Shown: positions 1-64,000 of the stretch, piece after piece | Numbering within the stretch: the first letter of the stretch is position 1 | Layout: every line of letters starts with the position of its first letter | Origin: Eledone cirrhosa | Taxonomy: Eukaryota | DNA: 64,000 nucleotides | Direction: 5' to 3' | NCBI GenBank assembly: GCA_964016885.1 | Contig: OZ024753.1 | Span: 32,240,001-32,304,000 of the forward strand | The notes under the pieces: model-generated | What the model saw: the letters and a program-made list of their open reading frames with translations, nothing else | What the model was told of the DNA's origin: nothing | The model's database searches: none | Made by a program: the position numbers and the translations under genes

Positions 1-409
1 AAATATTTAAACATCTCAGATGCAATCTACAACAGGATAGTAGTAAGGATTTTCAGTACGACAAAAGAAAATAATAATAATAAATAAATAAGTAAAAGTA
101 TCTAAAATGTTTGCTATGTATCATAAGGTTTATCACATTTATCATTTAGAGATTGGTCTTGAATGTCTTATTTCAATTTTCTAGACATTCCAAAGCTGAC
201 AGTTTTCCCATCACTAGCGAGCTAGTAAGCTGCATATATCATCTCTCTTCTTACACACAAACACACACATACGTACACTCACACAACACTATTACCTATG
301 TATATGCATACAATGCTATTACCTACGTATACACACACACAGACATATATGTGTGTGTGTATTAGGTACACACCGAAGCTGAAGCTACAATAGGGCAGAT
401 GCCAATCGA

Positions 410-442
<33 letters not shown>

Positions 443-462
443 CACGTATGTATATATGTATG

Positions 463-493
<31 letters not shown>

Positions 494-1312
494 ATACAGC
501 TATGTTTTATTTCTCATTTCCTATCGAAATGGTAAAAGTTTAACCCGTAGAGTAGAAAATCCTTATAATATTCACATTCTACATATATGCCTATGTGGGA
601 ACAGGCATGCGTTAGTGTGTGTGAGCTTCCTTACCTGTTTCTCTATGTATGTGTTATAATACACATACATATATAAAGAAGAAAATATCAACGTTTATTT
701 TATCAACTAATCTTTTTCCTGGCTCTCTTCCAATGTAATATAGTCTTTATTTTCTACATTTCTCAAGTAGGCGCGGAGTCGCGAAAGAGTAAAATCTATA
801 GCTGAAACTAAAGCATATTTATCGTTATATTTATCACTACAACCATCTCCTCCATCCGTTAATCCATCATACATCTCTAAAATGTTTTTCCGTTTTTCAG
901 AGATTGATGATAGAAACCCTAAAATTGTCTACCACTAAAGAAGAGATAATTCTATAAAGAAGATAAAATACAAATCTTCGTATAAAATTTTTTATGATTT
1001 TACGTTCTGCTGCATAGTTCTTTAGATTAGGTTTAACATTTTAATAGTAATTGTTAATACTTTAATACATTAATAGTTACTGAGTTTACTGGATTTGTTT
1101 TATTGTCTAAAGATCTAACCTTCTTAAAAAAATCTTTGTAAGTGATTCAATGTATACACACTTGAACACAAAAAATCTACGTGTTTGAGTGTATGTGCGT
1201 AAGCGTATGTGTGTGTACACATATGAGTATTAATCTATAGATAGATATATAACATAGCTATTATGTATGTATATTCAGATATATAATAAGGCCATTATGT
1301 ATGTATATATAT

Positions 1313-1430
1313 ACGATCTGAGTTCAAATCCGCCGAGGTTGACTTTGCCTTTCATCCTTACGGGGTCGATAAAATAAAGTACCAGTAATGCACTGGATAA
1401 TTGCTGGCCTTGTGCCTAAAGTAGAAACAA
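1313..1430 (+). mobile_element. 5'-truncated tRNA-derived SINE (Meta-domain-like)
   Basis: B-box GAGTTCAAATCC then GTTGACTTTGCCTTTCATCCTTACGGGGTCGATAAAATAAAGTACC; nearly identical to the copy at 39344-39530; ATTATGTATGTATATAT on both flanks. Confidence 0.85.
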
Positions 1431-1734
1431 TTATGTATGTATATATAGATATATAACATAGCTATTATGTTTGAATGTTTGTATATATGTATTATGTATA
1501 TATGTATGTGTGTGTATGTAGGTATATATGTATGTAGAAATATGTATGTATTTATATAACAGTTAATAATCTGTTATTTATTCCTTGAAATGTTTTGTAA
1601 TATTACATTTCTTAAAACTATAGCAACTACAAATGAAGAACCGATTACGGAGAAGTGTAACTGTATGAAATTCTATTGGTTATCACAACAAAAGAATGGT
1701 AAATACTAGTTGATTGGAATATTAACTCTTAAAA

Positions 1735-1852
1735 GGCGGTGAATTAACACACTCATTAGAATGTTGGATATGATAGAATGCTTTACGTTATTCGCTACGG
1801 CTCTCTGCACTGTAGGTTCAAATCCCGCCGAGGTCAATTTTGTCTTTCACCG
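1735..1852 (+). mobile_element. degenerate SINE copy, same superfamily
   Basis: GGCGGTGAATT...GGTTCAAATCCCGCCGAGGTCAATTTTGTCTTTCA; a related piece lies at ~3062-3120. Confidence 0.65.
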
Positions 1853-3570
1853 TTATAAAAATGTCCAGCATTGGACGTAAAATCCTGGAACAAATGCTGC
1901 AAAGAATTTTCTCGATGTTTTTTTTTTTATCGATTCCAGTACTTATTAGTTATATTTTATTGGCCTCGGAAGGATGAGAGGCAGATCGCTAGTATTTAAA
2001 CTGAGCGTAAAGAGATAAAACAAATGCCGCGAAGCGATTTTTTTTCGACATTTTAATGATTCTGACTCTCCCTCACCCTTGCTGTGTTTGTAATGAGCAA
2101 GCGCGTAATATTCTCGACATTTACCCACGTTTTGTTACACGCACAGTGTGTGCTTTATGATATTATATAATAACTGTCAGTTTCGCTCTAATCTCTGTCT
2201 TGCTTGTTATTCAATATTATTGGCAGTTTTGTGTTACATGTAGAGTTGTGTACAGCAAAGCACTTGATTTGTCATAAATTAGAACACTAATATACTTCGC
2301 CTTATAATCTGAAACTTGGAGGCTGTCTAGTCAATATCGATTGCCAATATAAACTTTCTTTATTCAATAAAATCTGAAGTGTGCTTCTACAATTTTCAGC
2401 CAATTTTTTTGTTTTTGTTTTCACAAATCAGATAAAATGCATTATTAACGAAACCAGATTTATGAATGCTATCTCTAATTTTCTGAACTTTGTATCTACA
2501 TATATAATAGAATAAATTAGACTATATGTAATTCAGTATAAATATTGAAATATAAATGGTCGATAATGACGAGTTGAAGTTTATGACTTACATGTGGCGT
2601 CAACATGGTACAATTTATTAATGTTACCTATTTCCGGAACATTCTAAATTCATTTAGATATTAAACTTATAATTGAGATAATATATTTTATGTTATTGTC
2701 CCTAGAGAAATATCTACAGAATGGTCAGCGTTATTAACAAGTAGTTTATATCTTGATGTATTTAACAAAGTTTCTCCGAATCAATTGCACATTATTACAT
2801 ATAAACCAGTGTACTATCGACGTGAATGATTTTGTATTGATCGAGGACTTTTAAGATCATTGATCTAACACCCCTAAAGTGTATGTATCTATATATACAA
2901 AGTGTTAAAATGATCAAATTTTAGTTTAGAACACGTATTTGCGGACAATTGTTTCTTCCAGAGGAAAGTCTGGGTTCATCGGAGCATAGGGAATGTCGAA
3001 ACATGTGACTAAAATCCTAGTCATTCAGAACATTTAGGGTACATAATTGTTGTTAGTGTTTACGGTATTCGCTACGGCTCTCTGCACTCTAGGTTCAAAT
3101 GCCGCCGAGGTCAATTTTGTCACGTGGAGAGTCAGCAGTTATACACAGACACACACATATATACATACACTGAGTACTGTAAACCACAGGAATGGGAAAC
3201 AAAATCACCCGCTGGTGAAGAGAAACCAGCAGAAGAACACCTAAGATTCACGATCTAGGTGGGAAGGACTCACTAAGATTGTTGGGAGGAATCAAGAGAC
3301 GAAACACTTGCTTAATGGGAGTTTTTCCTCTGAAGATCTCCCTGTGGTCTGTGGGGCCTGTCGCAAAATGTTTACGCATGTTTTAGTCCTCGACATAATC
3401 CCAGAGTGTGATGTAATCAAGCAATTTTATGTTGGAAGGAATTTTGAATAATAATGAAGAATGAGGCAGATTGCTGGACTATTACATGGTTTTATTAATT
3501 ACGTCGAGTAATTAATTAAATGATTTTAGATTCCAGCATACTGCCTTATAATTCATTATCATATATGGGC

Positions 3571-3602
<32 letters not shown>

Positions 3603-3608
<6 letters not shown>

Positions 3609-3625
3609 ATACTTTGGGAGGGTCA
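3603..3625 (-). mobile_element. 23-bp PLE 3'-terminal remnant in (TA)n
   Basis: Exact reverse complement of TGACCCTCCCAAAGTATAACAAT at 33544-33566, the 3' end of the second PLE. Confidence 0.7.
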
Positions 3626-3950
3626 GAAACGAAATATATATATATATATATATATGATAATAAGGGCGCTGCGGAGTTGCAAATGGGTTACATATGAAAA
3701 AAGTTTGTCCTTCATCAGTGATCTTCCAACTATCATAGGCATTTCATCGCTTTAAAGCGGTTGGTGCGAGCAACGGCTAAAAAAAGTCGTTGGGACACAC
3801 ACATATATATATATATATATATAAATCAGGATGGATTCAGTTTGAAACTGTAGAGTATGGTAACATTATAAAGAGTCAGAACCCGACGGTTGAGCTCTTG
3901 CCGTTTCAACAGCTAGTTCCAGATATGTGTTTACATATGCATACATATAC

Positions 3951-3983
<33 letters not shown>

Positions 3984-4917
3984 TATATATATTCATATAT
4001 ATATATATATATATTCATATATATATATATTTATATTAACACACGTACACACGCATACATTTATACATTTTATGCAATTGAATCGTTTTTCATATTTTAT
4101 ATTTATGAGATTTCATGTCTACGATTTTGGTGTCTTGGAAGACTTCCTTATTATGTTCGTTGTTTCTGGCAGGCTAAATAAATAGAAACGCAATCAGAAT
4201 CAGGAAATGGTTTTAGAATTTCCAGGCAAATAGAATTACAACGGATTTCAAATAACGATTTATTAATTAATAACAACAAATGAATGCTGTGTAAAATCTA
4301 TAAAGTCCAATAACCCCCTCCTCCCCCTTCTTCTTCCTCTTCCTTGGACGTTGATCCACTTGGTCACTGAAAATTTCTTCGATTCTGAATTAACATTTAA
4401 TATCATGATTTCTATAACTTTATATAATCCTTTCGCTAATTAAAACTAATATCGGCAACAATACTTCATTTGTAACAATAACATATTTTTTTTTTTCGTC
4501 GTGTCATTGTAACGATATTAATTATATTCTTTGCTATGATTATTATACGTATTTCTATTTATTTGAGTAATTGGAAATCAAAAACGCCTGAGGTCGCGAT
4601 ATAATGATTAGCAATTCTGCTGTGTAAAATTCAATAAACAATGTCACTTGCAGCAGCAGTCTCAATATATATATATATATATATATATGCGTATATATGC
4701 AAACACACACACATATATACGCATATATATGTATATAGGCACATACATATATTAAGTGGAAGCATATACACAAAGGCATATGTAACAGAAAATGCAAGTT
4801 TAAGTGAGTACGCGATATATATTAATCAGTATTGATACGTAAACACAGTACAATGATGACCTCGAAATATATATATATATGCGGTTTATAGTTCAACTGC
4901 GAAATATCCGTTTCCCT

Positions 4918-4958
<41 letters not shown>

Positions 4959-4961
<3 letters not shown>

Positions 4962-5426
4962 AAAGTTCTATTTAAAATTGTTGGGATACAACAAGTAAAT
5001 ATTTTTATAATTGATATAAAGCACTCGACAAGTATTTGGAGTAGATATACGATATTAATAAATGGAAACTATATTTATAAAACCATATTTATTTCATTAT
5101 ACATATTTCAGGGATACCAAATTAAATTATGGTATGCCTTCATCAGACAAAATACAATATATAACAGTTTTACAAATAAGCTTTGACGTACTCTTTTAAA
5201 ATGCAACCATTATTTTTGGAAGCCATCTGGATAGACCAGACGGCTTCCAGATGGCTTCCAAAAATAATGGTTGCATTTTAAAAGGGTACGTCAAAGCTTA
5301 TTTGTAAAACTGTTATATATTGTATTTTGTCTGATGAAGGCATACCATAATTTAATGTGGTATCCCTGAAATGTGTATAATGAAATAAATATGGTTTTAT
5401 AAATATAGTTTCCATTTATTAATATC

Positions 5427-5430
<4 letters not shown>
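4959..5430. mobile_element. foldback non-autonomous HHR-bearing element (PLE pLTR-like), copy 1
   Basis: Inverted arms ~5048-5231 / ~5247-5430, flanked by (TA)n; HHR on - in the left arm and on + in the right arm. Confidence 0.8.
5323..5387 (+). ncRNA. type I hammerhead ribozyme (mirror copy on - at 5090-5154)
   Basis: TATTTTGT-CTGATGA-AGGcATACCATA..TGTGGTATcCCT-GAAA-TGTGTA-TA^-ATGAAATA; stem I 8 bp with two G.U pairs. Confidence 0.75.
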
Positions 5431-5464
<34 letters not shown>

Positions 5465-5887
5465 ATATAATATAGAAAGGGTTCTACAGGACTAGAAGCG
5501 AGATAAATGAAACAATGAGAGACAAGATGTAGAAATATTTATACTCGGTTTTGTATTGAGTATCTTACTAACTGTGGTTACCCCCGATTGAACCCGGGAT
5601 AAACCTCCCTCTCTCTCTATATATATATTTATTTAATACTCTGTGTACTGGACCTTTGGCGGTTCCAACGACCAATAGGATATCCAGCCTATGAGAGTAA
5701 CGTGCAGATGGCTGACCATCGAGTAGACAGGTGTATCTGTTACCTTTCTCAGTGTACAACTCATGGAACAACCTGAAATAACGGTTTCTTGTTCAAGAAC
5801 GCAAACCATCGCCTGGAATCCACCATACGACATTCAAACGAACGCTACATCCACTGTGACACGAACATTCATATATATATGTGTGTT

Positions 5888-5940
<53 letters not shown>

Positions 5941-6097
5941 TTTTTTACGTTGTATGGTTTAACTAATAGGTACCGAGGTTTGTAATCCAGTCACTCCGAT
6001 CAGCAAACCATGATGTAATATGCAAAAGCAACAAATATGAGCTGTAGGAATCATGACTCTCTCTCTCCCTCTCTCTCTATATATATATATATAACTA

Positions 6098-6530
6098 TAT
6101 ACGATATTAAATAAATGGAAACTATATTTATAAAACCTTATTTATTTCATTATATATATTTCAGGGATATCATATTAAAAATATGGTATGCCTTCATCAG
6201 ACAAAATACAATATAAACAGTCTTATAAATAGATAGATTTGACATACCTTACACTTCAACTTCCATTTAAAAAGTTGATTTTTAAATGGAAGTTGAAGTG
6301 TAAGGTATGTCAAATCTATCTATTTATAAGACTGTTTATATTGTATTTTGTCTGATGAAGGCATACCATATTTTTAATATGATATCCCTGAAATATATAT
6401 AATGAAATAAATATGGTTTTATAATTATAGTTTCCATTTATTTAATATCGTAAATATACTCCAAATACTTGTTGTTATAGTTATAAATATTTACTCGTTG
6501 TAACCCAACAATTTAAATAAAACTTTGCAT
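6098..6530. mobile_element. foldback non-autonomous HHR-bearing element, copy 2
   Basis: Inverted arms 6098-~6272 / ~6279-6452; same family as 4959-5430 but with a different centre; 6452-6530 is the reverse complement of 4959-5047. Confidence 0.8.
6344..6409 (+). ncRNA. type I hammerhead ribozyme (mirror copy on - at 6143-6208)
   Basis: TATTTTGT-CTGATGA-stem II-GAAA-TATATA-TA^-ATGAAATA; palindromic stem III. Confidence 0.75.
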
Positions 6531-6533
6531 ATA

Positions 6534-6588
<55 letters not shown>

Positions 6589-6634
6589 GAAAGGTATAGA
6601 AAGTATTGTAACAAGAAGCCAACAGTATTCCATA

Positions 6635-6678
<44 letters not shown>

Positions 6679-6708
6679 ATATATATATATATATGTATGT
6701 ATATATAC

Positions 6709-6759
<51 letters not shown>

Positions 6760-6810
6760 TGTATATATATATACATCATTAGTGATAAAATTTGCTCCGG
6801 ATATAACAGA

Positions 6811-6901
6811 CGTGTCTGAAAGAACCCGCGGAAGTAGAATCAGCCAGATGCATACAAGGACCATGTCCAGAGCTACATGCCGGCGAAACATTTGTAACAC
6901 G
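6811..6901 (+). ncRNA. candidate variant hammerhead ribozyme
   Basis: CGTGT-CTGAAAGA-61 nt-GAAA-CATTT-GTA^-ACACG; perfect 5-bp stem I, 1-nt core insertion; lies in a ~165-bp island between TA tracts. Confidence 0.45.
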
Positions 6902-6940
6902 AAATAAACTAAGTCCAGATGCATCACTGATTTTTGTATG

Positions 6941-6973
<33 letters not shown>

Positions 6974-6974
6974 G

Positions 6975-7009
<35 letters not shown>

Positions 7010-7112
7010 ATATATATATATATATATATTTATATATGTATATGCGTATATATATATGTATATATATGTATATATATATGTATATATATATGTATATATA
7101 TATATGTATATA

Positions 7113-7157
<45 letters not shown>

Positions 7158-7163
7158 ATATAT

Positions 7164-7767
7164 GCCGTTACAGCTGATGGGATGACAGAGTTCTTTGAGA
7201 TACTGGCTGGAGTGCTCCAGGGAGATACATTGGCTCCCTACCTTTATATCATCGTAGTGGACTATTGTATGCGCCTTGCACTGGAGAAACACCACGACTC
7301 TGGCTTTTCTGTAGCACCGGCTCAGAGCAGGAGAGTTAGGGCGAAAAAGATATCAGATGCTGAATTTGCCGACGATATTTTGTTGGTGACAAATACAGTG
7401 AAGGAGGCAGGGGATTTGATGCAGGAGGTTGAGACTGTGTCGATGAGTGTGGGGCTGAGAATGAATGAGACTAAAACAAAATATCTGGTAGGGGGGAAGC
7501 CGCTAGAATTGGTTGAGGACTTTCTGTATTTGGGAGCAAAGATTGGGAATACGGAAGATGATGTGGTTGAGAGGGACAGAAAAGACTGGGCGGCATGCCA
7601 CAGCTTGAGATCGGTGTGGAAGTCGGACCTTCGTAAAGACCTGAAAATCCGCCTCTCCATTGTGGTAGTGGAGTCGGTGCTGCTGTATGTCTCTGAACAT
7701 TAATCAGTATACAACGGGGATAGAAAACTCGGAGTTGTATGGGAGCCTCCCAAAAGTCAGCTCAAAA

Positions 7768-7769
<2 letters not shown>
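7164..7769 (+). mobile_element. RTE-clade LINE reverse-transcriptase fragment, internally deleted
   Basis: [33 protein letters not shown] and FLYLG motifs; bounded by (TA)n. Confidence 0.9.
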
Positions 7770-7836
<67 letters not shown>

Positions 7837-8100
7837 TATATATATATATATATATGCGTGTATATATATATATATGCGTGTATATATATATATGTATATG
7901 CGTGTATATATATATATGCTTGTATATATATATGTATATGCGTGTATATATATATATGTATATGCGTGTATATATATATATGCTTGTATATATATATATG
8001 TATATGCTTGTATATATATGTATATGCGTGTATATATATATATATATATGTATATGCGTGTATATATATATATGTATATATATATATATGTATATGCGTG

Positions 8101-8131
<31 letters not shown>

Positions 8132-8142
8132 GTATATGCGTG

Positions 8143-8183
<41 letters not shown>

Positions 8184-8188
8184 GCTTG

Positions 8189-8219
<31 letters not shown>

Positions 8220-8301
8220 GCTTGTTTATATATATATGTATATATATATATATATGCTTGTTTATATATATATATATATGCGTGTATATATATATATATG
8301 C

Positions 8302-8358
<57 letters not shown>

Positions 8359-8374
8359 TATATATATATATATA

Positions 8375-8414
<40 letters not shown>

Positions 8415-8824
8415 TATATATATATGCGTGTATATATATATATATATATATATACCGGTATATATATATATATATATATATATGCGTGTATATATATATA
8501 TGCGTGTATATATATATATATATATGCGTGTATATATATATATATATATATATGCCGGTATATATATATATATATATGCCGGTATATATATATATATATA
8601 TATATATGCCGGTATATATATATATATATATATGCCGGTATATATATATATATATATGCTGGTATATATATATATATATATGCCGGTATATATATATATA
8701 TATAAGCCGGTATATATATATATATATATGCCGGTATATATATATATATATATGCCGGTATATATATATATAGATGACGGTATATATATATATATATGCC
8801 GGTATATATATATATATATGCCGG

Positions 8825-8905
<81 letters not shown>

Positions 8906-8951
8906 GTATATATACATATATATATATATTGTTTTATTCATTATTTGTTTA

Positions 8952-8992
<41 letters not shown>

Positions 8993-8998
8993 ATATAT
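7770..8998. repeat. (TA)n-derived tract with TGCGTG, TGCTTG and TGCCGG interruptions
   Basis: Seen directly. Confidence 0.95.
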
Positions 8999-9568
8999 GC
9001 CGTTACACCTGATGGGATGACAGAGTTCTTTGAGATACTGGCTGGAGTGCTCCAGGGAGATACATTGGCTCCCTACCTTTATATCATCGTAGTGGACTAT
9101 TGTATGCGCCTTGCACTGGAGAAACACCACGACTCTGGCTTTTCTGTAGAACCGGCTCAGAGAAGGAGAGTTAAGGCGAAAAAGATATCAGATGCTGAAT
9201 TTGCCGACGATATTTTGCTGGTGACAAATACAGCGAAGGAGGCAGGGGATTTGATGCAGGAGGTTGAGACTGTGTCGATGAGTGTGGGGCTGAGAATGAA
9301 TGAGACTAAAACAAAATATCTGGTAGGGGGGAAGCCGCTAGAAATGGGAATACGGAAGATGATGTGGTTGAGAGGGACAGAAAAGACTGGGCGGCATGCC
9401 ACAGCTTGAGATCGGTGTGGAAGTCGGACCTTCGTAAAGACCTGAAAATCCGCCTCTCCATTGTGGTAGTGGAGTCGGTGCTGCTGTATGTCTCTGAACA
9501 TTAATCAGTATACAATGGGGATAGAAAACTCAGAGTTGTATGGGAGCCTCCCAAAAGTCAGCTCAAAA

Positions 9569-9571
<3 letters not shown>
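8999..9571 (+). mobile_element. duplicate RTE RT fragment
   Basis: Same ends as 7164-7769, a few substitutions, and an extra ~35-40-bp deletion removing [11 protein letters not shown]. Confidence 0.9.
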
Positions 9572-11566
<1,995 letters not shown>

Positions 11567-12330
11567 AGTTTAGCGAGGTTTTTTATATGAAATCGTGTGT
11601 CGAAACAGGTATTGTTATATTTGGGGAGGGTCATATTTGCGTAATATTGCCAGAATTAATACCAGAACACACTCACTGTTTGGTTGGTTTTCGCTTCTCG
11701 CTGTCTTTTATATCTGCGATCTAACTTACTCGGTCCTCAATGTTGCCATTGACTGACCGGCGGTCAAAAATAATAGATACAATATAGACACAAACACATA
11801 TATATAGTTTACATAATTTACATAAATCTTTCGTTGCACATCTGCAACATCGTCAGTGGTGTTATATTCATTGTTCCTCCTGTTGTGTTGTATGTCTACG
11901 CCATTTTTTATTCAGTCTGTCTATATATTTATTTATTTATTTGCTTGTTTGTTTATCTTATTTTATTTTGTCTTCTTTGCGCATGCGTTTGCGTATGTGT
12001 ATAGTGTTATGTGTGATGTGTGACTAGTGTGTATAGTGTTGTGTCTGCTGGGTGACTAGTGTGTGTTTATGTGCTTGTTGTTATTGTGCTTGTGTATGTA
12101 TTTTTTATCTTATTTTATTTTATTTTATTTAGTTATTTATACTTCTCTTAGGTCAGTGTTGTTTGTTTGGGTGTTGTTGTTGTTCCACTCATTCTTTCTG
12201 TTTAGCTTTGGTCTTCTAATTTCCATTTCACTGGCCTCTCTGATTTGCCTATCTGCTGGGTCATTCCTATGTTTAGATATTATTCTAATTTCTATGTTGT
12301 CTATGTTACCGTCATGTTGTTGTCTAGCAT
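11567..12330 (-). mobile_element. 5'-truncated PLE: GIY-YIG C-terminus plus pLTR
   Basis: [49 protein letters not shown] is homologous to 32903-33172; ATGACCCTCCCCAAATATAACAAT terminal motif; HHR core CTGACGA-t-GTTGCAgatgTGCAAC-GAAA at ~11819-11862 (weak stem I). Confidence 0.85.
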
Positions 12331-12392
12331 ATACATATATATATATATATATATATACATATATATATAATATATATATATATAAGTATATG

Positions 12393-12709
<317 letters not shown>

Positions 12710-12710
12710 G

Positions 12711-12805
<95 letters not shown>

Positions 12806-12812
12806 GTATATG

Positions 12813-12992
<180 letters not shown>

Positions 12993-12997
12993 TATAT

Positions 12998-15930
12998 GTT
13001 AAAGATGTACATCCATATATGTATACTGAAATACTAGTATGTATATGAATACACACACGTATACATATGTAGATGTACCAAGTTTTTTTCACTGGTCACT
13101 TTACTGTGAGTGGCCAGCTATTCTGTATGTAAACACACAGACAAACCGGTTTTTAGAGTCATACTGGTTTTTGAGGAAACACCTTTCCTCTATTCTCCAG
13201 AAAGCCAGACAAGGAATATTGAACTAGTTTCGTTGTTGTTACAACTCATCAGCAATATTTACCCATCTTCCGGCCTCTCTAGAGAATCGTAAAAGCACAT
13301 ATCGTTATATGCTTTTTCTATGAAAATTAGTAGTGGGCAGACTAATTTGCATAGAGTGTGAGTAAGTACCGGTTCAACGGAGACGATAAAAACAAATAAC
13401 GAAACGAAATTAAATTTCGTTTCGTTTGTAACTCACTTTTGTATGACTGACGCTTAAACAATTAAGTTAAAGATGTACATCCATATATGTATACTGAAAT
13501 ACTAGTATGTATATGAATACACACACGTATACATATGTAGATGTACCAAGTTTTTTCACTGGTCACTTTACTGTGAGTGGCCAGCTATTCTGTATGTAAA
13601 CACACAGACAAACCGGTTTTTAGAGTCATACTGGTTTTTGAGGAAACACCTTTCCTCTATTCTCCAGAAAGCCAGACAAGGAATATTGAACTAGTTTCGT
13701 TGTTGTTACAACTCATCAGCAATATTTACCCATCTTCCGGCCTCTCTAGAGAATCGTAAAAGCACATATCGTTATATGCTTTTTCTATGAAAATTAGTAG
13801 TGGGCAGACTAATTTGCATAGAGTGTGAGTAAGTACCGGTTCAACGGAGACGATAAAAACAAATAACGAAACGAAATTAAATTTCGTTTCGTTTGTAACT
13901 CACTTTTGTATGACTGACGCTTAAACAATTAAGTTAAAGATGTACATCCATATATGTATACTGAAATACTAGTATGTATATGAATACACACACGTATACA
14001 TATGTAGATGTACCAAGTTTTTTCACTGGTCACTTTACTGTGAGTGGCCAGCTATTCTGTATGTAAACACACAGACAAACCGGTTTTTAGAGTCATACTG
14101 GTTTTTGAGGAAACACCTTTCCTCTATTCTCCAGAAAGCCAGACAAGGAATATTGAACTAGTTTCGTTGTTGTTACAACTCATCAGCAATATTTACCCAT
14201 CTTCCGGCCTCTCTAGAGAATCGTAAAAGCACATATCGTTATATGCTTTTTCTATGAAAATTAGTAGTGGGCAGACTAATTTGCATAGAGTGTGAGTAAG
14301 TACCGGTTCAACGGAGACGATAAAAACAAATAACGAAACGAAATTAAATTTCGTTTCGTTTGTAACTCACTTTTGTATGACTGACGCTTAAACAATTAAG
14401 TTAAAGATGTACATCCATATATGTATACTGAAATACTAGTATGTATATGAATACACACACGTATACATATGTAGATGTACCAAGTTTTTTCACTGGTCAC
14501 TTTACTGTGAGTGGCCAGCTATTCTGTATGTAAACACACAGACAAACCGGTTTTTAGAGTCATACTGGTTTTTGAGGAAACACCTTTCCTCTATTCTCCA
14601 GAAAGCCAGACAAGGAATATTGAACTAGTTTCGTTGTTGTTACAACTCATCAGCAATATTTACCCATCTTCCGGCCTCTCTAGAGAATCGTAAAAGCACA
14701 TATCGTTATATGCTTTTTCTATGAAAATTAGTAGTGGGCAGACTAATTTGCATAGAGTGTGAGTAAGTACCGGTTCAACGGAGACGATAAAAACAAATAA
14801 CGAAACGAAATTAAATTTCGTTTCGTTTGTAACTCACTTTTGTATGACTGACGCTTAAACAATTAAGTTAAAGATGTACATCCATATATGTATACTGAAA
14901 TACTAGTATGTATATGAATACACACACGTATACATATGTAGATGTACCAAGTTTTTTCACTGGTCACTTTACTGTGAGTGGCCAGCTATTCTGTATGTAA
15001 ACACACAGACAAACCGGTTTTTAGAGTCATACTGGTTTAGTCTGCCCACTACTAATTTTCATAGAAAAAGCATATAACGATATGTGCTTTTACGATTCTC
15101 TAGAGAGGCCGGAAGATGGGTAAATATTGCTGATGAGTTGTAACAACAACGAAACTAGTTCAATATTCCTTGTCTGGCTTTCTGGAGAATAGAGGAAAGG
15201 TGTTTCCTCAAAAACCAGTATGACTCTAAAAACCGGTTTGTCTGTGTGTTTACATACAGAATAGCTGGCCACTCACAGTAAAGTGACCAGTGAAAAAACT
15301 TGGTACATCTACATATGTATACGTGTGTGTATTCATATACATACTAGTATTTCAGTATACATATATGGATGTACATCTTTAACTTAATTGTTTAAGCGTC
15401 AGTCATACAAAAGTGAGTTACAAACGAAACGAAATTTAATTTCGTTTCGTTATTTGTTTTTATCGTCTCCGTTGAACCGGTACTTACTCACACTCTATGC
15501 AAATTAGTCTGCCCACTACTAATTTTCATAGAAAAAGCATATAACGATATGTGCTTTTACGATTCTCTAGAGAGGCCGGAAGATGGGTAAATATTGCTGA
15601 TGAGTTGTAACAACAACGAAACTAGTTCAATATTCCTTGTCTGGCTTTCTGGAGAATAGAGGAAAGGTGTTTCCTCAAAAACCAGTATGACTCTAAAAAC
15701 CGGTTTGTCTGTGTGTTTACATACAGAATAGCTGGCCACTCACAGTAAAGTGACCAGTGAAAAAACTTGGTACATCTACATATGTATACGTGTGTGTATT
15801 CATATACATACTAGTATTTCAGTATACATATATGGATGTACATCTTTAACTTAATTGTTTAAGCGTCAGTCATACAAAAGTGAGTTACAAACGAAACGAA
15901 ATTTAATTTCGTTTCGTTATTTGTTTTTAT
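12998..15930. mobile_element. retrozyme-like tandem array A (467-bp monomer), head-to-head inverted
   Basis: ~4.4 near-identical monomers at 12998-15038, then ~1.9 inverted monomers at 15037-15930; one HHR per monomer; (TA)n on both sides. Confidence 0.9.
15123..15167 (+). ncRNA. type I hammerhead ribozyme, family A (also + 15590-15634; - 13215-13259, 13682-13726, 14149-14193, 14616-14660)
   Basis: AATATTG-CTGATGA-GTTGT(AACA)ACAAC-GAAA-CTA-GTT^-CAATATT; perfect stems I and II; palindromic AACTAGTT stem III. Confidence 0.92.
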
Positions 15931-15939
15931 ATATATATG

Positions 15940-15970
<31 letters not shown>

Positions 15971-15989
15971 GTATATATATATATAAATG

Positions 15990-16062
<73 letters not shown>

Positions 16063-16064
16063 GC

Positions 16065-16095
<31 letters not shown>

Positions 16096-16128
16096 AATAT
16101 ATATATATATATGTATATATATATAAAT

Positions 16129-16160
<32 letters not shown>

Positions 16161-16194
16161 GTATATATATATGTATATATATATATATGTATAT

Positions 16195-16523
16195 GAACAT
16201 TAATCAGTATACACTGAGGATGAAAAACTCAGAGCTGTATGGGAGCCTCCCAAAAGTCAGCTCAAAAGTGACACAGAGGAGACTGAGGTTGGCTGGACAT
16301 GCTCACCGACATCCAGAGTTGACATTGCACTCCGTGCTCCTTTGGGAGCCCCTACATGGACACACTGGAAGAGGAAGACCAAGGTTAACATATGTTGATG
16401 CCCTAAGGACAGACACTGGTCTGTTGGAGACGCAGGACATGGCAGCGATAATGAGGGACAGAGACCGCTGGAGAGAACTCGTCCATGGATCTCGGGAATT
16501 TTACCCGCCTTAGATAGATAGAT
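16195..16523 (+). mobile_element. RTE LINE 3' end
   Basis: [12 protein letters not shown]...LLWEP...[12 protein letters not shown]-terminal motif; the stop codon runs into a (TAGA)n tail; overlaps the end of the 7164/8999 fragments. Confidence 0.9.
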
Positions 16524-16526
16524 ATG

Positions 16527-16589
<63 letters not shown>

Positions 16590-16604
16590 GTATAGATAGA
16601 TATG

Positions 16605-16683
<79 letters not shown>

Positions 16684-16708
16684 GTATGTATATATACATA
16701 TATATGTA

Positions 16709-17839
16709 TACTCTTTTACTCTTTTACTCTTTTACCTGTTTCAGCCATCCGGCTGAGGCCATGCTGGGGCACCGCCCTTGTTGCTACACATTTTATCTCC
16801 AGCCTGTATAGGTTGGCCACTGGTGTAGGAGGGAGTTTGTTGCTGCTGCCCTTAGGTTTCCCTCGTGTCTTGCTGTGGGCTCATCCGGGATTCTGGATAA
16901 CAAGGTGTCGAGATGTTTCTTAAAGACATCCACCTCCACGTCATGCAAGTCTCGCAGATGTCTCGGCAGCCTGTTGAAGAGTTGAGGGCCCTTGAATCCC
17001 AGGCTATTGCAATACCTGCTCCTTATTCTAGATGTGGAAGACGGGACCTTTGGCACCACACAGTGACGTCCTGTTCGACGGTTGGTCCAGCTCCCAATGC
17101 CAAAGTTTGGTGCTAGTCCCTCCAGGATTTTCCACATGTAGATCACTGCGTATCTCTCCCGTCTTCGCTCCAAGGAGTAGAGGTTCAGTTCCTTCAGCCT
17201 CTCCCAGTAGCTTGTCTCCCTCATCTTGGCAATCCTCTTGGTGTAGCTTCGCTGGATTGCCCCAAGCTCTGTGGTTAGTTTGACACTATGGGGTGACCAC
17301 AGCTGGGAGCAGTAGTCCAGGCGGCTTAGGACAAAAGTCCTCCACAGTGTCAACATGGTGTCTCGATCTCTTGTAAGGAAAGTCCTCAAGATCCAGCCAG
17401 CGAATCGTCTACATGCTGTCGCCACCTTCATGATGTGTGAAGAAAAAGATGCATCATCGCTCATGTCTATGCCCAGGTCTCGTATCGATTTTGACACGGG
17501 GATATCGGTCCCTCCTGGTCCTGTGTAGCTGTGTTCCGCTATATTTGTGTTTGTGTTTGCAGGTTTGTATTGTAGGGCTTGGAATTTGCCAGCATTAAAC
17601 TGCATGTTGTTTTCTTCCGCCCATCTGTATATGGCATCCAGATCCTGCTGTAAGAGGGCAGCGTCAGCCGGGTTTTTGATTGCCTGTGCTACCTTAGTGT
17701 CATCAGCATAGCTAGTGAGGGATGTTGTTGCATGCACCACAGAGGGCATGTCCAAGAGAGCCACCAAAAACAGTAGTGGTCCCAGGACTGTCCCCTGAGG
17801 CACCCCACTTGTTATCGGTGTTTCCCTCGAGAGGGCCCC
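16709..17839 (-). mobile_element. CR1/L2-group LINE, 5'-truncated ORF2 (16793-17803) with 3' tail
   Basis: [34 protein letters not shown] and [11 protein letters not shown] motifs; open frame to the stop; (AAAAGAGT)n-type tail. Confidence 0.92.
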
Positions 17840-19626
<1,787 letters not shown>

Positions 19627-19677
19627 AAATATTAAATAAATAATGAATAAACAATTTCTTATATTAAACAAAAAGAG

Positions 19678-19832
19678 TTCATTATTTAACGATCGTTTCT
19701 AGGATATATATGTGTTAGAATTGGTATGCATATTAAACAGATCTATGTACAAAATTATACAAAATTATACAAATTATCAAGATTAAATATACATACCAAA
19801 CACATATATACGCCGTCTTCAGAAATAATGAA
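19678..19832 (-). ncRNA. hammerhead ribozyme with long stem II (left-arm copy)
   Basis: Reverse complement of 30695-30849. Confidence 0.75.
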
Positions 19833-20777
19833 GTATATTTATTGATAATAACAACAATTCAAAATTTCAGGTCCGTTTGGGAACAAAAATTGACCAATGA
19901 AAACACAAAGGGTTAAATGCAGTTCGGTGTGTGTATATACATGTAAAACCCTTACACATATTTTACAAAAATGTATGTATAAAATTGTATACGCATACTA
20001 AAAGGATGGATGCGAACACAAAATTTCAAGGTTAATGTCTCTGTGAGTTATTGACACTTATGAAGTTAAGTATATAAATATATTTTTTCATACTCACACA
20101 TATCCGTACAATCACACATACACGCGCGTATATGCATAAATATACACATAACCACGAACATACAAACACACACACACCCCCACTCACATTTATATATGTG
20201 GATATAAAATCATAAGCACATGGATATTAATTCACTCACATAAAACACTGGCATACACATTTTCAGATCAAGATACAGAAATTAGGTGGGAGGGGGGGGG
20301 GGGTCAGTATTCAACGGTCTGAACAGACTGCCTAATATAAATGTATCTATAAACTAAGAAAAATAAAACAAATAAAACATAATAAATAAAACATTAAGGA
20401 GGAAAGAATAGAAAGAAGAACAGAAAAAAGAAAAAAGAAAAAAGAAAAAAGAAAAAAGAAATATATCAAGAAAATAAATATACACATATACACATACATA
20501 CACATACATATATATATATATATAATATATATATATATATACACACACACATATAAATATATATAAAAAATATATATAAAAAAAAACCTACATATATATA
20601 TACACACATAGACACTTACACATCCATACATAAATATAACACACATATATAAATACATACATACATATAACCACATCCACACTAAGAACATACATACACA
20701 CACATATATAAACATATACATATACACACATACATACATATACACATATACATACAAATACACATACACATATATAT

Positions 20778-20808
<31 letters not shown>

Positions 20809-21134
20809 CACATATATATACATACATATACATATACACGTACATATACACACACATATACATATAATCACACATACTATACAGACACAGATATATATAA
20901 CCACACACATACATGCAAATATATAACACTTACATACTAATATACATACAGATATACACATACATAGCTATATATACACACAAATATATACAGATTTACA
21001 TATATACATACAGACAAATACTTACGCATCTATATATCGGTATATCCATACTAACACCAACTACACTATCACACAACATAGAAATACAAAGAGAAAGGTA
21101 TATACCTATACACACATACATATACAAATAGAAA

Positions 21135-21184
<50 letters not shown>

Positions 21185-21211
21185 TACACATACATATATA
21201 TATACATATAT

Positions 21212-21261
<50 letters not shown>

Positions 21262-21513
21262 TACACATACAAATACACATACATATACATACAGATATAT
21301 ACACATACATACATGTACACACACACAGAAATATATACGCATACATACATACACACATACATATAAAGTCATACACACATATACATCTACACGAACATAC
21401 ACATACACATATATAAAGTATATATACACACACACACACACACGCAACACATACACACATACACATATATATAAAAAAATAAATAATAAAGATATATACA
21501 TATATATATATAT

Positions 21514-21558
<45 letters not shown>

Positions 21559-21930
21559 CATACACACACACCTAAATATACATACACATACATACATACA
21601 TAGACATACATGTACGTACATATACGTACATCGATATACATATATATATATATATACATACACACATAGACATATACATACATACACACACAACTTACAT
21701 ACACACATATATATACATGTATATTCATACATAGAATTAGAAATATAATCATACATACATATGCACTTACTTATAGTCATATATACCAATACATACGCAT
21801 CCATTTATGCGTATATACATAAAAAACACTACAACGTTACCTAACTCAGACATACAAATAAAATATTAATAAAAAGGCATATGTATATACATACACACAC
21901 GCATTAATAGAGATATATATATACACACAT

Positions 21931-22002
<72 letters not shown>

Positions 22003-22116
22003 ACTCATACATATACACATATATATATATATATATATATATACAAAGATACCTACACATTCATACCACCATAAATACACATACAAACACCCACATATAC
22101 ATATATATACACACAC

Positions 22117-22165
<49 letters not shown>

Positions 22166-22284
22166 AAAAACAGACATGCACATATATATATATATTTTTC
22201 TACACTCATATATAGACATATTATATACATATACATAACTTCACTTATACATGCATACACATAAGTTATATTATAATAATAAAA

Positions 22285-22317
<33 letters not shown>

Positions 22318-22346
22318 ACATATATATATATATATATATACATACC

Positions 22347-22394
<48 letters not shown>

Positions 22395-22454
22395 CAAACA
22401 CATACATACACATATACACACATATGAATATAGATATATATTCACACATAGACA

Positions 22455-22511
<57 letters not shown>

Positions 22512-23997
22512 ATATACACAGACACATATACACACTCACATATATATATCTGTGTGCATGCACACACACATATATACATACATACATATATATACACATA
22601 AACACATATATGTGCATACATGCACATACACACACATATATCACATAGATACGGAGATAGACATATAAATAGAGAGACATACATATATATACAACACACA
22701 TACACACACATACATACACACGCATATACATATACATATATATATACATATATATATTCCTATATATACACATAACATATATATATACACATATATACAC
22801 ATACATACACATATACGTACACACATTCACATACACATACATATATAGATGCATATATACATACATATACATACATACACACACTCATATATACACACAC
22901 AATCTTACATTCATATTTGCATGCACATATATGTATTTTTATATTTAGATATAAATACCCAAACCTATATAGACACCTACCTACATATATATTCATACAT
23001 AGACGCTTACAAATACAGATGATAATAGTATGGGGGAAAAGGGGGGGTTTGGAGAAGGGGATCAAAGTAAATATATGTTTCAAGAAACATAGAAAATTTT
23101 CCGTATCTTTATCCAATATATGTTTTTTTTACATATTTTCAGTGTTATAAAATACAACAAATTAAAACTAAGGCAAAATCTATGCATCTCAAAATAAACA
23201 AGTATACCATTAACTATATGTTAACTAAACCAAAGATAGTTAACATATTGATTTCTAAGGTGTAAATTAGTTAGGTTTATAATATTTGAAGCAGAATTTT
23301 GAAGTTAAATAGTAGTAGAGTATTAATTACAGTATAACTAAATTAAAGTTAATAACATTATGGTGTCAATATTAGGAAATGAAATTAGTAATAGGGAAAA
23401 AACAAATAAAATAAAATAAAGTAGTACATCGGTAGTAGAATATAAAATATAGGTTAACTAAATTAAAAATTATATATTTATTTCTATAGTATATGTTAAT
23501 TAGGTATACAATACATAAAGCAGATATTGTATTTCATCAATAGCATAATATAATTATATGCAAATAGAAATCAAAATTAATACGCATACATATACATATA
23601 CATACACATACACATATACACACATATACACACAAATATATATATATATATATATACATATATATACATATACATACACACACACATACACATACACATA
23701 CACATATACATATACATATCTTTTTCAAAAAATTGCATAGAATATATTAACTAGGTATATATCCAAAACACATCGCATTCTATGATTACATGACATTCTG
23801 CAATTCGTCTGTATAAGGATACTAATATTAAGCAAATTAAAATTAAATTTTTAGGTTGATTAAAACTAAAATCAAATTATAAATATATTTCTAAAATGTA
23901 TATTAATTAGGTCAATAATACTAAAAATTATTTCTCTGTCATTGGAACCTCCTTAAAAAACATACCAATACCTTCTAAGGATGACTTCTTACTCCTT

Positions 23998-26367
23998 ATG
24001 ATTCAGAAAACTAATAATTTTATCAGAAGGGTTAGATGGAGAGCCTACCACTTCGATAGAAAATCTATACAAGCAGATCGGAAATATATGTATGATTTCA
24101 ATACTTACAAGAATCCACCACACAACTTTTTACTTGAAGACTTCGAGAAAGACCTTTTTAATTTAATTAAACACCTCAAATTTAAAAAGTATAAATCCGT
24201 CTTTCAAAAGGACCTTGATTCTACCCTATTGGACCTAAAAAAGTCTAAAAAAATCCATGTCCACTCGGACAAAACTGGTAACTTGTATCATATGGACATT
24301 GAACATTATAACGAGTTCATATATAAAGAACTCAGAAAAAATTATAAAAAATCTAATAATGTGTCACTCACCAACATCAACAACAAAACACACAACATAG
24401 TAAAAAAACTAAACATTGAAGATAGAACTGAACCTTTGGCATTGAAAAGACCACACTTCAACCTGAAAGATCACAAATCTAACTTTAACTCAAATCCTTC
24501 TATTAGACTTATATGTCCTTCCAAATCAGATATTGGAATAATTAGCAAAAAAATTTTAGATAGAGTCATCCCACAAATAAAAAAACACGTTATTTTACCA
24601 CTCTGGGAAAACACCTCCCAGGTAATTAACTGGTTTAAAAATATTAGGTGTAAATCTTCTGCTTCTTTCCTACAATTTGATATAGATAATTACTATTCTT
24701 CTATATCACCTATACTCCTGAACAAAGCATTGATATTTGCTAAAAATAGATCTAACTTAACTTTGGATGACATTAACATTATTACACATGCTAGACTAAC
24801 ACTTATTGAATTTCAGAATGAATACTGGACCAGAAACACATACAGTAATCTTTTTGATATTACTATGGGTTCAAGTGATTCCGCCCAAATTACTGATCTT
24901 GTGGGCCTCTTTCTCCTTTTCAACATAAATGCCTCTTTTCCCCACCTCAAAGGTGGTTTATATCGTGATGACTGTCTTCTTCTTTCTAACAACCTTAGCC
25001 TTTCAGAAATTGAAAAAAACAAAAAACATATTAGAACTTTCCTTAAAGACTATTATAATCTTAATATTACTTTTGAAAAAACAAGTAAAGTAGTAAATTT
25101 CCTAGATATAACTTTAGATTTAGCTACGGGTATCTACCAACCTTACCATAAACCTAACCAAAACTTACATTACATACACTCACAATCTAATCACCCTAAA
25201 TCTATCCTTAAAAACCTTGCATATAATATATCACTTAGAATTTCTAACCTTTCTTCTAACCAAGATGTATTTGATAAAAATGCGACCTTCTATAACGAAG
25301 CTCTAGATAGAAGTGGCCACAAAAATAGATTAGAGTATATACCTTCTACTAAAAATACTGAAAGCATGCAACATAATATTACCAACAAACACCAAATGAA
25401 AAGTACACACCTAAATGCCACCCACACTATACCCCAAAATACCAAATCTTCTAATATAAAGTATAGTAACTCTCAAAAAACTACTCATCATACAACTCTA
25501 ATAAATATTAATAATAAAACTCCTAATAAAAAAGATAAAACACCTAAATCTAAAAATATAACTAAAAATAGTTGTGGTGAGATCATTAACATTAATCCTC
25601 CTAGTAAAAATCACGATACAACCTATAAAAATAATAAAAATAATAAACAACATAGAAACCGTAATAGACGGGTTACTTGGTATAATGCTCCTTTTAATTT
25701 ACAAGTTAAGGATAATATTGCTAAAAAATTTTTTTATATCCTTGAGAAAAACTTCCCGCCAAACCACAAATACCATCAAATCTTAAATAGGTCTACAGTT
25801 AAATTCTCATACTCTACAACAAATAACATAAAACAAAATATAAGTGCATATAATGCATATAAATGTAAGAAAACCATAACTATACCACCAGTACATCAAA
25901 TTAACCATAATATCTCCTCAAATACAGAATTAACGAAAGGATGTAACTGTAGAAACAAAGCAAACTGCCCATTAAAAGGGAATTGTCTTGTTAACAACAT
26001 AGTCTATAAATGTAATGTTAAAACTAAAGATTCTATTTGCTCATATATAGGAGCTACCTCTAACAATTTTAAGACAAGGTTTAATACCCACAAGCATAGT
26101 TTTAAAAATGCTGCACTGGCTAATACAACATCTCTAGCTGAAAAAATCAATAGTTATAAAAATAAGAATATAAAATATGATTTGACCTGGAGTGTGCTCA
26201 AAAGAGCCACCCCTTATCAAAATAATAGAAATGAATGTAGATTATGTTCCCAAGAACTATTTGAAATAATGAAGTCTAAGGATATCTTATTAAATAAACG
26301 ACAGGAATTAATTATATCGTGTAATCATAAACTAAAAAAAACATTTAAATATTATAAACCTAATTAA
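23998..26367 (+). CDS. Penelope-like RT plus GIY-YIG endonuclease (Naiad-type), 789 aa
   Basis: DKT, FDI..YYSSI, MG, YRDD, FLD, PYHKPN..SNHP; CxCx5C (CNCRNKANC); IVYKC..YIG; C-terminal CRLC; an in-frame SLKNIP motif lies just upstream of the first ATG. Confidence 0.93.
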   Translation: MIQKTNNFIRRVRWRAYHFDRKSIQADRKYMYDFNTYKNPPHNFLLEDFEKDLFNLIKHLKFKKYKSVFQKDLDSTLLDLKKSKKIHVHSDKTGNLYHMDIEHYNEFIYKELRKNYKKSNNVSLTNINNKTHNIVKKLNIEDRTEPLALKRPHFNLKDHKSNFNSNPSIRLICPSKSDIGIISKKILDRVIPQIKKHVILPLWENTSQVINWFKNIRCKSSASFLQFDIDNYYSSISPILLNKALIFAKNRSNLTLDDINIITHARLTLIEFQNEYWTRNTYSNLFDITMGSSDSAQITDLVGLFLLFNINASFPHLKGGLYRDDCLLLSNNLSLSEIEKNKKHIRTFLKDYYNLNITFEKTSKVVNFLDITLDLATGIYQPYHKPNQNLHYIHSQSNHPKSILKNLAYNISLRISNLSSNQDVFDKNATFYNEALDRSGHKNRLEYIPSTKNTESMQHNITNKHQMKSTHLNATHTIPQNTKSSNIKYSNSQKTTHHTTLININNKTPNKKDKTPKSKNITKNSCGEIININPPSKNHDTTYKNNKNNKQHRNRNRRVTWYNAPFNLQVKDNIAKKFFYILEKNFPPNHKYHQILNRSTVKFSYSTTNNIKQNISAYNAYKCKKTITIPPVHQINHNISSNTELTKGCNCRNKANCPLKGNCLVNNIVYKCNVKTKDSICSYIGATSNNFKTRFNTHKHSFKNAALANTTSLAEKINSYKNKNIKYDLTWSVLKRATPYQNNRNECRLCSQELFEIMKSKDILLNKRQELIISCNHKLKKTFKYYKPN

Positions 26368-28045
26368 CAACATTATTTTTGAAATTAATTTAATTTAAAT
26401 GTTAGTTAACCTATATATTTAATTTAATTAAAATTTTATTACAGATCAGAATATAAAATATTATGTAATCATAAATTGTGAAAAACCTTTAAATATTACT
26501 AATATATACTTAGTAATTTAATTTATAGATTAATTTTAATTTATTTAAACCTTTTATTATTTTTATTATAATTCTTTTACAGATAAAATATAACAAAATA
26601 ATATCGTGTATCCAATGACAGAGAAATAATTTTTAGTATTATTGACCTAATTAATATACATTTTAGAAATATATTTATAATTTGATTTTAGTTTTAATCA
26701 ACCTAAAAATTTAATTTTAATTTGCTTAATATTAGTATCCTTATACAGACGAATTGCAGAATGTCATGTAATCATAGAATGCGATGTGTTTTGGATATAT
26801 ACCTAGTTAATATATTCTATGCAATTTTTTGAAAAAGATATGTATATGTATATGTGTATGTGTATGTGTATGTGTGTGTGTATGTATATGTATATATATG
26901 TATATATATATATATATATATTTGTGTGTATATGTGTGTATATGTGTATGTGTATGTATATGTATATGTATGCGTATTAATTTTGATTTCTATTTGCATA
27001 TAATTATATTATGCTATTGATGAAATACAATATCTGCTTTATGTATTGTATACCTAATTAACATATACTATAGAAATAAATATATAATTTTTAATTTAGT
27101 TAACCTATATTTTATATTCTACTACCGATGTACTACTTTATTTTATTTTATTTGTTTTTTCCCTATTACTAATTTCATTTCCTAATATTGACACCATAAT
27201 GTTATTAACTTTAATTTAGTTATACTGTAATTAATACTCTACTACTATTTAACTTCAAAATTCTGCTTCAAATATTATAAACCTAACTAATTTACACCTT
27301 AGAAATCAATATGTTAACTATCTTTGGTTTAGTTAACATATAGTTAATGGTATACTTGTTTATTTTGAGATGCATAGATTTTGCCTTAGTTTTAATTTGT
27401 TGTATTTTATAACACTGAAAATATGTAAAAAAAACATATATTGGATAAAGATACGGAAAATTTTCTATGTTTCTTGAAACATATATTTACTTTGATCCCC
27501 TTCTCCAAACCCCCCCTTTTCCCCCATACTATTATCATCTGTATTTGTAAGCGTCTATGTATGAATATATATGTAGGTAGGTGTCTATATAGGTTTGGGT
27601 ATTTATATCTAAATATAAAAATACATATATGTGCATGCAAATATGAATGTAAGATTGTGTGTGTATATATGAGTGTGTGTATGTATGTATATGTATGTAT
27701 ATATGCATCTATATATGTATGTGTATGTGAATGTGTGTACGTATATGTGTATGTATGTGTATATATGTGTATATATATATGTTATGTGTATATATAGGAA
27801 TATATATATGTATATATATATGTATATGTATATGCGTGTGTATGTATGTGTGTGTATGTGTGTTGTATATATATGTATGTCTCTCTATTTATATGTCTAT
27901 CTCCGTATCTATGTGATATATGTGTGTGTATGTGCATGTATGCACATATATGTGTTTATGTGTATATATATGTATGTATGTATATATGTGTGTGTGCATG
28001 CACACAGATATATATATGTGAGTGTGTATATGTGTCTGTGTATAT

Positions 28046-28100
<55 letters not shown>

Positions 28101-28160
28101 TGTCTATGTGTGAATATATATCTATATTCATATGTGTGTATATGTGTATGTATGTGTTTG

Positions 28161-28204
<44 letters not shown>

Positions 28205-28233
28205 GGTATGTATATATATATATATATATATGT

Positions 28234-28266
<33 letters not shown>

Positions 28267-28385
28267 TTTTATTATTATAATATAACTTATGTGTATGCAT
28301 GTATAAGTGAAGTTATGTATATGTATATAATATGTCTATATATGAGTGTAGAAAAATATATATATATATGTGCATGTCTGTTTTT

Positions 28386-28426
<41 letters not shown>

Positions 28427-28540
28427 GTGTGTGTATATATATGTATATGTGGGTGTTTGTATGTGTATTTATGGTGGTATGAATGTGTAGGTATCTTTGT
28501 ATATATATATATATATATATATGTGTGTATATGTATGAGT

Positions 28541-28610
<70 letters not shown>

Positions 28611-28982
28611 ATGTGTGTATATATATATCTCTATTAATGCGTGTGTGTATGTATATACATATGCCTTTTTATTAATATTTTATTTGTATGTCTGAGTTAG
28701 GTAACGTTGTAGTGTTTTTTATGTATATACGCATAAATGGATGCGTATGTATTGGTATATATGACTATAAGTAAGTGCATATGTATGTATGATTATATTT
28801 CTAATTCTATGTATGAATATACATGTATATATATGTGTGTATGTAAGTTGTGTGTGTATGTATGTATATGTCTATGTGTGTATGTATATATATATATATA
28901 TGTATATCGATGTACGTATATGTACGTACATGTATGTCTATGTATGTATGTATGTGTATGTATATTTAGGTGTGTGTGTATG

Positions 28983-29027
<45 letters not shown>

Positions 29028-29278
29028 ATATATATATATATGTATATATCTTTATTATTTATTTTTTTATATATATGTGTATGTGTGTATGTGTTGCGTG
29101 TGTGTGTGTGTGTATATATATCTTTATATATGTGTATGTGTATGTTCGTGTAGATGTATATGTGTGTATGACTTTATATGTATGTGTGTATGTATGTATG
29201 CGTATATATTTCTGTGTGTGTGTACATGTATGTATGTGTATATATCTGTATGTATATGTATGTGTATTTGTATGTGTA

Positions 29279-29326
<48 letters not shown>

Positions 29327-29353
29327 ATATATGTATATATATATGTATGTGTA

Positions 29354-29405
<52 letters not shown>

Positions 29406-29731
29406 TTTCTATTTGTATATGTATGTGTGTATAGGTATATACCTTTCTCTTTGTATTTCTATGTTGTGTGATAGTGTAGTTGGTGTTAGTATGGATATAC
29501 CGATATATAGATGCGTAAGTATTTGTCTGTATGTATATATGTAAATCTGTATATATTTGTGTGTATATATAGCTATGTATGTGTATATCTGTATGTATAT
29601 TAGTATGTAAGTGTTATATATTTGCATGTATGTGTGTGGTTATATATATCTGTGTCTGTATAGTATGTGTGATTATATGTATATGTGTGTGTATATGTAC
29701 GTGTATATGTATATGTATGTATATATATGTG

Positions 29732-29762
<31 letters not shown>

Positions 29763-29987
29763 ATATATATGTGTATGTGTATTTGTATGTATATGTGTAT
29801 ATGTATGTATGTGTGTATATGTATATGTTTATATATGTGTGTGTATGTATGTTCTTAGTGTGGATGTGGTTATATGTATGTATGTATTTATATATGTGTG
29901 TATATTTATGTATGGATGTGTAAGTGTCTATGTGTGTATATATATATGTAGGTTTTTTTTTATATATATTTTTTATATATATTTATA

Positions 29988-30036
<49 letters not shown>

Positions 30037-30694
30037 ATGTATGTGTATATGTGTATATTTATTTTCTTGATATATTTCTTTTTTCTTTTTTCTTTTTTCT
30101 TTTTTCTGTTCTTCTTTCTATTCTTTCCTCCTTAATGTTTTATTTATTATGTTTTATTTGTTTTATTTTTCTTAGTTTATAGATACATTTATATTAGGCA
30201 GTCTGTTCAGACCGTTGAATACTGACCCCCCCCCCCTCCCACCTAATTTCTGTATCTTGATCTGAAAATGTGTATGCCAGTGTTTTATGTGAGTGAATTA
30301 ATATCCATGTGCTTATGATTTTATATCCACATATATAAATGTGAGTGGGGGTGTGTGTGTGTTTGTATGTTCGTGGTTATGTGTATATTTATGCATATAC
30401 GCGCGTGTATGTGTGATTGTACGGATATGTGTGAGTATGAAAAAATATATTTATATACTTAACTTCATAAGTGTCAATAACTCACAGAGACATTAACCTT
30501 GAAATTTTGTGTTCGCATCCATCCTTTTAGTATGCGTATACAATTTATACATACATTTTTGTAAAATATGTGTAAGGGTTTTACATGTATATACACACAC
30601 CGAACTGCATTTAACCCTTTGTGTTTTCATTGGTCAATTTTTGTTCCCAAACGGACCTGAAATTTTGAATTGTTGTTATTATCAATAAATATAC

Positions 30695-30849
30695 TTCATT
30701 ATTTCTGAAGACGGCGTATATATGTGTTTGGTATGTATATTTAATCTTGATAATTTGTATAATTTTGTATAATTTTGTACATAGATCTGTTGAATATGCA
30801 TACCAATTCTAACACATATATATCCTAGAAACGATCGTTAAATAATGAA
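30695..30849 (+). ncRNA. type I hammerhead ribozyme with ~116-nt stem II
   Basis: TTCATTATTT-CTGAAGA-[30712-30827]-GAAA-CGATC-GTT^-AAATAATGAA; 10-bp perfect stem I; AACGATCGTT palindrome. Confidence 0.78.
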
Positions 30850-31035
30850 CTCTTTTTGTTTAATATAAGAAATTGTTTATTCATTATTTATTTAATATTT
30901 TATCTTGTACTCTGTATACCGTTTATCTTTCACCGAAAGTGGTTTTTCATTACATCTCTTCTTTCCATGATATCCGGAATACATTGAGTTCTTCATACGG
31001 ATTGGACACTACCGTAAACTCTTGGTAGATTTATC

Positions 31036-31287
<252 letters not shown>

Positions 31288-31657
31288 GGTAAGTTTAAGT
31301 AGGAGTCCCAGCTCACTGGTATCAATCCCACGGAACTCAACATTGCTCTCACTGATCATTTCTACGCATTTCTCCACAGCAAAATCCACGTCAATAGATG
31401 GATACAGGGACACAACATCCATACTACCTATTATGCAGTTTGTTAGATCCCTAGATCGGTTACTCTCGCCGATTCTGCTGAGGAGGGCCTCCGTGCTGTC
31501 ACATACATCTGGGGACATTTCAATGATGGGGCGTATGATCACGGAGAGGAAGTAGGACAGTCTGTAGTTACTAGCAATGTTAGCTCCACAGACTGGCCGT
31601 GTTGGTGGTCCCGTGACAGGGTCACTGCCCGTTTTATGGTCTTTTCGAAGCCCATAG
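31288..31657 (-). pseudogene. inverted 5' segment of second PLE RT
   Basis: [38 protein letters not shown], running into (TA)n. Confidence 0.88.
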
Positions 31658-33560
31658 TATTAATTACCTAGACACATATGACCTTAGCAACCTGTGCCCT
31701 ACAAGACCAGCAAGAGGCAGACCACCTACCATTACCCCAATGGCCAAGAAAACCCACACAGATAGATGGAACGGGTGGACCAAAGCCATACGGACACCCG
31801 AAAACCACGATGAACTAAATAAAATGATTGCACATGCGGTGGGGGGCCAGCATAAAATTAACCCTTAAGGAACATATGTTCAAATTTAATGGAAAAACAT
31901 ATGCCCAAGAGGAAGGAGCAGCCATTGGTGTTAGCATTGCAGGCGACATAGCTAACTTATTCATGGTATGGTGGTACAGTAGACTTAAACTTAAACTTAA
32001 ATAACAATTAGAAGACCCCTTAACCCTGATAATGTACTCCCGCTACGTTGATGATATAAACATTGTAGTTAAAACACCCCCACTAGAGAACGGTCAGGAA
32101 CTAGAGAAAAACACAATGGAGTGCATCCAGCAAATAGCTAACTCCATCCACCAGAGTATTAGAGTTACTATAGACTACCCAAGTAAATACCCCAACCATC
32201 GATTACCTGTACTAGACACAGAGCTCTGGTTAGATACCATTAATAACAAAAAACAAATCCTCCATTCCCATTATGCCAAACCCATGACTTCCAAATATCT
32301 GATCCACCGAAACTCAGCTGTTTCGGACCATACCAAAATCAACATACTGATTGCGGATTTGGTACGGGTGATGAGAAACGTGTCCCGCATGTGCAACGCC
32401 GAAGAACTAGAGAGACACATACAACACTTCATCCACCGTATGCAGTTCTCTGGTTACAATCAGAGAGATAAAATCAGAGTGTATTGAGGAGTTGAACCAA
32501 ATGGGAAAAAATAGTAAATAATGACACAAATGGGACCTGCCCCTTGTATAGGAGCAAATTTTGGAATAGAATAGAAAGAACTAGGAATAAGGCTAATAGA
32601 ATAAACTCATGGTATGATAGCAATAAATACCAGAGTGTAATGTTCATCGATACAACCCCTAGAGTTGAATTAGCTTACAAATTTAGAAGGGCCCTAGATA
32701 AACATAAACTCAATATTAAGATAGTAGAAAGACCAGGTACCTCCGTAAAAACATTTATTAGCAAGACATACCATTTTCAAAGACCCCCCTATATAGATAA
32801 GAAATGTATAATCTGTAAATTAAGCCCCCATATTAACTGTAAAACTAGAAATGTAGTATATAGAATAAGATGTACTGAAGGACAAATAGAGACAAAAATA
32901 TAGTGTACATAGGTGAGACAGCTCGTAGTGTTGGGGAACGGATAAATGAACACTGGCGAGACCTTCAAGATAGTAAAGAATCATCTGTACTCTACCTACA
33001 TGCTAAAATAGAATATAAGGGTAAATTAGAGAACATAGAAATAAAAATAGAATCTACACACAGAAAAGACGCAATGTTTAGACAAATCACAGAGGCAATA
33101 AACATAAAAGAATTACAACCAAAATTAAATAGAAAACATGAGTGGAACAGCAACATCACAACTTACAATTAAGGACAAAATGAAAACACACACGCACATA
33201 GAACAAACAACCAACCTGTAACATGTAAATATACAAATAAATAAACGAATATAAACACACAGACACCCGGATGTGGCGCATGCGCAGACGGAGCACACAA
33301 CACACACACAGAAACAAAATGGCGTAAGACAGAACAAAGGAGAGGCACAAAAACAAAGAAAAAAATCCCCCAGTCACTGAAGAAGTCACAGAATGTGTGA
33401 CGAAAGAACTTTGACAATATATAAACAACCATCGGTTGTGGAACCAACCAACCAACCGCAAATTTATAAATTCCTGAATTTATAAATTTATTATAATAAC
33501 TTGAAGTGAAAGCTACTGGCGCGTGTGTTTCTTATTGGCAACATGACCCTCCCAAAGTAT

Positions 33561-33566
<6 letters not shown>
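31654..33566 (+). pseudogene. second PLE (Neptune-like): RT 3' half, GIY-YIG and pLTR, with stops/frameshifts
   Basis: FKFNGKTYAQEEGAAIG, RYVDD, LPVLD, CIIC..CKTRNVVYRIRC..YIGETARS..ERINEH. Confidence 0.9.
33373..33415 (+). ncRNA. minimal hammerhead ribozyme in PLE pLTR
   Basis: GTCA-CTGAAGA-a-GTCACA(GAATG)TGTGAC-GAAA-GAA-CTT^-TGAC. Confidence 0.75.
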
Positions 33567-33626
<60 letters not shown>

Positions 33627-36612
33627 GCACATTCATACATCTCATCGCATAAAAAATACATATTGACTTCATGCTTTCTATAAGACAGAAATGTCGTATA
33701 TTTTAAGATTTATTGAAGTTTAGGATTGTGAAAAAAATGTGTTCTTACACTCTGCTGCTTTTCCAAAGTTAAACCATGTGTGTTAAATATGGCGGTCATA
33801 TATAACCGAGTACACAGCGAAACACACAGATATGTGTGAAATATTCACACGCTTATGTGTGAAAATTCTCGTTCTAATAGTATAGGATACATTTCTTTAA
33901 TAAATGACGAAACCGAAATAAAATATTTTGAAATAAAATTATAAAGTTATTTCGCGAGAATCTTAACACGTTTTGTCTTCACGAAAATTCATTCTTCATT
34001 TTACGTCGTATCACTTTAACCTATCTCTTTTGCTCTATTATTTTAACTTGCCATCAAGTGATAAGAAATCAATATAACTATACAATAGTTTAATTAGTTA
34101 ATATTGGTATATAATTAACAAGATTATACCAATAAAATAATATTACCATCAATCATCATCATTTTTATTTGATTTAAATAATTACAGTAGGAGAAAATAC
34201 AATCAAATTCTTGAAAAAGTGTTTATTTGTTTACAATTGTTTCAGAGGACAAAATCACAATTTAATCTATAAAATATATATATATACACATGCATATATA
34301 TATATATACATACATATACATACATATGACATATTCAATATAGAAATGGCTTCTTCATGAGTAGAAGTGTTTCATTCAAAGTAAAACATCAGGAAAGCCC
34401 CGATGATTTCCTGATGTTGTCTACACACTCTACTAATTTATTGAGTACCTTACCTGTTTTGGTTACCCTCGATTGAACCCAGGACTTACATGACTGTCTG
34501 TCTCTCTCTCTCTCAATCGCTTTGTCATGCCTCTCTATTTTAAACTTCACCTTCAATTTAAATAGGAGTAGAGTGGAATGAAAATAGAGTGGAATGAACG
34601 TTCTTCGGTTGAGAAGGTGAATGTTTCAATGGATCGATAAATAGAATAGTTAACTGGTGAAATTAGCATGCAAGTGACTGAGCATTCCACAGACATGATA
34701 TTATGAGACATGACTGTGCTTTTGAATTATAGATAAATTTTTTCACAATGCTTGCATCGAACTGAGACAGTGATAAGAACCTGGGACCTTATAATTATGG
34801 AGAAAACTCTGAAACATGTGTCCATCCATTACACAGAGGAAATATATATCGCCTTGTAATAAATTGCATGCTATTCACTTTAGTCAATGTACACTTTGTA
34901 TTTCAATTGACGCCATATTATGAATAACGCAATTCTTCTGGTATTTGATCAAAGACATTAACAGCATTTTTCATTCTTCACCCACTCCTCTCTCCTTCTC
35001 CACTCCTGATCTTTCATGTTATCCATTCTTCCAATATCTACCTATTTATTTCTCCATCTTGTCTCTCATTGTTTCATTTATCTTGCATATCCGAAGGGAT
35101 CTATTGTCAAAGAGAAGTCTTCGGGATTAGTAACATAGAATTTGTAATTCGAATTGATGCAACAGAGCGCAGTTTTTGGCATTAAAAGCCTTGAATATAA
35201 ATATCTCCGTTTGAAAGCTAAGGTTGGAATAGATTAGCTTAACGAGACAAGTTTCAATGAAAAAACACTTTATAGATAGATGTGAAAGCAGATTGAATTC
35301 TTGAGAATACTGCAGCTATCTTTGTCGTTGGAAATGACAAACAATTCGATGTCATTTCCTCAAGGAGAAACAATTAACCTGCAATTGACTAAAATACAAT
35401 GAAGGAAATGGTAGGCATTTCTCATTCATATAGGCTGAGATAAACTGAAGACAGAGAAATGGGTTATATGTATAAATGTTTTTACTTGGAATTATTCACT
35501 ACTCTCTTTTACTATAGCAAATCAAAATTACATATTATTCGCATGAGAATTGCACACAGTGAATTATTGTTCGTAGGTTCATCTCACTTTCTTTTACCAA
35601 ACGACTACGGGTAAACCGTTCGTTTATGAAAGAAAAAAAAGAAAGAAACACAATTTCTTTACAGAATGTTTTCATACAACTCCATAACGTGTAACATTAA
35701 CGAGCTCATATAAATGGCTTAATATCGATATTTTATGTGAAACGAACCAATACTTTCAAAAACATGCCAGATGTGTGTGTGTGTGTGATGTTGACGGACG
35801 CGAAAACTCAATACTGAAGCCTTTAATAATATTCTTTATTTCGGCTAAGGGATGCACCTGTGTCCCTGACACTTTTTAATTCATAGTTCATAGAACAAGT
35901 TTAAATAGAAATTAAATCCACACAAAAAAAATACAGCTACATGTGCAGAACACAAAATGATGGCAAAACATCGATACATCGACGCAAGACCAGCTCCTCA
36001 CGCGCGTTTGTGCGAATGCGTGTCTTTAAATACTCGGAAAGCATGCTTTGCGGCATATAGTTATGGACATTTATATTCTGGGTTAAAATCCAACCGAAGT
36101 TAACTTTGCCTTTAATCCTTACACGGCCAATAAAAATGAAGAACCAGTAATGCATTGGAGGGTTATTCAATTTATATTTCTCTTCTTTTCAAATCACTGA
36201 CCTTGTGCCAAAAGTAAAAATTATTTATTTGTATGAACAAGATCCTAAAATACTCAGAAAAATAACACATCCTTGAAGTATTGCTTAATACACCATCTTA
36301 GATGCAAAACATGTTCGATGTGGTTTATGATGCGACTGCTATAATCTTTCTCAACCAATCTGTTTGAAGTATTTAGCTATATGTCTTCCTTTCATATCAA
36401 CTAAATTTAGAATGTGTAAAGACAGGATGTGAAAGACGAGAGAACTATGGAAATATGAAACGAAACATCGTCGTGACACGAAGGAACAAGGATTAAAAGC
36501 CAATTAGATATGCAAAGCAGCTTATATCGAGATGAAGATAGAGAAACGTACGTTTATTGACATGGCTTTCTAATTGATGCCTTGTTTTATGGATTACCCA
36601 CACCGTATGTAT

Positions 36613-36688
<76 letters not shown>

Positions 36689-36869
36689 GTACACATACAA
36701 GGCGGGTAACCGAGTGAGCCAGCGCACTTCTTCATTTATATATATTTGTATGTCGATGTACGTCTGCATATATATATATTTATATATGTAACGTTTTAGC
36801 TAAGTGGGCTCTTTTGAACCAATATATGTAGATGTACCTATTTGTATAAAGTATATATATATATGTGTA

Positions 36870-36900
<31 letters not shown>

Positions 36901-37429
36901 TCATATATATATATATATATATATTCATACATATACACACATAGTCATACATACATACGTGATTATCATTGTTCTGATTATAGGATTTGGATGAAATATT
37001 TATAACTATTTTTCACTTTGTAATGTCACTGTATCTTGTTTGCAAGGCATAGTTGTAGTTAAACGGATTTTCCTGAGAAACGCTGAGAATTCAATCCGAT
37101 TTTATACACGGATTTCACTCCTCTATTTCCGTCTTCTTGTTTGTAATGTATGTAACAATATAGTTTATCTTTAGGATTACTGGGAAGGGATTATATTTGA
37201 CATTAAACCACTGGGATATATTATTTACGTAGGGAAAATAGTAATAAAATAATTTATATCACAATTTTTATATTCTTTTACTGCGACGATACTATGGCAC
37301 ACCGTATACAGTTTCAGTTATCTTATTAACTCAACTACTCTTTGTCAAGTCAGGTACTTATTTCATCGATCCTTTTTTTTGTTGAACCGTTAAGTTAGAG
37401 GAGATTCATTTAGCAACAGTCCATCTATT

Positions 37430-37720
37430 CTTTCTTTTACTGCTTTCAGTCATTGGAAGTAGCCATGCTGGAGCACCGACTCGAACGTACTTAATTGAAC
37501 ATATCTTCTCTTATTTTTCTCACGTTTGAACGGAACTACACATGCGCGCACACACACACATGCGCTCAAACACTCACCCCATTATTAATATTCGATGAAC
37601 TTTTGCACAGATTTCGTTCACTGAATTTCACTCACAAGGCATTGGTCAACAATGTTTAGCTGTTGTAGAAGACACTTGCCCAAGGAGCCACCGGTTGGCA
37701 GATGAACTCTTTAAATAAAC
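37430..37720 (-). mobile_element. degenerate CORE-like SINE sharing its 3' tail with the CR1-like LINE
   Basis: CACTCACAAGGCATTGGTC..GAAGACACTTGCCCAAGG plus CTTTTACT..TTTCAGTCA..GCCATGCTGGAGCACCG, similar to 16720-16775; related copies at ~54675-54820 (+) and ~55665-55910 (-). Confidence 0.6.
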
Positions 37721-38982
37721 TGCTATGTCTTCGTCTTATAGATACAAAAAAAGCTATAAAACCATTAAATTCAAAATGACAACAGGTAATATTCAGCAAC
37801 ATCAAAATCAATAGTGTTATCTATAGGTTAGATATGTTTGTTGAAGTATGATACCTCGCTTTAATAAGCGGCATTGCGGAAGGTAAACAAAAGATTCGGG
37901 AAGGCGTAACAGTCATTCCCCAGAAAGAAAAACAGATTCACTTCAACCAACTACATTCTGCTCACGAACACACACTCAGACACACACACACACATAACAC
38001 AGTCTGTATAATTCGGTATGATCCTATACTAATTCTTCTAATATTTGCACAGATAAACTGCATCATAGACTGCTACATCAACTCAAATAGAATCGTGTGT
38101 CTGCATTGGTCAGAATAAAGAGTTGTATTTCAGTTCAGTCTAAAACACAACTTTCTAAATAACAGACCAATTTATATAATTCCTGAGGCCATTCCATAAC
38201 GAGTTCTCTCTCTCTCTCTCTCTCTCAAACATGAGATGTAAATGACTGTAGAATAGGAATGTTGTTTACATTATATATATACAAACGCACGCAGACCTTT
38301 CATATATATATATATATACATATCTATCTATCTATATATATATTAGGTTATCCAAGAAATGCTTAGGATTAACCTGAATGCAGTAATGGTTAATTACTAC
38401 ACTAGATAGAGTCGACGTACGGTGAGGGTTACTCAACGAGTTATGAAAGAACAGTTAAAGAAACTCGGTTTCCGATTCCTCTGTATTCCGGAGTGTAGAT
38501 AAAGAATGATTAATAAAACAGGTAGACATCATAAAAAGGTAATTTATTCCGAGTGTTTACAAATGTTTCTTTAGTAGTTACACAGCCTAGTCATGCTATG
38601 TGCAAATTGGTAGTTATTTATTTGCAGATACTCAATTTTCAAATGCTGTTCATTTTACCAAGTCTTCAAAGCGCATGGCTAAATTGTAAATTCCCTTGAA
38701 TTTCTTAAAGGGAGTTATTGGGGAACATAGAGTGGAAAAGGAAGAGAGAAAGAAGGAGAGAGAGATAGATATGTAGGGGTCGGGGAAATGGAAGAGGGTG
38801 GTTTGAAGAATACAGATAGCTTAATCTAAATGCTGTGATAGGGGCCCAATAAGTGTTTTTATTATACTGCTTACTCTCAAAGTGACAACTTAGGCATTGT
38901 GTTGATATTGTCAAGTTTGGAATTATTTATTATGACAGAGTGCAGGTTAATAGATGTGGAGAAGGAGGAGATAGACAGAGGG

Positions 38983-38984
<2 letters not shown>

Positions 38985-39053
<69 letters not shown>

Positions 39054-39100
39054 GAGAGAGAGAAAGGGAGAGAGAGAAAGAGAAAGAGAGAGAGAGGGGA
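38985..39100. repeat. (GA)n microsatellite
   Basis: Seen directly. Confidence 0.95.
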
Positions 39101-39343
39101 CAGAAAAAAACTAAGAGAAGGGGAAGGAAAGGCGATATACACCGAGTTGGTAGTTGTAGTTTGCTGATCGCACTTAAGTATCCATTTATTACGATAAGCA
39201 AGGTACTGGCTTGTAGTGTGTGTGTGTTTGGGGGGGGGGGGGGTATAGTTAGGAAGTAGTTATTGAGTGAAATTAGTTAGCGAGAAAGTGGTGTAGTAGT
39301 CTCGGGTCCATATTATGTTAAGTTACCATATTATGTTAAGTTA

Positions 39344-39530
39344 AGAGGCGGTGGATTGGCAGTATCGGTAGAAGGTCGGACGCCATGCTTTCCAGCATAG
39401 TTACGTCCCTTTACGATCTGAGTTCAAATCCCGCCGAGGTTGACTTTGCCTTTCATCCTTACGGGGTCGATAAAATAAAGTACCAGTAATGCACTGGGTA
39501 ATTGCTGGCCTTGTGCCTAAAGTAGAAACA
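39344..39530 (+). mobile_element. full-length tRNA-derived SINE with TSD
   Basis: A-box TGGCAGTATCGG, B-box GTTCAAATCC, Meta-like central domain; TSD ATTATGTTAAGTTA at 39330-39343 and 39531-39544. Confidence 0.9.
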
Positions 39531-40608
39531 ATTATGTTAAGTTACTTTTATAGTGAGAAAATGTAGCCTTCAGTTTGTGGATGCAGTATAACGATCGTTC
39601 GATTCTGTCATTTAGTAAGTTGTTTTTAGATTTCAAGATATGAAAGAGTGCATAATCTGCAGTACTTTAATCCACTCGGATATGCACTAGCGCTGGATAA
39701 TTTATCCCATTTTAAGGTGAACTGCCGGTTGTATTCACGGTGTTACTAGGTCTTATTAACGAGTGTGGTTACATAATGGTGTTCAGGATGTTTAATCGAA
39801 AATCAATGACGATACCAGCGTGATTAAAAGGAGGTAGTGGTAGACTCGACGTAATATCATTTCTGGTCATTTGATTCGAATAAATAACTACCAATTTGCG
39901 CATAGCATGACTAGGCTGTGTAACTACTAAAGAAACATTTGTAAGCACTCGGAATAAATTACCTTTTTATGATGTCTACCTGTATTATTAATCATTCTTC
40001 ATATATATATATATATATACATAAAAACATATATATACATATATAAATATATTTATATATGTACATACATACATATGCACAGACACACATATATTCATAT
40101 ATTTATGATTAATTCAATAGATTCAGTAGTAATAATTCCTATTACATATATAATACAGATCAATTACAAATCTTTCTCAGATCTTATATGTTATTCAGTT
40201 CGTGTTTTATTGTATTCTACAAGCGAAAAATTTCAAACGTCATTATTAGAATAATTCATTCTAAAAGTATTAAACTATAGTTTTCGCCTACATCGAGTAA
40301 CCCGATTATTATTATAATATCAGAAAATGACTGAGAGTCTGCGATGAATTAGTTTTATTACGTGACAGGTTTCTGAAATCATAAAAGGCCGTGTAAATAT
40401 ATATTTAGAAATAAAATTCATAAACGAAAGCAATAAATTTGGAGTAGTACACACACACATGCTAAAACACACGCATACACACACATATGCATATATCTCT
40501 TCGGTTTAAATCTCTCTATGCTCTGTCTTTTAAATACACACAATATACTAACATATGCATATTCACACAAATACACAGACAAAAGCACCCCCTACTATAT
40601 ATATATAT

Positions 40609-40738
40609 ACTCATGTACACCCACAAACGTCAATATATATGGCGAATATATCCTTATTATACTTGTATATATATATATATACAAGTATAATAAGGATATA
40701 TTCGCCATATATATTGACAGTTGTGGGTGTACATGAGT
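40609..40738. repeat. 130-bp near-perfect palindrome centred on (TA)n
   Basis: ACTCATGTACACCCACAA...TTGTGGGTGTACATGAGT. Confidence 0.9.
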
Positions 40739-41009
40739 GACAAATATTTCAAACAAGTATGTCTGTCTGGAAGTTAATTTCAATAGTCAGACACTCTTTG
40801 GTATTAATTTATTTTAATAAAATAGAACTAGACACGTTTAGTATTCTTCAGCTATATAATTAAATACAATCTCATTAGTAGCTTTCATATGGTTGTGGCA
40901 TCAGACATGGTGTAGCATGAATGCACATCACTTTTGAAGAGTTATATCTCAAACTGAAATGATAGCTTAATATTTCTTATAACAAACAGATTCTTGTGTT
41001 CTTGTTTTA

Positions 41010-41550
41010 AGGTTGCACCAATTTCTCTCAAGTGTGATACCCCCTAAGGACTTGACCAGAATCAAAAAAAAGGTAGCACCCACGACCATTTTAAGGAATA
41101 CGAGACAACTAGGGAGAAAGAAGGATGTTTGCTGTTAGACTGGCCGCCAATTTAAATGACTCTGTGACTGGGTGTAAGAAATGAGGACGCTGTCTTCAGA
41201 CTGGAGGCATTGTCCGGCCGAATGTTTGCTTTACAGTCTCATGGGGCTGATAGTAGAAAATTCTATAAGTCAGCGTCATCAAACCAGGCGACAGTTTCTC
41301 TGACGGGTCTTTTAGGGTTTGCCTGGCCTAAGGATACGACAATACACTAGCTCTTTTTTTCACCTCCTTTCTCTATTACATCATCGATTCCTTCCATTTT
41401 TAAATGATAGCTTAACATTTTTTAAACCAAATCCCATGCCCCCCACCCCACCTCTAGTTCTACATCATGGGATGTTTATCTTGAAATATTTAGATTCATC
41501 TAAAAACATACCATCATTATATTTAAGTTTTCTTGTAAACACCAACTAGA
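41010..41550 (-). mobile_element. possible old Tx1/L1-like ORF2 C-terminal remnant
   Basis: Higher GC; minus-strand traces such as PVRE...HETVKQTF resemble a decayed zf-RVT region; weak. Confidence 0.3.
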
Positions 41551-42379
41551 TAATGATTTCCGATTTAAGTACATGTCCAACACTTTTGGGGGAGAGAAAC
41601 GTCGATTAAATCTACCCCAGTGCATTAGTGGTTACATTACTTTGTCGAACCTGTAAGGATGAAAGGCAAAACTAACATCGGCGGGATTTGAACTTGACAC
41701 CAGCTCAATAATAACAATAATGAGTATTACTAAATCTCAAAATAGCAAAATGTTTTATATTACTAAATCTTAGAAGTGCTACCATGAAAATCGAAGTCCA
41801 AATTATAGTTACGAGACGAACCTCTAACTATACAGCTATACCTGCACCCAATTACCACAATCGGACGCAAAGATCCTAATTTATGTTTATTTTGAAGTTT
41901 AGTAAAATGGCTTTGTGTTTAATATTTGTATATCAGAATATATCGCAACTGTCATTTGAAACAAATGGCCTCTCTTTATATCCACCACGTATACAAGTAT
42001 TCAAATTGTTACTGGCTTTTATGAAATTTATCTGAAAATGGCGATGATATATTTGGAAAAACATCTAAATTTAGATTGTTACATCAACAATTTCAATCTC
42101 TATCTTCATAGCCAATTTCCAATTCCCATGAGGAAATTTAGTGATGAATTGATATCGTTTTATTATTTTGACTATTACAATATTTCATATTGATGCAGCC
42201 ATCTATCTTTATTTTAAGTTTACCCACTAAGCGAAGAGATACAAATACGATGCAATAAGCAGCTTATCTATAGGACCCATGTCTTCTAGCATTGACAAAA
42301 TCATCAAATGGGAAACAAATTAAGGTGTGTATGATTGATAAATAAATGGAATCTCGGGGTCTGGATAGAAGGATGTGTT

Positions 42380-45495
<3,116 letters not shown>

Positions 45496-45496
45496 T

Positions 45497-46085
45497 CTGC
45501 TGTCAAGGGTGGGACCGATCCGGTTGACCACCGAGTCTATTGTAATGATCAAGCCGCCTCCCCCCTTCAAAGATGAAGCAGAGGCGGTGTTTCTGTGCGT
45601 AATAGCCATGGCGAAAGAGGTTGTATGGTGGACGCGTCTGAAAGGACTGAGGTCAGGCACCTTTCTCTCTGGCCAACAACTGGTCCGTTTCTTCCGATAT
45701 CATTTCGGAAGAAGGATCAGGATGGAGAGAGAGGTGCTGCACCCCAGCCGTTTCTATGAAAGATGGGTGAAAGTGGCGAGAATGGCCCGTGTGAATGGGC
45801 CTTCACTCTACATCAGACTATAGGTGAGGAAGATGAAAGACCAAGGGAGCACCCCTTCTCTGTGCTCCTGAGGAGAAGGGTTGCACACTTTTTTCGGGGG
45901 TGTGTGCGACCCCCCAAGGCGCCTCCTCTCTATTGAGGATTTTGTTAAAAATTTTATTTTTTGTTATATCTTATTTTATTTTTATATTTTGTTATTGCCT
46001 CCTCCTTATTGAGGACGCCTTTTTGTGTAAACTCCCCCCTTTGTACTTGTCCCACTTTTGATGCCCTAGTGGCAAATAAAAGAAA
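45497..46085 (+). mobile_element. Tx1/L1-type LINE 3' end
   Basis: AKEVVWWTRLK...FYERW ORF2 C-terminus (45509-45823), 3' UTR and AATAAA at 46075-46080. Confidence 0.75.
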
Positions 46086-46180
46086 TATATCTATATATAT
46101 ATATAGTATTAAGGATACTATTTATGGTTATGTATGTAATAAAACCTTTTATGGTAATATATTTTTCATACAAACCTTAA

Positions 46181-46256
<76 letters not shown>

Positions 46257-46369
46257 ATGACAGGTTCAGCTACCCCTTTCTTCCACAAATCGCCATGATA
46301 GAATTATGTGTCTCAACAACAAACTTTTGACCAATCCTTGTGACAATCACTTTTACCATATATGGAATT

Positions 46370-46465
46370 ACCCCCTGAGAAGCTCGGCTATTCATATACC
46401 AGGATAAACATTTTCCTTTAGTCCAGAATTAGCCGTCGAAACGGCTTGAGCTCAGCCGTCGGAGT
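46370..46465 (+). ncRNA. degenerate/variant hammerhead ribozyme
   Basis: ACCCC-CTGAGAA-..CGGCTA..TAGCCG..-GAAA-CGGCT(TGAGCTC)AGCC-GTC^-GGAGT; core one change from CUGANGA; homologous half on - at ~3875-3920. Confidence 0.55.
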
Positions 46466-46563
46466 CCTACTCGTTACTATTACCCACTCTACTACCCTAA
46501 GTCTTGAGTACTTTGGTGCGTTATGGTCCACCTGGTTCCTTACCACATTTTCTTCGTTATATT

Positions 46564-46598
<35 letters not shown>

Positions 46599-46599
46599 T

Positions 46600-46690
<91 letters not shown>

Positions 46691-46707
46691 TTATATATAT
46701 ATTTATA

Positions 46708-46786
<79 letters not shown>

Positions 46787-46853
46787 TTATATATATATAT
46801 ATATTTATATATATTTATATATATATATATATTTATATATATATTTATATATA

Positions 46854-47009
<156 letters not shown>

Positions 47010-47074
47010 TATATATATATATATTTATATATATGTATATTTATATATATATATTTATATATATGTATATATTT

Positions 47075-49836
47075 ATAAATTGAAACAAAATGAAAACGAA
47101 ATTTCATTTCTCACTCTTAGTATGGCACTTACTTAAATGTAAGTATGCATGTGTACGTACATACATATATGTATACAGACGTACAGTAGCATGCACATAT
47201 ATATATATATATACATATATACATACATATGCATACAGGTACACATACATATATGCACGTATCAGTTTAGCGGCGCTAACGTCGCTTTGTTCGTTTGTAA
47301 ACAAACTGAACAGCCTGAATTTATGCCATACGGTGTTAAGGCAACCACGTCACCTTTTTGTTCAACACTGACACAGGAACGATGTACTAGTTTCAAGCTT
47401 GTTAGCTATCATCAGCACCGTTTACCCATCTGCCAGATAGTTGAACGTTCGAAAGTATATACTTTCCTTATGAAAATTAACGGCTGAGCAGCCTAATTTG
47501 CATATTGAGTGAGTTAAATCGGTCAGGCATACCGAAAACGATAAATTGAAACAAAATGAAAACGAAATTTCATTTCTCACTCTTAGTATGGCACTTACTT
47601 AAATGTAAGTATGCATGTGTACGTACATACATATATGTATACAGACGTACAGTAGCATGCACATATATATATATATATACATATATACATACATATGCAT
47701 ACAGGTACACATACATATATGCACGTATCAGTTTAGCGGCGCTAACGTCGCTTTGTTCGTTTGTAAACAAACTGAACAGCCTGAATTTATGCCATACGGT
47801 GTTAAGGCAACCACGTCACCTTTTTGTTCAACACTGACACAGGAACGATGTACTAGTTTCAAGCTTGTTAGCTATCATCAGCACCGTTTACCCATCTGCC
47901 AGATAGTTGAACGTTCGAAAGTATATACTTTCCTTATGAAAATTAACGGCTGAGCAGCCTAATTTGCATATTGAGTGAGTTAAATCGGTCAGGCATACCG
48001 AAAACGATAAATTGAAACAAAATGAAAACAAAATTTCATTTCTCACTCTTAGTATGGCACTTACTTAAATGTAAGTATGCATGTGTACGTACATACATAT
48101 ATGTATACAGACGTACAGTAGCATGCACATATATATATATATATACATATATACATACATATGTATACAGGTACACATACATATATGCACGTATCAGTTT
48201 AGCGGCGCTAACGTCGCTTTGTTCGTTTGTAAACAAACTGAAGAGCCTGAATCATAAATTCAGGCTGTTCAGTTTGTTTACAAACGAACAAAGCGACGTT
48301 AGCGCCGCTAAACTGATACGTGCATATATGTATGTGTACCTGTATACATATGTATGTATATATGTATATATATATATATATGTGCATGCTACTGTACGTC
48401 TGTATACATATATGTATGTACGTACACATGCATACTTACATTTAAGTAAGTGCCATACTAAGAGTGAGAAATGAAATTTCGTTTTCATTTTGTTTCAATT
48501 TATCGTTTTCGGTATGCCTGACCGATTTAACTCACTCAATATGCAAATTAGGCTGCTCAGCCGTTAATTTTCATAAGGAAAGTATATACTTTCGAACGTT
48601 CAACTATCTGGCAGATGGGTAAACGGTGCTGATGATAGCTAACAAGCTTGAAACTAGTACATCGTTCCTGTGTCAGTGTTGAACAAAAAGGTGACGTGGT
48701 TGCCTTAACACCGTATGGCATAAATTCAGGCTGTTCAGTTTGTTTACAAACGAACAAAGCGACGTTAGCGCCGCTAAACTGATACGTGCATATATGTATG
48801 TGTACCTGTATGCATATGTATGTATATATGTATATATATATATATATGTGCATGCTACTGTACGTCTGTATACATATATGTATGTACGTACACATGCATA
48901 CTTACATTTAAGTAAGTGCCATACTAAGAGTGAGAAATGAAATTTCGTTTTCATTTTGTTTCAATTTATCGTTTTCGGTATGCCTGACCGATTTAACTCA
49001 CTCAATATGCAAATTAGGCTGCTCAGCCGTTAATTTTCATAAGGAAAGTATATACTTTCGAACGTTCAACTATCTGGCAGATGGGTAAACGGTGCTGATG
49101 ATAGCTAACAAGCTTGAAACTAGTACATCGTTCCTGTGTCAGTGTTGAACAAAAAGGTGACGTGGTTGCCTTAACACCGTATGACATAAATTCAGGCTGT
49201 TCAGTTTGTTTACAAACGAACAAAGCGACGTTAGCGCCGCTAAACTGATACGTGCATATATGTATGTGTACCTGTATGCATATGTATGTATATATGAATA
49301 TATATATATATATGTGCATGCTACTGTACGTCTGTATACATATATGTATGTACGTACACATGCATACTTACATTTAAGTAAATGCCATACTAAGAGTGAG
49401 AAATGAAATTTCGTTTTCATTTTGTTTCAATTTATCGTTTTCGGTATGCCTGACCGATTTAACTCACTCAATATGCAAATTAGGCTGCTCAGCCGTTAAT
49501 TTTCATAAGGAAAGTATATACTTTCGAACGTTCAACTATCTGGCAGATGGGTAAACGGTGCTGATGATAGCTAACAAGCTTGAAACTAGTACATCGTTCC
49601 TGTGTCAGTGTTGAACAAAAAGGTGACGTGGTTGCCTTAACACCGTATGGCATAAATTCAGGCTGTTCAGTTTGTTTACAAACGAACAAAGCGACGTTAG
49701 CGCCGCTAAACTGATACGTGCATATATGTATGTGTACCTGTATGCATATGTATGTATATATGTATATATATATATATATGTGCATGCTACTGTACGTCTG
49801 TATACATATATGTATGTACGTACACATGCATACTTA
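47075..49836. mobile_element. retrozyme-like tandem array B (466-bp monomer), head-to-head inverted
   Basis: ~2.5 monomers at 47075-48252, then ~3.4 inverted monomers at 48253-49836; HHR per monomer; within (TA)n. Confidence 0.9.
48622..48666 (+). ncRNA. type I hammerhead ribozyme, family B (also + 49088-49132, 49554-49598; - 47378-47422, 47844-47888)
   Basis: AACGGTG-CTGATGA-tAGCT(AACA)AGCTt-GAAA-CTA-GTA^-CATCGTT. Confidence 0.9.
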
Positions 49837-51228
<1,392 letters not shown>

Positions 51229-54200
51229 TTCGTTTCCAGGCGAACACTTGGATTTCACGTTCGTAAACATAGATTGTGCCAAACAGGCTTGGCAGTACCA
51301 AATATGTGTATATATATATACATACAGCTAAACTAATTAGAAATAACAACCAAATTTCTCTCATATTTCGTCCTGCCGTCTCATATAAGGACATGATATA
51401 TTAGATAATATAGACAAACATATCCCTTAAAAAAGTTGGGATTATCACGACTACAATGCATTTGATCTTTGGATTGTTCACTCAAAGATTATAGATGACA
51501 ATGAAGAAGCCTCTATATATTTGTTTAGTCGACCTCCAAGAAATAGAAGCAAAAACACTTCCTTAAATTACGATATACAGTCTCAAACACAGTACAAACA
51601 TATTAAATAATGTAACCCTAAGTTCACTATTACTGTAGTGAAACGAGAGATATAACGATTGGAATAATCTTCGTCATAGACCTACACAATTGTGGCAGAC
51701 GTGGGGCTACACAATCAGAAAGTGAAAGTCTGCCCCAACCCAGGAGGCTTATTAGACCAGTGATTATTCTGGTTTCATCAGTTAAGCAAGTAAGATTACA
51801 AAACTTCCTCAGGACGAGACGCCTATCCTTCGCAGAGTTAATCCCCAGTTGATACTCATATATGAGTGACTGGGAAGGAACAATGAGCAGCATATATGAG
51901 GCTTTATTAATCTAAAGAAGCCTTTCTTTAAAATATTAAAAGAAAATCGTTACTTCATTTGTTCTTTTGCTTCGGTATAAAATTGGGTGACCATTAATGA
52001 AACATATGTTACCCAAGGTAGTAATCATTCCCCCAGTGCAGGAATTGAACTCACGACACCGTAACCAATAGGTCGTGTTACTTCACGAACAACCAGAAAG
52101 AAAATATACATATGCATTTTCAGATGATTGCCCCGAGATCGAGAGAGAAATGAAAGGTGTGGCTTTGTTGTATTATATGTCGGAATATTGCACTGCCTTT
52201 TTAAAGGATCAACACGTAAAGCTGACTTGTGTATTGGGTATTATAATGATGACATCTCACAGCATTGAAAAACTTACTGTGATATAAACAAACAAAACTT
52301 GGCATATAAAACTGGCAGTATCTCAACAGCATTCCTTCGGGCACCTTGATAATTTTGTGTAACGATTCCACTGTACTGTTCCTTTGTGTAAATATTGATC
52401 TCATATCTCAGTATATTGATCCGTGGTGTTAATACATGTAATCCTATTGATTGCATATATTGAATAGTGGAATTTCACTTCCCATTTACATATGTTTTGT
52501 AAAGTAGCAGTTTATCAATGCATGATATTTTCTTAACGTATCACAGTAAAGAAAGTATATTACATGGAAGATATTGCTCATAAACGGGGCATTATTAAGC
52601 TAAAGAAACCGTTATGTAATATATTAAAACCAAATCATCACTGTAGTTGTTCTGCTTATAAAATTGGTTGATTATTAATAAAACATATGTTGTTCAAATT
52701 ACCTGAATTTGATGGCATTCACCGCTGTTTCCACTTCGGTAAAATTTATTCTAAATGATTTTATATATTTAAAAAAAAACATGGTGTGAAATATGAATAA
52801 ACTCACAGCTTTCACAAGTTTCGTAACTAATATCTTACACTAACTCGACGTAATATATTTATATTTCAAGAGTAGCATCTTGAAAGTTATGAAATATCTT
52901 TACACTTCCAACCAATAATATTTTCATATGTAATCTTCTGAGAAGAAGAGAACCATAGATTCGAAAAGCATACAGCAAAGTATTCCAAACGATGTTCTAA
53001 CGACCTTGCCAATTCGCTGCCTGATTTAACATTAACGTTTCGAAAAAATATTATTTTCTGTTAATATTTCAGTGATTGGATTGTTGCCATGTTGCGGCAC
53101 TTCTGTCAAGGGGTTTACATCGTTTTCAATACTGTGTTACAGTAAACTTCTTCTTAACACCGACACCAGGCTACTGCGTATCATTAGACAAATCTAATTT
53201 GTTGAACATATTCAAACTAGTTTACCGGTCTGAGTGTAACCCATGATCTTTTATTTATTTCTCATTTTCCACCACTAATCTGTAAACCAATGCAATAAAA
53301 TAATGGACACTGTTCTTTCCGCCATCATTAAGATACACACTGTATTTGTGTAATGAATGTGTGTGAGTGCGTGTGTTTATATAAATATGTTGTTCTATTT
53401 GTTCAAGCAATACGTTGGCCATTATCAGTAAACAGAGCCATATATTTCTTTGGCTTGATTAATCAAATAAATTTCTATTTCTACTGCAAAGAACTACAAC
53501 CATTCAAATCCATAGTCCCTTATCTCATCATGTCTTTAAATGAAGAAACAACACATCAAAAACAGAAGCTAGAGAGATAATGATAGAATGAATGGTACAA
53601 TAGTGATTCTGTAAAGAATCGATGTTTAGTTTGCTAGTGCATACTTTCTTCCTCGCTGAAATCCACTCGAACGATTACAATTTCAAGTAACAATGATAAT
53701 AGCAAGAACGGCCTTGTTAGAATTTATTACTTGCAATCTAGTTCTCTTTTATGTGAAATCAATCGAAGGTGTATATCTTAACTAACTTCACTTCTAAGAC
53801 TTCTGTTAATGTGTATTATACTTGCATTATATTACAAACTAGAAGTGGCAATCAGATGAAAACAGTTAGCCCATAAAGGTCATCTCCTTCCTCCCCTCCC
53901 AACCATAAAGACATTGTCGTCACCTAATAATTTTGTTTTTAACGATAGAAATATAGTGATCGGAGGAAATTAAATTGTCTGATTTTATGTAAAGTTTTGT
54001 CTGATAGGAGAACATTTAAAAGGTCAAATAATGTTTATGTAAATGTCGGTTCTGCTAGAGAACTGCCAAAAATCTCTATTCCTGACTGATAAGTGAAACA
54101 ATTTGAGTTTAGGCTTCAATAAAGTCATACTAAATTTAAGATTTTAGTTTCACATATGTGTCTATGGCGAGGTCTACAAACGTCAAAAGACGGTGATTTT

Positions 54201-54840
54201 AGTATTTGAGATTCCCCAAAGTATATTTAGCATCACAATCAGTTTTGCAGATACCATACGAATAGATATTGGCAATGGAAATTATCTACGTCTAAAGGAC
54301 TATAAAAATCTAAACATATCAAGTTATAAAAGCAATAAGAAAATGGAGAGAGAGAATGAGAGAGAAAGAGAGAGAGAGAGGGGGGGGGGGGAGAGAGAGA
54401 GAGAGAGAAGGAAGGAGAGAGAAGGAGGGAGAGATACAAAGTACAGCTGCAATCGGTGTCAAAATAGGTTTAGAATCTTCCAGTTTCGAAGTTCTATAAT
54501 CATTTTATTCTGTCGATAATGCCTAATGCTTCCCAACACAACATCTCAGGACTTGATCATACAACTCACGTTCTTATTCGAAATTTGTAATCTTTCAAAC
54601 TTTGGTTTCGATTTTTCATTTCAAACGTTTTGTATGACAATTTTGTGAGTTGACTGAGTATCTGCAGCATTGCAGAGTAATTAAGAAGTAGCACCTCAAT
54701 CATAGGTTCTCAGATTTAATGCTACTAAGTAGCATCATGGGCAAGTGTCATTTACCATAACTTCAAGTCGATCCAAGCCTGGTGAATGATATTTAGTTGA
54801 TGGAAACTGCTTAAACGCCTGCTGCATTGACTATGCCAAT

Positions 54841-55345
54841 AATTGTGTCTAATTGAGGCACAAGGCCAGCAATTACCCAGTGCAGTACTGGTACTTTATT
54901 TTATCGACCCCGTAAGGATGAAAGGCAAAGTCAACCACGGCGGGATTTGAACTCAGATCGTAAAGGGACGTAACTATGCTGGAAAGTATGGGGTCCGACC
55001 CTCTACTGATACTGCCAATCTACCTACTATGCCAATAATGGTGTCTAATTGAGGCACACATTCAACGATTTGTAGGAATAGAGAACCCGATTACACGGAA
55101 TCCAGTACGTGGCTGATACTTTATTTTATCGACCTCGGAGGGATTTGAACACAGAAAGTAAAGAGTCGAACAAATACTGCTAAGCATTTTGTCCGACGAC
55201 CTAACGATTCTGCCAACCCACCGCCCTAACTATATATTTATGCTATAATTGTTTCTACTTTTGACACAAGGTCAGCAATGTGAAGGGAAGGGGAAAGTCG
55301 ATTAATACTTTATATTATCGATCCGGTAAGGGTGAAAGGCCCCGA
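54841..55345 (-). mobile_element. nested cluster of three tRNA-derived SINEs
   Basis: Young copy ~54862-55025, older copy ~55040-55228, partial copy ~55246-55345. Confidence 0.8.
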
Positions 55346-55752
55346 GGCTTTAATCCTCAACACACAGAAGCCACAAGTAAATAGATCAGAGCTGCATGGA
55401 GCAGAGTGGCTTCCATGCATGCGATATAAGACACCTGGACCAGTGTTCGTTCTGTTTCGCAACGTATCTTTGTTTTTGCCTTTGAAAATATTATGTTGAA
55501 ATGTACTGGATAAGAAAAATGTTATTTTTGTATTATTTTTCATCCTTTGCCCTTTATATATTCCCACCGCATAGTACCGGCTTTCTGAAATACATATCAA
55601 TCATTTATGTTAATCTATATTTAGTATGCACAACGCACTATTCTACATATTGTTTCCTTTATTGGTTATAGTCATTGGATTTAGTCATATTGGAGTGTCG
55701 CCTTGAAGCAACTTAGTTGACCATATCTATCCGTATAACTTATTAAAGACAC

Positions 55753-55827
<75 letters not shown>

Positions 55828-57868
55828 CGGCCGTCCGCACACCTTTCTTCTAGCAAATTTCACTCACAAGGAATTGGTCAAACCCAGGCTATAGTAAAAG
55901 ACACTTTTCAAGAAATGTAATTTTCAAATATCTACTTTATTGCATAGCAGTATTTTTACATTTTAATAAAAAACACTAAAAATATTTCCTCTTAATCTCG
56001 TCTTCAAAAAATGCCTACAGAATACTTTTAATATATATGTTTTAAAGTAATAATAAAATATAATTCACGAAGAATAGTTTGAAATTTGGAACGAATGAGA
56101 GAAGAAAATAAGAAGAATTTGCAGATATTAGCAGTAACAGGTGATATCAGTAAAGCCGAAGGAAATAATTATATTATAATAGCCATTTCATTGGAATGGC
56201 TATTTCTACACATTGTACTCAGAAGATTAGAGAATATTTATTACACACACACACACATATATATATATGTACGTATATGTACGTGGGTGTGTGGATGTAT
56301 ATTCGTGTTCCATATGTCCTGGACTAGGTGTAATCGTATGAGTGGTGGAAAATGCAATGACATGCGGTATTTAATTGCTTTCCGAAGAGAAATATCACCA
56401 CGATCTTATACTTAACATTCTAAGACACTTTGTATCACTTATTATATCGATTTGTGTACTTCACTGCTACTTTATTTGATCGATATCAGAAGGAAAATAG
56501 ATACATTTGGCCTTGGAGGTGTTTGAACCTAGAACATACAGGCCACAACTAAATCATTTAACCATTTAAGCAGACCTATCCACTGCCATTTACGTCGATT
56601 TTAGAGCTTGTACGTTGGCAAAGTCGATAGAACACCAGATAGAATGCTTTTGAATATTCGTTCCGGCTGTCTGAGTTGAGTTCAGGTTGGACCGGGGTCA
56701 ACCTTCCATTTCATCGTTTCAACATCGATACAAAATATCTTAGTGCAGTACTACAGTTGATTCTTCTTCTCTATCTCTTTCTCACCCCACTCAATCTCGT
56801 CCTTTCTATGAAGAAAATCGGCTGTTAAGACCTGGAGAATGCATAGGCTCCGCCAGGTTTAAAATGCTCAGGACGCGTGGTTTGCCAGTATGACGCTCAT
56901 ACGAATCCATCAAGAGTTACTTATATAAATAGTTTCTGTTAATACAATCGAAACAAAGTGAAATCATGTACCTAATTGATAGGGTGTTGGGTTCGATCGT
57001 AGGTTTGATTCCAAGACTGGCTGAATTGTTGTGGCTTTGAGGAATATAATTCATTTCTCAATGCTCCAGTTCCTTTAGTTGAAACAAATGAGCAACAACG
57101 ACAACTGAGCGTTAAACTGCGACGTTCTAGGGAACCCTCTCCTTAAGACAACTCCTTTGTTTGCTTTTTTTAACTGCACTGAATGTTTCCCTCTACCCAA
57201 TTATTTTATGTTTACTATTGAACCCACTCTCTCTACCAGTATACAGAGACTACAATAAAGCATAAACACAGCTCCATTTATTAAACATTGTTTTGAGAAG
57301 ATTTGTTTGCAAAGCTTCGAAGTAAACACTCAATTTTAATAATAAATATGTTTACTCTCCAAATATATTAACTCGTTTAAATGTATGGACGGACTCGAAA
57401 TAATTTCTGATGGAGTCGTAGTGGTGCCATACTGATAGACAGTGTGTCTGTGGGTATTTAAAATTTGGCCAAGTCCAAATCCTTTCCAGCCTAGAACAAA
57501 GTTGAAGTTTTCGAGCGAGAGAGAGAGAAAGAGAGAGAGGGGGGGGGGAGCATCGATTCCAGTATATAAAGTAAGAAATCAATGTTGACCTCGACAGAGA
57601 TTGAACTCAGAGTCAACTATTCTACCAATTTGCCATCTACAGCTTAAATTTACATGAATAAATTCACATTTATACTCGGTTTACAGATTTGAATAAAATA
57701 TTGTTCTTTAAACTTTCGGAAATATTTATTTTCTGTTTCTGTCGCTACCTTAACAAAATGTAAGTATTTTCAATTTTCCTTTTCTGTACGTTTCAAAATG
57801 TTCTATGAACGTTGTGATCTTTATAGACGAGTGGCGAATTTGTTGTTTATGAATCATTACTCTGTCAT

Positions 57869-58050
57869 GGTAGATTGGCAGTATCGGTAGAGCGTCGGAC
57901 GCCATGCTTTCCAGCATAGTTACGTCCCTTTACGATCTGAGTTCAAATCCCGCCGAGGTTGACTTTGCCTTTCATCCTTACGGGGTCGATAAAATAAAGT
58001 ACCAGTAATGCACTGGCTAATTTGCTAGCCTTGTGCCTAAAGTAGAAACA
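57869..58050 (+). mobile_element. tRNA-derived SINE with TSD
   Basis: TSD ATTACTCTGTCAT at 57856-57868 and 58051-58063. Confidence 0.9.
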
Positions 58051-58651
58051 ATTACTCTGTCATATAAGTAGCAAAATAAATAATGATTTTTTTTATTTAC
58101 AACGTCACATGAAATTTCATATGTAAGAATAGTGCCTGAAGAGGCGAATGACAGTTTAAAGTGTATTTGAACATTAATCGTTACGAAATAAAATGATCAA
58201 AAAGTGTCATTCTAATCATTTTGAACTCTTCCTCTCCCCATGTCTCTACCTACCTACCTACTTACACACATATATATATATATTAATGCAATGAAATATC
58301 TATGATCGTCGGCAAATCACTGATGAGGGACTTATTTTATTACATGTTATTCATGTGCAACCAGCAGTATTCTTCTCCCCATTTTTTCACATTATATATA
58401 TATAATGTGTGGACTGGCTACTATTTCTATTATCTCAAAATATTAGTACTTTCAAAATAATTGCATGCTAGTGTATTAGATTCCGGCTTGCTTGGTTGTA
58501 ACCTTCGAGACAAAGATATTTCAAGTAGATTTTGGAACACTTTCAAATATTGTCCACAGAAAGTTTGGCACTGACCGTATTGATCAGCATCCCGCGCACA
58601 TAAACAGACACACATATACAGTTCTACATTGCCCATATACAAACACGCACA

Positions 58652-58682
<31 letters not shown>

Positions 58683-58704
58683 CTCACACACACACACATT
58701 ATAT

Positions 58705-59036
58705 ATTTAGTTCAACTCAATATTGTGTTTGCCCATACGCATGTATATATATATATATATATAATTGTTTTTATTTTTGGCACAAGGCCAGCAATTACCC
58801 AGTACATTATTGGTACTTTATTTTATCGACCCCCGTAAGGATGAAAGGCAAAGTTAACCGCGGAGTTCAAATCCCGCCGAGGTTAACTTTGCCTTTCATC
58901 CTTACGGGGATCGATAAAATAAAGTACCACTAACACACTGGGGTAATTCCTGGCCTTGTGCCAAAAGTAGAAACAATTATATATATATATATATATACAT
59001 GCGTATGGGGAAAGACAATATTGTATTGAACTAAAT
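58705..59036. repeat. foldback of SINE 3' half plus flank
   Basis: Two head-to-head SINE 3' halves; the inverted symmetry extends ~55 bp beyond the SINE tails. Confidence 0.85.
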
Positions 59037-59203
59037 TTTCACAGGTGCCATGTCTCCCACATTTAACATGTTTCTATCAAGAATACTAAAACTACATATA
59101 CAATTAGGTCGATGAATGATGTGAAACTCCCTCCCTTTCGATCAGATGTCCAAGGAAACATATTAAAGAAAGAGGAGATGTAGGGAACTATTTGGAAATA
59201 ATT

Positions 59204-59391
59204 AATTGTTTCTACTTTAGGCACAAGGCCAGCAATTACCCAGTGCATTAATGGTACTTTATTTCATCGACCCCGTAAGGATGAAAGGCAAAGTCAACCT
59301 CGGCGGGATTTGAACTCAGATCGTAAAGGGACGTAACTATGCTGGAAAGCATGGCGTCCGACCCTCTACCGATACTGCCAATCCACCGCCC
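59204..59391 (-). mobile_element. full-length tRNA-derived SINE with TSD
   Basis: TSD TTGGAAATAATTAAT at 59192-59206 and 59392-59406. Confidence 0.9.
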
Positions 59392-59536
59392 TTGGAAATA
59401 ATTAATGACAGCATACATACATTTATATAACTAATATAGCGAACAGGTTTGAAGAAGGATGGGCTCAGATTTACGGGCCTATACATACATACATAGCCAA
59501 CTACTATAATCAGTAATAACAACTATAGTCACATAT

Positions 59537-59672
59537 AATTGTTTCTACTTTTGGCACAAGGCCAGCAACTACCCAGTGCATTACTGGTACTTTATTATAT
59601 CGACCCCGTAATGATGAAAGGCAAAGTTAACCTCGACGGGATTTGAACTCAGACCGTAAAGGGACGTAACTA
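59537..59672 (-). mobile_element. 5'-truncated SINE
   Basis: Same family sequence. Confidence 0.85.
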
Positions 59673-60247
59673 ATAACTACTACAGTCACTTATAGCCAAA
59701 GAAATAAAACGGTCCCAATAACTAGTGTCACCAATAGCAACTATTATAGCCACAAATGACAACACTAGTTAATAATATGTTCTTCCATAGTTGATAGTCT
59801 CTACAGGTCACAAAATCTGGCAGAAAGAGCAACGTGGAACAAAATATGTTTGCTCAAGAAAATAACGCATTGCCCGGTCTGAAAATCGAACTTGCAACCT
59901 CACGATTGCGGATCTAATTCCCTAAACAATGGGTCACGCCCTTTCACTAATATATCACAATCACATTATCTAGTATTGTTAGATGTAGAACTAATGTATT
60001 ATTTAAATTTAAATATTTTGGGAACGAAATTATTCGTGGAGAACAGTAAAATACCAGAAATCCAGATGCAGATGAGATAATTTCCATTGTATGTCTGGAA
60101 TGTTTCTCGGACATAATGGTGTGTTAGCATTCCAAAACAGGCGTCCACAAGTGCTATTATAGGACAGATACATTTCCACTCTCCCACACACATACAGTAC
60201 ATTCTCATATACATAAACATACGCGTATACTGACACATACAGGCACT

Positions 60248-60284
<37 letters not shown>

Positions 60285-60288
<4 letters not shown>

Positions 60289-60465
60289 GTTTCTACTTTT
60301 GGCACAAGGCCAGCGATTACCCAGTGCATTACTGGTACTTTATTTTATCGACCCCGTAAGGATGAAAGGCAAAGTTAACCTCGGCGGGATTTGAACTCAG
60401 TTCATAAAGGGACGTAACTCTGCTGGAAAGCATGGTGTCCGACCCTCTACCGATTCTGCCAATCC
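60285..60465 (-). mobile_element. tRNA-derived SINE
   Basis: Same family sequence. Confidence 0.88.
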
Positions 60466-60573
60466 ATATAATAGTATATAATATTACTCCATTACTCTGT
60501 TACGTGTTTCAGTCGACAGGCTGAGGTCATGTACGTATGTACGTATGTATGTATGTATGTATGTATGTATGTA

Positions 60574-61215
60574 TGTTTTTAGTCCTGCAGGATGTCCAAA
60601 GTTACCCTCCTCACCAGTTGGTGCTACTGGTAACATGTATCCCAGTACAACCTGTCTCATGGTCGGGTCGTTGGCAACTAAACTGGCAACCCCACCAAGG
60701 TTTCTTGGTGAGGAGGGTGACTTTGGACATCCTGCAGGACTAAAAACAAAACTTGTCAAAGGGCAAAGGAGCTCTTAAGAGTCAATGGCCATCCAAAATC
60801 ACCGGAAGAGATGACCCCTTAGCCTTTGTCAAGGCAGAATTCTAGGATAAGGAGAACTCTGACATAAGATCTGCAACCCTGATGGTATCCAATGATGTTG
60901 ACTTGTTCTTCTTTTTGGTAAATATCATCTTGGTTAAGAGAGTGGGACTGGCTTTGTGCAGTGCCTTTGCTCACTATAAAAGTTTCACGGCACAGGCATT
61001 GCTTTATATCTGGAGATCTCTCTACACTTGTCATCACATGGAACCATGGGCCCAGCACTATGTGTCAATAATTGTCACAAGTATAGTGTTTGTACCAGAG
61101 TTTTCAAGTCGCTGGCTGGACTTGAAGTCACACTTGTTTAGCGCATCGGTAGGGGTTCAGCTACATGGATGTAAAGTAGTGGCCGTACTCGAAAACGAGT
61201 AGGCAGCCACCATGT
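60574..61215. mobile_element. unclassified higher-GC insertion in (TATG)n with a 43-bp inverted repeat
   Basis: (TATG)n on both sides; IR at 60574-60616 / 60706-60748. Confidence 0.55.
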
Positions 61216-61216
61216 G

Positions 61217-61248
<32 letters not shown>

Positions 61249-61258
61249 TGTATGTATG

Positions 61259-61289
<31 letters not shown>

Positions 61290-61461
61290 TATATATATAT
61301 ATATATACAAACACACGTAAAAAGATGATTTCTAATCTGAATTACACGGAGAACTGAACAGTCACAATTTTCGGAAAATCAGAATCATTTTAAGCAGAAA
61401 AAAATTACGATGAAATTAACATATATTTATTAATATTTCCAGTTTACTATATATCACACAC

Positions 61462-61496
<35 letters not shown>

Positions 61497-61618
61497 TATG
61501 TATATATATATGTATGCATGTGTGTGTATATACATATGATATATATACTTGCACACATATATATATATATTTATGCAAGTATGTATGTATGTGAGCATAA
61601 TATAATATATCGAATACA

Positions 61619-61650
<32 letters not shown>

Positions 61651-62296
61651 TTGTGTGCGTGAGTGTGTGTATGAGTACGTGCATATGTGTAAAGAGAGAA
61701 AAGACAGATTATTAATTTATTAATTTCGGAGTTGTACGGCGAATGTTCCAGTTATTCAAACAACGGTACAATCTTAATTAAAGTGCAAGTGTTTCAGAAT
61801 TCGACAGACGCGTGTAACGCAGTTTTCAAGGAACCTCAGGTAACCACAATGTAAAATGGTGGTGCTTGTGCCACGATAAAATGCATCAATGACACTCGAT
61901 ATAGTGGCAGTGATGGTGCTATTTTAAAATGCAATCTGTACAATTTTTGAACTTATAGTACTGCTGCCATGATAAAATGCGCCCTATACAATCTGTAGCT
62001 GGTACCACTATAAACAGCCTCTAGTACAATCTGTAAATGAGTTGTGCCAGTGATATTATAAGATGCACCCAACACATAATAAGGTTAACATCAGGAACGG
62101 ACTCCAGCTGCTAGAACACTGCAGCTACAACACGCAGCATTTAAAGCACAGTATTTCCGTTCGTGACAACATGATGAATTCTCCCAGCATTGAAAAGAAA
62201 CGTAAATTGATAATGAATGTAAATAAATAAATAAATATATATATATATATATACTTATGATCTAAAGATTCGACACACACGCCTCCCCCCCACCCT

Positions 62297-62367
<71 letters not shown>

Positions 62368-62440
62368 TTATGTGATTGTTTGAAACTGACTGGAGGTTTG
62401 GGAAGTAATCGTATATAAATATTTAATGATCTAATTCTCT

Positions 62441-62484
<44 letters not shown>

Positions 62485-62486
<2 letters not shown>

Positions 62487-62554
62487 GGAACGAAATTTCA
62501 TTTCTCACTCTTAGTACGGCTGTTACTTAAATATAAGTACCGGTAAATCCGTAC

Positions 62555-62585
<31 letters not shown>

Positions 62586-62622
62586 CTACTGTACGTCTGT
62601 ATACATATATGTATGTACGTAT
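62485..62622. mobile_element. diverged relic of retrozyme family B
   Basis: AACGAAATTTCATTTCTCACTCTTAGTA..TTACTTAAAT.TAAGTA, then the opposite-orientation CTACTGTACGTCTGTATACATATATGTATGTACGTA. Confidence 0.8.
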
Positions 62623-64000
62623 AAATACTTTTATATATATATATATTCAGCCGTCTGTCAAAACCAAAAGCAATGAAATGGAAAACACCATATTTCTTGG
62701 GGTTTCTGCATTGTTATCTAATTCTAGGAACCAAGAACTGTTCAGCCTTCAGACAAATTTCAAATGATAAGTTTGTTAATTAAATGAATCCTTCGATGAA
62801 CTGAAATATCAGTTTCATTTCCGCCAAGAAAGCAATCTATATTTATTATCTGTCAGCCATATTAGAAATGGTGTTATGAATAAACGATACATCAAGAAAT
62901 TACACTTCTTGTTGAGAGATACTCTATTTGTGTCGGCAACATGCAGGTATAATAATATTCTAACATAGCTGAATAAAACTAGACGTTCAGCACCATATTC
63001 CTGACAGGTTTTGTTCCAGACATGGGCGGAATCATCAGTTTTTTCCCACCAGCAAATTTCACGTAAATAACTTTTAACTATACATTTCTTATATATTAAA
63101 AGCACATTATGAAGGTGAAAATGCTATCCCTACACTTTAACCATAATTAATGTATGGACAAAAAACTCCCGATGGGATCGTAGGTGTGTCGTAGTGACAT
63201 ATGGCATTTTGGGGGCATTTTAAACTTGGCGGATCCCATCCCTCTCCGGGTCTGAGCACAGCAGATTCCATCAAGAGAAACAGAGAGGAAGAGAGAAAGA
63301 AATATAGAGAAAGAATCATCTACAGTACTAAACTGATACTTATTTTATCAACTACATAAAACTGAAATGCAAAGTTGACATCCGCGCGATTCGACGGTCA
63401 ACGACTCTACCTCTTCACCGCCTAACTCTAGTAGGATAAATGTATAAATGCTTTTATATTCACACAATGTTTGGAAGCCATAACTAAGGATAAATATACG
63501 TAAAATAGGTAAAGACATCCCCCAATGTGCCGAAGCTGGGGTAACCTAAATATCTAGTTTATACAATGTCCAATCATGATTATGTTCGGACTAAAAGTGA
63601 TGGTAGACCATCAATTGCCGGAAAATCAGTGTCTTATCTGAACTACTATTATTATTCATGTTATGACCATTATCATTATTTCCCGGATTCTGTAGAATTT
63701 TCCGCAACTTTATAAGAAATATTACAGCATTTTATTGAAGTTTGAGCTGATAAATTCTCGAAAAGATGGTAATCCAATTTTGTGCATTTATCTCAGTTCC
63801 GTTTTAAAATGTATGCACTCTAAAAGGAAGCACAAATTATAGACAGGAAAGACTTGCATAAATATCACAGAAAATCGATAATTTAAGCAAGTATTTGGAA
63901 AAATACTGTAAGTTGTGTAACAAAAATAAAAACTTGTTTCGCGGAAACTTCAAACAGTAACACGCTAAATTTTTATTAACGTTTCCAATATAACATACAC

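Follow-up and report, generated by a model that had tools for sequence, protein, structure and literature searches.

Results

Two head-to-head hammerhead arrays lie within (TA)n

We analyzed a 64,000-nucleotide stretch of the Eledone cirrhosa genome (contig OZ024753.1 of assembly GCA_964016885.1, forward-strand positions 32,240,001 to 32,304,000), hereafter the window, in whose coordinates all positions are given. Using Tandem Repeats Finder, we resolved two arrays, A and B, each consisting of two arms of tandem units joined head-to-head in (TA)n. Array A is built from 467-nt units with arms of 4.37 and 1.91 units, and array B from 466-nt units with arms of 2.53 and 3.40 units, bearing out the description of the arms as non-integer multimers in the initial annotation of the locus. 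The two units are 58-65% identical to one another, depending on the aligner. Monomer positions are numbered from the first base after the predicted hammerhead cut.

12329..12997, unstranded: (TA)n target, left flank of array A; plus-strand interruptions are 31 G and 2 C
12998..15038, minus strand: left arm of array A, 4.37 units of 467 nt, RNA sense leftward
13199-13270, 13666-13737, 14133-14204 and 14600-14671, minus strand: array A hammerheads, type I core
15037..15038, unstranded: head-to-head inversion junction of array A, 2-nt TT overlap
15037..15930, plus strand: right arm of array A, 1.91 units of 467 nt
15112..15183, plus strand: array A hammerhead, Rfam RF02275, 36 bits, E 1e-6
15579-15650, plus strand: array A hammerhead, type I core
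15851..15930, plus strand: array A "tail", between site 1 (monomer 223) and site 2 (monomer 303), at the right end only
15931..16194, unstranded: (TA)n target, right flank of array A; plus-strand interruptions are 13 G and 1 C
47075..48252, minus strand: left arm of array B, 2.53 units of 466 nt; inner end at monomer 65, outer end at 310 (tailed)
47075-47139, minus strand: array B tail, at the outer end of the left arm
48253..49836, plus strand: right arm of array B, 3.40 units; inner end at monomer 60, outer end at 245 (short end)

On the monomer, the left arm of A runs from an inner end at 52 to an outer end at 223 (the short, site-1 end), and the right arm from 344 to 303 (the tailed, site-2 end), with 292 nt separating the two inner ends. 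Array A has a GC content of ~0.34 and shows no substitution and a single homopolymer indel across its 2933 nt; the only ORFs of at least 120 aa that touch it are (TA)n read-throughs. Self-comparison revealed no terminal repeats in the arrays beyond the arms themselves. The (TA)n interruptions lie on the plus strand on both sides of each array (G in A, TT in B), which indicates that the flanks of each are one pre-existing, unmirrored microsatellite. Because the target is (TA)n, a target-site duplication is indiscernible for either array, as noted in PMC8557442. A unique direct repeat of ~100 nt was found near B (~46105 and ~50140), the left copy of which does not adjoin the array.

Every unit carries a type I hammerhead core (CUGAUGA...GAAA), with six cores in A and five in B; left-arm cores are encoded on the minus strand and right-arm cores on the plus strand, so that the 3' sides of the RNA face outward. 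The predicted cuts in A follow GUU at 15160 and 15627 on the plus strand and at 13222, 13689, 14156 and 14623 on the minus strand, and stem III of the A hammerhead is the palindrome ACUAGU. The A core matches Hammerhead_HH9 (RF02275) at the E-value given above, below the gathering score of 52, no Rfam match to the B core reached E 0.001, and at gathering scores Rfam returned no matches across the whole window. Matches to miRNA families at permissive E-values were rejected as TA-rich hairpin noise. Between the A and B cores, six of 13 hammerhead pairs differ at both positions, and pairing is kept in 25 of 26 cells, in a comparison of two sequences only.

As the initial annotation had observed, no arm end coincides with a cut site: none of the eight ends in A and B falls within 50 nt, and the nearest is 52 nt away. 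Eight ends placed at random would in 83% of cases all lie >5 nt from the cut, so this result speaks only against templates terminating there. Between them, the arms of the two arrays run through 11 cut sites, none of which has a variant within 58 nt. With neither an inner end nor a variant at the cuts, the template was continuous over the ribozyme site, either as a ligated circle or as an uncut multimer. Template jumping between cleaved monomers is disfavored, with none of the four inner ends at a cut and no scars at the 11 cut sites.

Outer ends fall on two fixed sites that bound a tail

The outer ends of A and B sit at two fixed sites and not at arbitrary AT-rich entry points. At site 2, A303 and B310 occupy the same alignment column in three of three MAFFT modes (TTTAT|CGT). 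At site 1, A223 and B245 are placed 18 columns apart in two MAFFT modes and 11 in the third, and because the aligner is inconsistent there, homology of this site rests on the folded hairpin and its stem anchor. Both positions fall in the same small predicted hairpin (A 223-236, B 240-255), which immediately precedes a closing stem common to the two, and in the folding their distances to the shared stem anchor are -25 for A223, -14 for A234 and -22 to -20 for B243-245. Site 2 is exact, and site 1 is a window of ~11 nt. With p-values taken from the less favorable alignment, the double match of the outer ends is expected by chance at 0.006-0.017 (uniform or TA-site nulls). Ends thus differ in monomer position, as claimed, inside any one array, whereas a comparison of A with B shows the outer ends to match in pairs at two homologous sites.

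AT/TA microhomology between outer ends and flank had also been reported. We found it at three of the four ends (0 nt at A-left, 3 at A-right, 3 at B-left and 2 at B-right), but 19-23% of all monomer positions have at least 2 nt of (TA)n microhomology as background, and two of the three positive ends are one and the same homologous site. Being near background, and with two of its three positives at a single site, the microhomology is weak evidence.

Of 24 listed sequencing runs, 20 contain part of the A monomer; no RNA run is listed among them, a result that says nothing about expression. Four runs were mapped onto one A monomer, and two of these, the raw-read runs X22 and X23, contributed no mapped reads. 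In one of these, X1 (the window's own sample or another species), 1087 contigs match the A monomer, 57 of them only partly, so A belongs to a dispersed, multi-copy family; these counts are of contigs, not of loci or reads. The contigs fall into identity classes of 546, 362, 163 and 16, whose depth is no measure of copy number. Eleven listed sites are polymorphic in the X1 family, and 541 of the 1087 contigs are <99% identical to the A monomer while the units of A are near-identical; in the comparison proposed in the initial annotation, identity within the locus therefore far exceeds that across the family. Every A unit carries the X1-minority letter at 15118 (85% other) and at 15365 (62% other), which indicates that both arms derive from one haplotype.

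Loose ends of the mapped contigs were available for ten of 44 rows, comprising six X1 rows (22 contigs) and four rows from run X5. Among the rows listed, 12 X1 contigs pass into (TA)n at 15463, which is monomer 303, exactly the monomer position of A's right outer end, and four do so at 15394, monomer 234, within the same small hairpin. This second population site corresponds to position 15861 within the A tail, and the left outer end of A stops 11 nt short of it, without microhomology. The other four X1 rows listed are diverged-looking monomer sequence, and no X1 loose end among the rows listed lies at the hammerhead cut. Even in the worst case, with all 34 remaining rows taken as scattered TA junctions, 12 of 50 would fall on the pre-specified position 303 (p 1e-10 to 2e-5). 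X5 contributed ten contigs, and none of its four listed loose ends enters (TA)n.

Three further elements in the window share the end pattern

Three other palindromic elements with hammerheads, C, D and E, lie in (TA)n within the window.

4958..5432, unstranded: element C, head-to-head single hammerhead arms in (TA)n, 14-nt spacer
6096..6529, unstranded: element D, relative of C, head-to-head hammerhead arms in (TA)n, 5-nt spacer
19627..31038, unstranded: element E, Hydra-type PLE insertion in (TA)n
23998..26367, plus strand: PLE ORF P0001, 789 aa when counted from the first in-frame ATG

The left end of C is tailed, 140 nt past the cut, and its right end is short, 50-53 nt past the cut; in D the left end is short (~52-55 nt) and the right end tailed (128 nt). 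The ends of C and D fall on the same two sequence sites. Element E begins with an inverted 4.3-kb copy of its 3' region (to ~23946), followed by the ORF, the 3' region and a hammerhead. Its hammerheads, at 30705 (plus strand) and 19822 (minus strand), have a very long stem II, its arms differ by three substitutions and 12 gaps over 4282 aligned nt, and its ends lie ~60 nt (left, short) and ~200 nt (right, tailed) past the cut. An inverted, 5'-truncated copy joined head-to-head is thus common to A, B, C, D and E.

All five of these elements have one short and one tailed end, with tails of 65-80 nt in A and B, ~75-90 nt in C and D and ~140 nt in E. If arms chose their ends independently, five of five would be expected at p 0.007-0.03, a value that comes from a small sample of three families. 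Two fixed end sites bounding an optional tail are the start-site and tail signature of PLEs described in PMC11167929, PMC8557442 and PMC3846280.

P0001 contains a reverse transcriptase (YRDD) plus a GIY-YIG domain at its C terminus. In a motif scan against the Hydra set of PMC8557442, it showed RWR, DKT, CxCx5C, CxxC and CxH, and its atlas neighbors carry GIY-YIG, RVT_1 and HTH_animal; a Pfam search returned nothing at cut-off, and comparison with solved structures returned nothing significant. Its frame is open upstream of the first ATG and across the inversion junction, which suggests that it is probably 5'-truncated. Like the Hydra-clade PLEs of PMC8557442, E combines a C-terminal GIY-YIG, RW[R/K], the remaining motifs listed above, a hammerhead and a (TA)n target, but it differs from them in its 4.5-kb 3' region and very long stem II, the published elements being generally <3 kb. 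E represents a candidate type of mobilizer for A and B rather than a demonstrated partner, with no sequence link seen in the window: among the matches listed, a window-wide blastn search with the A and B monomers returned only (TA)-rich matches outside the arrays, and no autonomous element sharing sequence with either array was seen. Separately, two single-armed PLE fragments (11560-12330 and 32900-33620) seem by eye to differ by a ~40-nt extension after a common motif.

Array centers and unit variants

At the center of A, the TT microhomology at 15037-15038 pointed out earlier is present, and junctions with at least 2 nt make up 18% of all possible A center junctions, which is the chance expectation. 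The center of B has no microhomology and is a near-perfect palindrome around a 5-nt spacer (48253-48257). Three of the four inner ends cluster at monomer 52-65, but the two from B are not independent, and we make no claim from this clustering.

Array B carries seven substitutions, five of them private to single units and the remaining two forming a mirrored pair (monomer 153) at 48164 and 48346, at equal distances of 88 nt from the spacer. Each of the five unmirrored variants occurs in one of five to seven copies and recurs in no other unit. Two of the seven copies of monomer 153 carry the mirrored variant, a pattern that a monomer circle by itself is insufficient to produce and that points to the innermost part of one arm having been copied from the other. 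The spacers (5 nt in B, 14 nt in C and 5 nt in D) point in the same direction. Three right-arm variants of B, 931-1129 nt from the center, are out of register in the left arm; being unmatched there, they are not template variants, and they neither help nor exclude copying from a linear multimer.

Discussion

A proposed Penelope-type origin for the arrays

On sequence criteria, A and B are retrozymes that carry a PLE footprint. We propose that both are non-autonomous hammerhead retroelements (animal non-LTR retrozymes), each produced by a single Penelope-type target-primed event into (TA)n from a circular template. Our confidence in this full proposal is evenly balanced, and we consider its fixed-start PLE route by itself highly probable; within that route, a circle is slightly favored over a linear multimer as the template. 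An RNA-templated, one-step origin through uncut ribozyme sites, as the initial annotation had put forward, is supported, in A by an array free of substitutions. Rolling-circle copying of A and B is plausible and has already been proposed for the retrozyme class (PMC7229834).

The observed end sites, arm orientation, (TA)n target and unit homogeneity leave the enzyme, the coupling of the two starts and the joining of the arms to be proposed. A PLE RT-GIY-YIG protein would bind a structured segment lying 220-310 nt beyond the cut, and would nick both (TA)n strands. The target 3' ends would then prime cDNA internally, with one start at site 1, in the small CTTAA/TAAG hairpin, and the other at site 2 (TTTAT|CGT), perhaps aided by 0-3 nt of TA pairing. 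Reverse transcriptase would pass several ribozyme sites, most simply by running round a ligated monomer circle, with variable inner stops. The two products would be joined head-to-head, probably by one cDNA folding back and the resulting sense strand annealing to the other; fold-back with annealing would account for the spacers of 5-14 nt seen in B, C and D, for the mirrored B variant and for the TT overlap of A. We retain fold-back for the array center only. As the origin of the whole second arm it was rejected, since the tailed arm is the shorter one in A and B and site-specific termination would be needed.

Several observations favor a circle within this scheme. Array A has no substitutions in 2933 nt even though the X1 family is polymorphic, the 11 cut sites are crossed scar-free, and folding predictions for the circular units give very high stability (z -10.8 and -7.6, from 40 shuffles each). 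Some step must also add units, and copying of a linear multimer would not be expected to raise unit number. Related animal retrozymes, moreover, accumulate as circles (PMC7229834). Other evidence weighs against it. The initial annotation took ends out of register with the cut as a sign of a circle, but this is not diagnostic: the single-ribozyme arms of C, D and E end 50-200 nt past their cuts, so the same offset arises with one ribozyme per arm and needs no circle, and a PLE assayed in vitro takes unprocessed RNA and initiates internally (PMC11167929). There, ribozyme-dead PLE RNA inserts equally well, and most of the substrate is unprocessed RNA. In its weak, palindromic stem III the hammerhead resembles amphibian ribozymes, whose monomers are inefficient at cleavage and which leave multimeric RNA behind (PMC7229834), and the mirrored B variant requires something beyond a monomer circle.

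Alternative explanations

The strongest alternative keeps the same PLE machinery and the same fixed starts and replaces the circle with an uncut linear multimer transcribed from an existing young array, as with ordinary PLE partial tandems; units would be gained now and then by template jumps or by insertion into the element's own copies. In vitro, the RNA that serves as PLE substrate is predominantly unprocessed and multi-copy (PMC11167929), dimer and trimer RNAs are known for ribozymes with a weak stem III (PMC7229834), and equal offsets of the ends recur in C, D and E. The inner ends of B at 60 and 65, together with the mirrored variant, would also fit two cDNAs that both reached the same 5' unit of a single RNA. 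Units identical apart from private errors and scar-free cuts, as found in A and B, are equally expected from a young linear multimer. Against it, the source array would have to be homogeneous and units would have to be gained in a separate step, and all 6.3 units of A are identical despite a polymorphic family. We regard this template as a real possibility, though a less likely one than the circle.

A quite different route would be PLE-style insertion of about one unit per arm followed by DNA-level slippage or unequal crossing-over, a satellite route that bioRxiv 10.64898/2026.07.22.740005 mentions alongside rolling-circle copying. Such expansion would likewise yield non-integer arms that end where the original insertion ended, and C and D are existing single-unit palindromes of the kind it would start from. 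However, the graded divergence that the initial annotation had named as the mark of DNA-level change is not seen in A or B, the five unmirrored variants of B never recur between units, the absence of substitutions in A leaves almost no time for four expansions, and a duplicable full unit must pre-exist. We consider this route improbable.

Entry of a circle at arbitrary AT-rich points through (TA)n microhomology, the reading first offered for the locus, is largely refuted and very unlikely. It accommodates non-integer arms, 2-3 nt of TA microhomology at three of four outer ends and the spread of site 1 over ~11 nt, but the outer ends recur at two homologous sites in families A and B, in X1 contigs and in C and D, and the microhomology is near its background of 19-23%. 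That reading had itself held consistent ending at one fixed site to speak against it, and the outer ends largely behave in this way, at two fixed sites.

Tandem and inverted repeats assemble poorly, and in the runs mapped no locus-spanning read was seen and no inversion joint listed, but an assembly or fold-back read artifact behind the palindrome, unit number or homogeneity is just as improbable, given same-strand flank interruptions on both sides, arms unequal in length and end site, unit-specific variants in B and both end sites recovered independently in X1 contigs.

In L1 twin priming, two target-primed cDNAs give an inverted structure with 3' ends outward, and the twin-primed arms are adjacent, non-overlapping parts of one RNA. 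A and B resemble this in being inverted with 3' ends outward and in their proposed origin from two target-primed cDNAs, but their arms overlap in sequence, a distance of 121-216 nt separates the inner end of one arm from the other arm's outer end, and we rejected twin priming on this ground.

A further, more tentative extension of the circle proposal, which we rate somewhat below an even chance, is that a PLE RT-endonuclease dimer docks on one circular ribozyme RNA structure, primes one strand per site and rolls from both, giving head-to-head multimers in one step. If so, the arrays would be genomic records of rolling-circle reverse transcription, and PLE tails and inversions would come from coupled two-strand initiation.

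Comparison with retrozymes and PLEs

Animal non-LTR retrozymes were defined in PMC7229834, which proposes that a primed circRNA gives tandem cDNA and that PLEs are the likely mobilizers, and bioRxiv 10.64898/2026.07.22.740005 ties retrozymes to PLE pLTRs through co-occurrence and phylogeny. A and B resemble the elements of both sources in having few non-coding tandem units with a type I hammerhead each, a GC content <45% and PLEs in the same genome. Their unit of 466-467 nt is just above the 150-450 bp of PMC7229834 and within the 51-972 bp of the preprint. A and B differ from published retrozymes in being paired head-to-head in (TA)n with PLE tail ends. The word "inverted" has no occurrence in the main text of PMC7229834, array ends are not treated in the preprint from abstract to discussion, and we found no description of inverted, tailed retrozyme multimers in the literature searched, most subscription papers being outside its scope.

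Among EN+ PLEs, PMC11167929 reports that Poseidon PAc initiates internally at two sites bounding the tail and that both target strands are extended, with a dimer predicted and insertion proceeding with ribozyme-dead RNA. PMC3846280 describes head-to-head inverted pLTRs, one of which bears the tail, and palindromic junctions, and with PMC8557442 it reports head-to-head inverted copies, a 30-40-bp tail at one end, (TA)n targeting and palindromic junctions interpreted as self-priming. A and B share with EN+ PLEs a head-to-head inverted, 5'-truncated copy, a tail at one end only, palindromic junctions, starts in a stem-loop downstream of an uncut hammerhead and an AT-rich or (TA)n target. Unlike them, they encode no protein and both arms are multimeric. 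The tails measured here in all five elements also exceed the published 30-40 bp, and the two arms use different sites in five of five elements, whereas no strand bias between the two start sites is reported in vitro (PMC11167929), which weighs against the proposed mechanism.

A and B thus belong to a known kind, non-LTR retrozymes with PLE integration marks. Each ingredient had already been published, and their combination on retrozyme arrays is moderately surprising. Until now, the case for PLE mobilization of retrozymes was built on co-occurrence and on similarity to pLTRs; the actual footprint of integration (two starts, a one-sided tail, head-to-head arms and (TA)n) is now found on retrozyme arrays, with start sites kept between two families only ~60% alike. 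The conserved starts define a ~90-nt cis element and a 467-nt substrate useful for mechanism tests, making it possible to ask if PLE RTs go round a circle more than once and by what route the inversions and tails of PLEs arise. The one-short, one-tailed rule, seen in five of five elements, is a concrete prediction for the PLE mechanism.

Hydra-type element E and possible relatives

Penelope-like element (PLE) and small hammerhead features lay as follows:

19627-31038: Hydra-type PLE (element E), with its arms in (TA)n
4958-5432: small palindromic hammerhead insertion (element C)
6096-6529: small palindromic hammerhead insertion (element D), related to C
11560-12330 (-): PLE 3' fragment of a type other than E, with GIY-YIG C-terminus and hammerhead-like core
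32900-33620 (+): PLE 3' fragment, likewise

Judged from the near-identity of its arms, which are only 3 substitutions apart over 4282 nt, E is a young insertion. Its type I hammerhead has a stem II region of ~115 nt, and its 3' region is unusually long (4.5 kb) and rich in microsatellite. Published Hydra elements are in general <3 kb (PMC8557442).

Both outer-end sites, the short and the tailed (nearer to and farther past the hammerhead cut, respectively), are shared by C and D. Since their short-end motif resembled that of E by eye, C and D could represent 3' ends of the Hydra type, or elements derived from them. Both single-arm PLE fragments terminate in (TA)n; by eye, one appears to end at a motif common to the two fragments, the other extending ~40 nt beyond it in a tail-like manner, and the minus-strand fragment adjoins the left (TA)n flank of array A, a hammerhead retrozyme multimer.

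Other repeats and open reading frames

Further features comprised:

46085-46258 and 50140-50315: direct repeat flanking array B, the second retrozyme multimer (94% over 176 nt)
58705-59036: palindrome, a head-to-head pair of a dispersed ~186-bp repeat
40609-40738 and 60574-60748: additional palindromes
1312, 39347, 54840, 55129, 57869, 59203, 59535, 60285: other copies of the ~186-bp repeat
3718 (-) and 58320 (+): similar CTGATGA-bearing segments
51781 (-) and 58136 (+): isolated hammerhead-like cores
16793-17803 (-): 336-aa ORF, YADD-like motif near 17700

The repeat around array B contains a ~100-nt unique segment within (TA)n; its copies lie 300-800 nt from the array ends. They do not form a simple target-site duplication. 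No hammerhead core was found in the three additional palindromes. The CTGATGA-bearing segments are possibly degenerate hammerhead elements, and the ORF looks, by eye, like a putative LINE-type reverse transcriptase fragment.

The array A monomer in sequencing runs

At the predicted cleavage triplet of the 467-nt array A monomer, C replaced T before the cut (15160; GUC versus GUU) in ~8% of the depth of run X1; such a substitution generally permits hammerhead activity. In a run search, at least half of the words of this monomer (15060-15526) were present in 9 runs representing 7 organism codes, X1 and X5 being the two of these that were aligned to the monomer, suggesting that the family may be common to several species.

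Follow-up and report, generated by a model that had tools for sequence, protein, structure and literature searches.

The 64-kb window, that is, the whole stretch of DNA analyzed here, contains a real and well-resolved 5'-inverted insertion of a Penelope-like element (PLE), which resembles the product of L1 twin priming and is unlike the canonical PLE inverted repeat. The copy measures 2.28 kb, consists of two pieces, namely an inverted 5' piece and a forward 3' piece, and is set between two (TA)n tracts identified by TRF, the left at 31039-31287 (95% pure) and the right at 33565-33625. We consider it quite likely that the copy arose in a single retrotransposition event, with twin priming on one sense RNA.

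Judged by its letters, the insert appears to be a decayed, 5'-truncated PLE of the Neptune/Nematis type that entered (TA)n. The inverted 5' piece (31288-31653, minus strand, 366 nt) has an open reverse transcriptase (RT) frame, GLRKDHK...LKLT, whose translation is 80% identical to residues 252-374 of P0002, one of the homologs; a protein-representative search supplied further homologs that were used purely as references. The forward ORF piece (31657-33172, plus strand), as delimited by its translations and by tblastn to P0002, P0008, and P0046, matches residues 379-788 of P0002 and comprises the RT core with YVDD, the thumb, a linker, and a GIY-YIG endonuclease (EN); it is dead, with two in-frame stops and three frameshifts. 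The endonuclease (32850-33151, plus strand) lies at the C-terminal end, as in the full-length homologs, and was recognized by tblastn as well as by a Pfam GIY-YIG match (E 5.6e-4; 20.6 bits, under the cut-off of 22.6). Pfam names neither RT piece of this copy, and among the homologs its RVT_1 model is weak for P0002 and absent for three others. The overall layout is that of an EN+ PLE, with a single ORF in which a PLE-type RT is followed by a C-terminal GIY-YIG, collinear with the full-length homologs by tblastn.

Between the RT and the endonuclease, a CX4CxxC linker (32790-32816, plus strand) corresponds to CTENYCTVC in P0002 and is found in other family copies among the run contigs as well; its first Cys is altered in this copy and present elsewhere, contigs of all four public runs that were compared (X1, X4, X5, and X6) having another letter at 32791. 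The endonuclease has a CCHH motif, read as RIRC...C...YIGET...H...H from the window together with P0002, P0008, and P0046, with the region of the second Cys frameshifted in this copy. A CX2-5CxxC linker between RT and EN and the CCHH motif are given as marks of the Neptune/Nematis clade in the accessible text of PMC8557442. The C-terminal EN+ PLEs of Neptune/Nematis thus have the same RT, followed by a CX4CxxC linker and a GIY-YIG with CCHH, and share the (TA)n target; the present PLE is likened to them by motifs, the two clades being taken together.

The best protein matches are predicted Octopus vulgaris proteins, which are 72-82% identical and point to a cephalopod as the probable host. Two Octopus gene models, P0010 and P0016, join part of the RT of this PLE to exons of the host (dynein regulatory complex subunit 6-like), and these fusions are probably annotation artefacts. 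In X1, 21,409 contigs match the element, and their summed depth climbs from ~9e4 to 1.5e6 toward the 3' end (33573), as expected of an abundant, 5'-truncated family. No other close copy of this PLE lies inside the 64-kb window, and the single dead copy has no evident host function.

The 3' untranslated part, or pseudo-LTR (33173-33564, plus strand), was delimited with the help of a related remnant and of X5 loose ends, and runs to a tail-less 3' end, where the element stops at ...TATAACA/ATATAT. The right (TA)n tract that follows would be the primary priming end. That the forward piece reaches the normal PLE 3' end is indicated by a tailed relative in the window and by the depth rising toward 33573. 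The relative in question is a 5'-truncated, non-inverted remnant of a related PLE (11567-12329, minus strand; 72% over 165 nt), which has an equal 3' end and then ~45 more letters before its own (TA)n; at least nine X5 contigs go on with similar letters behind 33568 (agreement 0.71). These extra ~45 letters represent the optional PLE tail, usually of 30-40 nt, which is absent from this copy. The optional tail has been tied to two RT start sites in PAc (Poseidon of Anolis carolinensis, an anole PLE studied in vitro; accessible text of PMC11167929), and we liken the optional tail of the present family to it. At the primary end, 3-4 nt of AT match the target, the tailed relative reading ACAATA and then CC and X5 contigs reaching 33568; this match at a tail-less end is a weak second hint that pairing aids priming.

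Within the pseudo-LTR, a minimal type I hammerhead-like motif (33373-33415, plus strand) was recognized by eye from CTGAAGA, stem II, GAAA, and a closing GTCA/TGAC. Its core and stems fit by eye and its fold has a z of -2.1; the motif is without an Rfam match, no hammerhead being called by Rfam on the pseudo-LTR. Across the whole window, Rfam returned mostly microsatellite-driven miRNA noise among the 150 of 507 matches listed.

The two pieces are contiguous in other members of the family, as the preliminary description had proposed, and this holds both for proteins and for DNA contigs. That description had read the minus strand as ...CTT ACC TAT A running into the (TA)n tract, and the plus strand as starting with ATAGTATTAATTAC at 31654; letters and coordinates are right in both cases, with the element-only letters of the inverted piece ending at 31288 and 31284-31287 being TA repeat. 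The translation of the inverted piece ends ...LLLKLTY at this outer boundary. Of the 95 homologs, 56 align with both pieces, and the other 39 with the inverted piece alone. Across the joint LTY/xxxYL (the slash marking the joint), the gap is zero residues in 53 of the 56 and -3, -2, and +2 in the remaining three, and the nearest octopus proteins read LRLTY/NSEYL or LRLTY/DNEYL. In DNA, a strand-switch joint from 31287 to 31654, with three letters fitting either side, is present in at least two contigs of X1, at least one of X6, and at least one of X4, and is not among the X5 contigs listed, so that three of the four public runs have the joint. In at least seven further X1 records, the match breaks off before 31284 in a loose end that, once reverse-complemented, agrees with the forward piece from 31657 onward apart from a few differences.

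The unflipped copies in contigs of X1, X6, and X4 read ACC TATA GT, which upholds the merged reading predicted in the preliminary description, and TATA agrees with the RNA as well as with the target tract. In X6, a minor variant (depth 23, against 106 for the major form) has C in place of the first T of TATA; if this variant were the parent, it would break the TATA match to the target. Another X6 joint, from 31294 to 31845, runs sense to sense and is an internal deletion with no inversion. An origin of the two pieces in two different PLE families is ruled out, because both match the same proteins, and so are two independent insertions, which would not abut within 4 nt.

The signature had also been termed base-precise, which is apt for the reconstruction and too strong for the breakpoints. 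The preliminary description had passed over a 3-nt match at the inner junction, where ATA (31654-31656) is common to both pieces, being part of the inverted piece as well. These three letters form the Tyr codon of YGLRK, which is invariant in 19 of 19 aligned proteins, and, among the matches listed, contigs of X4 and X5 agree with the inverted piece as far as 31656, where X5 record 17 ends and behind which X4 has a loose end; the shared letters of the strand-switch joint agree. Because ATA fits both pieces, the breakpoints are fixed only within 3-4 nt, and the true breakpoint offset may be anything from a 4-nt loss to a 3-nt overlap (-4 to +3 nt). Short matches are thus found (i) at the outer end, where the four letters TATA (31284-31287, minus strand) are common to the target tract and the element RNA, as seen from the strand-switch joint and the loose ends in unflipped copies, and (ii) at the inner junction, where the three letters are ATA. 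With thresholds that were chosen after seeing the data, the chance per random element position of a match of at least 4 nt to a TA end is 0.014-0.017, and that of a junction match of at least 3 nt between two random ends is 0.05.

Twin priming, the model of Ostertag and Kazazian 2001 as it is described in PMC2912911 and PMC11702581, has one target end prime at the RNA 3' end and the other inside the same RNA (PMC2912911), and leaves short matches at the target ends and at the inversion junction (PMC2912911, PMC11702581). It is standard for L1, with about 30% of recent insertions (accessible text of PMC2912911). Among de novo L1 inversions, internal breakpoints show 1-10 bp deletions in 22 of 32 and duplications in 10 of 32, and 71% have a match of at least 2 bp at the 5' junction (accessible text of PMC11702581). 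The offset of -4 to +3 nt seen here fits twin priming in that de novo L1 inversions show such small deletions and duplications. The L1 geometry that the preliminary description had recognized is indeed present, the outer boundary of the inverted piece and the start of the forward one being neighbors in the RNA, with short matches at both junctions. This copy therefore shares with 5'-inverted L1 an inverted 5' piece and a forward 3' piece that are adjacent in the RNA, microhomology at both junctions, and an offset of a few nucleotides; it differs from L1 in having a PLE RT and a GIY-YIG nickase rather than ORF2p, no poly(A), and a (TA)n target. Every readable mark of L1 twin priming is present in this copy, the target-site duplication being unreadable because both flanks are (TA)n.

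From the observed geometry, adjacency, two short matches, and absence of duplicated arms, we infer a double nick, a pairing step, an order of steps, and a single RNA for both primers. The PLE protein would nick both strands of the (TA)n tract, and one 3' end would prime cDNA at the normal tail-less pseudo-LTR site, from which synthesis would run ~1.9 kb toward the RNA 5' end. The other 3' end, ...TATA, would pair with the self-complementary TATA in the codons ACC TAT AGT, which is the proposed second priming site, and would there prime a second cDNA of 366-369 nt. The first cDNA would halt at, or up to 3 nt inside, the footprint of the second primer, and the two cDNA ends would meet via three complementary bases, with subsequent fill-in.

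Internal priming by the (TA)n end at a TATA of the PLE RNA had been suggested in the preliminary description; the 4-nt match and the geometry agree with it, the priming step itself being presumed. In vitro, the purified anole PLE protein acts on both strands, cutting as well as extending them, favors AT-rich DNA, and starts inside the RNA; it is modeled as a dimer (accessible text of PMC11167929). A PLE is therefore plausibly capable of twin priming, given the extension of both strands, the internal starts, and the dimer model. The resemblance has a limit in that the RNA sites at which PAc starts are fixed and show no match to the cut DNA end (PMC11167929), whereas here the second start would be ectopic and has a 4-nt target match; pairing at TATA may thus not have been needed, as the anole protein starts cDNA at unmatched RNA sites. 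Counted against twin priming are that the copy is a single event, that the target-site duplication is not legible, that the junction is unseen in the independent contigs listed, and that the other inverted inserts in the window do not repeat the neat signature.

Canonical PLE head-to-head insertions have several traits in common with this copy, namely the 5' head-to-head junction, 5' truncation, a microsatellite target, and the optional 3' tail. The accessible text of PMC8557442 describes flanking inverted repeats formed by inverted 5'-truncated copies as a common and standard PLE feature, and ascribes PLE tandem and inverted structures to "still undefined features" of the cycle; self-priming on an antisense template, proposed from junction palindromes, is one standing model for PLE inversions (accessible text of PMC3846280). 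By this usual route, the present copy would have arisen through fold-back self-priming on an antisense template, or from two RNAs primed from pseudo-LTRs, with the duplicated arms later trimmed. A junction palindrome of the kind in question is present in a 466-bp array of the window (described below), and one X1 contig has another head-to-head junction in the family (31653 to 33108). However, the canonical form duplicates sequence, has pseudo-LTR ends on both sides, and often has a junction palindrome (accessible text of PMC8557442 and PMC3846280), whereas this copy has neither a duplicated arm nor a junction palindrome and has its second end within the RT gene. The two arms share nothing (longest match 11 nt, E 0.13), the junction has no stem of at least 4 bp, the inverted arm ends mid-ORF and not in the pseudo-LTR, and it would be highly coincidental for two arms trimmed separately to end up within 4 nt of each other. 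Because the inversion is non-duplicating and palindrome-free, fold-back does not fit; the fold-back or two-RNA route is largely refuted for this copy, and we regard it as very improbable.

An inversion of DNA after insertion would yield letters identical to those of twin priming. On this account, an ordinary 5'-truncated copy was joined to (TA)n at TAT, and breakage and repair involving the flank and the internal TATA later turned its first 366 nt around. Such an event, if reciprocal, gives zero net gain or loss, as here; TATA is its own reverse complement, and both AT tracts and inverted structures abound in the window. The left break would, however, have to fall within 3 nt of the old 5' junction. 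By our reasoning, crossover at any of the 113 TATA words in the left tract would leave at least five AT letters inside, and just one 3-nt register leaves the observed ATA, although later slippage could hide the difference. Moreover, 5'-boundary inversions recur in related families with non-reciprocal gaps and overlaps, as set out next, and we consider a DNA inversion unlikely.

Among 80 related metagenome loci, L001-L046 are clear relatives, L047-L080 were left out for their weak, short RT matches, and in seven loci both strands match the RT. L021, L040, and L044 have in common one inversion internal to the ORF, whose pieces are separated by a gap of ~780 nt and match over 3 nt at the junction; another, in L042, has a 36-nt overlap and a junction match of ~1 nt. 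These are two further independent events of a similar general kind in other PLE families, less neat than the present copy and none of them in (TA)n. At the outer end of the L042 inversion lies a third piece, 52 nt long and derived from the endonuclease region, and the inverted arm (L042:121-432) consists of two pieces that are ~1.2 kb apart in the element, which suggests a template jump during the second cDNA. Three loci were dropped as support, L014 and L043 because they run off the contig end and L035 because it is a classic inverted 3' end; L039, whose 31-nt inverted piece is a copy of an internal part of the forward arm, was not assigned to a class.

The inverted junction is known from the window alone, as no contig among the matches listed in the four runs crosses it, and several other near-perfect inverted structures are present in the window. 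Both observations would agree with an artefact of assembly or long reads that flipped a piece beside the long TA tract. However, private alleles of this copy (e.g., at 31447 and 31737) are absent from X1 and X6, so those runs are without this copy and the absence of the junction from them carries little weight. Read artefacts of the fold-back type contain duplicated sequence, of which this structure has none. Inversions of a similar kind are found, further, in the independent metagenome contigs, and we consider an artefact very improbable.

There may be more than one route to inverted inserts, and the window holds several others. At 12998-15930, tandem 467-bp hammerhead units of retrozyme-like kind (Rfam HH9, 36 bits, E 1.5e-7, under the gathering score) lie in (TA)n, with 4.4 units inverted relative to 1.9 units, a gap of 120 nt modulo the unit, a 2-nt inner match, and a 0-nt outer match. 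The related 466-bp hammerhead array at 47075-49836 (HH9, 18.5 bits, E 0.046) has 2.5 units against 3.4 inverted units in a TA-rich repeat; its junction is a fold-back palindrome with a 5-nt loop, which favors self-priming or snap-back, and its outer match is 2 nt. A second PLE (19623-31038) has an ORF (23911-26364, plus strand) with an uninterrupted 818-aa frame and the motifs RWR, DKT, and CxCX5C, which are Hydra-clade motifs according to section 11 of PMC8557442. It is flanked by 4.3-kb inverted arms (19623-23946 and 26611-30903) that are 99% alike. Its right arm goes on for 135 nt further to (TA)n, and a CTGAAGA...GAAAC motif lies antisense to the ORF at 30705; the template would have been antisense to the ORF if the (TA)n side of the right arm is the primed end.

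Further repeats in the window include two near-identical LINE RT fragments in tandem (7164-7768 and 8999-9571), with TA-rich repeats between them, which from their motifs we take to be RTE-like; a matching 3' part of this LINE is apparently found at 16195-16510, on the far side of the PLE remnant and the 467-bp array. The 3' part of another LINE RT, presumably CR1-like from its motifs, is cut at a TA-rich tract (16796-17840, minus strand). A SINE- or MITE-like repeat of ~190 bp has five dispersed copies on both strands that are 92-98% alike (39343-39534, 54839-55024, 57869-58054, 59203-59393, and 60285-60466).

We found no literature applying twin priming to PLEs, in a search outside of which most subscription journals and supplements lay, and none on twin priming in inverted non-mammalian LINEs. 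Papers on Penelope and twin priming included, by title and abstract start, none on PLE inversions, and the word "twin" is absent from the accessible text of PMC8557442, PMC3846280, and PMC12910113, which are on or include PLEs. The mechanism proposed here is known from another retroelement class, and no PLE report of it was found.

A non-duplicating inversion follows directly from the priming of both target ends on one sense RNA, and both-ends priming also agrees with the in vitro extension of both strands by a PLE (accessible text of PMC11167929). We further suggest, tentatively and with more doubt than belief, that head-to-head PLE insertions may generally be twin-priming products, normal and mis-primed, of a two-RT complex on sense RNA. 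If this were true, the second target end would normally prime at its cognate site, the upstream pseudo-LTR of a tandem transcript, to give the classic inverted pseudo-LTR, and it could use as an alternative start any internal AT word able to pair with a (TA)n end. Copies like the present one would then be mis-primed cases that expose the route, and twin priming would replace antisense self-priming as the main explanation of PLE inversions.

What the first reader, a model, noticed from the sequence alone, without database searches (positions are those of the whole stretch)
47075..49836. Second, homologous retrozyme family (466 bp) whose covariation supports the ribozyme structure
Seen: family B is strongly diverged from A but keeps the monomer length (466 vs 467), CTGATGA/GAAA, CTAG stem III, loop II AACA and the flanks AGATGGGTAA..CCT. 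Its stems change compensatorily: stem I AATATTG/CAATATT becomes AACGGTG/CATCGTT, and stem II GTTGT/ACAAC becomes AGCT/AGCT. Inference: selection acts on RNA structure and size. The conserved GG-UAA bulge and AACA loop would be the loop-bulge tertiary contact typical of natural type I HHRs.
Basis: partly seen in the sequence, partly recalled or inferred. Interest (0 to 1): 0.9.

Follow-up and report, generated by a model that had tools for sequence, protein, structure and literature searches.

The report
Second two-armed Penelope-copied hammerhead retrozyme
This 466-base repeat is a second lineage of a predicted self-cutting (hammerhead) RNA element with over ten thousand copies in this animal genome; it keeps the predicted fold of its 60%-identical sister family, and both sit in the DNA as back-to-back arms that end at the same two fixed sites, likely because a Penelope-type jumping-gene enzyme copies one small RNA circle from both sides of a DNA break.

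Summary
Family B is real: 466-bp units, about 60% identical to family A, 10,739 exact cores genome-wide. In stems I and II, 7 of 11 pairs changed on both sides and 6 still pair (null P about 0.001), but this is mostly one deep branch. Loop II is AAYA, not invariant, and older B subfamilies are 420-449 nt, so equal size looks coincidental. The stronger signal is architecture. The array is two head-to-head arms in (TA)n. So are 49 of 79 sampled loci, and 36 of 37 classifiable pairs end once at site X and once at site Y, homologous in A and B. That is the Penelope 'tail' footprint, shared by a Hydra-like Penelope element in this window. Arms run through the ribozyme cut site (78 of 98), and sense A>G changes are fixed across whole arrays, pointing to a circular monomer template. 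Cleavage and expression are untested. The scan noted this architecture before on other DNA of this genome. Verdict: a new variant of metazoan non-LTR retrozymes.

The parts
47075..48252 (-). Left arm, 2.53 units; 5' end at monomer position 65, 3' end at site Y (position 310) joined to (TA)n
   Evidence: position 1 = first base after the predicted cut
48253..49836 (+). Right arm, 3.40 units; 5' end at position 60, 3' end at site X (about 245) joined to (TA)n
48240..48265 (.). Head-to-head centre, near-symmetric (65/60); the two innermost units share one variant at position 153
48660..49125 (+). One cut-to-cut monomer (466 nt); circular MFE -151.4 kcal/mol, z -6.8 against 30 shuffles (opposite strand -117.2, z -4.4)
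48608..48676 (+). Type I hammerhead: distal stem I, GG (48618-9) and UAA bulge (48620-2), stem I 48623-8 with 48660-5, core from 48629, U·U 48636/48649, stem II AGCU/AGCU, loop AACA 48641-4, stem III of 1 bp plus palindromic CUAG, predicted cut after GUA at 48659
49095..49125 (+). Second hammerhead core of the right arm
49561..49591 (+). Third hammerhead core of the right arm
47851..47881 (-). Hammerhead core of the left arm
47385..47415 (-). Hammerhead core of the left arm
48899..48914 (+). Small predicted hairpin holding site X (positions 240-255); A has a hairpin at the homologous place (223-236)
48905..48969 (+). 'Tail' between X and Y (about 59-65 nt in B, about 69 in A), present on only one arm end of an insertion
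48957..48971 (+). U-rich, predicted unpaired loop holding site Y (positions 301-311)
49007..49014 (+). ATGCAAAT, inside the longest block identical between A and B apart from one 13-nt TA-rich match; candidate octamer promoter element (motif identity recalled) or protein-binding hairpin
   Evidence: in 62 of 65 B-lineage and 57 of 76 A-lineage monomers
46558..47077 (.). (TA)n target tract, left
49835..51229 (.). (TA)n target tract, right
12998..15930 (.). Family A array: minus arm 12998-15038 (4.37 units, X end), plus arm 15037-15930 (1.91 units, Y end), in (TA)n
19623..31038 (.). Autonomous Penelope-like element with the same build: 4.3-kb inverted arm ending without tail, plus arm with 818-aa RT/GIY-YIG frame (23911-26367), its own hammerhead-like motif (about 30696-30850) and a 136-nt tail; candidate class of driver, not shown to be the driver

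Best explanation
Family B is a non-coding tandem repeat with a hammerhead motif in every unit, inserted into (TA)n as two head-to-head arms that end at two fixed sites, and it is most likely a non-LTR retrozyme whose RNA is predicted to cut itself into monomers, likely circularises, and is likely copied back into DNA by a Penelope-type reverse transcriptase/endonuclease priming from both strands of a cut target. Steps: (1) an array is transcribed (inferred; internal ATGCAAAT is a candidate promoter element). (2) Neighbouring hammerheads pair their palindromic ACUAGU into a shared stem III and cut after GUA (inferred from the published dimer model); the lone monomer, with a 1-bp stem III and U·U at the base of stem II, would cut poorly, which protects the circle. 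(3) The monomer is ligated (inferred from published retrozymes). (4) A Penelope-type enzyme cuts (TA)n; one strand primes at site Y, the other at site X about 60-70 nt upstream (ends shown; enzyme inferred). (5) Both syntheses run through the cut site, for up to 30 units, and the cDNA ends join at unrelated positions with 0-9 nt overlap in most loci (shown as structure; rolling-circle synthesis inferred). Selection acts on the fold of the whole RNA, including the X and Y sites, rather than on its exact size.
For: Head-to-head arms in 49 of 79 loci (31 of 53 B, 18 of 26 A), no adjacent tail-to-tail pair; 36 of 37 pairs with both ends classifiable are one X plus one Y (P 2.8e-10 against independent ends; the other 12 pairs have at least one end that was truncated, interrupted or lost in a TA run). 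107 of 117 X/Y ends are followed by (TA)4 or more. X and Y fall at homologous structural places in A and B, and separate circular consensus folds of the two lineages show the same order of helices (compared by eye). Inverted 5'-truncated copy, tail on one end and microsatellite target are the published Penelope signature (PMC8557442; PMC3846280); two adjacent internal RT starts define the tail in vitro and both strands are cut and extended (PMC11167929). The window's Penelope element and two other copies examined each have one tail-less and one tailed end (3 of 3). 78 of 98 arms cross the cut site; 5' ends show no excess at it (4 of 98 against 6.3 expected). The two arms of a locus are each other's closest or joint-closest match in 18 of 27 loci. 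Changes fixed in all units of one locus are A>G on the sense strand in 10 of 25 cases against 20 of 265 unit-private changes (Fisher P 3.5e-5), e.g. two adjacent A>G in all 19 units of both arms of L198. Compensatory change.
Against: No cleavage, expression or circle was observed. B lacks G10.1-C11.1 and has the weak stem III together; the published axolotl motifs have one or the other. In the circular ensemble the outer three stem I pairs of B have probabilities of only 0.18-0.28. 8 of 9 Xenopus retrozymes tested in the 2026 preprint did not cleave. No sequence similarity between A or B and the two Penelope-like elements compared beyond low-complexity TA matches, so the driver is unidentified. 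A>G against its strand control T>C among fixed changes is only 10 to 4 (P 0.058), and 9 of 27 loci have a closer arm elsewhere. A linear read-through transcript of an already homogeneous array would give similar products. L186 shows variants recurring in several units, a sign of DNA-level amplification after insertion. 30 of 79 loci show no adjacent second arm. The window's own B array has a symmetric centre with a mirrored variant that this model does not predict. Loci are the first-listed matches on contig C1, selected by core pattern.
Confidence: 0.68

Rival explanations
1. Same Penelope two-site priming, but the template is a linear, uncut multi-unit transcript; the ribozyme acts rarely or late and no circle is needed.
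For: Ribozyme mutants did not affect insertion by the anole Penelope protein in vitro, and unprocessed RNA was the dominant substrate (PMC11167929). Weak B ribozyme anatomy. A shared RNA 5' end would explain the symmetric centre and mirrored variant of the window's array.
Against: Locus-specific changes, enriched for sense A>G, are fixed in every unit of both arms, which needs a one-unit bottleneck; centre positions of the two arms are mostly unrelated (6 of 49 within 15 nt, P 0.11); the core and stems are conserved.
Confidence: 0.18
2. Only short seeds are retrotransposed; the multi-unit arms grew afterwards as satellite DNA by slippage or unequal exchange, which also homogenised them (model favoured in the 2026 preprint's discussion).
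For: 10.64898/2026.07.22.740005 discussion; recurring variants in L186; TA-run expansion inside old B units (Spearman 0.91 with length).
Against: A seed shorter than one unit cannot become an in-phase tandem; both arms exceed one unit in 13 of 49 loci and cross the cut in 30 of 49; the window's A array has no variant in 6.3 units across an inversion.
Confidence: 0.07
3. One priming event, then the cDNA folds back and copies itself, giving the inverted arm (self-priming, as proposed for rotifer Penelope palindromes).
For: PMC3846280 discussion; symmetric centres in 6 of 49 loci including this one; mirrored variant at position 153.
Against: The X arm is longer in 14 and the Y arm in 22 of 36 loci (counted by hand), by up to 30 units; a copy cannot much exceed its template, and it would have to stop at exactly the other site; variants are otherwise not mirrored (shared variants in 2 of 12 loci).
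Confidence: 0.05
4. The inverted arms are long-read fold-back chimeras of the assembly.
For: No contig of the four runs laid bridges this locus's centre (uninformative, the junction is locus-specific).
Against: A read chimera would mirror the flank and end both arms at the same site; here the ends differ (X and Y), lengths differ and arms carry private variants; the build is the published Penelope one.
Confidence: 0.02

Closest known systems
Metazoan non-LTR retrozymes (Cervera and de la Peña 2020, PMC7229834; parts 2-4 of 6 read, supplement not readable; Li, Clavereau and Pollet 2026, 10.64898/2026.07.22.740005; parts 1-3 of 5 read)
   Same: Short low-GC non-coding tandem units, one type I hammerhead each, thousands of copies, stable predicted circle, co-occurrence with Penelope-like elements, which both papers propose as the driver.
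   Different: Neither text as read describes head-to-head arms, two fixed 3' ends, a tail or (TA)n targeting (PMC7229834 main text: 0 hits for inverted, orientation, microsatellite, tail). Unit is slightly above the 150-450 bp of the first paper but within the 51-972 bp of the second. Expression and cleavage were shown there, not here.
Axolotl HHR_Amex1 and HHR_Amex2 (PMC7229834)
   Same: Amex1: 1-bp helix III with palindromic tetraloop. Amex2: U·U at the base of helix II. Both cleave weakly as monomers (6% and 22%) and much better as dimers; two ribozyme families share one genome.
   Different: B combines both weak features and has GUA; A has G-C at 10.1/11.1 with GUU or GUC.
Penelope-like elements with endonuclease: inverted copy and tail (PMC8557442, passages and Hydra section read; PMC3846280, passages; PMC11167929, parts 1-2 of 4 read)
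   Same: Inverted 5'-truncated copy, tail at one end, AT-rich or (TA)n target, two adjacent internal RT start sites, both strands extended.
   Different: No ORF; tail about 59-69 nt rather than 30-40; starts are U-rich with TA microhomology rather than an AC-rich loop; both arms multi-unit; the strict one-X-one-Y rule is not stated in the passages read.
Newt satellite 2 (seen only as cited in PMC2220036; the original PMC308520 is not held)
   Same: Hammerhead-bearing tandem repeat with an internal snRNA-type promoter; ATGCAAAT here resembles the octamer of such promoters (recalled).
   Different: Promoter activity is untested here; the motif also lies in a conserved RNA hairpin.

Membership tests
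Type I hammerhead ribozyme | Core CUGANGA...GAAA...UH around a three-way junction with open stem I | tested here: met
   H17 is A, U or C in 72 of 73 rows; in run X2 the only core-region variants at 10% or more are N7 and one loop base
Type I hammerhead ribozyme | Helix I about 6 bp and helix II about 4 bp, with compensatory change | tested here: met
   98.6% of stem I cells paired; 3 of 6 stem I and 3 of 5 stem II pairs with double changes; null P 8.7e-4
Type I hammerhead ribozyme | G10.1-C11.1 pair | tested here: not met
   U·U in B, C·A in a subfamily, G-C only in A; precedent for U·U in axolotl Amex2
Type I hammerhead ribozyme | Short helix III with palindromic loop (dimer-type) | tested here: met
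   ACUAGU in all rows, but the retrieval patterns required it; no variant there in run X2; description in PMC4209133 (passages)
Type I hammerhead ribozyme | Loop II to stem I bulge tertiary contact | tested here: inconclusive
   GGUAW in 71 of 73 rows, loop AAYA in 70 of 73; similar to the Rfam HH9 layout; conservation without covariation shows no contact
Type I hammerhead ribozyme | Rfam gathering score | tested here: not met
   B 18.5 bits (E 0.016), A 36 bits (E 3.6e-8), threshold 52 for the HH9 model
Type I hammerhead ribozyme | Self-cleavage | not testable with these tools
   needs an in vitro assay
Metazoan non-LTR retrozyme | Tandem units of a few hundred bp, hammerhead in each, dispersed at high copy | tested here: met
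Metazoan non-LTR retrozyme | Non-coding, no LTR, GC under 50% | tested here: met
   only low-complexity stop-to-stop frames (114 aa per unit, antisense); GC 0.325 in 48001-50000; PBS/PPT not searched
Metazoan non-LTR retrozyme | Expressed as monomeric linear and circular RNA | not testable with these tools
   no RNA holder listed
Penelope-mobilised non-autonomous element | Inverted 5'-truncated copy adjacent at the 5' end | tested here: met
   49 of 79 loci
Penelope-mobilised non-autonomous element | Tail at one end only (two start sites) | tested here: met
   36 of 37
Penelope-mobilised non-autonomous element | Microsatellite target | tested here: met
   107 of 117 ends
Penelope-mobilised non-autonomous element | Sequence homology to the terminal repeat of an autonomous partner | tested here: inconclusive
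   none against the two Penelope-like families and two mini-elements compared; many other families exist in the genome and were not compared
Hydra clade of Penelope-like elements (the 818-aa neighbour) | C-terminal GIY-YIG, RWK, DKT, CxCX5C, CxxC and CxH motifs, (TA)n target | tested here: met
   RWR, DKT, CxCX5C, CxxC, CxH found against the list in PMC8557442; Atlas look-alikes carry HTH_animal, GIY-YIG, RVT_1; Pfam scan of the protein itself gave nothing
Hydra clade of Penelope-like elements (the 818-aa neighbour) | Placement in the RT phylogeny; length generally under 3 kb | not tested
   no tree built; tandem spacing is about 6.7 kb, longer than described

The most novel reading that the evidence does not exclude
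A and B are two long-separated lineages of one satellite RNA of Penelope elements whose whole circular fold, not just the ribozyme, is a conserved landing pad: a hairpin (X) and a U-rich loop (Y) each start one subunit of a Penelope RT dimer, so every insertion is a twin rolling-circle copy of a single edited RNA circle. The A/B comparison then maps the minimal cis-element for Penelope reverse transcription and explains the long-unexplained inverted-copy-plus-tail build of Penelope insertions.
Probability: 0.45. Interest if true: 0.8.

Novelty: new variant of a known kind. Interest (0 to 1): 0.57.

Why it matters
That Penelope enzymes mobilise animal retrozymes through a circular RNA is proposed in the papers read but not shown, and how Penelope insertions get an inverted copy and a one-sided tail is named there as open. 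Here two retrozyme lineages 40% diverged carry the full Penelope footprint at homologous sites of a shared fold, next to an intact, recently amplified Penelope family. This gives a 466-nt template, two predicted start sites and candidate enzymes for a direct in vitro test. The covariation itself is confirmatory: it supports an ordinary dimer-type hammerhead.

Tried and rejected
DNA search of G000 with 141 bases found nothing because common words are skipped; patterns were used instead. Rfam at gathering level: none in the window; miRNA-family hits on the TA-rich hairpin are compositional. Other stem II lengths with the same stem III: 94 and 51 matches; of the 50 fetched, those similar to A or B are indel variants, and the rest had no A/B similarity and no second core nearby, so no third lineage was found for the covariation test. 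Expression: no RNA holder listed; laid runs are contigs only and show neither cut nor circle; none bridges the array centre. PDB search and Pfam scan of the 818-aa frame were empty. No partner element found by sequence. Selection on size rejected (the position of A in the tree is weakly supported, 0.68, the nesting of the 466-nt form is strong, 0.98-1.0). Fold-back as general route rejected. Rows dropped: 29 of 102 distinct cores were left out of alignment A1: the 19 retrieved by a pattern that forces a stem II mutation, and 10 cut by a junction or shifted by an indel. TA-rich positions and arm ends were masked. In one search the window's monomers were pooled under one label and L169 was mislabelled B; ranges quoted are unaffected. 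Literature: 'retrozyme' with 'head-to-head' gave 0 papers; searches listed no title or abstract start describing two-armed retrozymes (listings only, except the papers named as read); a search with a guessed host group gave nothing relevant. The supplement of PMC7229834 (too large) and those of the bioRxiv preprint (closed) could show such structures.

Full report
Observation. The stretch 47075-49836 holds 466-bp units between two (TA)n tracts. It is two arms: 47075-48252 on the minus strand (2.53 units) and 48253-49836 on the plus strand (3.40 units), joined at their 5' ends. Each unit has CUGAUGA, a stem-loop, GAAA, CUAG, UA and a stem I partner; the predicted cut follows 48659. Family A (12998-15930, 467 bp) is homologous: 58% over ungapped columns in a pairwise alignment with 35 gap columns, 63% in a multiple alignment. 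The genome holds 10,739 exact B cores and 9,305 A-lineage cores, with 0 for reversed controls. Rfam gives sub-threshold Hammerhead_HH9 matches only.

Covariation. I aligned 73 of 102 distinct core regions. On a 20-pair structure 94.0% of cells pair, against 82.4% for shuffles and 34-48% for slid partners; 8 pairs have double changes, which is not more than the shuffles give. Cells count sequences, and most reflect the single A/B split. Treating that split alone, the 11 pairs of stems I and II, fixed beforehand by the core, show 7 double changes, 6 still paired, and no one-sided change (P 8.7e-4 if the 14 changes fell at random). Within lineages, circular consensus folds give 8 double-changed pairs of 140 in B and 2 of 158 in A. 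Loop II is AAYA and the bulge GGUAW: compatible with a tertiary contact, not evidence of one. In run X2, which my patterns did not select, the only frequent variants between 48629 and 48659 are N7 and the third loop base.

Size. A-lineage monomers are 466-470 nt in nearly all loci; B-lineage monomers run from 420 to 586, tracking an internal TA run. Older subfamilies are 420-449 nt, and the 466-nt form is nested among them. The match of 466 and 467 is best read as coincidence.

Architecture. I fetched all 52 clusters among the first 100 listed B cores and 25 A-lineage clusters from the first-listed matches and mapped arms. With the two window arrays, 49 of 79 loci have adjacent head-to-head arms and none adjacent tail-to-tail. 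Arm 3' ends fall at X (B 243-256, A 222-236) or Y (B 301-311, A 300-305) in 121 of 140 cases, windows that cover about 5% of the unit. Of 37 pairs with both ends classified, 36 are one X and one Y, 1 is X/X. 107 of 117 such ends run into (TA)n. X lies in a small predicted hairpin and Y in a U-rich loop at homologous places of both folds, and the helices of the two lineages follow the same order round the circle. Arm 5' ends are spread evenly (KS P 0.21), with no excess at the cut site, and 78 of 98 arms cross it.

Penelope link. An inverted 5'-truncated copy, a tail on one end and microsatellite targets are the published marks of Penelope-like elements, and Hydra-clade families insert into (TA)n (PMC8557442; PMC3846280). 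In vitro, an anole Penelope protein cuts and extends both strands and starts at two adjacent internal sites that bound the tail (PMC11167929). The window itself holds such an element at 19623-31038: an 818-aa frame with RWR, DKT, CxCX5C, YIG, CxxC and CxH, at least 131 copies 99-100% identical over 300 aa, a hammerhead-like motif, and one tail-less plus one 136-nt tailed end in 3 of 3 insertions examined. It shares no unique sequence with A or B, and related families at 31-58% identity flank several loci, so the actual driver is open.

Template. The two arms of a locus are identical over unmasked positions in 13 of 27 loci and closest or joint closest to each other in 18 of 27. Two adjacent A>G are fixed in 19 units across both arms of L198. 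This fits one RNA monomer, possibly edited, copied many times. It is small-sample evidence and does not exclude a linear transcript of a homogeneous array.

Mechanism. Shown: structure of insertions, fixed ends, conserved motifs. Inferred: transcription, dimer-dependent cleavage (PMC4209133; PMC7229834), ligation, and twin priming by a Penelope enzyme on a circle. GUA occurs in natural hammerheads (PMC1636495, passages). Fold-back is rejected as the general route because either arm can be the longer (X in 14, Y in 22 of 36), though this window's array has a symmetric centre and one mirrored variant that remain unexplained.

Standing. It works like, and by the testable features is, a metazoan non-LTR retrozyme; circular RNA and cleavage are untested and the G10.1-C11.1 pair is absent. 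The two-armed, two-site build was not found in print, with the supplements unseen. The scan itself noted it before for 310-, 422- and 467-nt families of this genome (unchecked notes, read after my). What this finding adds is that the two start sites and the whole fold are shared by lineages 40% apart.

Noticed in passing
window 19623-31038: Intact-looking Hydra-like Penelope element, 818-aa frame (830 aa in full copies), unit about 6.7 kb, tandem and head-to-head copies 99-100% identical at many places; hammerhead-like motif with a very long stem II and palindromic ACGAUCGU stem III.
   Followed up: partly
window 4959-5427 and 6078-6528: Two small head-to-head palindromes in (TA)n with a hammerhead-like CUGAUGA...GAAA motif in each arm and one longer end: probably 3' ends of another Penelope family.
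   Followed up: partly
window 31290-33565: Broken second Penelope-like element, also in opposed orientation, with a CUGAAGA...GAAA motif at 33377; many 95-98% identical relatives.
   Followed up: partly
window 6807-9500, 16127-16513, 16793-17840: Fragments of other reverse-transcriptase elements (RVT_1 hits), several abutting (TA)n tracts.
   Followed up: no
L083 7011-7573 and L069 661-1843: An A-lineage insertion sits in (CAT)n instead of (TA)n, and a B arm is interrupted by (ATC)n: a second target preference or driver may exist.
   Followed up: no
L084-L085 (G000:C1:5738000-5752750): One arm of about 30.7 units (14 kb) at 99% identity opposite an arm of 0.74 unit.
   Followed up: partly
L186: Variants recur in alternate or several units of a 15-unit arm, suggesting DNA-level duplication after insertion or a dimer template.
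   Followed up: partly
L139-L163, L175, L176, L182, L183: Single, diverged CUGAUGA-N(9-19)-GAAACUAGU motifs unrelated to A or B, far above the reversed control; probably decayed ends of older hammerhead elements.
   Followed up: partly
window 48420-48790 in runs X1-X6: The repeat is held by runs under four organism labels; X2 has thousands of variant contigs, X5 a few at low depth, X1 one unrelated piece, X6 none laid.
   Followed up: partly
window 39343-39535, 54839-55024, 57869-58066, 59203-59393, 60262-60466, 1312-1455, 58705-59036: A dispersed repeat of about 190 bp in both orientations, one copy pair forming a palindrome.
   Followed up: no
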